A stretch of 64,000 bases of DNA, from IMG/VR virus record IMGVR_UViG_3300037459_000123; one strand, written 5' to 3'. The notes under the pieces are model-generated. The model did no database searches. It saw nothing but the letters and a program-made list of their open reading frames with translations, and was not told the DNA's origin. This stretch comes from an uncultured virus (IMG/VR IMGVR_UViG_3300037459_000123) (Duplodnaviria; Heunggongvirae; Uroviricota; Caudoviricetes). The translations under genes and the position numbers were made by a program. Shown piece by piece: positions 1-64,000 of this stretch (the first letter of the stretch is position 1; every line of letters begins with the position of its first letter).

Positions 1-1
1 G

Positions 2-634
2 ATGACGACGGCCAAGCGGTACATCGGGTGTTACAAACACTACAAGGGCACCAAGGCGACGGCCGACAGCAAGCCGGAGATCAAGGGGTTGGAGTACAAG
101 CGCGGTGACAGCGTCCGGTTCGCGCGGCAGATGCAGGAGGAGGTCGTCAATCTGCTCGTCGGTTTCAAGCAGGATGCGTCCGATGACCCGGAGGATTTTG
201 AGGAGGTACTCGACCGGTGGAAGGATCGCATCCTCGATGAGCCGGTTGATCTTGCGGACGTCATGGTTAGCCAGCGGCTCGGTAAGAATCTGTCCGATTA
301 CAAGCGCCGCAAGAAAAAGGACTCCGAGGACTGGGCACGCCAGCAGCCGCACATCGAGATCGCCCGGCTGCTCGAAGGCCGCGGGGCCGACGTCAGGGAG
401 GGGTCCAAAATCGAGTACGTGGTTACCGATGGATCGACCAAGCCTCTGACCGTGATTCCGGCTGAGGACTGGCCCGGCGACTGCGATCGGTTCGCCCTCT
501 GGGATGCCCTCGTGGCGCCTCCCACGCTGCGTCTCCTCGAAGCGGCTTTCCCGGACCACCCGTGGGGCCCTTGGGTTCGCACCCGCCCTCAGAAGGCCAG
601 GAAGGCCTGCAAGGCCAAGAAAAAAGTCGCTTGA
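2..634 (+). CDS. polB: Family B DNA polymerase, C-terminal part (truncated at window start)
   Basis: KRY..KGLEYKRGD, QQPHIEIAR and GSKIEYVVT motifs typical of the PolB palm/thumb region. Confidence 0.85.
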   Translation: MTTAKRYIGCYKHYKGTKATADSKPEIKGLEYKRGDSVRFARQMQEEVVNLLVGFKQDASDDPEDFEEVLDRWKDRILDEPVDLADVMVSQRLGKNLSDYKRRKKKDSEDWARQQPHIEIARLLEGRGADVREGSKIEYVVTDGSTKPLTVIPAEDWPGDCDRFALWDALVAPPTLRLLEAAFPDHPWGPWVRTRPQKARKACKAKKKVA

Positions 635-672
635 GGGGGCCGATCTGGTAGACCCGGCACCATAACGGTCCG

Positions 673-1332
673 ATGGCAACCAGACGGGGAACATCCAAAC
701 GTCGCCGCCGTAAGGTGGTGAAGCCTCCCGAGGCCTCAGCCGCCTCGGAGCCGGGCGAATCGCGTAGTCCGTTCGCTACGGCGGGGGACATTGCAGGCGA
801 CAGGCCCAAGTTCCCGAGCCCGGGACGGCTGCAAAACGGGTTCGAGACGATCATCAGTAACCTGTTTGATGATGGGTTCGACCCAGAGGCGGAGTTTCAG
901 GAGATCACGGCCGGGTTGGAGATCACAGGGTCGCTCACTCCGGTCACGATGCGTGAGGCGGCGAACGTATCCGAGGGCCTGGCCGATCGCGGGATGCGCC
1001 TCTACATCGTTGCCAAGCGGGAGGTCTCCGCGTACATGCGTGAGACTGATGCGATCGTTGGAGCCATCCGACAGGCGGCGACCGAGGTACTGGAGACCGA
1101 AAAGCGCACGGTTGTCCTCGACACTGAGGGTAAAAAGAAACCGCTCCGCACCAAGATGATCACAGACAAGGATGTCGACGGCGAGTGTGCGCGCCTGTAT
1201 CCAGACGAGTGGAGCGAGGTCACGGACCGCCGCGAAAAGGCGGACCTGATGCTCAGGCAAATCGAGAACCTCAAGGAACTGTCCAAGCAACGTGGTTGGA
1301 CGATTGGCAAGATGCTCGGCGGCGACCGCTGA
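673..1332 (+). CDS. Helical hypothetical protein, possibly UvsY-like recombination mediator
   Basis: Helical ORF between polB and the SSB/recA genes, leaderless promoter motif upstream; function inferred from context only. Confidence 0.45.
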   Translation: MATRRGTSKRRRRKVVKPPEASAASEPGESRSPFATAGDIAGDRPKFPSPGRLQNGFETIISNLFDDGFDPEAEFQEITAGLEITGSLTPVTMREAANVSEGLADRGMRLYIVAKREVSAYMRETDAIVGAIRQAATEVLETEKRTVVLDTEGKKKPLRTKMITDKDVDGECARLYPDEWSEVTDRREKADLMLRQIENLKELSKQRGWTIGKMLGGDR

Positions 1333-1345
1333 CCAGGAGACACGC

Positions 1346-2995
1346 ATGACAGCACGTTCGATGAACATGAAGGATTTTTTGGGGCACGAGACGTCCAGCG
1401 GAGGGCGGTCGAGCTATCTGGGCAAGTGGCGCGATCGTGAAAAGCATCTCGTCGACACCTGGATGCATATGTATGCACCACTGATCGGACTGTGGTCTCA
1501 CAATTGGCCGCGCATCGTCGAGCGCGACATCGATGGTGAAAAGGTGCGCCAAGTCTGGGGCGGCAAGTTCAACTCGTGGGAGCCGGAGGAGGTTCTCAAA
1601 AAGCAGCGCAAGCGAGATCCCAAGACCAAGGAGCGCGTGCTGCCTCCGCAGGTGTGTCCGATGTCGCTGTTCCTGGAGCGCGTCTACCAACTCTTACACG
1701 CGAAGGATCTGAAGTTTGCTGCCAAGCTGTTCAAGTTTGAGGGTGACGATCGGAAGGATCGGCGCATCCTCCGGGCGGGCGGTTTGGTCGGGTTGTTCAA
1801 CGACAAGATGACCGACAAGGAAAAGCGTGCGGTCAAGAAGGTTGGCGTCCGTTTGGACCTCGCATGGCAGCAGAACTCCATGGCCAAGTGCGGTTACATC
1901 TTCCAGATCGTCGACAACGACAACGTCGAGGACGGTGTGCAGGTCGCGGAGGAGGGCACGGCGCTTGGCGACAAGGTCAAGAAGCTGATCAAGGACAAGA
2001 TGGAGTCCGAGGGTGTCGAGGAGGGCAACCCGCTCATCAACCCGTTCTGTATCCGGTGGAAGCACGTCGATAAGGCCAAGACGTTCAACGACAAATACGA
2101 AGCCAAGGAGATGCGCAAGGTCAAGCTCAAGGACGAGATCCGCGAACTGATCGAGGACGAGGACACGCTCAACAACATCGATTTCACCCTCAAGCGCGGC
2201 AACATCACGGAGCTTCGCCTCTCGATGGAGCAGAACTACGTCGGCCCGGATGGGCTGTTTGACTGGGATGAGATCTTCGGTCCGTCCGAGGCGTTGGAGG
2301 AGGAGGAATCCGACGAGGAGGAGGAGCAGGAGGACAAGCCCCGCCGCAAGCGTGCGTCCAAGTTGCGCGACGATGACGAGGACGACGACGAGGAGGACGA
2401 CGACGAGGATGACGACGAATCTGATGACGATGACGAGTCAGAGGATGACGACGATGAGGACGAGGACGATGACGACGATGAGGACGACGAGCCTCCGCCG
2501 CCCAAGAAGAAAAAGAAGGCCAAGAAGTCGAAGCCTGCCAAGCCCGACAAGCCTGCCAAGCCCGCCAAGCCCAACAAGCCTGCCAAGAAGCCGAAGCCTG
2601 AGCCCGAGCCCGAGGAGGACGAGGGCGACGAGGATGACGAGGATGAGGACGACGACGAGAACGAGCCGGAGGCGAGCGGCGAGGACGTCGACTGCGACGA
2701 GTGCGGTAAGCAGATGAAGGCGAGCGAGGACGTCTGCCCACACTGCGGGTTCGATTACTCCGAGGAGGAGAGCGACGACGAGGACGAGGATGAGGACGAC
2801 GAGCCCAAGAAAAAGAAGTCCAAGAAGGCGAAGAAGAAAAAGAAACCCGCGCCCGATCCCGACGACGACGAGGACGAGGATGACGACGAGGACGAACCTC
2901 TGCCCAAGAAGAAGAAGTCCAAGAAGGGCAAGAAATCGAAAAAGGGCCGCCGCACCGTACCGGACGACACCGAAGAAGACGGCGTTCCCTTCTGA
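1346..2995 (+). CDS. Putative ssDNA-binding protein with long acidic/basic low-complexity tail and Zn ribbon
   Basis: AGGAG RBS before ATG 1346; D/E runs, CDECGK..CPHCG, C-terminal EEDGVPF resembling the SSB tail; directly upstream of recA. Confidence 0.6.
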   Translation: MTARSMNMKDFLGHETSSGGRSSYLGKWRDREKHLVDTWMHMYAPLIGLWSHNWPRIVERDIDGEKVRQVWGGKFNSWEPEEVLKKQRKRDPKTKERVLPPQVCPMSLFLERVYQLLHAKDLKFAAKLFKFEGDDRKDRRILRAGGLVGLFNDKMTDKEKRAVKKVGVRLDLAWQQNSMAKCGYIFQIVDNDNVEDGVQVAEEGTALGDKVKKLIKDKMESEGVEEGNPLINPFCIRWKHVDKAKTFNDKYEAKEMRKVKLKDEIRELIEDEDTLNNIDFTLKRGNITELRLSMEQNYVGPDGLFDWDEIFGPSEALEEEESDEEEEQEDKPRRKRASKLRDDDEDDDEEDDDEDDDESDDDDESEDDDDEDEDDDDDEDDEPPPPKKKKKAKKSKPAKPDKPAKPAKPNKPAKKPKPEPEPEEDEGDEDDEDEDDDENEPEASGEDVDCDECGKQMKASEDVCPHCGFDYSEEESDDEDEDEDDEPKKKKSKKAKKKKKPAPDPDDDEDEDDDEDEPLPKKKKSKKGKKSKKGRRTVPDDTEEDGVPF

Positions 2996-3010
2996 TTGAT
3001 CTCCGTGGGT

Positions 3011-3030
3011 CAGGGGGTGCATTCCCCCTG
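3011..3030 (+). terminator. GC-rich hairpin after the SSB-like gene (possible terminator or processing site)
   Basis: CAGGGGG-TGCATT-CCCCCTG perfect 7 bp stem, no strong U-tract. Confidence 0.3.
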
Positions 3031-3064
3031 TGCTCCCTGGCCTCGGGGTCAAGTAAGGCAATCG

Positions 3065-5365
3065 ATGGGACGCAAGACGAAACCGGTGGCGGCACCCGCC
3101 AAGAAGAAAACGCGCCGCTCCTCTGGTAAGAAAAAGAAGGGAGCAAAGCGCGACCGCCTCAAGGCGCTGGCTGCTGTCGCCAAGAAGGCGGAGGGTTGGG
3201 CACCAGGGCGCGAAGTGCTCACGGCCATTCGTTCGGTGTCGACGATCTTTCCGCAGTTCGACGTCGCCACACGCATCGGCGGATGTCCGTTGCAGCGGGT
3301 GATCCTGATTCACGGTCCGAGCAACCACGGCAAGGCCCAACCACTCTCGGCGAAGGTGTTGACGCCGATGGGTTGGGTGAAGATGGGAGATATCAACAAG
3401 GGTAGCCTGGTGATCGGAAGCGATGGCCGGGCAACTCGTGTACTGGGAGTATTTCCACAGGGGCAAAAGCCAGTTTATGAGGTCGTGACCAGGGATGGCC
3501 GAACCCGGTGTTGTGAAGATCACCTGTGGTTCACGACAACCGTGCGAGAGTTGGATCGGGGTAGATATGTGCGAGGCCCCCGACCTGAACGCGAACGGAT
3601 TCCGACAGGTTTGGCGGGGCAGGGCTCGGTCAAAAGTCTCGCCGAGATCGAGGAGACGTTGGAGGCCGGGCATTATTTACCGCGTCTCAGTAACTCGGCT
3701 CAGTTCATAAGTGTCTATTCGATCGACACGGTGACTCCGTACACTCTTGGGTTGCTGTTGGGCGATGGCAATCTGACAAACGGTCATGTGTCGTTGACAT
3801 CAGACGATGAGAGTTGTCGCGAGCAAATACGCAACGAGGCCGAGGCCAATGGAGATGTCACGCGGGAGGATGGGCCCCTTCACGATCGGACGCCGACGAT
3901 CCATGTGCACGGTGCGAAGGGCAGCGGGAACGGAAAGGGGCCGTCCGCGATGAGGCAGGCGCTCGAAAATCTTGAGTTGGGGGAAACCAGATCCAATACC
4001 AAGTTCGTTCCGCGTGGATACCTGATGGCATGCCCGGACGACCGTCTTGCGATATTACGTGGGCTATTGGACAGCGATGGTTATGTGACGGCGGATGGTA
4101 CGTCGGCAGAATTCGTAACGACTTCTGAGCGGTTAGCCGAGGATGTTGCGTTCCTTACCCGCTCGTTGGGCGGTCATGTTCGGACAGCTACAAAGGATCC
4201 GTACTACGTCACAGAGACGGGCCGTGTGTACGGGAAAAAGGCGTGGCGTTTGTTGATCGCGTTCGACAACAACGACATCTGTCCGTTCCTGTTGGAGCGT
4301 AAGGCGCGGATGTGGGCGTCAGATCGTAAGTCGTATCGGAATCGCATCGAGCAGATTATCGAACTCGGCGAGGAAGAGTGTCAGTGCATCCTCGTGGAAG
4401 CTTATGACAGCCTTTATGTCACCGATGATTTCTTGCTGACCCACAACACCGTGTTCGCGCATGGTCTCGGGTTGTCGTTCCTGAATCGCGATCACTTCTA
4501 CAACTTCATTGACGCGGAGTTCACGACGCCCAAGGACTGGGTGCGCAAGCTGCTCCGCAAACAGGCCGACCATCCTGGATTTCTGGCGAAGCGACCAACG
4601 GACTACGAACAGACGCGCAAGGCGGTGCGCGATTTCTTGGACCTCATGAGCAAGGCGCGCGCCGATGACGAGCTACCGGATGACACCGGCGCGTTCATGG
4701 TGGTCGACTCCATTCGCAAGCTCGTGCCCAAGAACATGATGGACAAGCTCGAAGCGGGGAAGGGTGGGATCGACGGGATGAAGGGCCGCGCGGGGATGAT
4801 TCAGGCGGCCTACAACACTGCGTGGATGAACGAACTGGTCCCGCTGCTGTTCTACTCGAACGCCACCATGGCGATCATCACCCGCGAAGCGGAGAACACA
4901 GAAGCAACCAACGAATATGATCTTGATTACAAGGTCACTGGGGGGACGGCCATCGTTTACGACTCGTCGCTCGCCATTCGTATTCAGCGTGCCGCGTGGG
5001 TGTCCAACGGCAAGAAGGAAAAGGCACGGAGGATCTACGGCGAGCGTCATCGGATTACGATTCACAAGACCAAGGTCGGCGGCAAGGAGGGCAAGGTCGT
5101 CCAGTGCTATTTCCACACGTCCAACGGCGAGTTTGTTCGGGAAGGATTCGACCGCCCGCGCGACGTTGTCGACATGGCGAAGCAGTGCGGCGTGCTCGGT
5201 AAGCGCGGCTCGTGGTTGGACTTCGGGGATCACTCGTGGAACGGAGAGAACGAGGCGGTGAAAGCACTCCATGATCTGCCTGGCGTCTGCATGGAGATCG
5301 AGACGCTGTGCCGCGACAAGTTCAAGCCGATGGAGATCGACCCGGACACCGGAGAGGTTCTCTGA
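3065..5365 (+). CDS. recA: RecA/UvsX recombinase interrupted by an intein
   Basis: IGGCPLQRVILIHGPSNHGK|T Walker A, FIDAE, MVVDSI Walker B, TGGTAIVYDSSL, KTKVG. Confidence 0.9.
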   Translation: MGRKTKPVAAPAKKKTRRSSGKKKKGAKRDRLKALAAVAKKAEGWAPGREVLTAIRSVSTIFPQFDVATRIGGCPLQRVILIHGPSNHGKAQPLSAKVLTPMGWVKMGDINKGSLVIGSDGRATRVLGVFPQGQKPVYEVVTRDGRTRCCEDHLWFTTTVRELDRGRYVRGPRPERERIPTGLAGQGSVKSLAEIEETLEAGHYLPRLSNSAQFISVYSIDTVTPYTLGLLLGDGNLTNGHVSLTSDDESCREQIRNEAEANGDVTREDGPLHDRTPTIHVHGAKGSGNGKGPSAMRQALENLELGETRSNTKFVPRGYLMACPDDRLAILRGLLDSDGYVTADGTSAEFVTTSERLAEDVAFLTRSLGGHVRTATKDPYYVTETGRVYGKKAWRLLIAFDNNDICPFLLERKARMWASDRKSYRNRIEQIIELGEEECQCILVEAYDSLYVTDDFLLTHNTVFAHGLGLSFLNRDHFYNFIDAEFTTPKDWVRKLLRKQADHPGFLAKRPTDYEQTRKAVRDFLDLMSKARADDELPDDTGAFMVVDSIRKLVPKNMMDKLEAGKGGIDGMKGRAGMIQAAYNTAWMNELVPLLFYSNATMAIITREAENTEATNEYDLDYKVTGGTAIVYDSSLAIRIQRAAWVSNGKKEKARRIYGERHRITIHKTKVGGKEGKVVQCYFHTSNGEFVREGFDRPRDVVDMAKQCGVLGKRGSWLDFGDHSWNGENEAVKALHDLPGVCMEIETLCRDKFKPMEIDPDTGEVL
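3335..4447 (+). mobile_element. Ala1 (class 3-type) intein with LAGLIDADG homing endonuclease, 371 aa
   Basis: Starts AQPLSAKVLTP after P-loop GK and ends LLTHN/T; block B DHLW, block F CQC; LGLLLGDG and LRGLLDSDG motifs. Confidence 0.9.
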
Positions 5366-6404
5366 TGGGAGTCCAAATCCCAGAGGGCTACTTCGATGCG
5401 CCGGGATCGGTGTGCCTCGAAAAGAGCCGGGCGGGTAAAGCGATCAAGGTGGACATGCCGGACGTCGCGGACGGTGCGTGGATCCCGTTGTCGCTGATCC
5501 ACGATGACTCCGAGGTCTACGACGAGGGCCACGAGGGCACGCTGATCGTGGCGGAGTGGTTCGCGGAGAAAAAGGGGTGGATGTGAACGACGGGATAACA
5601 ACGGTCTGCAAATACGTAGCGGGCCAAGTGTGGGAGACCCGGGGCGGTTGGAAATCTAGGATCGTGTGGGTAGCGCGCAACGGCGTTCGGATGTACGTCA
5701 TCCACAGGCCGGAGGAGATCGGCGAGTCGGGTCCGATTTTTCATCGGCAAGCGGACGGTCGGGCGTTCTCTGAGTTGTCGGTGGACGAGCCTCCGGTCTA
5801 TGACGAGCACCCGGCGGACTTGGTTCGGCAACTTGCCTGAGTTGTCACAGGACGCGGCGGTGACGCTGGGGCTGTTCATCGTGGTCGCGGTGGGGGTCAT
5901 CTTTTTTCTGTGGCGTGTCCGTGTACAGAACCGGCGGAAGCGCGCGCGCTCGCGGTTGAAACGGGTGGTGGTGAAGGCGACACCCAAGCAGATCAAGAAG
6001 TTGATCGCGGCGGGTGACGACAAGGAGCAGCGGAACAAGGTGGGTACGGACATCATCATGGGCGAGTCCGCGCGCCGTGGAGCCAACCGGCTGCAACACG
6101 TGGAGGATCGCAATCGTAAGAAGCGCGAGCGCAAGGATCGGAAGAAGAACCGACGATGAGTAGTCAGCGCGAGTACAGGACGACTGGCACTAAATATCAT
6201 GTGGATGCTGAGATTCCGTGGCCGGTTGTCCCGGATGGTGACGGATGGGTGATGTGTGGATCGGCGGCTGCGATGGAAGCGGGTTGGATCAGGTTGATTT
6301 GGTCGTGGGTACGCAAGCCCGAGGTCAAGCCGTGTGCGTCTTGTCACGCGGTTGCATTCACCGAGGACGGTAAGTGTGTCGGGTGTGGAACGGTGTCGCA
6401 GTGA
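5365..6404 (+). other. Four small coupled hypothetical ORFs (5365-5586, 5583-5840, ~5800-6159 with TM helix, 6156-6404 with Zn ribbon)
   Basis: Overlapping stop/start codons and typical codon usage. Confidence 0.6.
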
Positions 6405-7096
6405 GCAAGGCCATCATCTCCAGCGATTGGCATTTAGACTGGATCACTGCCGGGTTCCCACGCTATGACGAGATCGACGCGGCGATCGATCAGTCGGTGG
6501 ACTGCGCGATCAAGATGCCGGGAGCCTCGCCGTTGTATCTGTTCGGCGGCGACCTCACTGATCCGGATAATCTGCGATGTCATGCGGCGCTCGCCAAGGC
6601 GGTGCAGGTCGCTCAGCGGTTGAACGATGGCGGGGTCTCGTCCCTCTGGATCACTGGGAACCACGACGTGATCGAGGATGGCTCCGGACATCACACGCTG
6701 ATGGCGTTGCAACACATCCCGGGCGTCACGGTGGCGGATTCGCCGGAACTGTACGGCGACGTGTTCTGCCTGCCATTCACTCCGACCTCACACAGCTACG
6801 ATCCGGATGACATTGTCCGCTTGGCCCATGCGCGCGGAGATGATCCCAAGGTCGTCCTCGGGCATCTCAACGTCGAGGGCATCGTCCCCGGAAGCGAGAC
6901 CACGCAGATGCCTCGCGGCCGGGATGTGTTCTGGCCGCTCGATGCGCTCAAGGAGTGCTGGCCGAACGCCACGCTGATCGGTGGTCACTACCATGAGCGG
7001 CAGAATTACAAAGGCATCAACATCATCGGCTCTCTGGCGCGGCTCGCGTTCGGGGAGGAGGACAACGATCCGGCGTTCGCGGTGGTGGAGTTCTGA
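6401..7096 (+). CDS. sbcD: SbcD/Mre11 metallophosphoesterase catalytic domain
   Basis: SDWH, GGDL, GNHD, LGH and GGHYH motifs; upstream of sbcC. Confidence 0.85.
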   Translation: MSKAIISSDWHLDWITAGFPRYDEIDAAIDQSVDCAIKMPGASPLYLFGGDLTDPDNLRCHAALAKAVQVAQRLNDGGVSSLWITGNHDVIEDGSGHHTLMALQHIPGVTVADSPELYGDVFCLPFTPTSHSYDPDDIVRLAHARGDDPKVVLGHLNVEGIVPGSETTQMPRGRDVFWPLDALKECWPNATLIGGHYHERQNYKGINIIGSLARLAFGEEDNDPAFAVVEF

Positions 7097-7365
7097 TGAA
7101 CGGCGAAACGGGAAAGCCGCTGTGTAGAGCTACGTCAAGCGGTCGATTCGCTACGGTGGTCTCGTACGACGACACCGGCAGCGGCGGGGAAAAGACCACG
7201 CTCCTTTTCAAGACAGAGGAAGAGGCGGCCGAATGCGCACGTCGTTTGAACATGCCGTGGACGGATCCCAGGTCCAGTCGCCCGTGCTCCGACTGTGGAC
7301 GCACTGTTTTTGGTGAGTACACGCGGTGCCCATTTGAGTGTGCCCCGATCAAGGACGGCGAGTGA
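7096..7365 (+). CDS. Small Cys-containing hypothetical protein between the two SbcD parts
   Basis: TGATG coupling on both sides; CSDC..CPFEC. Confidence 0.6.
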   Translation: MNGETGKPLCRATSSGRFATVVSYDDTGSGGEKTTLLFKTEEEAAECARRLNMPWTDPRSSRPCSDCGRTVFGEYTRCPFECAPIKDGE

Positions 7366-7775
7366 TGGGGCGCCGGGTCAAGCGCAAGGTCGAGTTTCAC
7401 AAGGTGCGGGCACGCAAGCTCATCACCGTCGAGCGGGACGATGACGCGTGGGAGGACGGTGAGATTATCATCGGGGCAGACCCCGAGGTATTTAGGGGTG
7501 CGTTGGTCCGCATTCGGCCGCCAGGTCATGCGAGTGACGGCGATATCGAGGCCATCCGCCAGGCTGTGCTCAAGTGCAAGCCCGCGGCGATCAAGATGCT
7601 GCCGCGCGAAGCGGGCGAGGCCGTGGTGGATGTCGATAACGAACCGGCCGACCCCGAGGATCAGCGGCCGCTCCGACAGGTGGTGATGGACCGCGCCGAG
7701 CGCGTCAAGAACGTCCGAGACGAGGCGGCGCTGGAGTCTGCGCTCATCGAATCCTGTGACGCGGCGGGGCTCTGA
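7365..7775 (+). CDS. Probable separately encoded SbcD/Mre11 C-terminal (capping/Rad50-binding) part
   Basis: VEFHKVRARKLITVE..GALVRI resembles the segment that follows the phosphoesterase domain in SbcD. Confidence 0.5.
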   Translation: MGRRVKRKVEFHKVRARKLITVERDDDAWEDGEIIIGADPEVFRGALVRIRPPGHASDGDIEAIRQAVLKCKPAAIKMLPREAGEAVVDVDNEPADPEDQRPLRQVVMDRAERVKNVRDEAALESALIESCDAAGL

Positions 7776-7782
7776 GGTAAAC

Positions 7783-9666
7783 ATGTTTACTCGTCGGATC
7801 ACCCTCCACAACTGGGGCCCCTACCGGGGAGAGCACACTCTCGAACTCGGGCCGCACGTCTACGGGGTGACCGCTCAGCACGATGACGACAGCCGTCGGA
7901 GCAACTGGCTCGGCAAGTCGTGGTTTCTGGCGGCGTTCAAGTTCGCGCTGTACGGGGTGCGGCCGAAATCGGCCGCCACGGAGGACGACTGGATCTCCTG
8001 GGGTGAGGAGGACGGGGGGGTGTTGCTCGAACTGACAGACGGCACCTGCATCGAGCGCACACGGACGATCGGCTCCTCGACCCAGTTGAGGGTTGGGAAG
8101 GCCACCCAGAAAAAGGCGCAAGCCGCTCTCGACCGCCTGACCGGGATGGACAAGGACGATTTCGACTCCGGCGCGTTCGTCGGCCAAAAGCAGATCTCCA
8201 AGCTCGTGACCGCCCTGCCGTCGGAGCGGACCAAGCTGGTCACCGGGTGGCTGGCGCTGGGGCCGCTCAAGGCAGCCCAGGCGCATGCGGCCGACCGTCT
8301 GCGAGAGAGGGGCCAGGAGGCCCGGCGGCACAGGGATCGGGCCCTTGTGCTGGCCGAGGCGGCGGCTGCCTGGGAGGGCCTGGAGGAGCGGCTGTCGGTG
8401 GTTCGCAAGCGGCGGGCGAAGCTGACCAAGGTCCACGAAAAGGCCACTGTAAAAATGCGGGATTTGGAGGCACATCGGAGGCACGCTGAGCGGGCGGTCG
8501 AATACACCGAGATTGTGGCCGATGGCCAGGCGCTCAGGGCTAAGCTCGAACAGGCCCAGGAGGGCCCCTCTCCGGCTCTCTTACGCGACAAGGCGACGAA
8601 AGCGCACGCTGACAAGCAGGCGGCGGTGCGTCGGACACGCGACCTTGAGAAGCTCGTACAGGGCGAGTTTGATGGCCAGTGTCCGGTCACCTGCGAGGAG
8701 TGCCCGGTGGCTGAGAACGTGATCGCCAAGGGTAGGGAGATGTCGGACGAGTGGGAAGAGGCCAGGGCGGAGGCGGCCAAAGCGACGGCGACCTATCAGA
8801 AGCGCGATCGAGAGGCGGGCAAGGCCGAGGATGCTGTCAGGTCCAGGGAGCGCGATCTCGGGCGACTCGACACCCTACGCGAGCAGGCCGAGGCGATGCT
8901 GGACAGCCGCGATTACATCCGCGAGCACGGTGATCCGCCGGAGGCCATCGATACCAAGACGATGGCCGTCGAGTTGGCTGGGCTCACTGCGCAGATTGCT
9001 CAACTCGAACGCGACGAGTCCGAGCGGGACAAGCACGTCGACGAGGTTGAGACGATCGACCTGGCACTCACGATGCTCAACGACGATGTCCAGACGTGGC
9101 GCGAAGCGGTGCAGGTCATCCGCGGCGCGCACCGTGAGATCAGCGAGGGCGCGCTCACGGCCATGGAGAACGGCGCCAACGCGCTGATGACTGACGCCGG
9201 GATCGACCTGACGTTGGAGGTTCAGTGGGAGCATGAGGGCGGCGGCCTGGCCTCGAACTGCGATCAGTGCGGCAGTCCGTACCCGAGCAGCCGATCGATC
9301 AAGACGTGCGGCACCTGTGAGGCCGAGCGCGGTAAGAAGATCATCGAGGAGCTACACCTTGTGCCTTCCGACGTCAGCGGCGCAGCGGAGGACATCACGG
9401 GGCTTGCCTTCCAACTGTCGGCGGCGGCGTGGCTGCGCGTGCGGCGCGGCAGCGATTGGGAGAGCGTGTTCATTGACGAACCGTTCGGCTCCCTCGACCC
9501 GGCCAACCGGGAAGCGCTGTCCATGCACCTGCATCAACTCCTGCGCAGTCGCTACGCGTTCAAGCAAGCATTCCTCGTGTCGCACGACCCCGGAGTCATG
9601 GCGGCGATGCCGCACCTGATCACGATTCGGTCGGATGGCGAATCGTCGAGGCTGGAGGTGGCGTAG
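7783..9666 (+). CDS. sbcC: SbcC/Rad50 SMC-family ATPase
   Basis: SNWLGKS Walker A, coiled coils, CPVTCEEC hook, VSGAAE signature, VFIDEPFGSLD, VSH. Confidence 0.9.
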   Translation: MFTRRITLHNWGPYRGEHTLELGPHVYGVTAQHDDDSRRSNWLGKSWFLAAFKFALYGVRPKSAATEDDWISWGEEDGGVLLELTDGTCIERTRTIGSSTQLRVGKATQKKAQAALDRLTGMDKDDFDSGAFVGQKQISKLVTALPSERTKLVTGWLALGPLKAAQAHAADRLRERGQEARRHRDRALVLAEAAAAWEGLEERLSVVRKRRAKLTKVHEKATVKMRDLEAHRRHAERAVEYTEIVADGQALRAKLEQAQEGPSPALLRDKATKAHADKQAAVRRTRDLEKLVQGEFDGQCPVTCEECPVAENVIAKGREMSDEWEEARAEAAKATATYQKRDREAGKAEDAVRSRERDLGRLDTLREQAEAMLDSRDYIREHGDPPEAIDTKTMAVELAGLTAQIAQLERDESERDKHVDEVETIDLALTMLNDDVQTWREAVQVIRGAHREISEGALTAMENGANALMTDAGIDLTLEVQWEHEGGGLASNCDQCGSPYPSSRSIKTCGTCEAERGKKIIEELHLVPSDVSGAAEDITGLAFQLSAAAWLRVRRGSDWESVFIDEPFGSLDPANREALSMHLHQLLRSRYAFKQAFLVSHDPGVMAAMPHLITIRSDGESSRLEVA

Positions 9667-10217
9667 TGGGGCGTTCGGTCAAACGGCGCACGCGGCGGCA
9701 GGTTCGCGAGGTTGAACCCACCTACGTTGGGATCGACGCGTCCCTGACCTGTACTGGATTCGTGGCGATCACTGGCGACTTGGTTACGACTGAGCAGATC
9801 AAGCCACCGTCGGATCTCGGCGAGTGCGAGCGTATCCAGTGGATGCGCGACGAGATTCTCAGCCGCGTCCTACAACTGCAACCGCGCGCCGTCGGGATCG
9901 AGGGCTTCGCATTCGCGCAGGCCAACCGCGCACACCAACTCGGCGGGCTCGGTTACGTCCTGCGGATTGCGATGATCGAGCGGGGGGTGAAGCTCTACAG
10001 CGTCCCGATCGGCGTCAACAAGAAGTTTGTCACCGGCAAGGGCAATAGTCCCAAGGCGGTCATGATCCTCAACGTGTTCAAAAAGTGGGGATTCGAGACG
10101 GCCAGCGACGACATCGCGGATGGCTACGGAGTGACGCGCTGTATCGAGGCGTACTTTTCAGATTCCGAGACGCAACGCGTCCAGGACGTCAAGCGCAAGG
10201 TGGAGCGGGTGCGATGA
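9666..10217 (+). CDS. ruvC: RuvC-like Holliday junction resolvase
   Basis: VGIDASLTCTG, GIEG, KKFVTGKGNSPK, DDIADGYG. Confidence 0.85.
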   Translation: MGRSVKRRTRRQVREVEPTYVGIDASLTCTGFVAITGDLVTTEQIKPPSDLGECERIQWMRDEILSRVLQLQPRAVGIEGFAFAQANRAHQLGGLGYVLRIAMIERGVKLYSVPIGVNKKFVTGKGNSPKAVMILNVFKKWGFETASDDIADGYGVTRCIEAYFSDSETQRVQDVKRKVERVR

Positions 10218-10447
10218 TCGAGGACGTTGGCTTCGCTGCGTTCGTCCTCGATGTGATCGCAACGTGGTTGTTCACCAAAAAACATCTGTGGGCCTGGCCC
10301 ATCAGCCTGTTGTCGCTGGGGTGTTGGTGGCTCTACGGGATGATGACTCACGATCGGCCGATCGTGGTGAGCACTTCCGTTTTTACGGTCATCTGTCTCT
10401 ACGGATGGTGGCGGTGGTGGAAGGACGAACAGGAGCTTGAGGAGTGA
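10214..10447 (+). CDS. Small 3-TM PnuC/PQ-loop-like membrane protein
   Basis: Three hydrophobic helices, KKHLWAWPI and YGWWRW motifs. Confidence 0.55.
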   Translation: MIEDVGFAAFVLDVIATWLFTKKHLWAWPISLLSLGCWWLYGMMTHDRPIVVSTSVFTVICLYGWWRWWKDEQELEE

Positions 10448-11070
10448 GGCGCAAGCTCTACCGAGGGATCATGATCGATCCGCCGTGGAACGAGACAGGC
10501 GGAGCGGCCAAGTCCAAGGCGTTCGGTGCGGGGCCGCGCGGCGCAGATCAACACTATCCGTTGCTCAAGACGCCCGAGATCCCCCCGGCCATTCTTGCCT
10601 CCGGGATGTTCAACCTCACACCGGACAGCCACCTGTACCTGTGGGTCACCAACAACTTTATGGAGGACGGGATCTGGGTGATGAATCAACTCGGGTTCCG
10701 CCTGATTCAAAAAATCGAGTGGGTCAAAGCTCCGCGCGTGCCGGTGTGGATCGAGCCCAAGCCGGGGGTGATCGTCCAGCCCGTGGGTGGAAGGTTGGTC
10801 TATCCGGATCGCGACTTCGGGCTCGGGCGCTACTTCCGAGGCAAGACTGAGACCTGTCTGTTCGGGGTCCGCGGGGCGGGGCTGAGTGTCTGCACTCCGG
10901 CCAAGAATGTCACCAATCTGATCGTGGCGCCCAAGACCAGGCACAGCCGCAAACCGCCGGAGGCGTATCTAAAAGTGGAGGAGCGGACCCTTCCGCCTTT
11001 TTTAGAGATGTTTGGGCGTGGTAGTTTCGGCCGCGCCAACTGGGACATCCACGGCAACGAGTCGATCTGA
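10444..11070 (+). CDS. MT-A70 family N6-adenine methyltransferase
   Basis: IDPPW, LYLWVTN, ETCLFG, HSRKP, LEMFGR. Confidence 0.9.
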   Translation: MRRKLYRGIMIDPPWNETGGAAKSKAFGAGPRGADQHYPLLKTPEIPPAILASGMFNLTPDSHLYLWVTNNFMEDGIWVMNQLGFRLIQKIEWVKAPRVPVWIEPKPGVIVQPVGGRLVYPDRDFGLGRYFRGKTETCLFGVRGAGLSVCTPAKNVTNLIVAPKTRHSRKPPEAYLKVEERTLPPFLEMFGRGSFGRANWDIHGNESI

Positions 11071-11084
11071 AAGGGAGCGAGAGC

Positions 11085-11780
11085 ATGGGACGCAAAACTC
11101 AATCACAGACTGACGCGCCGCCAAAGGTTCGGGGAGAGGTCGTCATCCGGTCGCTGGGTGATGTCAAAAAAAATCCCTGGAATCCAAACGTGATGACCGA
11201 CACCATGAAAGCGAGTCTCCGGCACGGGCTCAAAACGGACGGGTGGCTGATCTCGCAATCGCTCCTGATCTGGGGTCGAGACGACAACGGAGATCAGCAG
11301 GACATGATCATCGACGGGGAGCATCGTTGGGTGGAGGCGCAGGCGCTCGGCATGAAGGAGGGCCCGATGGTGTTCCTGGATGGGCTCACCAAGGCGAAGG
11401 CCAAGGCGCTGACGATCAAGATGAATCAGAAGCGCGGTGAGTTCGACGCGGACAAGCTCGCGGACGTGGTCGTCGACCTGGCCGACGCGCTGGGGGACAT
11501 CGACCTCGGGATCGAGTTGGGTTTGGAGGAGGACTACATCGCAGGGCTGACGCAACCGGTCGCATCTGAACCCGCGCGGAAAAAGCCCGGCGGATTCAGC
11601 GGCAAGGTTCACGCGCGCAAGGCGGTGATCAAGTACGTCCTCGTGTTCGAGAACGAGGCCCAGCAGGAGCGATATTTCGAGTTCCTGCAAATGCTCAAGC
11701 GTGACGTACCCGGCAAGTCCGTGGCCGAGCGTCAGGACAAGTGGCTTGCTGACAACATGCCAAAGGATCCGCCCGAGTGA
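11085..11780 (+). CDS. ParB/Srx-like N-terminal domain protein
   Basis: NPWNPNVM, IIDGEHRW, MNQKRG. Confidence 0.8.
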   Translation: MGRKTQSQTDAPPKVRGEVVIRSLGDVKKNPWNPNVMTDTMKASLRHGLKTDGWLISQSLLIWGRDDNGDQQDMIIDGEHRWVEAQALGMKEGPMVFLDGLTKAKAKALTIKMNQKRGEFDADKLADVVVDLADALGDIDLGIELGLEEDYIAGLTQPVASEPARKKPGGFSGKVHARKAVIKYVLVFENEAQQERYFEFLQMLKRDVPGKSVAERQDKWLADNMPKDPPE

Positions 11781-12673
11781 CTGAGCGGGGGATCATCGTC
11801 CTTGGGCTACCACGCTCGGGGACCACGCTGCTCCGGCGACTGCTTGACGCACATCCGCACATCGCTTGCCCCGGGGAGACGTGCCTGTTCACCGCGTGCG
11901 CGCGATTTCTGCGTTCCGAGATTGTCGGTGATGGTGTCCCGTTCGGTGTGCTGACTGGGCTCGGCTTCGCGGGGTTCAAGGAGGCGGAGATCCTGGACCG
12001 TCTGCGACAGTTTGCTTTCGACTTTCATCGCGACCACGCCAAGCGGGAGGGCAAGCCACGATGGGCCGAAAAGAGCGCCATCGATTCGTTCTATGTGGAC
12101 GAGATCGAAAAGCTGTGCGGCGACGAGGTCCACTACATCGTGATCACGCGGCATGGACTCGATGCGGCGTGTAGCAATCTCGAACTGAGTGATCTGGGTT
12201 TCGTGTTCTTGTCGGAGTTTCACGACTACGTGCGACGATACCCGCGGCCGCTCGAAGCGTTCGCCCATGCGTGGGTGGACGTGAACCGATCGCTACTGGC
12301 GTTGGAGGAGCGACGCCCGGCGCAGGTGACGCGCATCCGATACGAGGATCTCGTGGTGGATGTCGACCGAGTGATGTCGCACATCATGTTCAAGGTCGGC
12401 GAGACCTGGGATCCCTCCTATGTCCAATCCGGGCTCGACAAGATCAGCGTGGGATTCGGCGACTGGAAAACCTACGGCAGCAAGGAGGTACACAGCGAGA
12501 GCGTCGGCCGCCACCATGCGCTACCTCCTTACACGCGCAACCGGCTGGGGGACATCTGCAATCCGATGCTCGACGCGCTCGGGTATTTGGAGGTCGAGTA
12601 CAACGAGCGAGCAGATCAGGACCCGGTACGGCGCTATGAGAGGGGTCTGAAGCTCCAAGCAGGCGGCGACTAG
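11777..12673 (+). CDS. PAPS-dependent sulfotransferase (TPST/Sulfotransfer_3-like)
   Basis: GLPRSGTTLLRRLLDAHP 5'-PSB loop, WAEKS, RHGLDAACS 3'-PB, RIRYEDLV, SVGRH. Confidence 0.85.
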   Translation: MTERGIIVLGLPRSGTTLLRRLLDAHPHIACPGETCLFTACARFLRSEIVGDGVPFGVLTGLGFAGFKEAEILDRLRQFAFDFHRDHAKREGKPRWAEKSAIDSFYVDEIEKLCGDEVHYIVITRHGLDAACSNLELSDLGFVFLSEFHDYVRRYPRPLEAFAHAWVDVNRSLLALEERRPAQVTRIRYEDLVVDVDRVMSHIMFKVGETWDPSYVQSGLDKISVGFGDWKTYGSKEVHSESVGRHHALPPYTRNRLGDICNPMLDALGYLEVEYNERADQDPVRRYERGLKLQAGGD

Positions 12674-12733
12674 CCTCGAAAATCTCGGCTTGGCGGTGGC
12701 CAATCCTGGGGTTCCGGCAGCATAATAGATCAA

Positions 12734-15700
12734 ATGCGTGATCTAGCGACATTTCGGGGCATCGAGGACTACGTCAACAGCGAGTTGAGGGAGGCGCTGG
12801 AATTGGCAATCAAGGCCCACCGCGAGACGCCGTCGGTCGGGGTGGTCATCGCCACATGGAACGGTCAGCAGACCTACGACGAGCCCCAGCCCGCGCTTTT
12901 TGGAGGCTTCGGTGTCGAGGAGGCGCAGGTCCGTGGCATGCTCACCCACAACGCGCGCAAACTACGCGCCAAGGGTGTGCTGTACGTTGAGATGGAAGGG
13001 CGGACGGTGCGTGTGCATCTGGAGCATGCTGAGTTCGGGGACCGGCTGTGGGAGGCCGAGCTTGTCGGCGCTACACTCGGCGCGTTTGCCAAGCCCGAGC
13101 CAGTCGCCAACGAGGACGTGACGCGGTTTCTGCCGCGCCGCTACATGAACTGAGGGAGCCATGACGATCGTACAAAACAAGGGGAGCGTTTCGGTACGGT
13201 GCGACGTGCCCAACTGCCACATGGAAGTGCTCGGCCAGACCGAGGAGGACGCGCTGGAGGATGCGCAGTTGATGGGCTGGAAGAAGATGCCCGGCGATAA
13301 GCTCGCTTGCTCGGACTGTCTCAAGGGTACGTCTCCGGTGGCGGCGCGCGCCAAGGCGAAGTTCGGCCAGGCCCAGCACAAGATCGACAGCAGCCCCGCG
13401 AGCTACAGCAAAGGTGACGAGGTCCATGACCCGGCGAGCGGTGATCTGGTTGGCACGGCTGCGCATGACGTCAAGGCGGGGGACGAGTTGACTGTCGACC
13501 TGATTGCACCCGGTGGCAATGCCGCCACGGGCGCGCAGCCTGTAAAGCAACTACAGGCCCCACCCACGGATCCGGATGATGCACCGGCACACGGTGGGAG
13601 TACGATCGTGACACCCGAGGGGGATGAGGTTCATGCGCCGTTCATTGCGCCGGGGCCGGACGTCGAGCCCGAGCCGGGGACGGCCGAGGAAAAGGCAAAG
13701 TCCGAGATGCTGGTCGAGGAGGTTGACGACCTGTTTAGCAACACGACTTGGGACCCGACACGCAAGGCGGATTCAAACTAGGAGCAGCCGATGAGTGACA
13801 GCGATCCAGATATCGAGGAGTTGACCAAGACGATGGCCCCCGACGATCCGCCGCTCGGCACCGACGAGGCGCGGCCGGAGTACGACTGTCAGCAGATCCG
13901 CACCGAGTTTCCCAAGGTGTTCCGCGTCGAGTTCGAGCAGAACGTGGAGGCGAACATCGAGATGAAAATGCTCGGCAAGCAGCGGGAGCACATCGGCACC
14001 GTGGATCTCGGTCCGGACCTACCGGCCGATACCACCGGGTTGATGCAGGCGATGTCCAGTCACTTCGGCGCCAAGGTCGACGAGGGTGCCATGGACGAGG
14101 CCGCCAAGGCGCTCGACAGCTTCGGGGACTGATGTCGGAAGACAGTCCCATCCCGATGTTATTGTGGTGCCCGTTCTGCCGCGAGCGCCACATCGACGCC
14201 GGTAAGTTTGCAACCAAACCGCACCACACTCATGCCTGTCAGAAGTGCGGAGGCGTTTGGCGGCCTGCGATCGTTCCCACAGTCGGGGTGAAATTTCTCC
14301 ACGGATTCAAGGACGCTTGATGGCCAAGTCCAAGGTCGTCCTCGTGTACATCGGCGCGCACCGACACGAGGCCAAGCTGGTTCACATCTACTCTCCGATC
14401 AGCCCGGAGGGTGCGCTACCCGAGCGCGGGTTTTTCTATCAGGCTCCGCTCGCTCTGTACCCTCCAGGTTCGCGGATTGAGTTCGAGTTCAAGGGTAACG
14501 CCAGGCAGGTCATCCCCAGCACAGCGCGCTACATCGGGAAGTGGCATGACGAGGAGGACATCATCGGCTGGGTTGCCGCCAGCGCCGCCGTGCTGGCCTC
14601 TGAGGCGTCCTGGAATGATGACCCACCCCTCACGATGCAGGAGGCGCTCAGCCCGCTCAGAAAGGCGTACATGGCCCTGGATGACGCGGCCAAGCCCATC
14701 ATGATCGCGCAGGTGGTCAACTGCATCACCGGGGAACTCTGATGGCGACCCGAGTGACGATCTATCCGGCGACGGATGAAGGGTTTGCCGCAATTGCAGA
14801 GCATTTCAAGACCGGTAAAGTGCAAGTTGTCAAATGCTTGGAGTGTGGGGCTCCGATGAAGGATGGAGAGTGCTCCAGGTATTCGACTGGCGCGCCCGAT
14901 GATATGCCGTGTCACCCAGGTATCGCCGAGCAATCCGAGGGAGGAGACACCCGATGACTGACCGAGCAGAAGCGGAGCGGGTGGCGCGGGCGCTGTTTGT
15001 GCGCGACGACCGAGGCTATTCGCCGGACGGGCTGGACCGTAATGTCAGCGACAACCCCGCGACACGGGCCGTCGTCATCCGGGTTATAACCGACGCCCTC
15101 CTCGCCTACGGCAAAGCCCAACGACGAGCTACGCTAGAGCGCCTGTGCCTTGATGCCGAGCAGCAGACGGACGATGCGCGGTCGGATGCGCAGCACAACA
15201 GCCACAGTATGTACGCGGAGGGCTGGCTGGGCGCGTGTCAGCACTTCCGTGACTGGTTGAGGAAGCGCAGGGACCTCGATGACTGAGTACACAGACTACC
15301 AGAAGAACGCCATTGTGAAGGCCGCCGTGGCCCTCGGGGATAAGATGTTTCTGTCGCCGCAGCGCACGGCACTCATCGCTGCCCTCAATCCCAGCCCGCT
15401 GCCGAGTGACGATGAGTTGCGGACCATCGCTAATACGGCGCGAGACAAGAAGGGCTTTGCCGGGTCCTCCATCGCGGACCGTGCCATCTTCGCCGCCGGT
15501 CTTCGACGCGCACACGAGGTCGCGCTCACGGGCGAGGAAGGCTGCCTGCTGGTGTTGGCAGACGAGATGGAGGGAAGATGACCGTAAGTCCTAGAGCGGA
15601 AGCAGAGCGTCTGGCGTCTGCGGTGTTTGACCAAATGGAGACGGAGCGGGTGCGCGTGGAGGGCGAGTACATAGACCGTACAGACAAGCCGCTGATTTAC

Positions 15701-17636
15701 GAAGAGCTGGTCGCGGTGAGCCGCAAGAGCGCGGAGGGCGTCATCCTCGCTGCACTTGAGGCCGGGCGAGATGCTGAGCGGGAGCGGTGCGTGGGGGTCA
15801 TTGACGCGCTGGCGAAGGCCCAAGCGGGCTCGTCTAGTGGCTTTCAGAGTGCGTTGGGGGCTGGAATGTTTATGGCCAAGGACGCCCTCCGCACCACCGA
15901 GCAGCCCGAGGAGTCCGATGATTGAAGAGACTAGCAAACACGGGGGAAGGCGCGTCCAGCAGTGCGGCATGTTTCGCGACAAAACCGTCTGCCTTTGGTG
16001 CGATGCAGAGGTGGACAACTCCGAGGGGAGGGAGGCTATCGCTGCATTTCTGCGTGTGCATCCGCACGATTGCGAGCAAAATGGGGGCGGCGATGAGTGA
16101 ATGCGAAGATTGCGAGGAGGAGATCCCCGCGAACCAGCGGCGACAGCGCTGTAAATGGTGCGCTCTGCTCATTTGCGCGTGGTGTTTTCATCATGTCCAC
16201 AATGGGCAGCATCGCCCGAAGCCGCGATTGGTTGAGTCACCTGAGGGGAAGGTCGCTAGTGGAGCCTGACGAGTTCGATAAGGCGGCGGGCGCGGCTTGT
16301 GGCTGTGTGCTGTGCTTGGGCAACGTGGGTGGGACGCGCAAGCTGTGCGACGTTGGTGAGCGTATCCTTGCCTACGGGGTAGCCCAACGTCAGGTCGGGG
16401 CGCTGGCAGTGATGAGCGCGCTTTCCGATGGGCAGGTTGAGAGGCTTCGCCGCGCTCTCGCCGATGGGGAGGTCGACGCGATAATGCTGGAGCGAAAGCG
16501 CGGCATCGAAGTCGTCGAGGCGTTAGTGCCCCACGAAATGAGCAAGTCAGAGGCCCGAGGCTGGCTATGGGGGAAGGTCGACTCTCTCCGCGCGCTGCGC
16601 GAACCTACGGAGCCGCCGTAATGGACAGTTGGTTAAAAAAGCACGGGGGTGATGTGGCGTTTTGCATCTTCATGAGCATTGCCGTGGGCTGTTGTACAAC
16701 CTGTCACGGCCTCGATAGGTGGCGGGCCGTGGAACGGGACCGTCATGAACTTCGTTTGCAGAAACTCAACTGTGCACCTCCCACGGAGTCGGAGTAATGG
16801 AGCCTGACGCCAGGAAGCTGACCGTTGCCCAACTCGAAAAGGCAATAGAGTCTGACCACATGCACCCGGAGATTCGCCCGGACGGTACGGTCATCATGCA
16901 TGACAAGCCGCTGCCTGAACCACGCATGAGCCAACGTCGTCCAACGGTGGAGGAGTTGGAGGATATCCTTGCCGACCCCGACAATCCCGCCGAGTGTGAA
17001 CGGTGGGCCAAGAACGCAACGCCCAAGGAAATCGCCAACTACATCAAGCGCCTCCAGGACGCCCTCGACGCTGCGCGGGAGCAAAGGACGCCAGATGGAA
17101 CCTGATGAGTTCGACAAAGCCGCCGAGTTGGCTGTCCACCTAGAGACCCGACAGGCGAGCATCTTGCGGCGTAAGATCGTTGACACTGAGCGCCGCTGGG
17201 TGGTGCGCGCCGGGTTCCGATTTCACTACCACAACAACGGACCATTGACGCGGGACGAGGCCAACAAGCTGGCCGACGACATCCTCGCGATCATCGACGA
17301 AACCAGGCAACAGCAGAGGGAGCGACAGCCGTGAAAATATGCCCACAGTGCGGGTCAGCCGAGTTCAAGATCCAGATGCGGGAGGTCGCCGCGTTCCTGG
17401 GAGTCAACCGCGAGATCCAGGTCTCGGGGATGATGTCCGTTGAGGCGTGCGCGGGAGTCGACGGGGCCAAGTGCGACTACGTCAATGTCCCGTGGTCCTA
17501 CAAGTGGGGCGATCCGCTGTCCATTACGGTCAAGCGCCCGCCCCCGCCGGATGCGCCCAAACCCAACAACAGCAAGCGGAAAAAGCCCAAGGACAAGAAG
17601 CCGAAAAGGCCCAAGCGCAAGAAGCCAAAGCGGTGA
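12734..17636 (+). other. Run of ~16 small hypothetical ORFs, mostly coupled (12734-13153, 13161-13781, 13791-14132, 14132-14320, 14320-14742, 14742-14957, 14954-15286, 15279-15581, 15578-15925, 15918-16100, 16093-16269, 16259-16621, 16621-16797, 16797-17105, 17095-17334, 17331-17636)
   Basis: Near-continuous tiling with overlapping stop/start codons; several Cys-rich; no family recognised. Confidence 0.65.
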
Positions 17637-17669
17637 TTTTGCGGAGGTCGGCTAGCGCATGCTAGGCTG

Positions 17670-18308
17670 ATGCCCATGGCGCTCAGCGAAGCCGAGGTTG
17701 ACGAGGCACTGGCCGAGGACACTGAGTCCGTTGTGCCGCTGGCTGGAGTGGGCCTAGGAGGCACGGGCCCCAAGCCCCCACCTGTGGTACCGGCCGAGGC
17801 GCGCAAGCGCCGGGAGGTTGTCTCCAAGCTGCTGGCGACCGGTGTCTCAGACGACGGCATCATCCTCGTGCTCGGCAAGAAGTTCAACGACGACGGTACT
17901 GAGGGCATGAACCTGGCCGAGTCGACGGTCCGGAGTTTGATGTCTGAGGTACGTAAGGCGTGGAAGACCGAGGATGATGTGCGCGCCGAGTTCTCGAAGC
18001 CCGCTGCCGTGCGCCGTCATCTCGACCACATCCGCAAGGCGTCACGGAAGGGGGCTTATAACGCGGTCGCGATGCTGGAGTCGAACCTGATGAAAATCGA
18101 GGGCAACGCCAGCCCGATCCGTGTGGACATCGGTGGGGACATCCGATTGACCTCCGCAATTATGCACGTCCTCGGGGAGTTCGATGAGGGTAAGGTCCGC
18201 GAATTGGTCGACGGTGAGCGTGAGCGCCTGATGCCAAACGCCCCAAAACAGGCACTTCCAGCCAAGGTTGTATCCAGCCGGGTCAAATCCGACCCCCCGG
18301 CCCCATAA
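17670..18308 (+). CDS. terS: Putative terminase small subunit
   Basis: HTH-like segment (VSKLLATG..LAESTVRSLM) followed by helices and KIEGNASPIRVDIGG, a TerS-like layout; not adjacent to terL. Confidence 0.5.
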   Translation: MPMALSEAEVDEALAEDTESVVPLAGVGLGGTGPKPPPVVPAEARKRREVVSKLLATGVSDDGIILVLGKKFNDDGTEGMNLAESTVRSLMSEVRKAWKTEDDVRAEFSKPAAVRRHLDHIRKASRKGAYNAVAMLESNLMKIEGNASPIRVDIGGDIRLTSAIMHVLGEFDEGKVRELVDGERERLMPNAPKQALPAKVVSSRVKSDPPAP

Positions 18309-18314
18309 TGGGGC

Positions 18315-19354
18315 ATGCGCAAGGTCATCCAGCCGGAGCCTGACCCGTCGTCATCCGACCAGGTGGTGGCCTCGCTCGTTGAGCAGGGCATCGAGCTACC
18401 TGAGGGCCTCCAGGGCGGGCGCGGGCATCAGGCGGTGAAGCTGACCGAGGAGCAGGCCAAGGAGATCATGGCGCTTCCACCTGCTGAGCGATTCGCCAAG
18501 GTCGACGAGGTGGTCAAGCTACAGGCGGCCGAGAACATGGAGCGCATCAAGGACTTCATGCTGCGCGTCCAATTGAAACAGTCCAAGGCGGCCGAGAAAC
18601 GTCGAGTGGTGAGCAACGACAAGTCCAAGCGCCGGGCCAAGAACAAACGGGCGCGTCAGGCACGGAGGAAGTGATGGCTGAGGCTCAACTCAAATCGGTG
18701 AAGTGCAAGACGTGCAACGACACGCGGCGACTGGACGTCGGAGAGTGTACTTGCCAGAGCAAGATCGAACACGAACCGGGCTGTGGGGTCATCGAGTGCC
18801 CCGACTGCCCACCCGAGGAGACCAATGAGCAACGATAAGCAGAGCAGGCCGTCTCCCGAGTCCAGCAACGTGCTGTACGATCACAAGCGCGAGGTCGTCG
18901 CTCAGGTCCGGCTGTACATGGAGGAGTTGCAGACGTTCAACTCGGCGGCTGCGGCGCGGGTCGATGCGCTGATCAAGGAGATGGAGTTCAAGGGCAATCG
19001 TGACGGCTACGCCGAGGCGTCAGCAGACCATCGTGCGCTGATGCGGCGGGACGATGACGAGGCGCTCTACAAGCGAGGCGTCGAGGACGGCGTAAAGCAG
19101 GAGCACGACCGACTCCAACAGGCGATCAAGAACGCGGCGGCTGAGCCATGAGGCACTTCTTGGCGTTGGCCCTTCCGATTTTCGTGGCGGCCGGGTTGTT
19201 TATGGCGGTGATCGTGTTGACGTCGAGTGCTCAGCAATCGCCGACGCAGATCGAGCGGCTGTCTCAGGCCATCGACCGCAACACCCGCGCGAGCAAGGAA
19301 CACACACGAGCCGTCCAGGCGCTTGAACGGACGGTGCGCGCGTCGTGCCGGTAG
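18315..19354 (+). other. Four small ORFs (18315-18674, 18674-18838 Cys-rich, 18825-19151, 19148-19354 with TM helix plus coiled coil)
   Basis: Coupled ORFs; CCCCATAATGGG promoter-like motif upstream. Confidence 0.55.
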
Positions 19355-19362
19355 GAGTAAAC

Positions 19363-19653
19363 ATGTTTACCCCGTTCGCACTGGACCTCGTCACGGGCCA
19401 TGTCGCAGATCATGCGTCCTGGGTCGACCCGGTGAACCCGAGCACGTCCGTCTATCTGTTGGGGCGCGCGATCACGGAGGTCTCCAAGCGCAAGGTCAGT
19501 CTCGTCTCGATTAGCATGGATCGACTCGATACCGACGGCATGGTGGATGTCAATTTGGAGATGGGCAGCAGCCGCAAATATCACTTCGCGATCAGTTGCA
19601 TGATGGCGTTGGACGAGGCGGCGGAGGCGGCGGTCAAGTCGTTTCGGTCGTGA
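19363..19653 (+). CDS. Leader-array protein 1 (MFTPFALDLVTGHV)
   Basis: Shared N-terminal motif; ATG lies within the GTAAACATGTTTAC palindrome. Confidence 0.75.
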   Translation: MFTPFALDLVTGHVADHASWVDPVNPSTSVYLLGRAITEVSKRKVSLVSISMDRLDTDGMVDVNLEMGSSRKYHFAISCMMALDEAAEAAVKSFRS

Positions 19654-20162
19654 GCACCAAGGTCTATCCGACAGGCACGATTCAACTAGGAGACGGTGAG
19701 CCCATCGACATCGCCGAGTTGACGATCGATCTTTTGGGGCCGAACGTGATGATCCGAGCATTCGCTATCAACCTGGAGAGTGGGGAGGTTGAGGTCGTCG
19801 AACAGCATACTTGGGAGGACTTTGATCGCGTTCAGTGTGTTGGTGAAGCGATGCACCACGCCAACAGAGGCGACCCGATCAAGGTCGAGAATGACACCAG
19901 GGTTAGCCGGTTCATTGCAGGTGGTGCTGTCAATGACGAGGATGAAATGGTGACGCTGCCGAGCGGCGATTCCAGGATTGCGTATCCTGCGCTCACGACC
20001 GAGTACGAGGTCCGCGAACTCAAGGACGAGACGCTCCTTTGCTGTTATTGCCGTGAGTCAATCGGCAACCTGTTGGACCTCAAAAATCCGACCCTCGAAT
20101 TGATCCGCAAGTGTCAGTGTGGGCAGATCAACGCGTTCAAGCTCGTCGGGTTATCCCTCTGA
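19650..20162 (+). CDS. Leader-array protein 2 (motif MIRAFAINLESGEV at 19749; C-terminal Zn ribbon)
   Basis: Motif in frame, either internal or at an alternative start 19749. Confidence 0.7.
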   Translation: MSTKVYPTGTIQLGDGEPIDIAELTIDLLGPNVMIRAFAINLESGEVEVVEQHTWEDFDRVQCVGEAMHHANRGDPIKVENDTRVSRFIAGGAVNDEDEMVTLPSGDSRIAYPALTTEYEVRELKDETLLCCYCRESIGNLLDLKNPTLELIRKCQCGQINAFKLVGLSL

Positions 20163-20443
20163 TGGCGCTCCCGATTGCGCCATTCGTGCTCGACCTCGAA
20201 ACAGGCGAGATCTCCGAGCACCCGCGAACGCCTGCATGGCGCCGTAGTCCTTTGATGGTTGCGTACCGCAGGGACATTGACATTCAGTGCGCGCGCTTGG
20301 GCATCGAGGTCGAGGAGGTCGTGGTCGACGGCAAAGTCACCCATCTCGATGAGGCAACTGTGGACTTGCTCAAGCAGGTCGCTGCGACACTCGCCAAGAA
20401 GGAAAAGCTACCGTCCGATCCCGAGCGATTGGAGCCGCCGTGA
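20162..20443 (+). CDS. Leader-array protein 3 (MALPIAPFVLDLETGEI)
   Basis: Shared motif, TGATG coupling. Confidence 0.75.
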   Translation: MALPIAPFVLDLETGEISEHPRTPAWRRSPLMVAYRRDIDIQCARLGIEVEEVVVDGKVTHLDEATVDLLKQVAATLAKKEKLPSDPERLEPP

Positions 20444-21066
20444 TCGCTTCGTTCGCTATCGACTTGGAGACCGGCAAGTCAGAGCGCCTCTACCCTCGGG
20501 ACGACTGGCTGTCGGCGTCGCATCAGCGCGCCTACTCTATGCATCTCGACGAGGTGCTCAAGAACTGCACGGACGACGCCTACCGAGTGGCAGAGGTCAT
20601 GCAGTCGTGTCCAACCGAGGTTTCGTTCAAGGTCGCCAACGGGAGCGAGTCGACTGTGATCACGATTGCAAGCGAGACACCGAATGCGCTCAAGGTCACC
20701 ACCCCCGAGCACATGACTCAAACGGTGCTCCACGAGTTGCAAAAGACGGAACACTGGCTCGGTGGCATTCGGCCGATCTCTCCGAACGTGCGACAGGCTC
20801 CGGCGTTCTGTGGGTGTTTGAGTCTCGTGCGAGTTGACCGAACGTGTCACGCCTGCCGCAAGGACGGCTGCAAGCAGTGCATGGAGATTGTGGACATCGG
20901 CAACAACACCAAGTCGCCGCAGTGTAAGGACGAGGACGATTGCGTCCCCGCCAACCGCGTGACACCGCCGCCTCCACGGGTATACCTGGGGATGGACTAC
21001 GCATTGAAACGAGGCGGGCGTGTGGTTGGCCGTGGGCGCGCGATCAGCGCCAAGGTGAAGCCGTGA
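20440..21066 (+). CDS. Leader-array protein 4 (MIASFAIDLETGKS), Cys-rich
   Basis: Shared motif, GTGA overlap. Confidence 0.75.
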   Translation: MIASFAIDLETGKSERLYPRDDWLSASHQRAYSMHLDEVLKNCTDDAYRVAEVMQSCPTEVSFKVANGSESTVITIASETPNALKVTTPEHMTQTVLHELQKTEHWLGGIRPISPNVRQAPAFCGCLSLVRVDRTCHACRKDGCKQCMEIVDIGNNTKSPQCKDEDDCVPANRVTPPPPRVYLGMDYALKRGGRVVGRGRAISAKVKP

Positions 21067-21410
21067 TCATTCCGTTCTACATCGACCTGGAGACCGGCGA
21101 GAGCGACACGCTGATCCTGGACTTTTTTCCGACGCCTGCATTCGTAGAGGACGCCATGGCCGATCTGATGAAGGGCCACGAGGACGCGCTCGCTCAGTCG
21201 ATCAAGATGCAGATCAACACGACACCGCAGGCGCGCAGCGGAGCCCCGATCAAGTCGATGGTGATTCACCACTCCGGCACGAGAGCCTCCGGTGTTGCCG
21301 ACGCCATGGCCAACGTGCTCAAGGCGCGCAAGCATTTTGGTGTGGACTACGCCATCGACACCGAGGGCAACGTCCTCAAGTTTGAGCCCAAGATCGTCGA
21401 CAACAAATGA
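21063..21410 (+). CDS. Leader-array protein 5 (MIIPFYIDLETGES) with amidase-like fragment
   Basis: Shared motif; MVIHHSG..DYAIDTEGNV. Confidence 0.75.
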   Translation: MIIPFYIDLETGESDTLILDFFPTPAFVEDAMADLMKGHEDALAQSIKMQINTTPQARSGAPIKSMVIHHSGTRASGVADAMANVLKARKHFGVDYAIDTEGNVLKFEPKIVDNK

Positions 21411-21721
21411 TCACGCCGTTTCGGATCAACCTGGTGACGGGGGCAGTTAGCGAGCGCGATCCTGATTGGATGGATCTGCCGTCGGAGGGGAGGACTCGGC
21501 GGCAGTTGGATCGGATTCGGCGCAAGCTACAGGACATGGTTCCGGCCCACACATTGGTGTCGGAGGTTATTCTCGACGATGACATCGTGAAGGCGCAAGT
21601 AGTGGGTGCGCCGGGACATGAATTGGCGGCCCAATACAGGCTCTCCCGCGATCGGCCTCATCATACCGACGATGTTGTGCGCGGCCTGTTTGCTGGTTTC
21701 AAGAATGCGATGTCAAGATGA
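21407..21721 (+). CDS. Leader-array protein 6 (MITPFRINLVTGAV)
   Basis: Shared motif, ATGA overlap. Confidence 0.75.
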   Translation: MITPFRINLVTGAVSERDPDWMDLPSEGRTRRQLDRIRRKLQDMVPAHTLVSEVILDDDIVKAQVVGAPGHELAAQYRLSRDRPHHTDDVVRGLFAGFKNAMSR

Positions 21722-22344
21722 TCGGCCCGTTCGTCATCGACCTGGAAACGGGTGTGGTCACCCAGCGCTCCGACGAACTGATGTCCGTAGGTCAAGAGCC
21801 GTGGGTTGTCCATCGCCTCGACTCACTGCCCAGATTTGAGGTTCGATCATCCAACACAAACTTTGATCGGGCGTCAGGCACAGGGGACACGAGAATCCGA
21901 GCTTTCGATACCCATCACGGTGCGGAGGTCGACGTCTGCATGCGCTGGTCTCTGGAGAACTCGAAACTGAACGTGGCCATGATGTTCGCTCAAGCGTTCG
22001 CCGATCCCGAGAAAATCGCCAAGCAGATGACTAAGCCGCCGACCAAGCTGCCGGTGATCACCGATCTCAGCTACGAGCGCACCACACAACCACGATCAGC
22101 GCTCCAGCGAGCCGTTGCTAAGTACGTGCCGAACCTTCCGCTGATCAGCACGCCTCCGCAGGGGTTCAACTGTCGATCGGTCGTCAACAAGCTCGACCTC
22201 GGCAAGATCAGGGTTGACGTCAAAAAGACGTTTCCGCCGCTGGTCGTCAGGGCGTTTCCTCCGCGGGCTTTCCTACCGGTGAAGCTCGATCCGGCCGTGA
22301 TCAATGCCGAGATCTCCAAGCTGTTGTCGGGAGACGAGGAGTAA
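21718..22344 (+). CDS. Leader-array protein 7 (MIGPFVIDLETGVV) with MuF-like PPQGFNCRS motif
   Basis: Shared motif, ATGA overlap. Confidence 0.75.
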   Translation: MIGPFVIDLETGVVTQRSDELMSVGQEPWVVHRLDSLPRFEVRSSNTNFDRASGTGDTRIRAFDTHHGAEVDVCMRWSLENSKLNVAMMFAQAFADPEKIAKQMTKPPTKLPVITDLSYERTTQPRSALQRAVAKYVPNLPLISTPPQGFNCRSVVNKLDLGKIRVDVKKTFPPLVVRAFPPRAFLPVKLDPAVINAEISKLLSGDEE

Positions 22345-22346
22345 AC

Positions 22347-22442
22347 ATGTTTACTCCGATCGAGTTGAGTCCGTTGGGTTCGGCAGCCCTGTTGATCGTG
22401 ATGTTCCTGCTTGGGGTGATGGCTGGGAGACCTTCGCAGTGA
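22347..22442 (+). CDS. 31-aa hydrophobic peptide (MFTPIELSPLGSAALLIVMFLLGVMAGRPSQ)
   Basis: GGAG RBS and ATG inside the palindrome; stop overlaps the next GTG start. Confidence 0.55.
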   Translation: MFTPIELSPLGSAALLIVMFLLGVMAGRPSQ

Positions 22443-22918
22443 TCATCCCGTTTTCGATCGATCTCGTCAGCGGTGATCTCTGCATGACGACGCAAACGCT
22501 GGCCGAACTCAAGAGGGCCACACATCTCGTCTGCCGAGATGCCACCAACGAGGATTTGAGGACGTTCTGTGGGTTCAATCCATCGGCCGTGAACTTCAAG
22601 TTCAAGCTCACGTCGGATTGGGGAGAGGCGACATGCAGGAGATGCCGATCGGAGGCGATTGAGGATGAGGACGACGATTTGGTAAACGTGACGGTACAGA
22701 ATGTGCCGATGGGCTACACGTCGGCACAGGCCAGGGGAACCGTCAAGGCCGGTCAGATGGTTGCGGCGAATCCAAACGGGACGGTCTCAGCGGCGCAAGC
22801 TGATCCTACGACGTCCGTGGTGATCGACCGATTGTTGCGAGATGACGATGAGGACGAGGGCGACGACTACGATCCGGATGATTGGTACGACGACCCTGAT
22901 GAGGATACCGACTTGTGA
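22439..22918 (+). CDS. Leader-array protein 8 (MIIPFSIDLVSGDL)
   Basis: Shared motif; TFCG..TCRRC; acidic tail. Confidence 0.75.
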   Translation: MIIPFSIDLVSGDLCMTTQTLAELKRATHLVCRDATNEDLRTFCGFNPSAVNFKFKLTSDWGEATCRRCRSEAIEDEDDDLVNVTVQNVPMGYTSAQARGTVKAGQMVAANPNGTVSAAQADPTTSVVIDRLLRDDDEDEGDDYDPDDWYDDPDEDTDL

Positions 22919-23229
22919 TCGCCTGGTTCGCAATCGACCTAGAGAGCGGTTTGGTGTCCATTCTCGGTCCGCAACGGTCGCTAAAGTGGGTGGACGACTT
23001 TTCGACCAAACTCGCTAAGCGGCTTGGTGACGATGTGCGAGTGGCGGGTGTCTCCTACGACCCTGATCGACACAATGGCCTGATCACCTGTGACATCATT
23101 GAGGGTCTCCAGCAGAACGATGCGTTCCCGGTCAGGGTACAAGTCGGGCGAGTTGCGTATCGGTCGGTGGAGACGTTGGTGGCGAATGCGGTCAACAGTT
23201 TTCGTAACTATGTGAGGCCGGACGAGTGA
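22915..23229 (+). CDS. Leader-array protein 9 (MIAWFAIDLESGLV)
   Basis: Shared motif, GTGA overlap. Confidence 0.75.
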   Translation: MIAWFAIDLESGLVSILGPQRSLKWVDDFSTKLAKRLGDDVRVAGVSYDPDRHNGLITCDIIEGLQQNDAFPVRVQVGRVAYRSVETLVANAVNSFRNYVRPDE

Positions 23230-23564
23230 TCGAGTGGTTCGCCATCAACCTGGAGACGGGGGAGGTCCAGAACGGTCGCTGGCTGATCGATGTTGCGCAG
23301 CCACTCGATGACATGTTGCCTACGGACATGCACGTGACTGCGATTCGGCACGATAGGCGGACGCGTGGAGAGCAGTGCGTCGGCACTATCACTGTGGAAA
23401 TTAACGAGCAGGGCAAGGAGTTCGAGGTTTCCACAACTACGGCATCGGTGACCCTGGAGCATGCACTGCTGATCGAGTTGTTTCACAAGGTGATGGGATC
23501 AAAAGATCGGAAGCGCAATGCGCCGCTGGGCTCCAATTTGCCGATGCAGGATGTGAGCGAGTGA
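23226..23564 (+). CDS. Leader-array protein 10 (MIEWFAINLETGEV)
   Basis: Shared motif, GTGA overlap. Confidence 0.75.
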   Translation: MIEWFAINLETGEVQNGRWLIDVAQPLDDMLPTDMHVTAIRHDRRTRGEQCVGTITVEINEQGKEFEVSTTTASVTLEHALLIELFHKVMGSKDRKRNAPLGSNLPMQDVSE

Positions 23565-23797
23565 TCGCCCCGTTCAACATCGACCTCGATACAGGTGATG
23601 TCGAGGAGGGCAGGCGCATTCATCAGCAGAGGGTCACGTTTGATTCGAGCGTTGTCCCCAAGACTTGGTGTGGGATGTCGTTCATCAAGATGGCACTCGG
23701 CGGCGAGATTGTGGCGACCGATGGAAAGCCCAACTGCGAGCGCTGTCGAGAGGCGTTGGATTTCCACATCAAGAAGGCGACGGAATACGCGGCGTGA
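23561..23797 (+). CDS. Leader-array protein 11 (MIAPFNIDLDTGDV)
   Basis: Shared motif; TWCG..NCERC. Confidence 0.75.
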   Translation: MIAPFNIDLDTGDVEEGRRIHQQRVTFDSSVVPKTWCGMSFIKMALGGEIVATDGKPNCERCREALDFHIKKATEYAA

Positions 23798-24147
23798 TCG
23801 GGCCATTCGCCATCGATCTCGACACCGGCAAAGTTTATGACCGGTTTCCGCAACCGAATCGACTGTGGCCGGGTCGATGGATTCGTGAGGTCATGGCGGA
23901 GCTTCAGAAACGTCTCGGATCGGCGGCGCATGTGCGCAGTGTTGAACAGGTGGGGGGAGCAATATATGCGACTATCAAACCGCCGTTCAACGCCGACCAA
24001 TGCAAGATCATGATCCAAACTCCGGGCGAACACACCAACATGGGAGCCGAGGCTGTGACGGGGTTGCTGAACGCCTACGATGAGGTACTGAGGGCCATGC
24101 CCCGAGGCCAACGCATGCGCAAATTTCTTGACGGGACCAACGAATGA
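23794..24147 (+). CDS. Leader-array protein 12 (MIGPFAIDLDTGKV)
   Basis: Shared motif, GTGA overlap. Confidence 0.75.
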   Translation: MIGPFAIDLDTGKVYDRFPQPNRLWPGRWIREVMAELQKRLGSAAHVRSVEQVGGAIYATIKPPFNADQCKIMIQTPGEHTNMGAEAVTGLLNAYDEVLRAMPRGQRMRKFLDGTNE

Positions 24148-24410
24148 TCGAGCGATTCGCCATCGATCTCGAAACTGGCAAGATCGAGGTCACTCTGCCA
24201 TCGCTCAGGTCTCCCGTGTATTTGATTGCCGATGATCTCGTCGATCCGCCGCCGATGACCCCACAGCAACAGACCAAGATGCTCAGGTGGTTCGAGGAGA
24301 CGATGAAGGGCAGGACAAAAGCGGACGCGACGATTCAACATACCGCCACCCGCAAGCGCAAACAGACAGCCCGACAGAAGGCCCTGAGACGCATGCGTCG
24401 CGGAAAGTGA
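24144..24410 (+). CDS. Leader-array protein 13 (MIERFAIDLETGKI)
   Basis: Shared motif; basic C-terminal tail. Confidence 0.75.
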   Translation: MIERFAIDLETGKIEVTLPSLRSPVYLIADDLVDPPPMTPQQQTKMLRWFEETMKGRTKADATIQHTATRKRKQTARQKALRRMRRGK

Positions 24411-24766
24411 TCGTTCCGTTCTACATCGACCTGGAGAGCGGCAAAGTCGACGATTATCGAGGGCTGCACATGTTCGGGCGCTCGGAGGGCGGCGAGGAGT
24501 TGTACATCTGGAAGTTTGACGATTCACGGTTAGCTCGGCTCGTCTACGTGCTCGCAACCGATGCGTCCGAGGCGTGGCAGTACGTCATGTTGGGTTGCGA
24601 CGATCCCTATGATCAGGCACCGACCAAAGTCCCCTGTACCGAATGGAATAAACTGGTTGGTCATCGAGTGATGGATCCGAGGTCGATCCGGCTCGTGCAT
24701 GCGGCTAAATCGGTGCTCGACCAGTTGGGGACTGGATTCATCGGCTATGCGGAGCGACTGCCGTGA
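24407..24766 (+). CDS. Leader-array protein 14 (MIVPFYIDLESGKV)
   Basis: Shared motif, GTGA overlap. Confidence 0.75.
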   Translation: MIVPFYIDLESGKVDDYRGLHMFGRSEGGEELYIWKFDDSRLARLVYVLATDASEAWQYVMLGCDDPYDQAPTKVPCTEWNKLVGHRVMDPRSIRLVHAAKSVLDQLGTGFIGYAERLP

Positions 24767-24969
24767 TCACCCCATTCGCCATCAACCTGGAGAGCGGTAA
24801 GGTTGAGTTTCACATGTTCGAGATGGACGTGTTCTGTCCGTGGTGCGCAGCCAAGCCCGGCGAGCGATGCACACAACTCGCGAACGAGCGCGAGGTGGGT
24901 TCGAGCATGTGGTGGCACAGCGCCAGAACGCACGCACTGGATGTCAGGTTACGAGCAATGAAACAGTAG
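24763..24969 (+). CDS. Leader-array protein 15 (MITPFAINLESGKV), Zn finger
   Basis: Shared motif; CPWCAAKPGERC..HSAR. Confidence 0.75.
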   Translation: MITPFAINLESGKVEFHMFEMDVFCPWCAAKPGERCTQLANEREVGSSMWWHSARTHALDVRLRAMKQ

Positions 24970-25008
24970 GGGACGATTTCGACCTCCAGGCCCCATAATG
25001 GGCTTGAG

Positions 25009-25269
25009 ATGATCCACCCGTTCGCCGTCGACCTCCGATCAGGGCAGGTATTTTCAAACGTCATCATCCATTCGTGCGTCACGCCGACCATGACGTGGTG
25101 TGGGAAGGATCGAGCGCGCTTGAACTATGTGACCGGCGAGGATTCGACGAGTATCGGCCCTCGCACCACTTGTCACAAATGTCGGTTGGAGAGCATGTGG
25201 GCCCGTATGCGCGACTGGTCGCACATCGCCGACAAAGTGATCGATGCTCACGCTGGGGCTTTCGAGTGA
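25009..25269 (+). CDS. Leader-array protein 16 (MIHPFAVDLRSGQV)
   Basis: Shared motif; TWCG..TCHKC; own promoter-like motif upstream. Confidence 0.75.
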   Translation: MIHPFAVDLRSGQVFSNVIIHSCVTPTMTWCGKDRARLNYVTGEDSTSIGPRTTCHKCRLESMWARMRDWSHIADKVIDAHAGAFE

Positions 25270-26198
25270 TCGAACCGTTCGCACTCGACATCAGAAGCGA
25301 CGAATCCAACGACGTGGCCAAGGACGGGTTTGTCCTGAGCGGCATCGAGTGGGATCGGCTGCGTGTGCTGGATGTCGACTGTGCTCACTCGAAGCTTTGG
25401 GAGTATTGGGTCGAGTGCCCGAAGTGCGTCAATGGGTTTGACGGCCTCGGCAACGCGGTGTGTGAGTGCATGAAAGACAGTTGGCCTGGTCATCAGATTC
25501 ACAAAGGCCACCAAAAGCAACTCTGGCGACCTGACGAGGCGAGTGCAGAGTGCCGACGTTGCAAGGCCAAGGCGGGGGACCCGTGCAACCCTAAGCCGTT
25601 CGGCAAATCCGAGTTTCATCCGGAGCGGGTACATCAGGCCATGGCAGCAGCCGCCACTGCAAATCGAAAAGCGAATGCAGTCTCGAAATCCGTCGCGGTT
25701 GATCCGCAGAACGCAGAGAGCGTCCCATGCGGGATTTGTTTGGCGGCTGCCGGGGTGCCGTGTCGCAGCGGTGTGGTCATCATACCGCCGCATCAGGCTC
25801 GCAAAGTGCGGTTGCAGATGGAGTCGAAGAAACAACAGGGCCAACCGAGCACGGCGCTGGATGTCAAATGTACGTATTGTGCGGCGCCTCCAGGAGTGCG
25901 ATGCAGCAACCACATGAACCGAGGGCCCGGGCCGGTCAAGTTTGTCGAGCCGCATGGCGTAAGACTGCACGACGCATCTGAGGAGCGAAGCGACTCCGAC
26001 AAAAAGCTGGAAGCGATACTCCAGGGCCTCGGAGTGACGAATGTCGCCGATGCCACCAAACGCATTCAAGACATCGCCCTGAACTCAACCCGCCAGTCAG
26101 TACCACCCCCACAGGGACAACTACCCGAACCACTACAGACCCAACGGGACAAGCAACGCGAACGCATAAGAAAGCTCGGACAGTACGGAGTCGAGTAG
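25266..26198 (+). CDS. Leader-array protein 17 (MIEPFALDIRSDE), multiple Zn fingers
   Basis: Shared motif; three CxxCxAxxGxxC..HxxR repeats. Confidence 0.75.
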   Translation: MIEPFALDIRSDESNDVAKDGFVLSGIEWDRLRVLDVDCAHSKLWEYWVECPKCVNGFDGLGNAVCECMKDSWPGHQIHKGHQKQLWRPDEASAECRRCKAKAGDPCNPKPFGKSEFHPERVHQAMAAAATANRKANAVSKSVAVDPQNAESVPCGICLAAAGVPCRSGVVIIPPHQARKVRLQMESKKQQGQPSTALDVKCTYCAAPPGVRCSNHMNRGPGPVKFVEPHGVRLHDASEERSDSDKKLEAILQGLGVTNVADATKRIQDIALNSTRQSVPPPQGQLPEPLQTQRDKQRERIRKLGQYGVE

Positions 26199-26410
26199 AA
26201 CTACAGGCCGTTATTGCGCAGGTTCCCCTCTAAGGGAGCCCAGAACAGGGGATTGCCAAGCGTAGGGGCTCACGAGAGGGCCGAGAGGGGCCAGGAGGTA
26301 GGACGACGTGGTGAGGGGAAGCCAGGGAGGCACCGAGCGACCTGTGAAAACCGACCCTCTCACGAGCGACCGGACGGCCACGCTGGGCGTCGATTCTGTG
26401 CTGGATGTCC

Positions 26411-26445
26411 TGGACAGCGGCGCAAGCATGCGCTACTGTTAAGAC
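26411..26445 (+). promoter_or_regulatory. Sigma70-like leaderless promoter with palindromic operator (copy 1)
   Basis: TGGACA-17-TACTGT, GCGCAAGCATGCGC in spacer, ATG at 26446. Confidence 0.7.
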
Positions 26446-26760
26446 ATGGACAACGCAAACAGCATGAACATCGCCAACGAAATCCGCCGCCAGGTCGGCC
26501 CCCGCGCTTTCGCCATGATGGGCGCCAAGAACCTGCTCGGCAGCGAGGACAGCTTGCAGTTCAAGATTGGCCGCAACGCCAAGCGCGTCACCCACATCCG
26601 GATCACGCTGGACCCCTCCGACACCTACCGCGTCGAGTTCATCCGCGTAGGCCGCGCACCGATGTTCAAGACCACCCCGGTTGCCGATTTCGACGGCGTC
26701 TATGCCGACTCGCTCCACACGCTCATCGAGGGCAACACCGGGCTCTACTTGAGCCTGTAA
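26446..26760 (+). CDS. Conserved small early-type phage protein of unknown function
   Basis: LQFKIG..RITLDPSDTY..GVYADSL..TGLYLSL pattern recalled from phage hypotheticals. Confidence 0.75.
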   Translation: MDNANSMNIANEIRRQVGPRAFAMMGAKNLLGSEDSLQFKIGRNAKRVTHIRITLDPSDTYRVEFIRVGRAPMFKTTPVADFDGVYADSLHTLIEGNTGLYLSL

Positions 26761-26799
26761 GAAATCGACATCCACCACGTCGATTGTGGGTGACATCAG

Positions 26800-26834
26800 T
26801 TGACGCCAGCGCAAGCATGCGCTACTGTTAAGAC
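26800..26834 (+). promoter_or_regulatory. Leaderless promoter/operator (copy 2)
   Basis: TTGACG-17-TACTGT; 39 bp identical to copy 1 (26420-26458 = 26809-26847). Confidence 0.7.
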
Positions 26835-27173
26835 ATGGACAACGCAATCGAAACCGCCGCAACCATCGCCCGCACCCTGACACCGGGAACCAACGTCACC
26901 ATCAAGGTCGTTTCCTTCAACGACTATCGGGGCATCAAGGCAGGCACCCGATTGGTCTTCTCCATCGAAACCAATATTCACCAAAACAGCAAAGCCGCAC
27001 TGGCCATCCTGAAGACCTTCCGCTCAAACTTCATCAGCGCACTTTCGGACACGGCCAAGGCCGGACTCCGAACCCACGGCCGCCACACCTTCAACCGCGC
27101 CGGATTCTGGAACATGGGTCAGTTCGACACAACAGCCTGGAACACCACAATCAAAACAGCCAACGAGGGGTAG
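26835..27173 (+). CDS. Hypothetical early protein
   Basis: Starts directly after promoter copy 2. Confidence 0.65.
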   Translation: MDNAIETAATIARTLTPGTNVTIKVVSFNDYRGIKAGTRLVFSIETNIHQNSKAALAILKTFRSNFISALSDTAKAGLRTHGRHTFNRAGFWNMGQFDTTAWNTTIKTANEG

Positions 27174-27729
27174 GGCCCCGAACCTGACATCGAGGGGGCA
27201 GGGGGTGATCACCATCAACCTAGGGCGAGCCGACCCAGGCGAGCCTCCTGACGTCACCCGGCTGACTCCCCGAGCGACAACCACAGGGAGGACACGTCGA
27301 CCCGTTGAGCGCCCTCAGACCGGGCAACCGGGGGTAGGGGTACGGACGTCACCACCAAGGCCAGGGGTAAACATGTTGCCTCCTCGGAGAGCCAGCGAGT
27401 GGGGCCAGGTCAGCAGGTCTGTGCTCGACATCGACGAGGGGCAGGTCGAGGGGGTACGACCGGGGTAGGGGGCGAAAAGCACTAATGGGTCTGGAGCGCG
27501 GCCCGGCACCCCACCCTCAACGTCCCGAACCCCCCTACGAGCCGCCGACAAATCTCCCCCCGTGCCCGGACATCCACCACAGCAATAGAAGCCCGCCCCA
27601 CGTACCGGCCCATCCTGTGGGTGCGTCATGCCGCTGTCCGGACTGGGGGCGGGCACCTTGTTTGTCGAATCCCGCGCTCCGGATGAAAGGGGTCCCGGTC
27701 GATTTGTCGAAAAAAACTCCCGGAACCCC

Positions 27730-27764
27730 TTGTAGGCGGCGCATGCTTGCGCTAGTATCTAGAC
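27730..27764 (+). promoter_or_regulatory. Leaderless promoter/operator (copy 3)
   Basis: TTGTAG-17-TAGTAT, GCGCATGCTTGCGC, ATG at 27765. Confidence 0.65.
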
Positions 27765-28192
27765 ATGGACGCAACGCAAAACCTCCGCAACGAATACAAG
27801 GCTCTCTCCACCGCTTGCGCGGACAGCCCTGCCACTTTCAATCGCCAGGTCGAAAGGCTCCTGTCGAAGCTTGATGATGGCGAGGCACCCCGGCGGTCTC
27901 CCTCCCGCTACCTCGAAGCCGCACGCGAGGTAGCGTTCTGCGAGTACAAGGTGGATTACCGGGAGTTGGTTTCATGAACAAGCAACTCCTACACATCAGC
28001 AAGCTCACCACCGCTCGCGTGTTGGCGGACCACCCGGAACTCCGCGACCTGACGGCGCGCAAGAACGCGGCTTTTGTTGCCATGCGCAACGCGGACGGGA
28101 TTCCGGAGTTCACTCGCCTGCACAGGGTGGCCAAGCCGCTCTGCATCGAATGGGACGGCCGAGTCAAGGCGCACTACAGCGTAATCGTTTAG
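27765..28192 (+). other. Two small coupled ORFs (27765-27977, 27974-28192)
   Basis: Downstream of promoter copy 3, ATGA overlap. Confidence 0.6.
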
Positions 28193-28499
28193 GAGGCTCG
28201 GCAATGTGGTACGGTCGTCGGTATGACGCCGCCCGACTACACCCATCTCGCCGACAACACGTTGCAGCCCTTGCCCGCCAAGAAGCGAAAGCAGCCTCGC
28301 GTGCGCCCGGTGCGAGTGCAGAGCAAGTCCAAGAATCAGCGCAAGGCAGAACGCCGCTTGCGCGCGGCCTGACCCCCCGGGGTACTTCAATCGGGGGGTG
28401 GGTTCTGAAACCCGTGCCGGTTCTCGAATGCGCGAGCTTTTTTCTTCCGGTCGCTCACGAGGCGGGCCGATTTCAGATGGTCGGCGCCATAACGGGTTG

Positions 28500-29096
28500 A
28501 TGACAACGCTCGACGACTTTCAGGCAAAGCTCAGGACCGCCATCGCACTCCACAGCACGAAACGAGTGGCGGAGGCGTGCATGGTTGCGGAAAAGAAGCT
28601 GCACCGGTGGGCGAATGACAAAACTACTCCGTTACCTGACCGGTCGGCCCGCAGGGAGTTCCTAAAGAAGATTCGCAACCTGAAATTGGGCGAAGCCTCC
28701 GACAAGTCAGCCCGCGAGGAGTTTCTCGAACGTAAAGTGGAGTTTTGGAAGGGTGTCGCGCGGGAGCACGGTTTCGAGGGGGAGTTTCTCGGCGAGGAGG
28801 TGATTGAGTACGAGCGCAACGTGCTCGACCCTCTGATTCTCAAGTGGATGAAGCGGTGGGAGCTAACCAACCAGGATGTTAGTGGCCCGGCGCAGGACGA
28901 CCTCATTGATCGCATCAGCCAGGAGGTCGCGGCGGTGCGCCGGTTCATTCAGGAGTGTGTCGACTCTGTACCGGTTGCACCGCCCGTTTCCTTGGACCAC
29001 ATCGAGGAGTTTTTCGTGTCGCGTACTCATGTCAAGGCGGCCATCAACACGCAGCGCGAGCCAAAGGGCCGTGAGGCGTCGGAGGCGGTGGGCTGA
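28500..29096 (+). CDS. HTH-domain protein
   Basis: STKRVAEACMVAEKKLHRWANDKTTP HTH-like segment; CCATAACGGG motif upstream. Confidence 0.5.
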   Translation: MTTLDDFQAKLRTAIALHSTKRVAEACMVAEKKLHRWANDKTTPLPDRSARREFLKKIRNLKLGEASDKSAREEFLERKVEFWKGVAREHGFEGEFLGEEVIEYERNVLDPLILKWMKRWELTNQDVSGPAQDDLIDRISQEVAAVRRFIQECVDSVPVAPPVSLDHIEEFFVSRTHVKAAINTQREPKGREASEAVG

Positions 29097-29431
29097 TGGG
29101 AGTTGCGGTTTGCGAAGTGTGCGGCGAGCCGCCGAGGTACGAGCAGCGTTGCGAGCACTTCAGTCACTACCCGCATCCTCATCTCCACGTTTACGAGGTC
29201 GGTGCGGATCTATCTTCGGGTCTTGTGGAGCGCAAGCATTGGCAAGAGGCCATCCGCGAGCGGGACGAGGCGCGTGAGGCAGCGGGTACGGTGGCGTGTG
29301 TCGGTCCGTGGATGTGGTCGTCGGTGGATGACAACGACCTGGACAGCATGGGCGAGGGGATGGTGGTCTCGATGACGGCGGGGACTCTACGCCAGCTTCT
29401 CGCCAAGGCGTCGGAGGCGGTGGGCTGATGG
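29074..29431 (+). repeat. 26 bp direct repeat (29074-29099, 29406-29431) flanking ORF 29096-29428
   Basis: AGGCGTCGGAGGCGGTGGGCTGATGG occurs twice. Confidence 0.85.
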
Positions 29432-30838
29432 TGTTTCTCCACGGAGGGGTTCCGTGCCCCGTCGACCTGGCTGCTGTCGTCGCAGTCCTACCCGGGGCGC
29501 TCGCGGTGTTCTGGTACGCTCGGGCCGTTGTCAGGGGATGGTTCGGCTGATGGGCTGGTTAGTCGTGATTCTGTTTGCACTGCTGCTACTCGGCGGTAGG
29601 CGCGGCGGCGGTTGTACCGTAGTGCCGTCCCGATTTGGCTGTGTTCGGCCGCCACCCCCGGCGCCCATGCGAGGGGAGGGCAGATGAGTTGCATCCACAG
29701 CAAGCAAATCCGAGGCATCTGCGAACACTGTAACGTGCCCGAGATGGAGGCGGTGCTCGACGGTGGTGGTTCGCATTGGTGGTTGTCATTCTGTGACCCC
29801 GGGGCGCCCGTCGGTCAGAAGTTTTTGGGTTGCGTCATCACCGGGCCTGCATACGATGTCGGCGGTGCGGCGAAATGTGCCTGGAAGGTTGGCTGCAACC
29901 CGGGCAAGGAGGTTGTCGGTATCGCCGTCCCCATAACGGCGACGATTCCCGAGGAGTACACCGATCGTTTGCTCACCAAGGATGAGGCAGCCGCGGTGGA
30001 TGCAATCTGGGAAAAGGAACACGGGCCGGTGCCGTCATGATGAATCTCCGGATGTCCGCGGTCGCCGAGTGCCACTGGTTCGGGTGCTCGAAGTTCTGTG
30101 GCATCGAAGTCGAGGTTGAGCCAGCAATCGACACGGCCCGCATGGCGGAGCATGTACTCGACCACCCGGATGAAGGGTTCGCACTCACGATGACCATCCG
30201 GTCGGTCAAATTGTGCTCGGATGAGATGCGCGATGGGTGGGAGTTCGACGGTGAGCGCGTTACGTGCCCCGGTCACGTGGGGGTGGGGAAGGACCAGCCG
30301 GGCTGATGGGAACTCTAACCTACGGGCAGGACATCACCCTCACGTTCAGTCTCAAGAACGGAGCCACGCTTGTGATCTACCCCCGTGGGGAAATCGAACT
30401 CGGAGGGCGGCCGCTAAGTGAGCATCCTATCGCCCTCGGGACGTTCGTTCTCCGGTTCGCTGCTGAATGGGCGAAGGGACAATCGACATTGGAGATGGAA
30501 GGGCCGAGCGTGGGCTGATGGAAGTGGAGACCCTCAAGCTGGACAACATTCTTGAGAACCTCCGCGACCTGCGCCTCTGGGCCGGATTGCCTGGCGTTCT
30601 CCGGCTCGACGTCAGAGCCGGAGGGACCTGGCTCATGTATCTGGTGCTCGGGCACGTGTACTCCACGCCTATCGTCATCGACGCATTCGCGAGCGTGTCG
30701 GCATGCTGCAACGAGATCAGACGGTGGGCGGTTGCCAAGCATGGGGAGGCGATCCGGGCCAACCGGATTCTCCACGATGAGCACGCGCGGCGCTGCGTTG
30801 ATTTCTGGGGGGCCGATTCACGTGCCCTGGCGCCATAA
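29096..30838 (+). other. Coupled small ORFs (29096-29428, 29428-29550, 29550-29687, 29684-30040, 30037-30306, 30306-30518, 30518-30838)
   Basis: TGATG/ATGA overlaps; two are short TM peptides. Confidence 0.6.
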
Positions 30839-30844
30839 CGGGAT

Positions 30845-31219
30845 ATGGGCACCAAGAAGAAATCACGGGCCGGACTGGCATCGCTCAAGCGGATACGTGC
30901 GTTGCTCACTCCGCTCGACGCTTGGACGACCGGAGTCTATGCGCGCACGGTCAAAGGTGGCGCGGGGCATGACATTGGCCCGCGGGAAAAGGCAGCGACG
31001 TGTTGGTGTCTGACGGGAGCAATCTGCAAAGTGCAGAGAATCAACGGCCCCGACATAGTCCGGACGTCGTCATACAAGGAGTTGATGGAGACGATCCTCG
31101 GCAGGTCGCGTACCCCTGCGCAGATAACTGGCTGTCCGGTGGTCTGGTTCAACGATCATCGTAGTCACCCCGCCGTGCTCAAACTGCTGGACGACACCAT
31201 CGCCCGGTTGGAGGGATGA
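30845..31219 (+). CDS. DUF6197-like phage protein
   Basis: WTTGVYAR..CWCLTGAI..WFND..HPAVLKLLD pattern. Confidence 0.55.
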   Translation: MGTKKKSRAGLASLKRIRALLTPLDAWTTGVYARTVKGGAGHDIGPREKAATCWCLTGAICKVQRINGPDIVRTSSYKELMETILGRSRTPAQITGCPVVWFNDHRSHPAVLKLLDDTIARLEG

Positions 31220-31540
31220 TGGGTCTCATACTCGCAATCGCTGGGCTGTCGCTGATCCATCTGTTCACGATGATCATGCTGCTCGATCGGTTGGGCGACA
31301 TCGAGCGCGCTCTCCGGTTCATGGGTGACGACATCCATGGGAGGGGCCGATGACGCTGCAACGGGACATGCGTCTCAAGTGGAACGCGCGCACCGAGGGG
31401 GCCCGCCTGGCGTTTCGTGTCTGGGTCGGGTCGGAGCTTGCGGCGATGGTACGCGGCGTGTTGCTCAGGGGGCGGCCGGATGTTGTCCCGTCGCGGTTGC
31501 GCGCGCTGGCTTCCAGAGTGGAGCGGGAGTTGATGCGCTG

Positions 31541-31783
31541 ATGCGGGTGACGGGTGGCGAGGTCCGAGACTGGCGCATCGAGCACGACGTGAGCCGTGCG
31601 CGGCTGGCTGGTCTGCTGGGGGTCGGGGAGAAAACTGTCTACACCTGGGAGCACACTCGGCGGCACCCGACCGGGTCGACGCTCAAGCTGTTGCACATTC
31701 TGATCCGCGGTACGCGCGGAGAGCGGGCGTTGCTCGTGGGATTGTTGTCGAGCCATATGGAAGAAGGGGCGGCGCTGCGCTGA
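31541..31783 (+). CDS. XRE-family HTH DNA-binding protein
   Basis: VRDWR..SRARLAGLLGVGEKTVYTWE..RHP. Confidence 0.8.
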   Translation: MRVTGGEVRDWRIEHDVSRARLAGLLGVGEKTVYTWEHTRRHPTGSTLKLLHILIRGTRGERALLVGLLSSHMEEGAALR

Positions 31784-31932
31784 TGTTTCTCGACGGTAGT
31801 TACCCGGTTATCTTCACGGACAACCCCTGGCTGAGCGGGTTTGCGTGTGGCCTGTTTCTCGGGTGGCTTATCTTCAACGACTGATGGACTGAATCGCTTG
31901 ATCTCCGCGCTTGAACGCAGGACAACAGGGAT

Positions 31933-33665
31933 ATGGCTGTCGAAACCAAGGATGTCGAGCGAGAGTGCCGACGCTGCCACAGAAATAGAACGATGCGGCA
32001 CGATGGAGTGTGCGAGGACTGTCTCGGGCTCCCCGTCGCTCGAACCAAGCGACGTTCAGTGATTCGGCCTCCGGCCAAGCGAAAGTCTGGGATGTCAAAG
32101 CAGATTCGCGACGCACAGGCCGCGCGTGCGGATGCCAAGGCCGCTGCTCGCGAGTCTCGGGAAAAGAAGCCGGAGCCGCGCGACTCCAAGGTCGATACGG
32201 TCGTGCCCGGCGCCGCCGAGTAGATTCGCGGGTCAATCCGGGGACGTCGGCGCCATAACGGGTCATGGCAACTGTACCGAGTGATCGATTGGTCGAGATC
32301 CTGATGGATCTCAATGCGAGGGCGGTGAGAGATCCTTCCATTATGGATGGGGGTGATCGGGATCTGGCAAAGCAGTCGGCTCATGCTGCGCGCACATACC
32401 TCAAGGAGAACTCGCCTCTACACAGTGACGAGGGTCGGAAGCTCCAAGCCCGGCTGCTCCGTGATGCGGCAACCGAGATCGACAAGTGGCGACTGGAGGC
32501 CCAGCAGTTGTACGCGTACAAGGATCATACCGAGCGGATGCTGGCGCTGTTCGAGGCACAGCCACGGCGGTCACCGGGTGATTTTGCGGGGGAGGAGCCG
32601 GACATCGCATACCGGTTGCGCACTTGCGCCGAGGGGTTCGAGCAGCCCCCGAAGGAGGTCTGATGCATCTCGGTCCCGTTGGTTTCGGTCACCAATGCGC
32701 GGCACCGTTCAAGCCGCGGACGTCACCCGGCCCCGGCCCGTGGCGACGAGCGGTGTTTTTGTTCGGGCACAAGTGGAAGCTCGACCCGTCGACAGGGCAG
32801 GACGGCGACATGGTCGCGCACTACTACCACCGTCGGGCTCAGATGGTCGTCCAATGGAATCACGATGCGTTTCTCGTTACTGTGACGGCGTGCGGGTTCA
32901 CGTTCCCACCTATCGAGCGCGTCAAGCTGACCGATGCGCTCATGGAGATCGAGCGGCGGGTCAAGCGGTTGACTGATTTCGTCGGGCGATGAATAGCGAG
33001 CAGCGCAACGCGCGGGATCTGGCCAACGAACTGTTCGAGGCGTTCGAGGCGCGGGACGAGGCGCGGGTCCTCGGGACAATCAGGGGCATCGAGGCGCAAG
33101 CAGTCGCGCGCGGGTTTCTTGGCGGGTCGGTTGTTACGTGTGCGGTGTTGGCGTCGCTCTGGTTTTTTGGAGTGATGGTGCGGTGAAGTTTTCCGTCAGG
33201 TGTCGCAATGTCGGGGAGGAGGACGAGTGGTCCGAGCCTTACGAAAAAGACAACGTCAAAACGCGGGCCGAGGCGGAGCAATGGGCCAAGGAATGCATCG
33301 AGTATTTCAACGACACTTGTCGGTCCGGTGAACCACATCGTGAAGTTGTCGGGGTTGTCGTGGACGATTCGACGGCGGACAACGTCAAGGAGCACGACTG
33401 GCAAAAGTCCAACCTCGTGACGATTCGCAGTCCGGTTGGGATGTATGACGCCTATCGATGTCGGCGGTGTGAGGTCACTGCAAAACGTTACGGGCTCGGT
33501 GGAGATTTCATGCTTGATCGCAAGTATCGATCGGCGGTGTACCAGCGGTGCGACACGTCACAGGCACACTTTGCAAAGCGACGTCCACGCCCCAAGCCCA
33601 AGCCCGTTCGCCGAGGTCGTCGTGTGCTCACGTCTGAGCAGCGGCGGGAGTTTGTGAAGCGATGA
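31933..33665 (+). other. Small hypothetical ORFs (31933-32223, 32265-32663, 32663-32992, 32989-33186, 33183-33665)
   Basis: Mostly coupled ORFs, no family recognised. Confidence 0.55.
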
Positions 33666-34171
33666 AACCGAAGCTCTACGCCGAGGGGACAGCGGTCACC
33701 CCGGAGAAAACCAAGGCCGACCTCGAACGTCTCCTGATCAACCACGGGGCCACGGAGTTCATGTCCGCGTGGGGCACAAACCCGGACACTGGTCTGCGCG
33801 CGGCGCTGATCCAGTTCAGGCTCACCGGTCGCATGCTCCGTTACACGGTCACCCGGCCGGAGCCGGAACGGTTCGCGTTCGACCACAACAAGCGACGGCG
33901 GAAGGCCGACCAGATCGAGCAGCGCGTCGAGGCGGAATACTGGCGGCGCTGGCGCGCGCTGTTCTTGATCATCAAGGCCAAGCTGGAGGTCGTCGCCTCG
34001 GGGGACACCACATTCGATCGCGAGTTCATGGCGGACATCATGCTGCCCGACGGGGGCACGGTGGCCGACCATATGATTCCACAGATCGACCAGGCATATC
34101 TCAGCGGCACCATGCCAGCCCTGCTCCCGCCCCCTCGCAAGCCTCGCCGCCGTCGGGTGGTCTCGGATTAA
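33662..34171 (+). CDS. Conserved phage hypothetical protein
   Basis: YAEGTAV..RRWRALFLIIKAKLE..REFMADI pattern recalled from phage hypotheticals. Confidence 0.65.
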   Translation: MKPKLYAEGTAVTPEKTKADLERLLINHGATEFMSAWGTNPDTGLRAALIQFRLTGRMLRYTVTRPEPERFAFDHNKRRRKADQIEQRVEAEYWRRWRALFLIIKAKLEVVASGDTTFDREFMADIMLPDGGTVADHMIPQIDQAYLSGTMPALLPPPRKPRRRRVVSD

Positions 34172-35584
34172 GTGACGACCCGGCGGGAGGTCGCGGCGTT
34201 GCGCAGATTGGCAGTCAAGGCGGCGGAGGCCCTGCCTCCTACCCGCCGCAATCGGTGGAGGGTGGTCGACAACGGGATTCAGGTTCGGCTGTTCCTGGCC
34301 CGCAGGGGCGGCCGGGGGTGGGTGTCCAGGACGCTCGCTACCCTGGCGGACCTGACCTGGCTGCCGGACTATCTCGTCGAGCGGCGGGCGGAACTCGACA
34401 GCGCGGCACCATAACGGGATATGGCACGGCCACCCAAGCTACCGACAAAATTGCGGGTGATGGGGCGTATGCTTTACCGACGGGACACCTATCGTTTCAC
34501 GGAGGAGCGAACTTCCGCGACGTATGGGGTGGACTGGCTCGCCCAGGCGAATCGCTCGTATCCAGAGTTGAGAGTGACGCGCTGGTATGTGAGGGATGAC
34601 CGTCACCGGCAAAAAGGCAAAACCAAGACGTCTTATGATGTCAGTCTCCGATTTGTGACGGCCGTGTCCGGTGAGGAGAACCCGAGTCAGATGCCGATGG
34701 CTCGGGTGGAGATCATAGGTTCGCAGGTGCCACTCGGTCGGCTCGTCCGGATGTTGAACGGGCGGATGCTGACGCTGTTTCACGCGCTGGGCGTTCAGTT
34801 CGATTATGACGTGGAGGAATAGATGACGATCGGCGACATGTGGACCGAGATCAAGAATCCGGTTGGCGACATCACCAAGGAGGGCGGCGAGATGGCGGCC
34901 GAGGCCCTGCCACACCTGGGGCCCGAGCAACGCGCGGCGCTCATTCACGCGGAGCGGGCCTGGGTAAAGTACAGTGACGGTGTACTCGCGATCCAGGTCC
35001 AGGGAGCAGAGGGCAAGCGGACGGTGTTCGAAAAGGAGGTAGCGTTCGACGCACTCCAAGCCGTTCTCCCGCCCCATCTGGCCAAGCAGGTCGAGGAGCA
35101 TCGGGTTGATGTCGACGCCATCCTCGCAGTCGTGGAGGGCAAGGATCCCGATACCAAAATGAACGTGCTGTTCACGGCGCTGGTCCGGTGCGCCGTCGAG
35201 GAGGGCATGGAGTTGCAGGATCTTGGGAGCAGCGTGATGCAGCGCCTCGCCCTGATGGATCACGCGATGCAGGAGGAGGGCGACATGGGGGTGGAGTTTG
35301 GCGACCTCGCGACGGCGACTGCCTACGTGGCGGACGTTCGTAAGCAGGTCGCAGCCGTCGGGGATCTGGAGGAGGCCGAGCCCATCAAGATCAACGCGCT
35401 CGTGCATCTGATCCACGGAGCCGCCGACGCCGCGCGCCGCCTCGGGCCAACACTATCGGCTGAGAATCGAACCGTCCTCCAAGTGACGATGAACGGGCTA
35501 AAGGAGGACTTTCAAAAGCTCCGCACGGCGATGGCTGGGTGGTCAGACGGGGGAGGCGATGCGCCGGACCCGCCTCCAGAGTAG
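34172..35584 (+). other. Hypothetical ORFs 34172-34414, 34421-34822 and 34823-35584
   Basis: Adjacent ORFs; promoter-like motif before 34421. Confidence 0.55.
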
Positions 35585-36071
35585 GCAGCCGCAAGGCGCG
35601 ACCATCAGCGAGGACGGGCTCTACCGGTACCGGCTCTGGCGTACTTGGGACGAGACGCTGCCGCGCGTGCTGTTCTGCATGCTCAATCCCAGCACGGCCG
35701 ACGCACGGAAGAACGATCAGACGATCCGGAAGGACATCGGGTTCACCACGCGGTTGGGGTGCGGAGGATTCGACGTCGTCAACATGTACGCCTACCGGTC
35801 GACGTCCCCCAAGGCGATGTTCCACGCGTCTGATGGCGAGCACCCGGTGGACATCGTCGGCCCGGAGAACGATGCCGTGATCGAGGTCGTCCTCGCAGCG
35901 GAGTGGAAACACATCATTGCCGCTTGGGGGATCCACGGGAAGGGCGGTCGGGCTCGTCAGTTGACGACATTGCTGCGCTCCAGGGGTGCGGAGTGTTTCG
36001 GGACGACGGCCAACGGCCAACCGCGCCATCCGTTGATGCTCCCTTACGATACTCCGCTCGTCCGGTTATGA
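35559..36071 (+). CDS. DUF1643 family protein
   Basis: YRYRLWRTW, MLNPSTAD, AAWG, PRHPL. Confidence 0.85.
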   Translation: MRRTRLQSRQPQGATISEDGLYRYRLWRTWDETLPRVLFCMLNPSTADARKNDQTIRKDIGFTTRLGCGGFDVVNMYAYRSTSPKAMFHASDGEHPVDIVGPENDAVIEVVLAAEWKHIIAAWGIHGKGGRARQLTTLLRSRGAECFGTTANGQPRHPLMLPYDTPLVRL

Positions 36072-36078
36072 ATCGGAT

Positions 36079-36113
36079 TTGACAACGGCGCAACCTTGCG
36101 CCACAATAGAATC
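36079..36113 (+). promoter_or_regulatory. Leaderless promoter/operator (copy 4) driving ORF 36114-36356
   Basis: TTGACA-17-CACAAT, GCGCAACCTTGCGC. Confidence 0.65.
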
Positions 36114-36395
36114 ATGAGCGGCGGAGCATGCATCTATTGCGGTAACAGTTACAGCGAGTGCTCTCGGGAGAACATCTGCAAGGAGCGCGCACGCAATGCG
36201 GTGGCAGCGCTCAGGGAGGCGACCCGCGCGCAGGATTCTGAGGCGTTCGCGGCTGCGCTGAAGGCGGTCAACAGTCCGTGTCTCGATCCCCATGAGCGGG
36301 ATCTGGCGTTGGCCGAAAACCCTGGCCCGGGTAAGTCCGAGCCTTCGGCGGCTTAGGGTCCCTGGAGAAAAGGTCAGAAAAAGACCCCTTGGGGC

Positions 36396-36430
36396 TTGCA
36401 ACCAGCGCAAGCTTGCGCTACCTTATAGGT
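36396..36430 (+). promoter_or_regulatory. Leaderless promoter/operator (copy 5) driving ORFs 36431-36568 and 36583-36768
   Basis: TTGCAA-17-TACCTT, perfect palindrome GCGCAAGCTTGCGC. Confidence 0.65.
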
Positions 36431-36896
36431 ATGACGTTGAGGGAAACACTGAGAAAGGGAATCACGGGGCTGGCGCTCCTGGCTCTCCTGACCTCGGTGG
36501 GTTCCCTCGACACTCTCGACGGCGGCTACAAGCGGGGCCGACGTCAGGACATCACCTACACCGCCTGAAGATGGAGCCGAAAATGAGCAACTCAACCACC
36601 CCCCACGGATTCACTCAGTGCCGGATTCTGTTTATCAGCGGATGCCTGGAGGGGATCACCATCGACAAGCCGGTGGTGGACGAACTCTGTCAGGTGGACC
36701 GGGAGGTCGAGGGGTTCGGCTCGGGATACCGCGTGCTGGAGGTTGGCGTCACCCCGTCTCCCAGGTAGGGCGGAACGAGGTCAGGCCAGGAGGCCCCGGG
36801 GGGAGACCCCTGGGGCTTTCGTCGTCCTATGTCGGGATCCTTCCGGGACCCCTCGAAAAATCGTCTTGGGAGATGTCGATTTTTTGGCCTGGGGGG

Positions 36897-36931
36897 TTGC
36901 ACCCGGCGCAAGCATGCGCTACCTTTAGAAC
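36897..36931 (+). promoter_or_regulatory. Leaderless promoter/operator (copy 6) driving ORF 36932-37174
   Basis: TTGCAC-17-TACCTT, GCGCAAGCATGCGC. Confidence 0.65.
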
Positions 36932-37218
36932 ATGGCAACGACCCACACAGTGTTCTCCCCCGCCGACCTGGCCGCTGCCACCGATACCGTCAAGGGTCTT
37001 CGCAAGGGTCAGTCCGCCGACGTTTTCGGGGTCGAGGTTCACTGCTACAAGCGCGGATGGTTTGCCGTCGGCAACAACAACGGGCTGAAAGTCCTCAATG
37101 CGGTGATGTTGATCGTCCACTGCTCGTCAATGCGCGCCGAGGGCACCCGGGTGGCAGACAGCCGACGAGTCTAAGACCATTCTGGCGTGGTTGATGTCAT
37201 ACCTGCTACGTTCCCCCC

Positions 37219-38940
37219 ATGGGACGGCGGGTCATCGAGCGCAAGCGTCGCGGTCGGAGGGTAGTCCAGCGGAACGGTAAGCGACTGGCGCCGTTTGCCC
37301 TCGACATCAGGCGGGACCCCGGCATGCCTACCGATGTCGAGTTGGCCACCCGCGCGATCATGCGTTTGGCGGAGGAGGCCCGCCACGACCTCTCCAAATT
37401 CTACGCGTTTGTGATGCGCAACGAGTTGACGCGGGAGCCGCTGACTCCGGCGCCGCATCAAACGGTGATGTTCTCCTTTGTCGAGAACCACGATCGGTGT
37501 GTGTTCCGGCAACCAATCGGAACGGGTAAAACTTTCGGGATGGCGGCGGTGACGCTGTACCTGATGGGTGCGGACATCACCCAGCGCGGCGCGGTCATCT
37601 CGAAGGCCAGGCACCAAGCGAGCAAGGTGCTCGGCATGGTCAAGGATTACATCACGGAGCCGTCGCTCAATGCGCGCCTGGCCCTCGTGTATCCGTGGCT
37701 CAAGCCCTCGCCGCGGCAGGGCGACCCGTGGACCCAGTCGCAGATCACCATCGAGCGCCCGCCCGGGATTCGTGACGCCTCCCTCGTGGCCGTCGGTGTG
37801 GATGGAGCCATCGCCGGGTCCCGTATCTCGTGGCTCGTCACGGACGACGTCATCGACGACGAGAACACCAACAGTCCGCAGGCGCGGGACCTCGTCCAGT
37901 CACGATTCGACGGTCGGTTGATGGCACGTCTGGACCCACTCGGATCCAAAGCGGTGGTCACCAACACACCCTGGCATCGGGAGGATCTGACCTACCACCT
38001 GGAGGAGAACGCCGGATGGCCGACCCTCACGATGGACATCTACGGCAACATCCGCGTGACCAATGCCGAGGGGTCATGGTTGGCGGAGGCGGAACGCACG
38101 ATGCTCCGATGGAGCAAGACGCGGCCCGGGTGGTACAGGCTCAAGGCGCACGATCCGGATCCCGATGAGGAGATCCCGTTGTGGCCTGCGCGTTATCCAC
38201 TCTGGCGCATCCAGGAGATTCGCCACGGCAAGCACGGCCAGGGTGGGATGTTGCCTCATGAGTTTGCACGCCTATTCCTGTGTCAGCCGTTCGACGAGGG
38301 AGCCGCGCGCTGTCAGCGTGATTGGATCGAGCGGTGCAAGAAACGCGGTGTGGGGACAACGTTTGTTTCTCGGTATGACGGGAACGAACCGACATTCACC
38401 GGTATCGACCTCGGGATCGGACAGAAGATCAAGCACGACAAAACGGTCCTGTTCACATTCGCGATGGAGCGGGACGGTAGTCGCCGCATTCTGGATATCG
38501 AGTCGGGTCGGTGGGACGGTTTCACCATCGTCAAGAAGCTGATCAGCAAACACGACAACTACAACTCTTCCGTCGCGGTCGAAACTGTCTCTGCTCAGGA
38601 TTGGCTTCGCCAGTGGGCGCTCAAGACTCGGAAGGATTTGATCGTCCGTGCTCACATCACTGGCGCGGACAAGCGCAGTCTCGATTTCGGAGTGGAGTCC
38701 ATTTTCAACGAGTTGCAAAACGAGGCGTGGATCATCCCGTGCGACGACGATGGCAAGTGTCACCCCGAGGTTCAGATGTGGATCGACGGGATGCTGTACT
38801 ACCAGCCGCCTCCGGCGCACACGGCGGATCACCTGATGGCGTGTTGGATTGCCCGCGAGCGCTCGCGCAAATCTGGGCACAAGGACCCGCCGCCCAAGAC
38901 TCAGCGACGTTTGGAGATGTCCAACACGGCCGGGTTTTGA
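37219..38940 (+). CDS. terL: Terminase large subunit
   Basis: PIGTGKT Walker A, WLVTDD Walker B, NTPWHREDL, TGIDLG nuclease motif, DHLMACW; upstream of portal. Confidence 0.9.
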   Translation: MGRRVIERKRRGRRVVQRNGKRLAPFALDIRRDPGMPTDVELATRAIMRLAEEARHDLSKFYAFVMRNELTREPLTPAPHQTVMFSFVENHDRCVFRQPIGTGKTFGMAAVTLYLMGADITQRGAVISKARHQASKVLGMVKDYITEPSLNARLALVYPWLKPSPRQGDPWTQSQITIERPPGIRDASLVAVGVDGAIAGSRISWLVTDDVIDDENTNSPQARDLVQSRFDGRLMARLDPLGSKAVVTNTPWHREDLTYHLEENAGWPTLTMDIYGNIRVTNAEGSWLAEAERTMLRWSKTRPGWYRLKAHDPDPDEEIPLWPARYPLWRIQEIRHGKHGQGGMLPHEFARLFLCQPFDEGAARCQRDWIERCKKRGVGTTFVSRYDGNEPTFTGIDLGIGQKIKHDKTVLFTFAMERDGSRRILDIESGRWDGFTIVKKLISKHDNYNSSVAVETVSAQDWLRQWALKTRKDLIVRAHITGADKRSLDFGVESIFNELQNEAWIIPCDDDGKCHPEVQMWIDGMLYYQPPPAHTADHLMACWIARERSRKSGHKDPPPKTQRRLEMSNTAGF

Positions 38941-39621
38941 TGGGGCGTGTTGTTCTCCAGGCGGTTGACGTTGCGCCGGTCGTCTGCGATGACCATGAGC
39001 ACGAATGGAGTCAGTGTCTCACTCCCCCCGACTCGGCTCGGAAGTGGTATCGTTGCTCCATCTGCCTTGTGTTCGGTTACCGTCGAACGCGGAACTTCAT
39101 CACGTCCTACAAGTGCAGCAACAAGGGGTGTAAGGGTGACGCAGTCGACCGACTCCACGGAAGAGGCCCCCGATTCGGATACATCTGGCGATGTCGCGCC
39201 TGCCTCGACGCCACCGACTCCGGTGTCTACGGCGCCGGAAGTGCATAGCATCAGCGGCTCGCGATACCTGATTTACAACGCGGGGCGAAAGCAGGGGCAG
39301 GCGGAGACGATCAGCGAGTGCGCTGCGAATGTTCGCAAGGCGGGCGGTCACTACAAGGCGAGGATCGCGAATGCGCGGAAGCTGGCCGCCGAGGATGGTG
39401 GGGAACCGGTCGATTGGGAGGAGTTGGCCGACGCCCTGGCCGACAACTACGGCAAGATTGCGGAACAGATCGGCATGCATGAAGGTAAGGCTCGCTCGGA
39501 GTCGATGCAGTTGATGGGGCGCGGCATCCTGCTTATGAAGTCAGAGGCGACTCCGACACGACGTCCGATCTGGATCGTCAGAGTGATTCAAGCGTTCCGC
39601 GCAGCCTTGCGTGCAGCGTGA
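38940..39621 (+). other. Two small ORFs (38940-39248 Cys-rich; ~39241-39621)
   Basis: Coupled ORFs between terL and portal. Confidence 0.5.
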
Positions 39622-39643
39622 TAGGTGTGCAGGCTCGGAACCG

Positions 39644-42600
39644 ATGACACGGCGAGTAATCCAGGCATCACGAACAACGGCTAAGCCGCTTGGATCGTTG
39701 CAGTTGCGGGCCTATGCGCCGACCGAAGTCCTACCGCAGCCGCCGCCGGAGGTCTTGCAGAACCAGTTGTTTACCAGCCCGCGCGCCGATCGTGCATTTC
39801 GGCAGCGATTCGGGCGGTCGATCTCTCTGGATCGAATCGAACTTGCTCTGCAATCGGCGTTCCGTGGCGCGATGCGCGCGATCACAGACATCTCCAGGGA
39901 GACTGTCGACACTGATCCGCATTTGGCGTCGGTTCTCAACAAGCGATTCGGCGCGGTGTCATCGCTGCCATGGGAAATCCAACCGGCCAGCGGATTCGGA
40001 ATCGATCGCGACAAGGCGCAGTTCTATGCCGAGGTTGCCCGTGAGCAACTGCGGAGCATGTCGAACTTTCGGCAGAACCTTCGGCAGCTTGCTTGGGCGC
40101 TGTTCGACGGACGGGCCGCGCTCGAAAAGCAGTGGTTGGCGCTGGCGGATGGGATGTCCCATCCCAACTTCGGCACGGTGACAATGGTCATCCAGTCTAT
40201 GGGCTGGATTCATCCGCGCCGCTTGTCGTTCGGACCACACCGCGACCTCCGAGTGACGGATGAAATCTTCGATAACATCGGCGGGAACTTCACGCCGATC
40301 GGTGTGGAGATCACCCAGGTCCCGCTCAAGTTCGTTTGGTGGCTGCCTCAGATGTTCGGGGACTACCCCGAACGCGAGGGCCTGGCCATGCGGACGCTGT
40401 ACTGGTCCTTTTTCAAACGCTTCGCCGCGCGCGAGCGGATGATCCTTACCGAACTGTTTGGCAAGCCGTGGCGCATTCTCGAAGTGGACGAGGAGAGCAG
40501 CGCCGACCCCGAGGCTCTCCAGAATGCCGACGAGATCATCGACAATCTTGGAGGCGCGTACACCGCGCGCCTGCCGCGAGGGGTCAAGCTGAATGTGGTT
40601 CAACCCCAGCGCACCGCCGGGGCGATCCATGGGGACGTCATCACGGAGAGCGACAAGCAGAACTCCAAGCTCGTCCTCGGGCAGACCGGCACCACGGATG
40701 GTGTACCTGCGGGGCTCAACAGCAACCAAGCCAACGTGATGCAGGACGAGCAATTGATGATCCTCCAGTCGGACGCGCGCTGGCTGTCAGAGGTTATCGA
40801 GTCGCAGGTTACCGACCAGATGATCGGGGTGAACTTCGGACCGCAGGAGGTCACCCATGCGCCGCACTTTGTGCTGCGTGCTGACCTGCCTGCCGACCGG
40901 CTCAAGGAAATCGAGCGGCTGCAAATGGCGATCGAAGCGGGGATCTCGGTCAAGCGGGAGGAGGCGTATGCCACCACCGGGTTCGCGATTCCCGATGATA
41001 CCGACGTGGTTATCAGGATTGATCAGCCCCCCGTCCCGGCGCTTTCCCCGGTCGCTCCTGCCCCCCGAGCGGTCGTGGTGTACCCGGCGGGCCAGTCGCC
41101 CGAGAGCGGGGAGCAGAATCCTCCGGCCGCGCAGGCGGCACCTATGGCCGGGGCCATCGAAGGCGAGGCCAGCCCGATCGGGTCGGCGGATGCGTCGGCC
41201 ACTACCACCGTCAACGAGGCACGGGCACACGACGGGAAGGGCCCGCTCCTGATGCCTGACGGCTCGGAGAACCCTGACGGGTTTCTCAGCATCTTCGAGT
41301 TCAAGGCCAAGATCGAGGCCGGGCTGGCGGTGGCTCCCGAGCCAGAGCCCGAGCCCGAACCAGAGCCCGAACCAATCGAGATCGAGGAGGAGGACGAGCC
41401 GACCGAGATCGATGACGAGGAGGACGACGAGCCCGAGGTTGGGGCTGATCCGCTGGTTGACCCGACCGCCGAGGAGCACACCCATGAGTTGCCCGACGGC
41501 ACGATAACGGGTCCGGCTCCCTTGGGCGAAGGGCACACGCATTCGCTACCTGATGGCGGTGAAACCGGTCCGCCGATCCCCATCGAGGACGGCGATCACA
41601 CGCACGAATCGCCGGACGGTTCGACCGGTCCGGTCAAGGTTGTGGCGTCGGCGAGGAGTAAACATGTTTACTCCGTCTGTGCCGTGTTGCAGCCGACCGA
41701 CGTCCATACTCCGAGCGAGATCACGGGTCCGCTCACGGTCGAACTCAAGATCAATAAAGTCGGAGACAAGTACGAGGTCACGAGCGAGGACGGCTCCCGA
41801 TCGTTCGGCGTGTTCGACACCCGCAAGGAGGCGGAGACTCGGCTGGGCGAGGTCGAGGGCTTCAAGTCTCGATCCTCCGCGCCGCTTGCTTCGCTGCTGT
41901 TGACGCGCATGGAGACCGGCGCCGCGCTGGCGCTCGCCAACGCTGTCGACAGCCACACCAAATGGGAGCGAGCCTGGCACACCTATGTCCATACGGGGTG
42001 TGGGTCGGTTCACTGCGCGGCGAATCAGGATCAGCCTGACACGGCCAACGGTTCGATTGAGAACATCGTCGGAACGGCGACCATCGAGGCGCGGCGGCAC
42101 ATCCGCAAGATCGTCAACTCGTTCAAGTCGGGGGTGGACGGTCTCGATTCTCCGACTGCGATTTTTGCGGCACTCGAACGCACCCGCGAGCGTCTCGACG
42201 TCCAGCCGCTCGGCCGCACACTTGAACGGCGGATGATCCACTCGGCTGCGCTCGGTTCGCTCGATGGATTTTTGGACACGGGCATCTCGCTGGATACCGA
42301 GTTCGATGTGAACGGCGAACCGATCGAGGAGGTCGAGACCAGCGCGCGATCGGTGGCGTTGGTTGGTACCCGGGATTTTTCACAGCTTCCATTCGGTCAG
42401 GTCGAGCGGGAGTTTCGTAGCAAACGGGTTGTCCAGCGCGCGACGTTCGACCGGCTGTCAGCCCAGGCGCGCGCGCAGGCGTTCACCGTCTCCGGCACCT
42501 TGTCGGATCAGATGCTCGGGACGATTCAGTCCGAGTTGGCCGCACAGATCGGCACGGGCGCAGACCTTCGCAAGTTCGGTAAAGCGATTGAGACTCGGAT

Positions 42601-43006
42601 GGAGAGCGCCGGATTCTTGACGACCCAGCAGACGCTCGCCAACGGACAGAAGGTGCTCAGCGCGAGCCACGTCGAAACGGTATTCCGCACCAATACCCTC
42701 AACGCCTACAACGCGGGACGTCGTGCTCAGATGTCACAGCCCGCAGTTCTCCGCGCCCGGCCGGTTTGGCAGTTTCGCGCGATCACAGACAGTGAGACGC
42801 GTGAGTTTCACGGTTCGGCGAGCGGCAAAAAGCTTCTCGCATCGGACCCGTTTTGGAATACCGCTTATCCGCCGTTCGGGTTTAATTGTAGGTGTCGTGT
42901 CAACTCCAGAAACCAATCGGAGTTGGCCGATGTTGTTCCCGGGACGACCATCGTTGGATTGCCCGACCCCGGATTCTCGTCGGGGACGGCCGCGTTGTTG
43001 GTCTAG
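39644..43006 (+). CDS. Mu gp29/DUF935-type portal fused to MuF (gp30-like) head morphogenesis domain
   Basis: DPHLASVLNKR, ELFGKP, KLVLGQTGT in the N-half; AFTVSG, ETVFRTN, DPFW..YPPFGFNCRC in the C-terminal part. Confidence 0.85.
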   Translation: MTRRVIQASRTTAKPLGSLQLRAYAPTEVLPQPPPEVLQNQLFTSPRADRAFRQRFGRSISLDRIELALQSAFRGAMRAITDISRETVDTDPHLASVLNKRFGAVSSLPWEIQPASGFGIDRDKAQFYAEVAREQLRSMSNFRQNLRQLAWALFDGRAALEKQWLALADGMSHPNFGTVTMVIQSMGWIHPRRLSFGPHRDLRVTDEIFDNIGGNFTPIGVEITQVPLKFVWWLPQMFGDYPEREGLAMRTLYWSFFKRFAARERMILTELFGKPWRILEVDEESSADPEALQNADEIIDNLGGAYTARLPRGVKLNVVQPQRTAGAIHGDVITESDKQNSKLVLGQTGTTDGVPAGLNSNQANVMQDEQLMILQSDARWLSEVIESQVTDQMIGVNFGPQEVTHAPHFVLRADLPADRLKEIERLQMAIEAGISVKREEAYATTGFAIPDDTDVVIRIDQPPVPALSPVAPAPRAVVVYPAGQSPESGEQNPPAAQAAPMAGAIEGEASPIGSADASATTTVNEARAHDGKGPLLMPDGSENPDGFLSIFEFKAKIEAGLAVAPEPEPEPEPEPEPIEIEEEDEPTEIDDEEDDEPEVGADPLVDPTAEEHTHELPDGTITGPAPLGEGHTHSLPDGGETGPPIPIEDGDHTHESPDGSTGPVKVVASARSKHVYSVCAVLQPTDVHTPSEITGPLTVELKINKVGDKYEVTSEDGSRSFGVFDTRKEAETRLGEVEGFKSRSSAPLASLLLTRMETGAALALANAVDSHTKWERAWHTYVHTGCGSVHCAANQDQPDTANGSIENIVGTATIEARRHIRKIVNSFKSGVDGLDSPTAIFAALERTRERLDVQPLGRTLERRMIHSAALGSLDGFLDTGISLDTEFDVNGEPIEEVETSARSVALVGTRDFSQLPFGQVEREFRSKRVVQRATFDRLSAQARAQAFTVSGTLSDQMLGTIQSELAAQIGTGADLRKFGKAIETRMESAGFLTTQQTLANGQKVLSASHVETVFRTNTLNAYNAGRRAQMSQPAVLRARPVWQFRAITDSETREFHGSASGKKLLASDPFWNTAYPPFGFNCRCRVNSRNQSELADVVPGTTIVGLPDPGFSSGTAALLV

Positions 43007-43047
43007 GGGGCTTGCACCCCTACCGCTTTGGTGTTCAGGATGCGGGC

Positions 43048-44817
43048 ATGTTGGATCGCGTGTGGCTCAAGTCGGCGATGGACGCAAACGTCGCGCTGAC
43101 GCTCTCAGATCACGCCGCCATTCTTGCCGAGGCTGTCGGAGCTTCACCCGAGGAGGCCAAGTGGATCCACATCGCGACCGAGGGCCAGTTTCTCGGCTAC
43201 TTGGGAGGTCAACGACCTTTTCAGTTCACGCGGCAGACGTTTGACGACATCGTCAAGAACATCCGCGCAAGCGAGAACTTCAAGGCGGGACCGAACGGTG
43301 AGGGGATTCAGGATGTTGTCCCGTGGGACTTCAACCACGCCTCGGAGCAAGACCCCACGCAGGGCGCGCTCCCGTTCATGGGCGCCCCGGCTCAGGGCTG
43401 GGCGATGGACGCCAAGGTGGTGGACGGGTCTGACGGCAAGGCACAACTCCATACCCTGACCCGGTTTCTGGAGCCTGCGCTTGGATACGTGAAGGCCGGA
43501 TCGTACAAGTGGGCCTCCGTCGCGGTGGCGTTCAACCACATCCACCCGGTGAGCGGACAGAATGTCGGCGCGCGCCTGACTTCGATCGCGTTGACCAACA
43601 CTCCGTTCATCGAAGGGCTCCAGCAACTCGTTGCGTCCATGCGGCAAGCGGCCGGAAGCGGATCGCCGGAAGTCGCTCTGCGATTCAACTTTTTTGACAC
43701 CGCCGAGGGGCCGACCGAGGCCAACACATCTCTCAAGGAACTGTTCGGAATTCCGGAGACCTCAACGGTGGCGGATGTCATGACAGAGGTCGCAAAGCTT
43801 GCTCAGTGGATCGAAACGAACACCGTCCCCCTCGGTGTCGATGCGGATTCGTTGATCGGATCGATGCGCAAGATCCTTGGGCTTCCCGCATTGACAACCG
43901 CCTCGGAAGTTCTTGACAACGCCACACAGATCATTCAGCGATTACTAGAAGAAGCCGCTGGACAACCAGGACAACCACAGCCAAGTCCCCCGCCCATAGC
44001 GGCATCTGGAGGAACCACGATGGACGACAAGATTCTCAAGATTCTCGCCAGCAAGCTCGGCGTCCGCGAGTCGGACGACGTTGTGCTTTCCACGATCGGG
44101 GACATCCTCGCCACGCTCAAGGGCCTGGCGGAGATCCTCAACGTCGACAGCGAAGGCAACGGGCGTGCGCTCCTGGAGGCGGCCAAGGAAAAGACCACCG
44201 GGATGGAGAAGCTGGCCGCGTTGCTCAAGGCGCTCGACGTCAAGAATCCGGAGAAGGCCCAGGAGAAGGTCGCCAAGCTGCTGGAGCAGGCCGACGAACT
44301 CGTCAAGGCCCTGCCGGAACTCAAGGATCTCCGCAAGACGACCGAAGATCAGGAGGGCGAGAGTTCCGAGGCAGACGTCGAGGAGGTTGCGACGTCCTAC
44401 CAACTGCCCGACGGCAGCAAGGCGGGGCTGTTGCTCCAGCGTAAGGACGTTGGCCACAAGCTGTTCCTGGAGGCGTGGCCCAAGGACAAGGCTCCCGAGG
44501 CCAAGCCCACGACCGCGACCCCGGCGGCAACGCCGTCGATCGCCCAGACCCTCCTTGCCTCGCTCACGGTGAGCCCGACCGGCCAGGAGATCGTCCCGAA
44601 GGCGGGCGCGGCAGCCACCCCCGCTGCGGGTGTCACGCTGGCAGCCGACAGCGTCGACCTGGCAAACATCCCCGGTCGCAACCGCACCGAAAAGTGCATG
44701 AACATCCTTGCATCCAAGATGCCCACCTGGGAGCAGATGAGCCACGAGCAGCGCACGACCGCCGCCTGGACCCTGTCCCGTTCCCCGAACATCATCGACA
44801 GTTCGATCGCGCTGTAG
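43048..44817 (+). CDS. Mu gpI-like prohead protease/scaffold
   Basis: DFNHAS, APAQGW, YKWAS, SIALTNTPF; helical C-half. Confidence 0.85.
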   Translation: MLDRVWLKSAMDANVALTLSDHAAILAEAVGASPEEAKWIHIATEGQFLGYLGGQRPFQFTRQTFDDIVKNIRASENFKAGPNGEGIQDVVPWDFNHASEQDPTQGALPFMGAPAQGWAMDAKVVDGSDGKAQLHTLTRFLEPALGYVKAGSYKWASVAVAFNHIHPVSGQNVGARLTSIALTNTPFIEGLQQLVASMRQAAGSGSPEVALRFNFFDTAEGPTEANTSLKELFGIPETSTVADVMTEVAKLAQWIETNTVPLGVDADSLIGSMRKILGLPALTTASEVLDNATQIIQRLLEEAAGQPGQPQPSPPPIAASGGTTMDDKILKILASKLGVRESDDVVLSTIGDILATLKGLAEILNVDSEGNGRALLEAAKEKTTGMEKLAALLKALDVKNPEKAQEKVAKLLEQADELVKALPELKDLRKTTEDQEGESSEADVEEVATSYQLPDGSKAGLLLQRKDVGHKLFLEAWPKDKAPEAKPTTATPAATPSIAQTLLASLTVSPTGQEIVPKAGAAATPAAGVTLAADSVDLANIPGRNRTEKCMNILASKMPTWEQMSHEQRTTAAWTLSRSPNIIDSSIAL

Positions 44818-44896
44818 CACGGACCTCAAACCCCAAGACTTCATCAGATAGACCTGATTTCGCTGCCCACGACGGGCACCCAGAGGAGCAGAGACC

Positions 44897-45292
44897 ATGA
44901 CCGAGCCGACAGCAATCGTCCCCGAAAAGGGCATTCGTCCGGGGTTCAACGACACGGGCGTCACCATCGCCACCCGGCTGTTTGTGGCATCGGTCGCGGG
45001 AGATCCCAACGAGGTTGCGCTTCCGGGCGCAGGCGCTCGTGCTCACGGCGTGACGATGGAGGCCATCAAGGATCAAGAGCGCGGCGACGTTCAGATCGAG
45101 GGCCGGGCCATCGTGACCGCGAGCGCGGCCATCACCAAGGGAGCCAACGTCGCCTCCATCGCCACCGGCCGCGCGCGCTTGGCGGTGTCCAACGATGTCG
45201 TCGCAGGAGTTGCGCAGTCGGACGCAGGGGCGGACGGCGACTTCTTGGAGGTCGAACTCGCCGGAGTCGGCGGCGGCCACATCGTTCCGTAG
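44897..45292 (+). CDS. Capsid cement/decoration protein (DUF2190-like)
   Basis: Small G/A/V-rich beta protein between protease and MCP. Confidence 0.7.
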   Translation: MTEPTAIVPEKGIRPGFNDTGVTIATRLFVASVAGDPNEVALPGAGARAHGVTMEAIKDQERGDVQIEGRAIVTASAAITKGANVASIATGRARLAVSNDVVAGVAQSDAGADGDFLEVELAGVGGGHIVP

Positions 45293-45375
45293 GTACGGAC
45301 CAGGGAATCAAACCCACACACTTTTTTACGCCAGCAGAGCAAGCCACACAGCAAAGGTCACAGGGAGACAACACC

Positions 45376-46404
45376 ATGGAAGAGCTGGAAATCGTACTCG
45401 CATCGGACGCGCCGGGGATCGGCGTCAAGGGCCAGCGGGTTACGCTGGCGTTGCAGCCGGAGGACGTCCATGACCCCTCCGAGATTCCGACCTACCTCGC
45501 GGGCTACACGCCGTTCGGCTACCGGGCCGATGAGGCTTCCAAGGCCGTGCTGGTCGATCGGGACGAGGACAAGTTCCGCCAGTTCGACTCGGACGACGCG
45601 TTCGAGTCGATTGCGGTGAAGGGCTCGACGCAGGGAGCAGTCCCCGAGGTCGACCCGAAGTCCGCGCTGGAGACCTACAAGGTTGTCGAGCGGTACGTCG
45701 GATCGTTCATCCCTGTGCAGACCCAGATGAACGCGAGCAATCCGAACTTCGATCCGCGCATGGCGGCCGCGCGGCGATGCCGCCGAGCGCTTCAACTCGA
45801 TCGCGAGATCGACGTCTGGGGGTTGCTCGGAATCGCAGGTTCCTGGACGGCGGCCAACGTCAACGCAGCCCCGGCGGTGTGGAGTGGCGTGTCCGACCCC
45901 ATCAAGGATCTTCAGGACTTGATGGAGGAGAGCGCCCAGCAGATCACCGAGTTCTGGATGAACCAGCGCGTGGCCAACGCCTTCATCCGAAACGATGCGG
46001 TCAAGGACCACATGCGGCAGCATCTCGGCGACGGCCCCTCCAACCAGCAGACTCGTGAGATCAGTCTGGCTGGCACCAAGGTCATCAACTTCGAGATCCC
46101 CGGCATCCCGGTGATCCGAGTGGCGGCCGCCAAGAAAAAGATCAGCCCCGGCGTGTTGGACTACATCCTGACGGATGTGGTGGTGGGTCTCACGACCCTG
46201 CCGGGTGTGCCGGTCGACGGCGAGGAAATCGCATCGACCTGGACCTTCCGACGCAAGGGTCCCTCGGGGACCGGCTTCGAGTCGCGAGAGTTTTTCGTCC
46301 CGGGTCGCGGCCCGTTGGGCGGAACAATGGTGGTGGTATCGCAGGCGGACATCGCCAAGATGACCGCCTCGAACGCGGGCGGTCTGATCACAGGCGTCCT
46401 CTAA
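45376..46404 (+). CDS. Major capsid protein
   Basis: 342 aa, position in head module, RBS, followed by terminator. Confidence 0.75.
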   Translation: MEELEIVLASDAPGIGVKGQRVTLALQPEDVHDPSEIPTYLAGYTPFGYRADEASKAVLVDRDEDKFRQFDSDDAFESIAVKGSTQGAVPEVDPKSALETYKVVERYVGSFIPVQTQMNASNPNFDPRMAAARRCRRALQLDREIDVWGLLGIAGSWTAANVNAAPAVWSGVSDPIKDLQDLMEESAQQITEFWMNQRVANAFIRNDAVKDHMRQHLGDGPSNQQTREISLAGTKVINFEIPGIPVIRVAAAKKKISPGVLDYILTDVVVGLTTLPGVPVDGEEIASTWTFRRKGPSGTGFESREFFVPGRGPLGGTMVVVSQADIAKMTASNAGGLITGVL

Positions 46405-46430
46405 ACCCTACGGGGTGAACACACTCCAAG

Positions 46431-46464
46431 ACGCCACTTGCCCCGCTGGGTGGGTGGCGTTTTT
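46431..46464 (+). terminator. Rho-independent terminator after MCP
   Basis: ACGCCACTTGCCC..GGGTGGGTGGCGT followed by TTTT. Confidence 0.65.
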
Positions 46465-46493
46465 GGTTCGGGAGCAAACAGGAGACTAGATCG

Positions 46494-46760
46494 ATGGCAA
46501 CACGACGAGGAGCAAGCGCCGCAAAGGCGACACCGAAGGCCGCCAAGAAGGCCAAGGCAGCCGAGCCAGCCGAGGCCGAGGAGCCCAAGCCCGCCAAGAA
46601 GGCCAAGCGCAAGGTCGTGGCGGCCCCCTCCAGCGGCTACGTCTGCTGCTACACCGTGACGGTGGGCGAGGACCGGCGTCGCAAGGGAGACCCCTGGGAA
46701 GGCACCCCGGCGGAAGCCAGGCGCCTGCTCAAGATCGGCGCGATCGAACACGTCAAGTAG
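46494..46760 (+). CDS. Small K/A-rich virion-module protein
   Basis: AGGAG RBS; position after MCP. Confidence 0.6.
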   Translation: MATRRGASAAKATPKAAKKAKAAEPAEAEEPKPAKKAKRKVVAAPSSGYVCCYTVTVGEDRRRKGDPWEGTPAEARRLLKIGAIEHVK

Positions 46761-46774
46761 GGTAAGCTAGGGCT

Positions 46775-47278
46775 ATGCCCGTAATCATCGCTCTGTCCGA
46801 CCTGGAGTCGAAGGTTGGTGCTCAGAAAATCGCTCAGTATTTTGACGATAATCTGGACGCTGACCTGACTTCCGTTGAGGAGGTCGCGGCGATCGATGTG
46901 GTCTTGGACGAGGCCGAGGGCGAATACTTCGCGGAGATGCTCAAGGGCTTCAAGTCCAAGTTGCAACTCATCGACCTGGCGAATGCCGACCCTGTTCTCA
47001 AGGGACACATCGCGTGGATCGGAGTTGAGTTGGCGAGTGAGCGGCGTACCGAGTTCACGGACGCGGAGGGCAAGGGCGCGCACTGGATCCAATACACGCG
47101 CGCGATTGACCACTTCCAGAAGGTCGCCAGGAACAAGAAGCGCAGTGGTGGCGAGGAGACCGCGGGCAAGGGGGCAAACGTCGGCGGGGTCATTCAGCCG
47201 AAGCCTCCGGCGTCCGAGCCTGATGCATTCATATTCGCGTCGAGTAAGGGAGCGCCCCGCGGGCACGGGGGCTTTTAG
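46775..47278 (+). CDS. Head-tail adaptor (Mu gp36/DUF1320-like)
   Basis: Helical protein, QYTRAIDHFQKVA; synteny. Confidence 0.65.
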   Translation: MPVIIALSDLESKVGAQKIAQYFDDNLDADLTSVEEVAAIDVVLDEAEGEYFAEMLKGFKSKLQLIDLANADPVLKGHIAWIGVELASERRTEFTDAEGKGAHWIQYTRAIDHFQKVARNKKRSGGEETAGKGANVGGVIQPKPPASEPDAFIFASSKGAPRGHGGF

Positions 47279-47704
47279 ATGTCCGTCGCTATTGAGGTAA
47301 ACGCCACCGAGCTTATTCAGATTCTCAACCGGGCTGGAGTCACTGCTCGGAGCATCGACATGTCGATCGTTGCGGCGGCACTCTCTACCGAGATCGACGA
47401 CATCATCGACAGCGAGGGCGCCAAGGGCGGCAGTCACACCAAGTGGAAGGATCTCTCCGAGTCGACTCTTAGCAATCGGCGAGGTCAGGGCGCCGGAATG
47501 TTGCAGGTGTCGGGCTTGCTCGCGTCTATTCAAACTCGCGTTACACAGCAGACGGCGCGGGCTGCAAGCCCCGCACCCTATGCCGGGTTTCACATCACGG
47601 GGACGGTCAGTCACGTCGCGCGTGATTTCATGGATGTCGACGACGCGCGTTTGCTGGAAGAGATCGGACGTGACGTGCTAATGGAATGGCAGAGGCGTTT
47701 CTGA
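47279..47704 (+). CDS. Virion morphogenesis protein (Mu gpG-like)
   Basis: KWKDLSEST, LQVSGLLASI, YAGFH..G, ARDFM. Confidence 0.8.
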   Translation: MSVAIEVNATELIQILNRAGVTARSIDMSIVAAALSTEIDDIIDSEGAKGGSHTKWKDLSESTLSNRRGQGAGMLQVSGLLASIQTRVTQQTARAASPAPYAGFHITGTVSHVARDFMDVDDARLLEEIGRDVLMEWQRRF

Positions 47705-49600
47705 ATGGCGGCACAGCTACGATTCGAGCAAGCAACGCAGCCCAATGGCGGCGACGGCGAGGCGGTCCTCACGGGCATCAGTACGGAGGACGGCGGCAAC
47801 CCGGGTAAGGCTCAGAAGCTCACGCTCCGCGCGCTCAACATTCCGGCAGGGGCAACCGTTGCGTTCACGGTGCTCGATGCGCAGACAGTGCCCAAGGTCA
47901 ACAACGCCGTCCTCACTCCCGACGTCACGGTGGACACGGCGGAACTCGTTTTCGACAAGGACATCTGGGGCACGTTTCGCATCCGGCTCACGCAGACACT
48001 CGCGACAGCAGTGACCGAGATCCAGACTCGTGTGTTCTCGATTCCCTCACCACGTCATGCCCTGAACCTGCGGGCGTTGAACGAACGGGCCGATGCGGAG
48101 GCGTCGTCGATCAACAACGGGCTGACAGTGCAAGCCGCAAATGAGCGGGTGATTGCAGGCTCGTCGGACGGCTACATCGAGGAGTTGCGTCGACAGTCCG
48201 AGCTTGTGGAGCGTTCGCTCGTGGTGTCGGTCGGGGGCGGGCCGCTGGACATCGTAGTCCGTGATGCGGACGGGAACGACCTGACTGGAACGGGCAGCAG
48301 CGCGGCCCCGTTCAAGACCTACGGCCGCTGCCTGCTGGCCCTGCCGGACGCACCGGACGCTGTGTCGTTGATCCACCTCGGTCCCCACCTGTCGGGCGGT
48401 TACACGCCTGCCGCGCTGCCAGCGCGGTTGCTACGGGCGCAGATCGGTATCGTGGGTGACGGGGGCGGGGGCGTGACGGACGGCTACACGGTGGTCGACG
48501 GGCCCAGGACGGCCGCGGTTGGGACCGATGCCACCAAGATCATCGCGCCGGTTGCGCCGTCCGCCGATGAGTTCACCGACGAGTTCATCGAACTGCTGAC
48601 CGGGCCGGGCGCCGGGCAGTTCAGGTTGATCGTGGAGACGCTCGTCGGTGGTGACATCATCCCGTCGCAGGACTTCAGTCCCGCGCCGGACGACACTACC
48701 ACCTACCGGATCGTCAAGCCGGAGGTTGAGTTCGCCCTGACGTCCAGCCTGCAACTGTTTCAGGGGTTGGGGCCGGTCGACCACTTCGTCCGCAACGGCG
48801 ACGAGCCCGGCATCGCGCTGGTCAACCTGCGGCTCAAGGGCACGGCGGCCAGCAGCGCGTACAGTTTTTGTAACGCCAACTATTACGCCTACGGAGTGCA
48901 GTTGGACGGCTCGGCCGGATTCGCTCAGATGTTTTTCAACAACGCGCGGCTCTACTCCGGGATCGACACGCCCAACGCGGATGTCCCGGTTAACCTGGGC
49001 CTGGCGGCGGCTGGCGAGTGGAAGGGATACGGGCTCTCGGCCTTCGGGGGCTTCGCGTCGCTTCAGTTGGCGTTCGCTCAGATGTCCGGCCACGCGAACC
49101 TCAAAAATGGGTTTCAGATTTTCGGTCAGACGTTGATCGTCCTGAACGGTGGGCGGTTGACTGGTACCGGGACATCATCGGGCTTCTCATTGTCCGGCTC
49201 CGCCCGCGCGTTCTTCGGTGGGTCGCGGGTGATCATCGACGCTCAGGGGAGCGGAGACGCGCTGAAGGTTGAGGATGGCCCCAGTTACGCCTTCGTGTTC
49301 TCAGGAACAGAACTCCGGTCGGTTGGCGGCGCGCTGGTACGGGTTCTACACGGCGCGGTGGTGGACCTGTTTGGGGCCGGGTTCGTCAGCGGGGCCAGCA
49401 GCGCGGGCAAGGCGGCGGATGCGTCGCGGGGCGGTATCCTCAACCTGAACGGGGCGCCAGCGATCACTGGCTCGCCGGGTGGCAGCGAGTTCGGGACCGG
49501 CGGAGCGCCGGGTGACGCGGACGTGGCGGGGGCATTCTTCGCCGCGCCTGGCGACAAGATCAGCCACCCGGACCAGAGCATCATCAGGAGGGTCTCGTGA
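47705..49600 (+). CDS. Large beta-rich virion accessory protein (fibre/appendage-like)
   Basis: DGNDLTGTGSSAAPFKT motif and G/A-rich beta-helix-like C-terminus. Confidence 0.5.
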   Translation: MAAQLRFEQATQPNGGDGEAVLTGISTEDGGNPGKAQKLTLRALNIPAGATVAFTVLDAQTVPKVNNAVLTPDVTVDTAELVFDKDIWGTFRIRLTQTLATAVTEIQTRVFSIPSPRHALNLRALNERADAEASSINNGLTVQAANERVIAGSSDGYIEELRRQSELVERSLVVSVGGGPLDIVVRDADGNDLTGTGSSAAPFKTYGRCLLALPDAPDAVSLIHLGPHLSGGYTPAALPARLLRAQIGIVGDGGGGVTDGYTVVDGPRTAAVGTDATKIIAPVAPSADEFTDEFIELLTGPGAGQFRLIVETLVGGDIIPSQDFSPAPDDTTTYRIVKPEVEFALTSSLQLFQGLGPVDHFVRNGDEPGIALVNLRLKGTAASSAYSFCNANYYAYGVQLDGSAGFAQMFFNNARLYSGIDTPNADVPVNLGLAAAGEWKGYGLSAFGGFASLQLAFAQMSGHANLKNGFQIFGQTLIVLNGGRLTGTGTSSGFSLSGSARAFFGGSRVIIDAQGSGDALKVEDGPSYAFVFSGTELRSVGGALVRVLHGAVVDLFGAGFVSGASSAGKAADASRGGILNLNGAPAITGSPGGSEFGTGGAPGDADVAGAFFAAPGDKISHPDQSIIRRVS

Positions 49601-49785
49601 CGTCTGCCCAAGCGAAGGCCCAACTCCTGACCGATGCGGTAACAGCGAATCTGACGATCGATCAGACGGCGTTGGAGGCCGATGTGGATGTTCGGGTCGC
49701 TGCTGCCGATGCCGATACCGCGTACACGGACGTCAAGGCGTTGATCGATAAGCAGTCGTCAGTCCTCAACCGTCAGAGGCCATAG
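49597..49785 (+). CDS. Small helical hypothetical protein
   Basis: Coupled on both sides. Confidence 0.55.
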   Translation: MTSAQAKAQLLTDAVTANLTIDQTALEADVDVRVAAADADTAYTDVKALIDKQSSVLNRQRP

Positions 49786-50849
49786 TGAGTGGCGCAGGAT
49801 CAGCAGGAACCTCCCCGGCGGGGACCGGCCCCGGTAGTGTGGCCGCTGCCGCTGCTCAGCAATCCGAAAAGCTGATCAGCGCGGGCAGCGTGTTGGAGAC
49901 GAGTCGCGCGCTGATGGCGATCATGTCTCCGGCGACTGGTACGCGGTCATCCGGCAACGTGCGATTGCAGGCGCAGCCCGGTGTCGAGGTCAGCGTCCCT
50001 CGAAATCACTTCGCGTTTCCCGTGATCAAGGGAGACCGTCGTCCTGAGTTGGTGCTCAAGGTCGCCGAGGGCCCGGAGGACGATCAGTCGTGGAAGGTCA
50101 CGGACACGCCGGGGGATATCCTCTTGATCTCGAACATCGGTGGCGAGCGGTACAATCTGCCCGACGGGACGCCCATCGTGTTCGACCCTCCGCTCACTGG
50201 GATCGTGACGTCTCCGGCGGCCAACAAGCCCAAGGTCAACGTTGCATTCTCCGGTGGACTCGATCGCACTGGGCTCGGGTGCGTGGCGGACATGCTGATG
50301 TACGAGCAACTGCGCGTGAGTCCTGAACTCGGGGTGGACCTGCGCCGCTCCGGTATCACCAAGTTTCCGGCGGTGATTCTGACCTGGAGCGATCTGCAAT
50401 CGGCGGACGGTGTCACGGTCCCGCAAGCGGGCAGGGGCAATCGCGTTGGTACGCGCTCGACGCTCTACAAGTCCACGTTCGACATCACCATCATGGTCAG
50501 TCGCGCCGACGAGGATCATGCGCGCCGTCACGAGGGGCTCGCGATCATGGAGTTTCTGATGCGCCTGCTTACGGATCGTCAGTCGGTGGATGGGCTGTGT
50601 GTTTCCAACCCGAGCGGCGTTCAGATCTTGCAGACGTTCCGCGAGACGGCGCTCCCGCAGTCTCTCGTCCAGAAGTTTTACATCTATCACATCATCGTTG
50701 CGGCCGAGCTTGGGTTGGAACAGATCGACAGCCGGACGTTCAACGACTGGTTGACGGCTGTGGTGGATGTCATCAAGCCGCAAGATCCAAAACTTCCGAA
50801 CCAGGGAGATTTCACGGTTGTCGATGACATGGAAGTGGATTTGAGTTAG
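49785..50849 (+). CDS. Putative tail terminator/completion protein
   Basis: FPAVILTW motif and position upstream of the sheath. Confidence 0.5.
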   Translation: MSGAGSAGTSPAGTGPGSVAAAAAQQSEKLISAGSVLETSRALMAIMSPATGTRSSGNVRLQAQPGVEVSVPRNHFAFPVIKGDRRPELVLKVAEGPEDDQSWKVTDTPGDILLISNIGGERYNLPDGTPIVFDPPLTGIVTSPAANKPKVNVAFSGGLDRTGLGCVADMLMYEQLRVSPELGVDLRRSGITKFPAVILTWSDLQSADGVTVPQAGRGNRVGTRSTLYKSTFDITIMVSRADEDHARRHEGLAIMEFLMRLLTDRQSVDGLCVSNPSGVQILQTFRETALPQSLVQKFYIYHIIVAAELGLEQIDSRTFNDWLTAVVDVIKPQDPKLPNQGDFTVVDDMEVDLS

Positions 50850-50866
50850 AGCTAGGAGCGAATCGG

Positions 50867-51316
50867 ATGTCAGACAAGAAGCCGGACAAGATCCCGATGA
50901 AGTATTTTTCGTGCGTCAAGGGGCGCGCGTTCGCTCGGCCGGGTAAGGGCGGCCGAACATTCATCGGGTGCAGTCTGCGCATCAAGCGCAACAGCCAGGG
51001 CAAGGTTCTGAGCCGCAAGTGGGTGTTCCACACGGATCGCGTGGTGGCGATCCCGGCGGCCGAGGTCGCATATTTCAGCAGGGACTACGCCCGAGCGTTC
51101 AAGGACGAGAGTCTCGAACGGCGCACCGAGGGCGACTATCAGGCGTTTCTCAAGGAGCAGGAAGCCGAGAACGAAAAGGCGGTGGCCAAGCGCAAGCTGA
51201 AGCGTAAGGCGAAAGGGGTTGACGGGGAGGGTGATGCGGGTCCAGGGAATGAGGGCGACGACGGTGAACCGGTGAAACGGCGAGGTCGGCGTAAGCAGCC
51301 CGGAGGCACAGAATGA
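50867..51316 (+). CDS. Hypothetical protein upstream of sheath
   Basis: RBS; coupled to sheath gene. Confidence 0.6.
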   Translation: MSDKKPDKIPMKYFSCVKGRAFARPGKGGRTFIGCSLRIKRNSQGKVLSRKWVFHTDRVVAIPAAEVAYFSRDYARAFKDESLERRTEGDYQAFLKEQEAENEKAVAKRKLKRKAKGVDGEGDAGPGNEGDDGEPVKRRGRRKQPGGTE

Positions 51317-52848
51317 CCATCCCGCTCGCAGTCAGCCCCAGTCAGCTTACTCCGGGGCTTTACCTCGTGGTGGATCTGCTGGCGGGTGCGGCGTCCCCGG
51401 GTGGCGGCGCGCTCAAGGTCTCCATCATGGCTCCCAAGTCATCGGCGGGCGATCTCACCGATGACACCGAGGTACGTGCGGGTGGCGGTGCGGATACGGC
51501 GGCCACGGCATTCGGCACCGGATCGCTCGGGCATCTGTTGGCCAAACAGGTCTACGCCAAGTTCCCGGCAGCGGTGGTGGACTTCATTTCTCCTGTTTCT
51601 GGCTCGGGGTCGGCGACTCTAACCGTGACGACCAGCGGTGTGCCGACGTCGGACAACGTCATCGACGCGGACGTCATGGGGCGGACGTTCGAGGTTGCCT
51701 GGCTCGTGGGCGAGAGTGCGGACGATGTTCGCGACAAGATCGTGGATGCGATCAATCAGCGTACCGGCGATCTTGCGGTTACGGCAGCGGCCGGTGGTGC
51801 GGGTGAGACCGACATCGACGCCAAGACGGACGGCAATAGCGGAAACGATGTGCTGGTCAAGATGGTGCTTCGCCTCCCGCAATCCGGCAGCGAGGCGATC
51901 GCGGGCGCACCCACTTTCACGAATCTGGTGGGCGGCGTGACCGATCCCGATTTCACAATTGCGCTCTCCAACTTGCAGGGCGAGGAGTACCACTATATCG
52001 CGCCGGGCCTCTCCAACACGGACGTCGCCAACATCGCGACCACCAACAACGCCAAGCGCATCAAGGACCACATCAACGGTCTGAACACTGGCAAGGATGC
52101 GAAGCTCCAGCAGCAGGTGGTGGGCTTCACGGGCGCACTGGCGGCGGCGGTGGCGACTTCGGTGGACTCCGATTCGTTCGGCAACGACGAGACTGGAGAG
52201 CTTCTGCTCTGCATCAACGGGCGCAGCCTTCCGGCTGAGTTTGGCGGCCGTGAAGTGGGCGGACGGCTGGCGGCAATCAGCGTCGACCCGGCGGCGAACC
52301 GGATCGGAGAACTGCTCGACGGTGTTATAGGTGCGTTCGACAAGATCGCGGACAGGCCGTCACTCTCCGAGAGCGAGACGGCACTCGGCAACGGTGTGTC
52401 TCTGGTCAGCTACACGGCGCAGGGCTTGGAGACGCTTGTCCGGGCCATCACAACCCACAGCCAGGACAGTGCTGGCGGCCCTGATCGTCGGCTCCTGGAC
52501 ACCCAGAATGTGGACGGTGCGTACATCGTTGCCCGAGATATTCGGACCGCGCTGCCGCAGGAGTACCCGAACGCGAAGATCACCAAGGACACCGTCCCGG
52601 GCGAGGATCCGCCGCCCCAGGGGGTCATCGAGGAGCGCGACATCAAGACGTTCGTCCTCTCGCGTCTGCGATTCTTCCAGGTGGCCGGTGTGGTCACTCA
52701 GGCGTCCGTCGATGCTGCCGTCGCGGACGGTACGCTCATCGTTCAGGTCAATCCCTCGGACTCAACACAGGTTGATATCGTGATGCCATTCAGCATCGTC
52801 CCGCCGCTCGCCAAGACCGGTGTTGTGGCGCAACGGGTGCCGAACTAG
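51313..52848 (+). CDS. Contractile tail sheath (Mu gpL-like)
   Basis: TPGLY, FGTGS, ETALGNGVS, VRAITT, VQVNPSD. Confidence 0.9.
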   Translation: MTIPLAVSPSQLTPGLYLVVDLLAGAASPGGGALKVSIMAPKSSAGDLTDDTEVRAGGGADTAATAFGTGSLGHLLAKQVYAKFPAAVVDFISPVSGSGSATLTVTTSGVPTSDNVIDADVMGRTFEVAWLVGESADDVRDKIVDAINQRTGDLAVTAAAGGAGETDIDAKTDGNSGNDVLVKMVLRLPQSGSEAIAGAPTFTNLVGGVTDPDFTIALSNLQGEEYHYIAPGLSNTDVANIATTNNAKRIKDHINGLNTGKDAKLQQQVVGFTGALAAAVATSVDSDSFGNDETGELLLCINGRSLPAEFGGREVGGRLAAISVDPAANRIGELLDGVIGAFDKIADRPSLSESETALGNGVSLVSYTAQGLETLVRAITTHSQDSAGGPDRRLLDTQNVDGAYIVARDIRTALPQEYPNAKITKDTVPGEDPPPQGVIEERDIKTFVLSRLRFFQVAGVVTQASVDAAVADGTLIVQVNPSDSTQVDIVMPFSIVPPLAKTGVVAQRVPN

Positions 52849-52860
52849 GAGGACTGACCG

Positions 52861-53226
52861 ATGGCCGGGAAAATATACCCACGCGGACAAATCGCCCTTG
52901 GCTCGGGCGACCTGATCGACGTGACCAAGGTGAGCTACACGCACACCAACAACGCCAAGCAGGTCCACACGATCCGCCAGAAGGGCGCGGGCATCACGCT
53001 CGGCACCGAGGAGTCAACTGTCGGATTCGACGCGGCCATCTCGGCGGACGGCGCGGAGCGCGACTACTTCAAGGCGGTCAAGAAGGGCCTGATCCAAAAG
53101 CTGCGCATCAAGGTTCCGGGCGAGACCATCACGATCAACGGAGCGTTCAAGGATCGCAACTTCGAGCTACCCCTCGACACCGAGATCACGCTCGCCCTGA
53201 TGTTCATCGGTCACACCGAGGACTGA
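52861..53226 (+). CDS. Tail tube protein
   Basis: 121 aa beta protein directly after sheath, strong RBS. Confidence 0.8.
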   Translation: MAGKIYPRGQIALGSGDLIDVTKVSYTHTNNAKQVHTIRQKGAGITLGTEESTVGFDAAISADGAERDYFKAVKKGLIQKLRIKVPGETITINGAFKDRNFELPLDTEITLALMFIGHTED

Positions 53227-53258
53227 CACCCCCCTCGTCGGTTCGCTGGCGGGCTGCA

Positions 53259-53293
53259 CGGTCGTCTCCTACACGAGGCGGCCGTTTGCTTTT
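53259..53293 (+). terminator. Probable terminator after tail tube
   Basis: CGGTCGTCTC-loop-GAGGCGGCCG followed by TTTGCTTTT. Confidence 0.5.
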
Positions 53294-53336
53294 GTGGTAC
53301 TGTCGCGTCTGACCCGCTGGGGAGCAGGGAGAGATC

Positions 53337-53990
53337 ATGGGACGCAAGGTACTACCGTTGCTGCCGGAGTCAGTTCCGGAGCACGTCGCCGAGAGATTGA
53401 TTGGCCTGGACTGGGCTCAACTGGAGGTCGTCGAGCACGCGGGCTACCTGCTGTTCCCGGACAAGATTTACAAGGCGCAGAAGTCCGGCAAGTTCAAATC
53501 CGAGGACGTCATGCTGCGCGTCCCTCGTTGGAATGAGCAACGTCAGGCGCGAGTGAAGGCGCGTGAGTTGGCGGCCAGGGAGGGTATCGACGAGGAAAAG
53601 GATCGCGACCTGTTCGAGAACCTGGAGAACATGTGCATCATGGCGGTCGCGATTCGTTCGCCGACCGAGCCTTACGAGCCGTTTATCAGCGACGTCCAGG
53701 GAGGCGCGCTCGCGCTGGAGAAAACCTACGACGGACCAGGTCTCACGCAGATTTGGGAAAAGATCGACAAGCTCAACGACTTGATCAATCCCGCGCCTGA
53801 GGCAATTACAAAGGCGGAAATGGTCGCGTTGCTCGCCGCGATTTCGGAGGCTAGGAACATACTCCCTTTAGTCGCATACGCGCCGGGTGCGCAGGCTTTT
53901 TTCATAGTTACTATGGCCGACCTGCTGATGAGCTACTTGGATCCGAAGTCCTCATCGGAGTCGTCCGCGCTCTCGACTGCGGCGAGTTGA
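53337..53990 (+). CDS. Tail assembly chaperone (probable -1 frameshift extension to 54091)
   Basis: Between tube and tape measure; C CCT TTA at 53864-53870. Confidence 0.7.
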   Translation: MGRKVLPLLPESVPEHVAERLIGLDWAQLEVVEHAGYLLFPDKIYKAQKSGKFKSEDVMLRVPRWNEQRQARVKARELAAREGIDEEKDRDLFENLENMCIMAVAIRSPTEPYEPFISDVQGGALALEKTYDGPGLTQIWEKIDKLNDLINPAPEAITKAEMVALLAAISEARNILPLVAYAPGAQAFFIVTMADLLMSYLDPKSSSESSALSTAAS

Positions 53991-54077
53991 CCGTCGACCG
54001 GTTGATGCAGTTGATCGAAGGATCAGACCTGACAGCACTGACGAATCTGTGGGAGGATGCTAAAAAAGTAACCTCTC

Positions 54078-56054
54078 GTGGCGAGTCGTAACGCATCGAT
54101 CAGCATCACCCTGAACGCGGCCTCCTTTCAGGCGGGCCTGCGGAAGATGGGATCGTCGGTCAAGTCGATCTCCTCCCAGATGGGCACTGCGCTCAAGACG
54201 GGGATGGGGCGCGGTATCGCTGCGACTCGGAAGTCCCTGGCGTCGATGGGCGCGGGGATGAAAAACCTACTGAGCAAGATCGGCGGGTTGGCGTCGGCGG
54301 CCACAGTCGGCTTGCTCGTCCGGGACGCGGTGAAGATGAATCACCAATACCGGAACATCGCGTTCAACGTGAACAAGATCAAAGGCAACGCGATCAAGTG
54401 GCAGGAGGTGCAAAAGCTGGTCGAGGCGTCGGCGGAGGCGACTGGCCAGGACATCGGCGAGATGGCCAATGCGTTTGACACGGTGTTCGGAGCAACAGGT
54501 GAATTGGAGTTCACAAAAAAGGCCATACACGCGATCGGGGTCGTCGCGACAGCGACGGGTGAGAGCGTTACTGATGTTGCCCGAGCGGCCGAGTTGATCA
54601 CTCGAAAGTTCGATGTCAGTGGGGACGAACTCGCGGAGGGTCTGGTCCGGTTCATCGAAAAGACCGGCGTCGGCGGCAAGGGCCTGGACGAACTCTCTCG
54701 GAAGTTCGGTACCATGGCGGACTCCGCACAGGCGGTCGGGTTCAAGGGTCAGCAGGGGATCTCGGACCTGCTCGGGCTGATCAACACGCTGGACGCCAAG
54801 GTCGAGAACGTGGACGCGGGTCTCAAGGGCGTGTTCGAGGCGCTCAAGGATGGCACGTCGATGATGAAGTCGTTTGGTCTGGAGATGGAAAAGGCCAAGA
54901 CTGGGTTCGAGTTCGACCCGGGCTCCGGTGCCATCGACAAGATCCGGCAGATCCTCTCGGCTCAGTCGGAGCAGGTCCGCAAGTCAGCGACTGAGTTGAT
55001 ATTTACAGGTCCCGCACGGCTTGTGTTCGACGAGTTGGCCAAGACTTACACTCTCGCAAAGGACGCTGCGCTGGCGGATAAAGCGACGATCGAGGATGCG
55101 ACGTCTGCTGGACTTGCTGCGTTCGACAAGCGGCTGGAGGATGCTGGGAAGTCGATCATGACGTTCGACGATTTCTTGGAGGAGGCGAGCAAGCGGACCG
55201 AGGAGGATGTGACGGTTCAACTGCGTATCGCTATCAATCGGATGAAAAAGGCGTTCGCTCAGCCCGAGATGATTGCGGCGATCGAGTCCCTCGCCAAGCA
55301 TTTGCCGGAGATGGCCAAGGGCCTGGTCGACATGATTGAGTTCATTCGCGAGAAACCACTCCAGGCCGCTGCCATTGGTGTGGGCGCACACGCGGCGGTG
55401 TCCGGCACGGCGGCGCTCGGGGGTATGGGTTTAGCGGCCGCCGGTGGTCGGGTGGCGGCCGCCGGGAGAGGGGCAACAATGGCCGCCTCCGCCGCGCTGG
55501 CGGCAAAGGGGATTGCAGCAGGTGTGGCGGGTTCAATCGCAGCGGTGGTCGCGACAGTGCTTGCAGGGGTCGGGATTGGGGCTCTGATAGGTGCGGCGAT
55601 AGACAAGCTCGTGTTTCAGAAGGTTCGAGAGGAGGGAACAAAGGAGCGCGTGCGGCAGGTGGCATCGACTGAGGAAGCACTCGGAGCGGCGGTGACGGCG
55701 GGTGGTAAGGGTAAGACGGTCGCCCAGAAGCGCGCAATCGTGAACGTCCTCAAGGCGCAGCGGAGTATTGTTGAATCGCGGGACATCGGTGTGCTTGAGC
55801 AAACATTTTCTGGTGTCGGTGGAGCTTTTGCGGGGACCAAGTCGGCCGAGGAGCAAAAGGCCGAGGAAATTGCAAATCTGTTAGAGGCACAAAAGAAGCT
55901 GGAGGAATCGATTCGGCTGGTTGAGCGTGCCAACCGTATGCAAGCGGAAGCGGCCGAGCGCGCTGCAAAGGCGCAGGACAAAGCCACGGCGGCGCGTGGG
56001 CCTGCTCCGATCCCCGAGGCAGAGCCCGGCGCGAACCCACCGGGGAGTCGCTAG
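54078..56054 (+). CDS. Tape measure protein
   Basis: Ala/Gly-rich helical protein with hydrophobic C-terminal segments; synteny. Confidence 0.85.
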   Translation: MASRNASISITLNAASFQAGLRKMGSSVKSISSQMGTALKTGMGRGIAATRKSLASMGAGMKNLLSKIGGLASAATVGLLVRDAVKMNHQYRNIAFNVNKIKGNAIKWQEVQKLVEASAEATGQDIGEMANAFDTVFGATGELEFTKKAIHAIGVVATATGESVTDVARAAELITRKFDVSGDELAEGLVRFIEKTGVGGKGLDELSRKFGTMADSAQAVGFKGQQGISDLLGLINTLDAKVENVDAGLKGVFEALKDGTSMMKSFGLEMEKAKTGFEFDPGSGAIDKIRQILSAQSEQVRKSATELIFTGPARLVFDELAKTYTLAKDAALADKATIEDATSAGLAAFDKRLEDAGKSIMTFDDFLEEASKRTEEDVTVQLRIAINRMKKAFAQPEMIAAIESLAKHLPEMAKGLVDMIEFIREKPLQAAAIGVGAHAAVSGTAALGGMGLAAAGGRVAAAGRGATMAASAALAAKGIAAGVAGSIAAVVATVLAGVGIGALIGAAIDKLVFQKVREEGTKERVRQVASTEEALGAAVTAGGKGKTVAQKRAIVNVLKAQRSIVESRDIGVLEQTFSGVGGAFAGTKSAEEQKAEEIANLLEAQKKLEESIRLVERANRMQAEAAERAAKAQDKATAARGPAPIPEAEPGANPPGSR

Positions 56055-57077
56055 ATGGGCCAGGAGAACGAGAGGGATCCAGGTCCCGGACGGGCAGCGT
56101 TCGATCAGCACTCGGCGCTCCAGGATCAGGCCGACCCGGTATTTCCCAAGTACGTGGTGGCGTCCTGGAAGGTGGGCAGCAGCCCCGAGCGTGCGTTCCC
56201 TGCCATCATTATCAACGAGAGCGGGGAGAATCGGATAGTGGAGCGTGATCGTCCGTACCGCGATGGTGCGAAGCTGGACGATATTGGCAGCAGGGCAAAG
56301 CGGTGGACGATCCAGGTGATTTTCAACAACTCGGTCGACGAGCCGGACATGTCCGCACTCAACGACAACCTCCCGCTGTATCCGGACATTCTCACCGAAC
56401 TCATCGAGTCGTTTCTGCAACACGAGACCGGCGACCTTTCGATCCCGACGGTCGGCACCATCCGCGCCCGCGCGTCGACCTACTCGCGCAAGGAATCGTT
56501 CGACGCGCAGGACGAGGCAATGGTCTCGTTTACGTTCATCGAGGACAACGAGGACGCGCTCACTGCAATGCCGAACCCGCCGACGGTACACGCGAACGCG
56601 ACACGGCTCGCACTGCAAGCGACGTTCGACGTTCAGAGCATCGGAAGCTGGGAGCAGACGCTTGCCGATCTCGAATCGCTGATGGTGGACATCGAGAACT
56701 TGGCGGCTGCACCGGGTGAGTTTCTCCAGGATCTCGATCGTGCTGCCAGTCAGGTGCTCGATATCGTAGACGCGGCGATCCGTCTTCTGAGCAACCCGGG
56801 CAAGCCATCGAGGGACACACTCACGCGTCCAAGTGGTTCGAGGACCGAGCGCAAGCTCGTCCGCATCAAGGAGATGGCCGGGCGTGCGCTGCTCCAGAAT
56901 CGGGCCAACCGGCCGCGGATTCAAACGGTCATCGTCACCGAGGACACATCCCTGATCTCGATCTCGAATGCGTTGGAGCAACGGTATTTCGATCTGCTGG
57001 AGATCAATCCGCAGTTGGAGAACCCGGCGGACATTCCCAAGGGCACGACCGTCAAGGTATTCGCCCCAGATGCCTAG
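56055..57077 (+). CDS. Mu gpN-like DNA circularization/tail protein with LysM-like C-terminus
   Basis: RIVERDRPYRDGAKLDDIG; LLEINPQLENPADIPKG. Confidence 0.8.
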   Translation: MGQENERDPGPGRAAFDQHSALQDQADPVFPKYVVASWKVGSSPERAFPAIIINESGENRIVERDRPYRDGAKLDDIGSRAKRWTIQVIFNNSVDEPDMSALNDNLPLYPDILTELIESFLQHETGDLSIPTVGTIRARASTYSRKESFDAQDEAMVSFTFIEDNEDALTAMPNPPTVHANATRLALQATFDVQSIGSWEQTLADLESLMVDIENLAAAPGEFLQDLDRAASQVLDIVDAAIRLLSNPGKPSRDTLTRPSGSRTERKLVRIKEMAGRALLQNRANRPRIQTVIVTEDTSLISISNALEQRYFDLLEINPQLENPADIPKGTTVKVFAPDA

Positions 57078-58221
57078 ACCGATCGACGCTGTCCGGGTCG
57101 AGGTTGTGGGGACCTCGGGGCGCAAGGGTGTGATTGAAAACTTCACGAGCATGGAGATCACGCAGGACATCACCATGCCCGCGGAGGCCGCGTTCGAGTT
57201 GGGCAACGATGGCGCCTGGGATGAGATCGAGGATCAGGTCGGGCCGGGCGCCGAGTACAAGGTGATGATCAATGACCGGCCGGTGGTGACTGGCCGCGTG
57301 GAAGCCAACGACGTTCCGCTCGACACGTCGGCGGGGTCGATCGTTCGATTCACAGTGCGCTCGAAGCTTTCGGATGCGATGTTCGCGAGCGCCTGGCCCA
57401 AGATCAAAGTGAAGGACTCAACGCTGCGCGAGTTCATCCTCAAGGTGTACGAGCCGTTGGGGTACGTGGAGGCCGATTTCATCGGGATGGATACTGAAAA
57501 GGATCCTGCGGTTGCCCGGGATCTTGTGACAGGGAAGCGGTCCAGGAACAAAGGCGAGCCGAGACAGGTGGCGGTATCTCGGATCAAAGTAAGTGAGGCG
57601 CGCGTCAAGCCGCCGGAGTCTGTCTACGCGGCGGCGGATCGACACCTGCGCCGCTTCGGGTTCATGCATTGGGATGTTGGTGATGGGCGCATTGTGATCA
57701 GCGCGCCAAATGACACCCAGGACCCTCAATATTTTTTCAACATGAAGCGACGGGATTCGGGCAACAACAACATCCTCAAGGCGACTCGGGTTCAGGACTT
57801 TTCTGGGATTCCTACCTCCCTCGGCGTGTATGGAGTCGGTGGTCAACGCAACTTCTCAAAGGCGCGAGTTGGTCATATTGAGTTGGACGATGATGTGATC
57901 GCGGCAGGGTTCTACCGCCCGGTGATCATCATCGCCGAGGGTATCAAGCGCCAGGATATTGCTGAGCGGACAGCGGCGCGGGAGTTGTCGGCTCGCCAAA
58001 AGATGAAGGACAACTGGAATATCGAGGTAGACGGATTCTCGTATTGGGATAGTCAGACTCCGACGAACTACGCAACGGACACCGTTGCTCAAGTGGAAAC
58101 TGACGTTGCGGGTGGTAACCTCGGGGCCTACTACATCCACCGGGTGACGATGAGGCGCGGACCTGATCAGGGGGACGTCACCAGTCTCACCATGTTGCGA
58201 CGAGGGATTTGGAAGCTATGA
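57070..58221 (+). CDS. Baseplate hub (Mu gpP-like)
   Basis: Synteny; VVTGRVE, DGRIVI, YRPVII. Confidence 0.8.
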   Translation: MPRPIDAVRVEVVGTSGRKGVIENFTSMEITQDITMPAEAAFELGNDGAWDEIEDQVGPGAEYKVMINDRPVVTGRVEANDVPLDTSAGSIVRFTVRSKLSDAMFASAWPKIKVKDSTLREFILKVYEPLGYVEADFIGMDTEKDPAVARDLVTGKRSRNKGEPRQVAVSRIKVSEARVKPPESVYAAADRHLRRFGFMHWDVGDGRIVISAPNDTQDPQYFFNMKRRDSGNNNILKATRVQDFSGIPTSLGVYGVGGQRNFSKARVGHIELDDDVIAAGFYRPVIIIAEGIKRQDIAERTAARELSARQKMKDNWNIEVDGFSYWDSQTPTNYATDTVAQVETDVAGGNLGAYYIHRVTMRRGPDQGDVTSLTMLRRGIWKL

Positions 58222-59042
58222 CGCGCGGTCAAGGTCGCAGGAGCCAAGACACGGGTGGCGGGAGCGGCATCGAGACTGATGCTGATTTCGTGGTGCGATT
58301 CTCCAGGGTCATTTCGTCCAGCCTGGCTGCTGAGAATCAAGCGCTCCAGTACAACGTCGAGGGGCTCATCGGGTTCGACGTGACGGGGGAGAATCTCGTG
58401 TTCGAGCCCGAGAGTGGAGAGGCTACAGAGGCAGCGGAAGTATTCGGCCAGCTTGGAGTTGTGGCCCGGCCGCTGCCGCCGGAGTCGGCCGGGGGTGTCG
58501 ACGAACACCTGGAGGTAGTCTGTATACGCACCACAGACGCTCTAATCCCCATCGCGCACCGAGACGTACGCCTCAAGATGCAGGGCGGGGCGGCCCCTGG
58601 GCAGGGTGTGGTGGCCCTCCTGGGGTACGGTGGCGGCTTTCACTCGCTCTCCCCGGTGGCTGATGGAACCGATCTCGACGGCGGGGGGACGATTCACGTC
58701 ATCTATTGCCCGTTCGATTTCGACTCCGATGGGGTCGCACAGAAGGCGCACAGCATCACCATGGACCCGACGCCGGGCAACGAGAGTATGAGCCTCGTCC
58801 ACGCTGATGGGATGGCGGTGCTGATGTTCGATGACAAGCTCACGCTCCGGAGCAATGACGGTAGCGGATACATCGAGTTGAGCGGCTCCGATGTGGTCAT
58901 CAACGGCAACGTGTCGATTGTTGGTGCATTGAAAATCGGAGACATAGGGCTGGGGCCGTTGTTTCCTGTCGCGCTCGTGGGCTTTCCACCTGGGACACCG
59001 CTTTTGGGCGGGCCTTCGGTTCTAGCATCGTCGGCGGGATGA
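58218..59042 (+). CDS. Baseplate spike (Mu gp45/gpV-like)
   Basis: FGQLGVVARP OB-fold segment followed by beta-helix-like strands. Confidence 0.75.
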   Translation: MTRGQGRRSQDTGGGSGIETDADFVVRFSRVISSSLAAENQALQYNVEGLIGFDVTGENLVFEPESGEATEAAEVFGQLGVVARPLPPESAGGVDEHLEVVCIRTTDALIPIAHRDVRLKMQGGAAPGQGVVALLGYGGGFHSLSPVADGTDLDGGGTIHVIYCPFDFDSDGVAQKAHSITMDPTPGNESMSLVHADGMAVLMFDDKLTLRSNDGSGYIELSGSDVVINGNVSIVGALKIGDIGLGPLFPVALVGFPPGTPLLGGPSVLASSAG

Positions 59043-59043
59043 G

Positions 59044-59358
59044 ATGGCAAGCAACTGCGCGTTTCCTGCGCTCGGGTTTTCGTTTGCGATCCCCGGCTTG
59101 CCGATCCCCGGCTTGCCGACGTTGCCGATCCCCCCGATCCAGATCGACCTCCCTGGGATCCCGTCGCTTGCGTTCTCCTTTGCGATCCCTGGTCTGCCGA
59201 TCCCGGGTCTGCCCTCGCTGCCGATCCCCCCGATCCAGGTAGACCTCCCAGGCATTCCGTCGCTTGCGTTTTCGTTTGCGATCCCGGGCCTGCCGATCCC
59301 GGGTTTACCCACGTTGGCGTTCGGACCGGTACTCTTCTGTCCACTGGATCCGCCATGA
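59044..59358 (+). CDS. Pro/Ile/Leu-rich tandem-repeat protein
   Basis: About 2.6 copies of a 32-aa repeat; Cys near both ends. Confidence 0.65.
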   Translation: MASNCAFPALGFSFAIPGLPIPGLPTLPIPPIQIDLPGIPSLAFSFAIPGLPIPGLPSLPIPPIQVDLPGIPSLAFSFAIPGLPIPGLPTLAFGPVLFCPLDPP

Positions 59359-59398
59359 GGAGTCAACATGTTTACTCCTGCGTGGTAGGCTGACGTCC

Positions 59399-59848
59399 GT
59401 GACTGAGACCACGACGGGCGCGCTGGGCTTTTTCATCAAGGCCCCTGGAGAGTTGGGGCCGCCTAGCCCACTGACGGCGGACAACATTGATCCCACGACA
59501 CGGGACTTTGCATCGCTCACCGAGGGTGCGGACGTAATCGATGCACAGGTGCAGTTGGCGATGACCACCGTTCGCAACTCGGGGCCGAGTGTGGAAAATG
59601 ACGGTATTCGGATCACGTCGACCAAGATGGATGCAGGGCTCCAGCGCCGTATGGAGTCCGATGTTCGTCTTGCTCTCCGCAGACTTGTGCGTCAAAGGGA
59701 TATTCGGATCACGTCGGTTGTGTTCGATGAGGTTGACGAGGCCAACCAGTTCGCTCAGATTCGGGTTCGGTATCAGAACCTCCGCGCTATCAGCCAACGA
59801 TCGCGGACTGCTCACGTACCGGTTCCGGGACAGAAGGCAGCGGCCTGA
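59399..59848 (+). CDS. Baseplate wedge (gp25/Mu gp46-like)
   Basis: VRLALRRLV, IRVRYQNL; precedes baseplate J. Confidence 0.7.
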   Translation: MTETTTGALGFFIKAPGELGPPSPLTADNIDPTTRDFASLTEGADVIDAQVQLAMTTVRNSGPSVENDGIRITSTKMDAGLQRRMESDVRLALRRLVRQRDIRITSVVFDEVDEANQFAQIRVRYQNLRAISQRSRTAHVPVPGQKAAA

Positions 59849-61482
59849 TGGTTACAGCGGCAGACGAAAGGGAGTTTGAAACGTTCCTGCGCGGGCAGGT
59901 GCGCGACGAGATCATCCTGAGTTTCTACCGCAACGCGCTCCGCACGCAGATCAATCCGGAGACCAAGCAGACTTTCACCGAGGACGAAATTCAGATCGCC
60001 ACGCAGCCGGGCTCCCGGTTTTACGTCGAGGCGGATGCGATCGACCTCTACGGGATGACAATGCAGGCGCGCGCGTTGTCGTTTTCCGATCAGGTCGACC
60101 CGAGGCGAGCCAACACACGATTTCTTGAGGAGCATCACGGCAAGATCTGGTTGGGTGAGGACAGCAGACTCAAGGCGGTCGGCGCGTCGGGGCCGGTGCT
60201 CGCTAAGGGGACGCCGGGTACAACCTACATCGGCTCCACCACCATTGGAGATCCGGTGGCGGTCGTCGGTACGGATCCGAACGGGCTCCGATACCAAGTG
60301 CTGTTTACGGACACGATCCCGGCAAGCGGCGAACTCGAACTGACGATCAAGGGGATCGATACCGGATTCGTGACCAATCAGGCAGTGGGCACTGTCATCA
60401 CCTGGAGTGAGAACGTTCCGTTGGGATCGGAGCCACAGGCGGCGGTCATCGAGCAGGTGGGCAAGCCTGGCGTCGGCCTCGATGGAGGATTCGACCGGGA
60501 GAATAACGACGAGTACGGCGTCCGCATCGAGGACCGGATCAAGAACCGACCTGCGAGCGGCAACGCCAACCACTTCCGGGCGTGGGCGCGACAGGCCACC
60601 ACGGCGACCGAGGATGCGTTCATCTACCCGGCGGTGTTGGCGGCGGGCTCGGTGGTGGTCAGTCCGACTCAGAAGCGCAACCAGAACGCCACGGACGGCC
60701 CCAACGCCCGCATCATGTCGGCGGGTACCCTCCTGGACGTCAGCAGTTTCCTGACGCCTCCGGGCAGCCCTGTGGTCCCCCAGCGGGTGTTTGTCTTGGT
60801 CGTGACCCCCAACCCCCAGGAGAGCGACATCGTCGTACGTCTGTCGATGAGCAAGGGTGGCGGCGCGGGCTGGGCAGATGTGGAGCCTTGGCCCGAACCG
60901 ACCCTCCCGGCCGACCCGACTGCTATCGAGCAGGTCAAGATCTCAGCGGTGACATCACAAACCGAGTTCGACATCACAACCTCAATCCCGTTGCCGGGTG
61001 TAGGTGTGGGTATTCTGTCCGGCGACGATGCCCCTCAGTTGATGGTGTGGGACAAGAGCATTAGTCGATTCGAGGAGTTGGACGTCTTGTCGGTGGAGCA
61101 GTTTGGCGCGCTGGCCACGGTCATTCTCAACACCGCACCTGACAGGACGTTGGCAATCGGAGACCGTATCTCCCCGTTCACCGACCGGTTGGACATCATC
61201 GCCGAGACCACTGAGGACTATTTCGACAGCCTCGGCCCGGGTCAGTTGGTACAGGCGACGGATCCCCGGTTCTCGCGCTCGGGACGGCGGCCTCTTCCGG
61301 CCGACCGGTTCCCAATTCGGGCAGGCGCGGCGCTCATCAGTCGGATCGAGGACGCGCTTGGTGGTGTGGCGCCGGATGGTGACCTCACGGCGATCAGTCG
61401 CAATGAGCCGGACATTCCGTCGGACATCTCGGACGGGCCGAACCTTGTCACCCTGGGTGATTTCAACATCTACCCGTTGTAG
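59848..61482 (+). CDS. Baseplate J-like protein (Mu gp47)
   Basis: GGFDRENND..RPASGNANHFRAWA. Confidence 0.85.
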   Translation: MVTAADEREFETFLRGQVRDEIILSFYRNALRTQINPETKQTFTEDEIQIATQPGSRFYVEADAIDLYGMTMQARALSFSDQVDPRRANTRFLEEHHGKIWLGEDSRLKAVGASGPVLAKGTPGTTYIGSTTIGDPVAVVGTDPNGLRYQVLFTDTIPASGELELTIKGIDTGFVTNQAVGTVITWSENVPLGSEPQAAVIEQVGKPGVGLDGGFDRENNDEYGVRIEDRIKNRPASGNANHFRAWARQATTATEDAFIYPAVLAAGSVVVSPTQKRNQNATDGPNARIMSAGTLLDVSSFLTPPGSPVVPQRVFVLVVTPNPQESDIVVRLSMSKGGGAGWADVEPWPEPTLPADPTAIEQVKISAVTSQTEFDITTSIPLPGVGVGILSGDDAPQLMVWDKSISRFEELDVLSVEQFGALATVILNTAPDRTLAIGDRISPFTDRLDIIAETTEDYFDSLGPGQLVQATDPRFSRSGRRPLPADRFPIRAGAALISRIEDALGGVAPDGDLTAISRNEPDIPSDISDGPNLVTLGDFNIYPL

Positions 61483-61491
61483 GAGACGTGC

Positions 61492-61986
61492 ATGCCAGGC
61501 TCACCTAACAGACCCTCCCGCGATGCATATGGTCCGACGTACATAAACGAGCGCGCGGTTCGGAACGTCAATAAGGAACTCCCCGCCGAGATCGGCAACC
61601 TGATGATGTGGCAGTTGGCCGGGGCGGGCCTTGTGCTCCCCAAGGCCAAGCTTCTCATCGACGGGGCGACGGCGACGGTGATCTTTCAGGGGCTTACGTT
61701 CGACCCCAACGGTGAACTCCCGGCTCTCGTGGTGACACGGAATGGTGCTGGAGATTACGAGGTCGATTTCTCGGACGCCAACTTCGATGATCAGGATGGT
61801 AACTCCGTGGCGCTCGCCATGCAGTGGGCTGAGGCCAAGGCAGTGCTGTCGGCTTCAAGTGCGTTGTCATTCCAGGAGTCGACGTTCATCGCGTCGGCAA
61901 CCAAGATCGAGGTCAAGATTTACGACGCTACTGGAGCAGGTGCGCCCGCGTTGGCGGATTCAAAGTTCGCGCTGGCGGTGTTCTAG
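61492..61986 (+). CDS. Tail/baseplate-associated hypothetical protein
   Basis: RBS; beta-rich, VTRNGAGDYEV. Confidence 0.6.
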   Translation: MPGSPNRPSRDAYGPTYINERAVRNVNKELPAEIGNLMMWQLAGAGLVLPKAKLLIDGATATVIFQGLTFDPNGELPALVVTRNGAGDYEVDFSDANFDDQDGNSVALAMQWAEAKAVLSASSALSFQESTFIASATKIEVKIYDATGAGAPALADSKFALAVF

Positions 61987-62753
61987 TGGGTGCGTTCGGC
62001 GGCGGGAATCCGTTTCCGTTTCAGTTCGGCGGCTCCAAGACGCCGACGGAGCAGGCGTATGACTTGCTCAAGCAAGCGGTCGGGGTGGGGAACTCGGCGG
62101 CGCAGGAGGATCCCGATAAGTCGATCATTGAGTCGTGGAGGTTTGCCCGAGCGCGTGGACTGTCGTCGGTCATGGATGTCGAGCGTGCTGTCTCCAATGC
62201 GTTCCCGAACATCGCCACGGATTTCATCCCGGTGTACGAGCAGATCCTCGGGCTGTCATTTCCGGTCGGTACGCCTGACGAGACCAAGCGTAAGGATCTG
62301 ACGACTGCGTACACGCGAGCGATCGATGCCACACTTCCTAAGCTGGAGGCCGATCTCAAGGAGATCGAGCCGACGGTTACGTTGGTGGTCATCGACTATG
62401 ATCCGCTCGATCCGCTTGCAGCGCGCGATCAAACGAGGGACGGGCAGGTCGGGCGTTACTTTGAGGACTGGGATCCGGCGGATCCCGATGCGAGTGGGCC
62501 GCCGTTCAATCTTCCGAGAGGCGCAGGGCTCGCGAAGATCACGAGCTTTCCGAACTTTTCCGATGACTTCATTCTCAAGGTAGAGTACCCGCTCCCGGTG
62601 GGCACACTGTCTGCGTTCAACAAACGGCAGATCACGCGCATGCAGGATTTTCTCAACGATGCACTTCCCGCATGGGTTGGCTTTACGATTTTCACCAAGG
62701 ATGCGGGATTTGTACTCGATCAAGACCTTTTGGATGTTACCGTGTTCGCGTGA
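61986..62753 (+). CDS. Baseplate I-like protein (Mu gp48/DUF2313-like)
   Basis: IPVYEQILGL, LPAWVGF. Confidence 0.7.
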   Translation: MGAFGGGNPFPFQFGGSKTPTEQAYDLLKQAVGVGNSAAQEDPDKSIIESWRFARARGLSSVMDVERAVSNAFPNIATDFIPVYEQILGLSFPVGTPDETKRKDLTTAYTRAIDATLPKLEADLKEIEPTVTLVVIDYDPLDPLAARDQTRDGQVGRYFEDWDPADPDASGPPFNLPRGAGLAKITSFPNFSDDFILKVEYPLPVGTLSAFNKRQITRMQDFLNDALPAWVGFTIFTKDAGFVLDQDLLDVTVFA

Positions 62754-62755
62754 TC

Positions 62756-63106
62756 ATGCAGGAATGGGCCGACAGTACGATTGCGATGAGCGCGTACAAC
62801 CTTCTGGGAGTTGCGGGAATCACGATGTCGGTGATGCAGATTCACGAGCGGCTTGACGCGCAGCAACATGTCGGTCTGGATATGGTGCAACTCCGCACTG
62901 CGTTGGACGCACTTGTGGAGCGCGATCTCGTCACGCGGATGCGCAAGGGTTGGAAGAGCAAGGATCGAAAAGGGCGCCCGGTGATTGTGCGAGATAAGAG
63001 CGATGCGGTCGTGGATGAGGAGGCCGGTACGGTCTCGGGCGGCTGGGAGGGCTGGCAAGTCCGCGACGGTAAGCGGATGATGTCCGTCCAGGAGGCAACG
63101 GCATGA
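62756..63106 (+). CDS. Small hypothetical protein (winged-helix-like)
   Basis: Coupled ORF; LRTALDALVERDLV. Confidence 0.5.
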   Translation: MQEWADSTIAMSAYNLLGVAGITMSVMQIHERLDAQQHVGLDMVQLRTALDALVERDLVTRMRKGWKSKDRKGRPVIVRDKSDAVVDEEAGTVSGGWEGWQVRDGKRMMSVQEATA

Positions 63107-64000
63107 CTTTTGTCCGTAAGAACCCGCTCGGGTGGGCGCTGTTCGAGTTGCTGACCAGCACGCAGATGAACGGGATCGACATCGATCTCACGTTTGCAGT
63201 CGATGGACGTGACGGCGGTGCTTACAATCCGACCGCTACCGTGGAGATCGGAGGCACGGCGGGTGGCATTCTGCCGGTCAAGTTTGTCGGCTCGACGAGT
63301 TTGGCTGGTGTGCCGCACAACGCGGCAGAAGGCGTCGGCGGGGTCAACAACAACGCAGGCGGCGGGCTGTCAGGTGACGGCTATTTCGGCACGGGTGGGG
63401 ACTCCGGCGTGTTGGCCGCCGCAGGGCGCGGCATCCGAGGCCTCGGTGGTGACGGAGCGGGGCTTGGAGGGCCTGGCGTATTCGGTCGTGGCGGCGCGGC
63501 CAGCACTGCCACTGGCGGCCTGGGAGGTGATTTCGCGGGCGGAGCCGGATTGATCGTGGGCGGTGGCGGCGTCAAGGGACGCGGCATCGACGGCGGCACG
63601 GGCGCGGGCGGCATCGGCGGTCTGTTTACGGGCGGCGATGCTACGAACTCGGGTGCATCGGGTGCTGTTGGCCTAGATGCCACGGCGGGCAACGGCACAG
63701 TGGCGGGTTCTTTTGCGGGCATCGGCGCGATTATTCGGGGCGGTGTCAGCACGGGTTCGGGTGCGACTGGAGTGCAGGCGTTGGGTGGGGATGGCTCGGG
63801 AGGATCTGGAAACGGCGCGACTGGACTATTGGGTATCGGCGGAGATGGTGCAGGTAGTGGGGTTGGCGGCGCAGGTGTCCAGGGCATTGGAGGAAATACG
63901 GGATACGGAGTGATCGCTCAGGCCGACACCACGACTCCAGCGCGGTCGGCCTTCCGGATCGTTCCACAAGATGCGGATCCAGTCGTCGGTTCTTCCCAGA
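63103..64000 (+). CDS. Gly-rich tail fibre-like protein (runs off window end; absent from ORF track)
   Basis: MTFVRKNPLGW..LTSTQMN followed by Gly-rich repeats; open to the end of the window. Confidence 0.7.
   Translation, partial: MTFVRKNPLGWALFELLTSTQMNGIDIDLTFAVDGRDGGAYNPTATVEIGGTAGGILPVKFVGSTSLAGVPHNAAEGVGGVNNNAGGGLSGDGYFGTGGDSGVLAAAGRGIRGLGGDGAGLGGPGVFGRGGAASTATGGLGGDFAGGAGLIVGGGGVKGRGIDGGTGAGGIGGLFTGGDATNSGASGAVGLDATAGNGTVAGSFAGIGAIIRGGVSTGSGATGVQALGGDGSGGSGNGATGLLGIGGDGAGSGVGGAGVQGIGGNTGYGVIAQADTTTPARSAFRIVPQDADPVVGSSQ

Follow-up and report, generated by a model that had tools for sequence, protein, structure and literature searches.

An uncultured marine-sediment, myovirus-like phage (contig 93 kb) carries, within the 64 kb of its DNA analysed here (the window), an array of 17 + strand open reading frames at 19363-26198 that are 68-310 amino acids long and share a leader near the start, with the consensus M-I-x-P-F-x-I-D/N-L-E-T/S-G-x-V. 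We regard the array as a lineage-specific family in which the leader forms a hairpin that serves as a common docking surface for a candidate partner, a reading to which we give a probability of about 0.5. On this view the array would be a multigene family whose small, non-structural products are all translated from a single chain of tightly coupled genes. At the start of each would stand a beta-hairpin of two strands (I2-L9, then the turn E10-T11-G12 and a second strand beginning at residue 13), and a Trp within about 25 residues after the hairpin would complete the conserved module; the bodies behind it would either descend from one small alpha/beta domain, diverged past recognition, or have zinc-binding modules in its place or added to it.

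The 17 coupled, leader-bearing frames of the preliminary description are all in place. A regular expression run over the six frames of the whole 64 kb found 17 leaders and no other match, and in a scan of all stop-to-stop frames of the window a 16-position leader HMM scored 17 matches at 18.8-30.1 bits, the next best reaching 4.2 bits; leader occurrences are confined to 19363-25310. The first gene, m1 (19363..19653), encodes 96 aa, with leader MFTPFALDLVTG (28.9 bits) and an alpha/beta-type body that aligns with m9 over the full length. The long form of m2 (19650..20162; 170 aa), which is the form chosen in a public gene call (P0014), runs from GTG 19650 in a GTGA overlap with the m1 stop; counted from its leader, MIRAFAINLESG, at 19749, the protein is 137 aa long, and it has a C-terminal CxxC...CxC. 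The real ATG of m3 (20162..20443; 93 aa; P0015) is at 20162, which puts a MALP- prefix on the leader listed from 20171 (MALP-IAPFVLDLETG, leader from residue 4/5). From here on leader and gene start together: m4 (20440..21066; 208 aa, MIASFAIDLETG), with 10 Cys and no match in a tblastn search of isolate phages; m5 (21063..21410; 115 aa, MIIPFYIDLETG); m6 (21407..21721; 104 aa, MITPFRINLVTG), of alpha/beta type; and m7 (21718..22344; 208 aa, MIGPFVIDLETG), whose orthologue P0002 lies on a public contig of 1 kb. They are followed by m8 (22439..22918; 159 aa, MIIPFSIDLVSG), with an FCG...CRRC motif and a strongly acidic tail (net charge -21); m9 (22915..23229; 104 aa, MIAWFAIDLESG); m10 (23226..23564; 112 aa, MIEWFAINLETG) and m12 (23794..24147; 117 aa, MIGPFAIDLDTG), both of alpha/beta type, with m11 (23561..23797; 78 aa, MIAPFNIDLDTG; WCG...CERC motif) between them; m13 (24144..24410; 88 aa, MIERFAIDLETG), with a basic tail (pI 10.7) and an orthologue, P0009; and m14 (24407..24766; 119 aa, MIVPFYIDLESG). 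The last three are m15 (24763..24969; 68 aa, MITPFAINLESG; orthologue P0011), with a PF24623 zinc domain at residues 23-58, m16 (25009..25269; 86 aa, MIHPFAVDLRSG), with a WCG...CHKC motif, and m17 (25266..26198; 310 aa, MIEPFALDIRSD), with three PF24623 stretches. All 17 have a coding-type GC profile (GC3 0.64-0.83, GC2 0.37-0.51) resembling that of the terminase, portal and sheath genes.

Four-nucleotide RTGA overlaps account for 12 of the 16 leader-to-leader junctions; when the starts are refined and a 31-aa ORF (22347-22442) is counted in, 14/17 junctions are at -4, the others being one -1, one +2 and one +39. The window holds 75 RTGA sites joining two + strand open frames of at least 60 codons, 14 of them in the array and 61 without a leader, the latter including those where the tail sheath gene (51313) and the sulfotransferase gene (11777) begin, so coupling by itself does not require the leader. 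Several start-associated DNA elements are present, all on the + strand. That of m1 (19353..19370) combines a Shine-Dalgarno-like GGAG with a 14-bp palindrome, GTAAACATGTTTAC, across the m1 ATG; the exact palindrome lies at 19357-19370 and has six copies in the window. A second such element, GAGGA plus palindrome, lies with the 31-aa hydrophobic ORF (MFTPIELSPLG...) at 22337..22442, and the stop of this ORF overlaps the m8 GTG. A promoter-like repeat ending in GGCCCCATAATGGG (24970..25002) stands 6 nt upstream of the m16 ATG, and repeats of this type occur at seven sites just ahead of start codons. The promoter-like class GGCSCCATAAYGGG, found at 18299 and 24989, differs from the class that precedes the packaging genes (26419...36905), from which we infer that the array is probably expressed non-late.

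Behind the leader the bodies are of at least three kinds: alpha/beta, PF24623 and [WF]CG...CxxC. In five members without a zinc motif (m1, m6, m9, m10 and m12), at the least, the body appears to be the same small alpha/beta unit; they align full-length, with a common Trp-helix, three strands and a C-terminal amphipathic helix, and the one usable AF2 model, that of m9, has the order hairpin-alpha-beta-beta-beta-alpha (whole-model pLDDT 65.8, pTM 0.54). Leader-trimmed profiles of m9+m12 and of m1+m6+m10 align with an hhalign P of 9e-4, at a probability of only 23%. The best fold analogues of the m9 model are HPF/YfiA (VIA Z 6.0-6.7 over model residues 18-104, values typical of common arrangements) and T7 gp1.2 (Foldseek E 0.04), in both of which the second hairpin strand is a regular strand of the sheet. 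PF24623 is found above its cut-off of 24 in m15 (32.3 bits, E 8e-8) and, in three stretches, in m17 (72.7 bits, E 2e-20), and it occurs in other phage families without such a leader. The remaining 15/17 members have no Pfam match at or above a family cut-off, PHROGs match m15 and m17 only (2/17, profiles of 46-66 positions), and NCBIfam matches 0/17. The [WF]CG...CxxC motif is shared by m8, m11 and m16; the AF2 model of m16, a zinc-type member, is of low confidence and uninformative. In an all-vs-all BLAST with the leaders trimmed, m15-m17 gave 1.7e-5 and three pairs 0.004-0.012 (m11-m16 E 0.004), all others being at 0.025 or above. The outcome that the preliminary description named as contrary to its reading, diverged paralogs of one domain, appears to have a counterpart in m1, m6, m9, m10 and m12, as judged from the m9 model and hhalign, while the zinc-type bodies of m15 and m17 are different.

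The description of a leader of 12-14 aa on unrelated cargo is right in that there are several body kinds, but the module exceeds a bare 12-aa tag. Conservation extends to residue 14 (V/I in 13/17), and a Trp lies within residues 15-40 in 14/17 members (binomial P 3e-7). The leader is not at the extreme N-terminus in m3 (+3 residues) and in the long form of m2 (+33), and this tolerance of a prefix is easier to reconcile with a structural or binding role than with a signal needing a free N-terminus. Searching 1.84 billion representatives with a profile built on residues 1-36 found 22 proteins at E <= 0.001, of which 11 are from the window itself, 3 are orthologues and 8 are unrelated; among the 7/8 unrelated ones that were scanned, four are cadherin-repeat proteins, matched by profile positions 4-20 once per repeat. 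The leader profile also picks ILDIESGRW, a buried-looking hairpin in the terminase nuclease domain, so the motif is generic, and the leader is by its predicted conformation a generic beta-hairpin sequence, as in cadherin repeats. The m9 model has strands at 4-7 and 14-17, with a hairpin pLDDT of about 50.

Outside this phage the family occurs only in very close relatives. The search with a leader profile that had been proposed at the outset returned three orthologues of array members among the 1.84 billion representatives; no similar arrays were found in IMG/VR, metagenome contigs or GTDB genomes, and the leader is absent from 10/10 terminase-clade relatives. That the preliminary description did not recognise a described system agrees with our searches of Pfam, PHROG, NCBIfam and the literature, in which no described family or paper was found.

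For the docking target that the preliminary description proposed (prohead, packaging machinery or a host target), the only lead is a leader-like motif in the N-terminal arm of the large terminase (37219-38940, + strand), LAPFALDIRRD (37285..37317, residues 23-33). It is identical to m17 at 8/10 positions, with PFALDIR.D in common and differing synonymous codons. In terminase homologues a hydrophobic-x-hydrophobic-D/E-L motif recurs at a set spacing, 36-49 residues ahead of a conserved anchor, the nearest ones reading IEPFALEL, APFTIDL and INPFSIEL, and the leader matrix scores above shuffles at p<0.05 in 24/84 and at p<0.01 in 10/84. By profile the terminase motif is weak (4.1 bits in the window HMM scan, where an unrelated site has 4.2 bits; hhalign P 0.086).

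The leader could in principle be an expression element, its start region serving termination-reinitiation in an operon without Shine-Dalgarno sites, or micro-homology for cassette shuffling, with the peptide as a by-product. The 14/17 RTGA overlaps without a conserved upstream motif and the other start-associated repeats of the phage are in keeping with this, as is the surplus of one, mostly C-ending, codon at codons 2, 4, 5 and 7 (105/120, 39/66, 106/136 and 79/81), given which there may be nucleotide-level constraint at the very start of the leader genes. The idea is nevertheless very improbable. Information per base of the leaders has a three-base period, with third positions of codons 9-12 at 0.19-0.74 bits vs 0.84-2.0 bits for first and second positions. 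Among same-residue pairs in codons 9-14, codon identity is 42/120 vs 32-33 expected from codon usage, 25/50 vs 32-35, 20/66 vs 18-19, 37/120 vs 34, 11/21 vs 14-15 and 17/59 vs 20-21; synonymous sites there are as scrambled as codon usage predicts, which shows selection on the peptide, as the preliminary description had proposed from the synonymous changes and the conservative replacements (D/N, T/S, I/L/V). Conservation moreover runs up to codon 14 and takes in a Trp at varying distance, the longest DNA runs common to array copies are just ~13-17 nt, and many RTGA-coupled genes elsewhere in the window are leaderless.

Leaders are 70-90% identical between copies with bodies <25% identical and with saturated synonymous sites, so that the hairpin must be under a constraint that is not common to the bodies; against this, the leader is no more conserved than the body between orthologues, with 11/14 leader residues identical in m7/P0002. 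We suggest that the constraint is one common binding surface: the hairpin, which on this reading would be an exposed, partner-binding edge, would dock all members onto the same partner by beta-sheet addition, and the variable bodies would provide different activities, e.g. nucleic-acid or host-factor binding. A less probable alternative is that the hairpin is the folding nucleus of one small domain duplicated 17 times, with fast divergence elsewhere, later insertion or addition of the zinc modules and no common partner. The compact m9 model, the full-length alignment of the five alpha/beta members, the match of their trimmed profiles, the Trp close to the hairpin, the generic nature of the motif and the place of the second strand within the sheet of the HPF/YfiA and T7 gp1.2 analogues all agree with it. 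So does the result that no leaderless homologue of the alpha/beta body was found among 5.8 billion proteins, all 5 matches being the phage's own. A purely structural constraint should, however, cover the whole core, and body identity is 14-28% with core elements besides the hairpin unconserved; the PF24623 domain forms a family of its own, with PHROG profiles that lack the leader, the hhalign probability is low, and the m16 model adds nothing. It is also unlikely, more so than the folding nucleus, that the leader is an address tag in the strict sense of the preliminary description, by which the proteins enter the prohead or attach to the packaging motor and are delivered with the DNA. In favour are the Mu-like head module of the phage, which contains a protease/scaffold gene (PF10123, 42892-44814) and a portal-MuF fusion, the leader-like motif of the terminase arm and the strong charge of several bodies (net -21 to pI 10.7). 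Against this, the array is 11 kb away from the head genes, the leader can be internal, the promoter-like class before the array may point to a timing unlike that of packaging genes, and no cleavage-type residue is invariant, position 10 being E in only 10/17 (V 3/17, D 2/17, R 2/17).

Among known systems, the capsid-targeting sequence (CTS) of T4 IPI, IPII, IPIII and Alt is comparable as a short N-terminal peptide on dissimilar small proteins of neighbouring, fast-evolving genes. In the review PMC3012670, the T4 internal proteins are described as diverse defence proteins in which the CTS alone is conserved. The array leader differs in being a hairpin with an associated Trp that may sit behind a prefix, in 17 coupled genes far from the head genes. 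In T4 the prohead protease cuts the CTS off at a site containing Glu, the processing-type motif being Glu in an (L/I)-x-E context; in this one feature compared, the analogy drawn earlier fails, the leaders having no such invariant Glu. Encapsulin cargo-loading peptides, which are short, alternate in hydrophobicity and send unrelated cargo to one groove of an HK97-fold shell, resemble the leader as short alternating-hydrophobic peptides on unrelated proteins, but they are mostly C-terminal and their cargo genes adjoin the shell gene, whereas the array leader is N-terminal and far from the head genes. The cadherin-repeat hairpin (PF00028, F-x-I-D-x-x-T-G-x-I) has the same local pattern, and m10 has a weak match to it (18.2 bits, under the 28.8 cut-off); the array proteins, in contrast, are single, small and of cytoplasmic type, and the likeness is at motif level and supports the hairpin conformation alone. 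PF24623 (Phage_zn_bind_8) is present above the Pfam cut-off in m15 and m17, but the best PHROG, phrog_17918 (46 positions), covers only m15 residues 21-60, behind the leader, and the other 15 members are without the domain. The array also resembles the paralogue expansions of small proteins within single lineages of large phages: without a database family, it is likewise tandem, diverged, restricted to one lineage and marked by one short motif.

All seventeen leader peptides listed in the preliminary description are present exactly as given there, on the + strand between 19363 and 26198, where they mark the ORFs m1 to m17; their consensus is M-I-x-P-F-x-I-D/N-L-E-T/S-G. A regular-expression search of all six frames found no other copy in the window, and an HMM built on residues 1-16 gives the members 18.8-30.1 bits and the next best window site 4.2 bits. 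The GC profile of all 17 ORFs, with GC3 high and GC2 low, is like that of the phage's bona fide genes. The reported coupling of the ORFs was likewise borne out, with 4-nt RTGA stop/start overlaps at 14 of the 17 junctions once starts had been refined; the m2-m3 junction is a one-base overlap, a strong start element (GAGGA plus GTAAACATGTTTAC) lies 2 nt 3' of m7 and is followed by a hydrophobic ORF of 31 aa, whose stop codon and the m8 GTG overlap, and a promoter-like repeat sits in the 39-nt gap 5' of m16. Each sub-array has, directly 5' of it, a short ORF encoding a hydrophobic, transmembrane-like stretch: one of 68 aa (MRHFLALALPIFVAAGLF..., 19148-19354) before m1-m7 and the 31-aa one (...LGSAALLIVMFLLGVMAG..., 22347-22442) before m8-m15. 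Three extra residues precede the motif in m3, and 33 precede it in the m2 long form, which shows that no free N-terminus is needed.

A leader of 12-14 residues had been described, and it is indeed found in 17/17 members, but conservation runs to residue 14, which is V or I in 13 of the 17, and a Trp lies within residues 15-40 in 14 of them versus 23% expected (P 3e-7). The picture of unrelated cargo behind the leader stands in part: the bodies are dissimilar by BLAST, most pairs giving 0.025 or weaker once the first 12 residues are removed (m15-m17 reach 1.7e-5, while m8, m11 and m16 are weakly linked at 0.004-0.012), but m1, m6, m9, m10 and m12, the alpha/beta type, can be aligned over their full length as a Trp-helix, three strands and a C-terminal amphipathic helix. 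The zinc domain PF24623 (Phage_zn_bind_8) is above its gathering cut-off of 24 bits in m15 (32.3 bits) and m17 (72.7 bits, three stretches); the other 15 members have no PF24623 match, PHROGs matches are confined to m15 and m17, and NCBIfam matches none of the 17. Leader-trimmed profiles of m9+m12 and m1+m6+m10 align with an hhalign P of 9e-4 at a probability of only 23%. The AF2 model of m9, built with eight paralogues, has strands at 4-7 and 14-17, a helix at 24-37, three further strands and a helix at 82-100, with a mean pLDDT of 65.8 and about 50 in the hairpin. At that confidence the best fold analogues of the model are HPF/YfiA (80-87 residues superposed at an rmsd of 2.8-3.8 A, VIA Z 6.0-6.7), where a Z below 8 may reflect merely a common arrangement, and T7 gp1.2 (Foldseek E 0.04), a likeness compatible with the same. 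A profile of the alpha/beta members found nothing below E 0.3 among PDB sequences, and an ESM Atlas search with m9 gave no usable match. The m16 model (5-row alignment, pLDDT 50.8) is too low in confidence for use, and a two-copy m9 co-fold scored 0.00, which speaks neither for nor against binding. Taken together, the BLAST, Pfam, fold and profile results call for three or more classes of body, and one of these classes probably represents a single domain that has diverged.

The window belongs to a contig of 93,244 bp from a tailed phage whose tail is contractile; GC content is about 0.61, and the one sequencing run containing the stretch, a DNA run that may come from the source sample itself, is labelled marine sediment metagenome, with no RNA run listed. 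The array lies between genes of DNA metabolism and packaging genes. The former include a 789-aa RecA/UvsX-like recombinase ORF with a LAGLIDADG homing-endonuclease (intein-like) insert (2996-5365), and SbcC-like, RuvC-like, methyltransferase and ParB-like genes are recognisable in the window; adjoining the last two is a phage-encoded sulfotransferase (11777-12673; PF13469, E 1e-21), an enzyme that might modify DNA or the host. On the other side are the large terminase, of T7 type (37219-38940), a single 1131-aa ORF (39611-43006) in which an acidic, Pro/Glu-rich, His-containing linker joins a Mu-type portal to a MuF domain, a Mu gpI-like protease/scaffold (42892-44814), the major capsid protein (45376-46404), the sheath (51313-52848) and recognisable baseplate genes. 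No close relative was seen among 50,697 isolate phage records: the terminase has matches there of only 22-28%, megablast of 19000-27000 gave none, and neither did tblastn of m4, m7, m9 and m12 at E <= 1. An Rfam scan gave 0 matches, no tRNA genes were found, and a sigma-70 and terminator scan of 16000-29000 returned nothing exceeding shuffles.

Several repeats are associated with gene starts. GTAAACATGTTTAC is a 14-bp perfect palindrome centred on ATG and preceded by GAGGA or GGAG, with 6 copies versus 0.38 expected: exact at 7777-7790, 19357-19370, 22341-22354 and 41658-41671, and with 1-2 mismatches at 27367-27380 and 59362-59375. The genes that begin at it are the SbcC-like one (MFTRRITLHNW...) and m1, along with short ORFs of 31, 31, 79 and 6 codons; one copy sits within the portal gene, in a different frame. 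The palindrome may combine a strong ribosome-binding site with an operator. The 14-nt repeat GGCSCCATAAYGGG (at 656, 18299, 24989, 28483, 30829, 32249 and 34405; 10 matches with up to 2 mismatches versus 1.6 expected) stands 2-6 nt 5' of an ATG, with GGGCCGAT or GGGTCAAT about 14 nt upstream. The arrangement resembles a promoter in which the -10 box, CATAAT or CATAAC, is so near the ATG that leaderless transcripts would result; the array follows the copies at 18299 and 24989. A second repeat, of 18 nt (26419, 26808, 27738, 36087, 36404 and 36905; 12 strand-matches versus 0.3 expected), consists of a TTGACA-like hexamer, the palindrome GCGCAAGCWTGCGC and TAC..T, followed by 6-10 nt to the ATG. 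It starts right after the array and returns just 5' of the packaging genes, a placement that may mark it as a promoter class, late perhaps, under separate control and with an operator in the spacer. Three of its copies lie in 36360-36930, a stretch of about 570 nt 5' of the packaging genes with no convincing ORF and nothing by Rfam. Two IMG/VR phages, L004 (15600-20315) and L003 (4400-14100), carry both the 26446-26760 gene and a homologue of 27765-27977, and each has a repeated gene-start element of its own (...CVEAKPR...MCMTTTTK in L004, MSPTKT in L003), which suggests that such repeats are common in the wider group to which these and the array phage belong.

An exhaustive HMMER search of 1.84 billion representatives with a profile of the N-terminal 36 residues (E <= 0.001) matched 22 proteins: 11 of the window's own, 3 orthologues and 8 unrelated ones. 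The orthologues come from two short public contigs, that of m7 (P0002) from one and those of m13 (P0009) and m15 (P0011) from the other, of 1,114 bp. Four of the seven unrelated proteins scanned are cadherin-repeat proteins, each repeat giving one match, at profile positions 4-20, and the leader HMM also matches the conserved ILDIESGRW hairpin of the terminase nuclease domain; the leader thus has a generic strand-turn-strand sequence. The cadherin family itself (PF00028) is not reached, its best member being m10 at 18.2 bits (E 0.0034), under the gathering cut-off of 28.8. The leader resembles both motif Exo I of the DEDD exonucleases and the first HAD phosphatase motif; membership of either family was rejected, there being no such Pfam match, position 10 being variable and the proteins too short. 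Degrons, secretion signals and clamp-binding motifs were also considered as candidate roles and set aside, no supporting feature having been seen for any of them.

The search for similar arrays that the preliminary description had called for found none in IMG/VR, metagenome contigs or GTDB species genomes. Strict leader DNA patterns gave 0 matches in IMG/VR, where the peptide pattern [PRS]F[AYV]IDLET picked out 23 stretches, 0 of them confirmed. A 38-bit DNA pattern covering 12 of the 17 leader copies matched 22 metagenome loci and 24 loci in 185,579 GTDB species genomes, once apiece; 14 of the 22 metagenome matches are in frame, yet within longer unrelated ORFs, and we read all of these loci as chance matches rather than arrays. 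The leader is absent from five IMG/VR loci with a homologue of the 26446-26760 gene. The uncultured terminase clade comprises 295 proteins at E <= 1e-10, on contigs of up to 96 kb, and among the matches listed the 119 homologues other than the window's own are 51-67% identical to it; several clade terminases (~980 aa) also have PF14528/PF14890 inserts, and 25 loci are in IMG/VR. The leader profile matched 0 of the 10 whole records of this clade that were searched, six of which have a completeness of 90% or more. No other family with a shared N-terminus was seen in 30 loci by a script that, run on the window, retrieves 16 of its 17 members, and a leader-free profile of the alpha/beta bodies matched the phage's own proteins only. 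The family is thus private to this lineage, as an invention of its own. The earlier remark that this is not a described system agrees with what we found: PF24623 in two members aside, there is no Pfam, PHROGs or NCBIfam family, the motif IDLETG was not found in the full-text literature, and a literature search on such arrays brought up no paper describing one.

The proposal that selection acts on the peptide is well supported. Information per base in the leader region has a three-base period, replacements are conservative, and at codons 9-14 codon identity between pairs with the same residue is at the codon-usage expectation (for Gly12, 37 of 120 pairs versus 34), which together argue that the copies are old with silent sites saturated, that gene conversion has not homogenised them, and that the leader is held by selection at the peptide level. 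An expression or recombination element, to which the excess of one codon at codons 2, 4, 5 and 7 might be referred, is for these reasons unlikely; moreover, 61 of the 75 RTGA sites joining two long + strand open frames have no leader, true gene starts such as that of the sheath among them, so that translational coupling does not need it. The hairpins are 70-90% identical and the bodies under 25%, which, with silent sites saturated, points to a constraint that is common to the members and absent from the bodies. The simplest option is that this constraint would be one common binding surface, docking all of the members, a reading to which we give a probability of about one half. The main rival is pure structural paralogy, with the hairpin kept only as a folding nucleus; the full-length alignment of five members accords with it, the contrast between hairpin and body must also be accommodated, and we consider it doubtful. 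A strict capsid or packaging address tag would be a special case of docking and is improbable, being weakened by the promoter-like repeat classes and by the fact that no cleavage-type residue is conserved.

As to what the common surface might bind, there is one lead, and we treat it as a lead rather than a finding. Terminase residues 23-33 read LAPFALDIRRD, identical at 8 of 10 positions to IEPFALDIRSD of m17 with three synonymous differences; the chance of such a match anywhere in the window is roughly estimated at 0.01-0.05. The terminase has a basic arm bearing PFALDIRRD (37219-37330), and many homologues have a related motif, its distance to the first conserved helix being constant; the public gene call for the terminase (P0026) starts downstream of the motif. 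Homologues have a basic N-terminus and then a hydrophobic-x-hydrophobic-D/E-L motif 36-49 residues before a conserved anchor, the three closest reading IEPFALEL, APFTIDL and INPFSIEL. Of 84 homologues scored with the leader weight matrix against 500 shuffles, 24 pass at p<0.05 and 10 at p<0.01, and a profile-profile comparison of leader and terminase was not significant (P 0.086). It is a long shot that the leader is a portable copy of a docking motif in the terminase arm, by descent or convergence, with the 17 proteins binding the arm's site on the small terminase, the portal or another packaging factor, and the array serving packaging-coupled delivery or control with interchangeable heads. 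To our knowledge, no such system has been described for any phage.

Small orphan genes abound in phage genomes, and a rule of any kind that groups them has value. The array, which makes up about 7% of the 93-kb genome, unites 17 orphans through one hairpin module under strong protein-level selection, which predicts a single shared partner, so that one interaction experiment could inform all 17; in practice the phage, for which no host is known, has been met solely in a marine-sediment metagenome. Should the partner also receive the N-terminal arm of the terminase, this would be a new route by which a phage couples accessory proteins to DNA packaging; should the hairpin be only a folding nucleus, the array would clearly exemplify the fast loss of all other similarity between paralogues.

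In T4, the prohead protease removes the capsid targeting peptide at a conserved Glu site, (L/I)-x-E, and proteins of the T4 type are carried inside the virion and injected. The analogy to T4 made in the preliminary description does not hold at the sole defining feature testable here, no such conserved site being seen: position 10 of the array leader is E in 10 of 17 members, V in 3, D in 2 and R in 2, and with E10 as P1 the P3 residue is D/N8, not L/I, although the phage's own protease is Mu-like and its site may differ. The T4 capsid targeting sequence (PMC3012670) is nevertheless the system that the array works most like, in that all 17 of its neighbouring proteins, with dissimilar bodies, carry one short N-terminal peptide.
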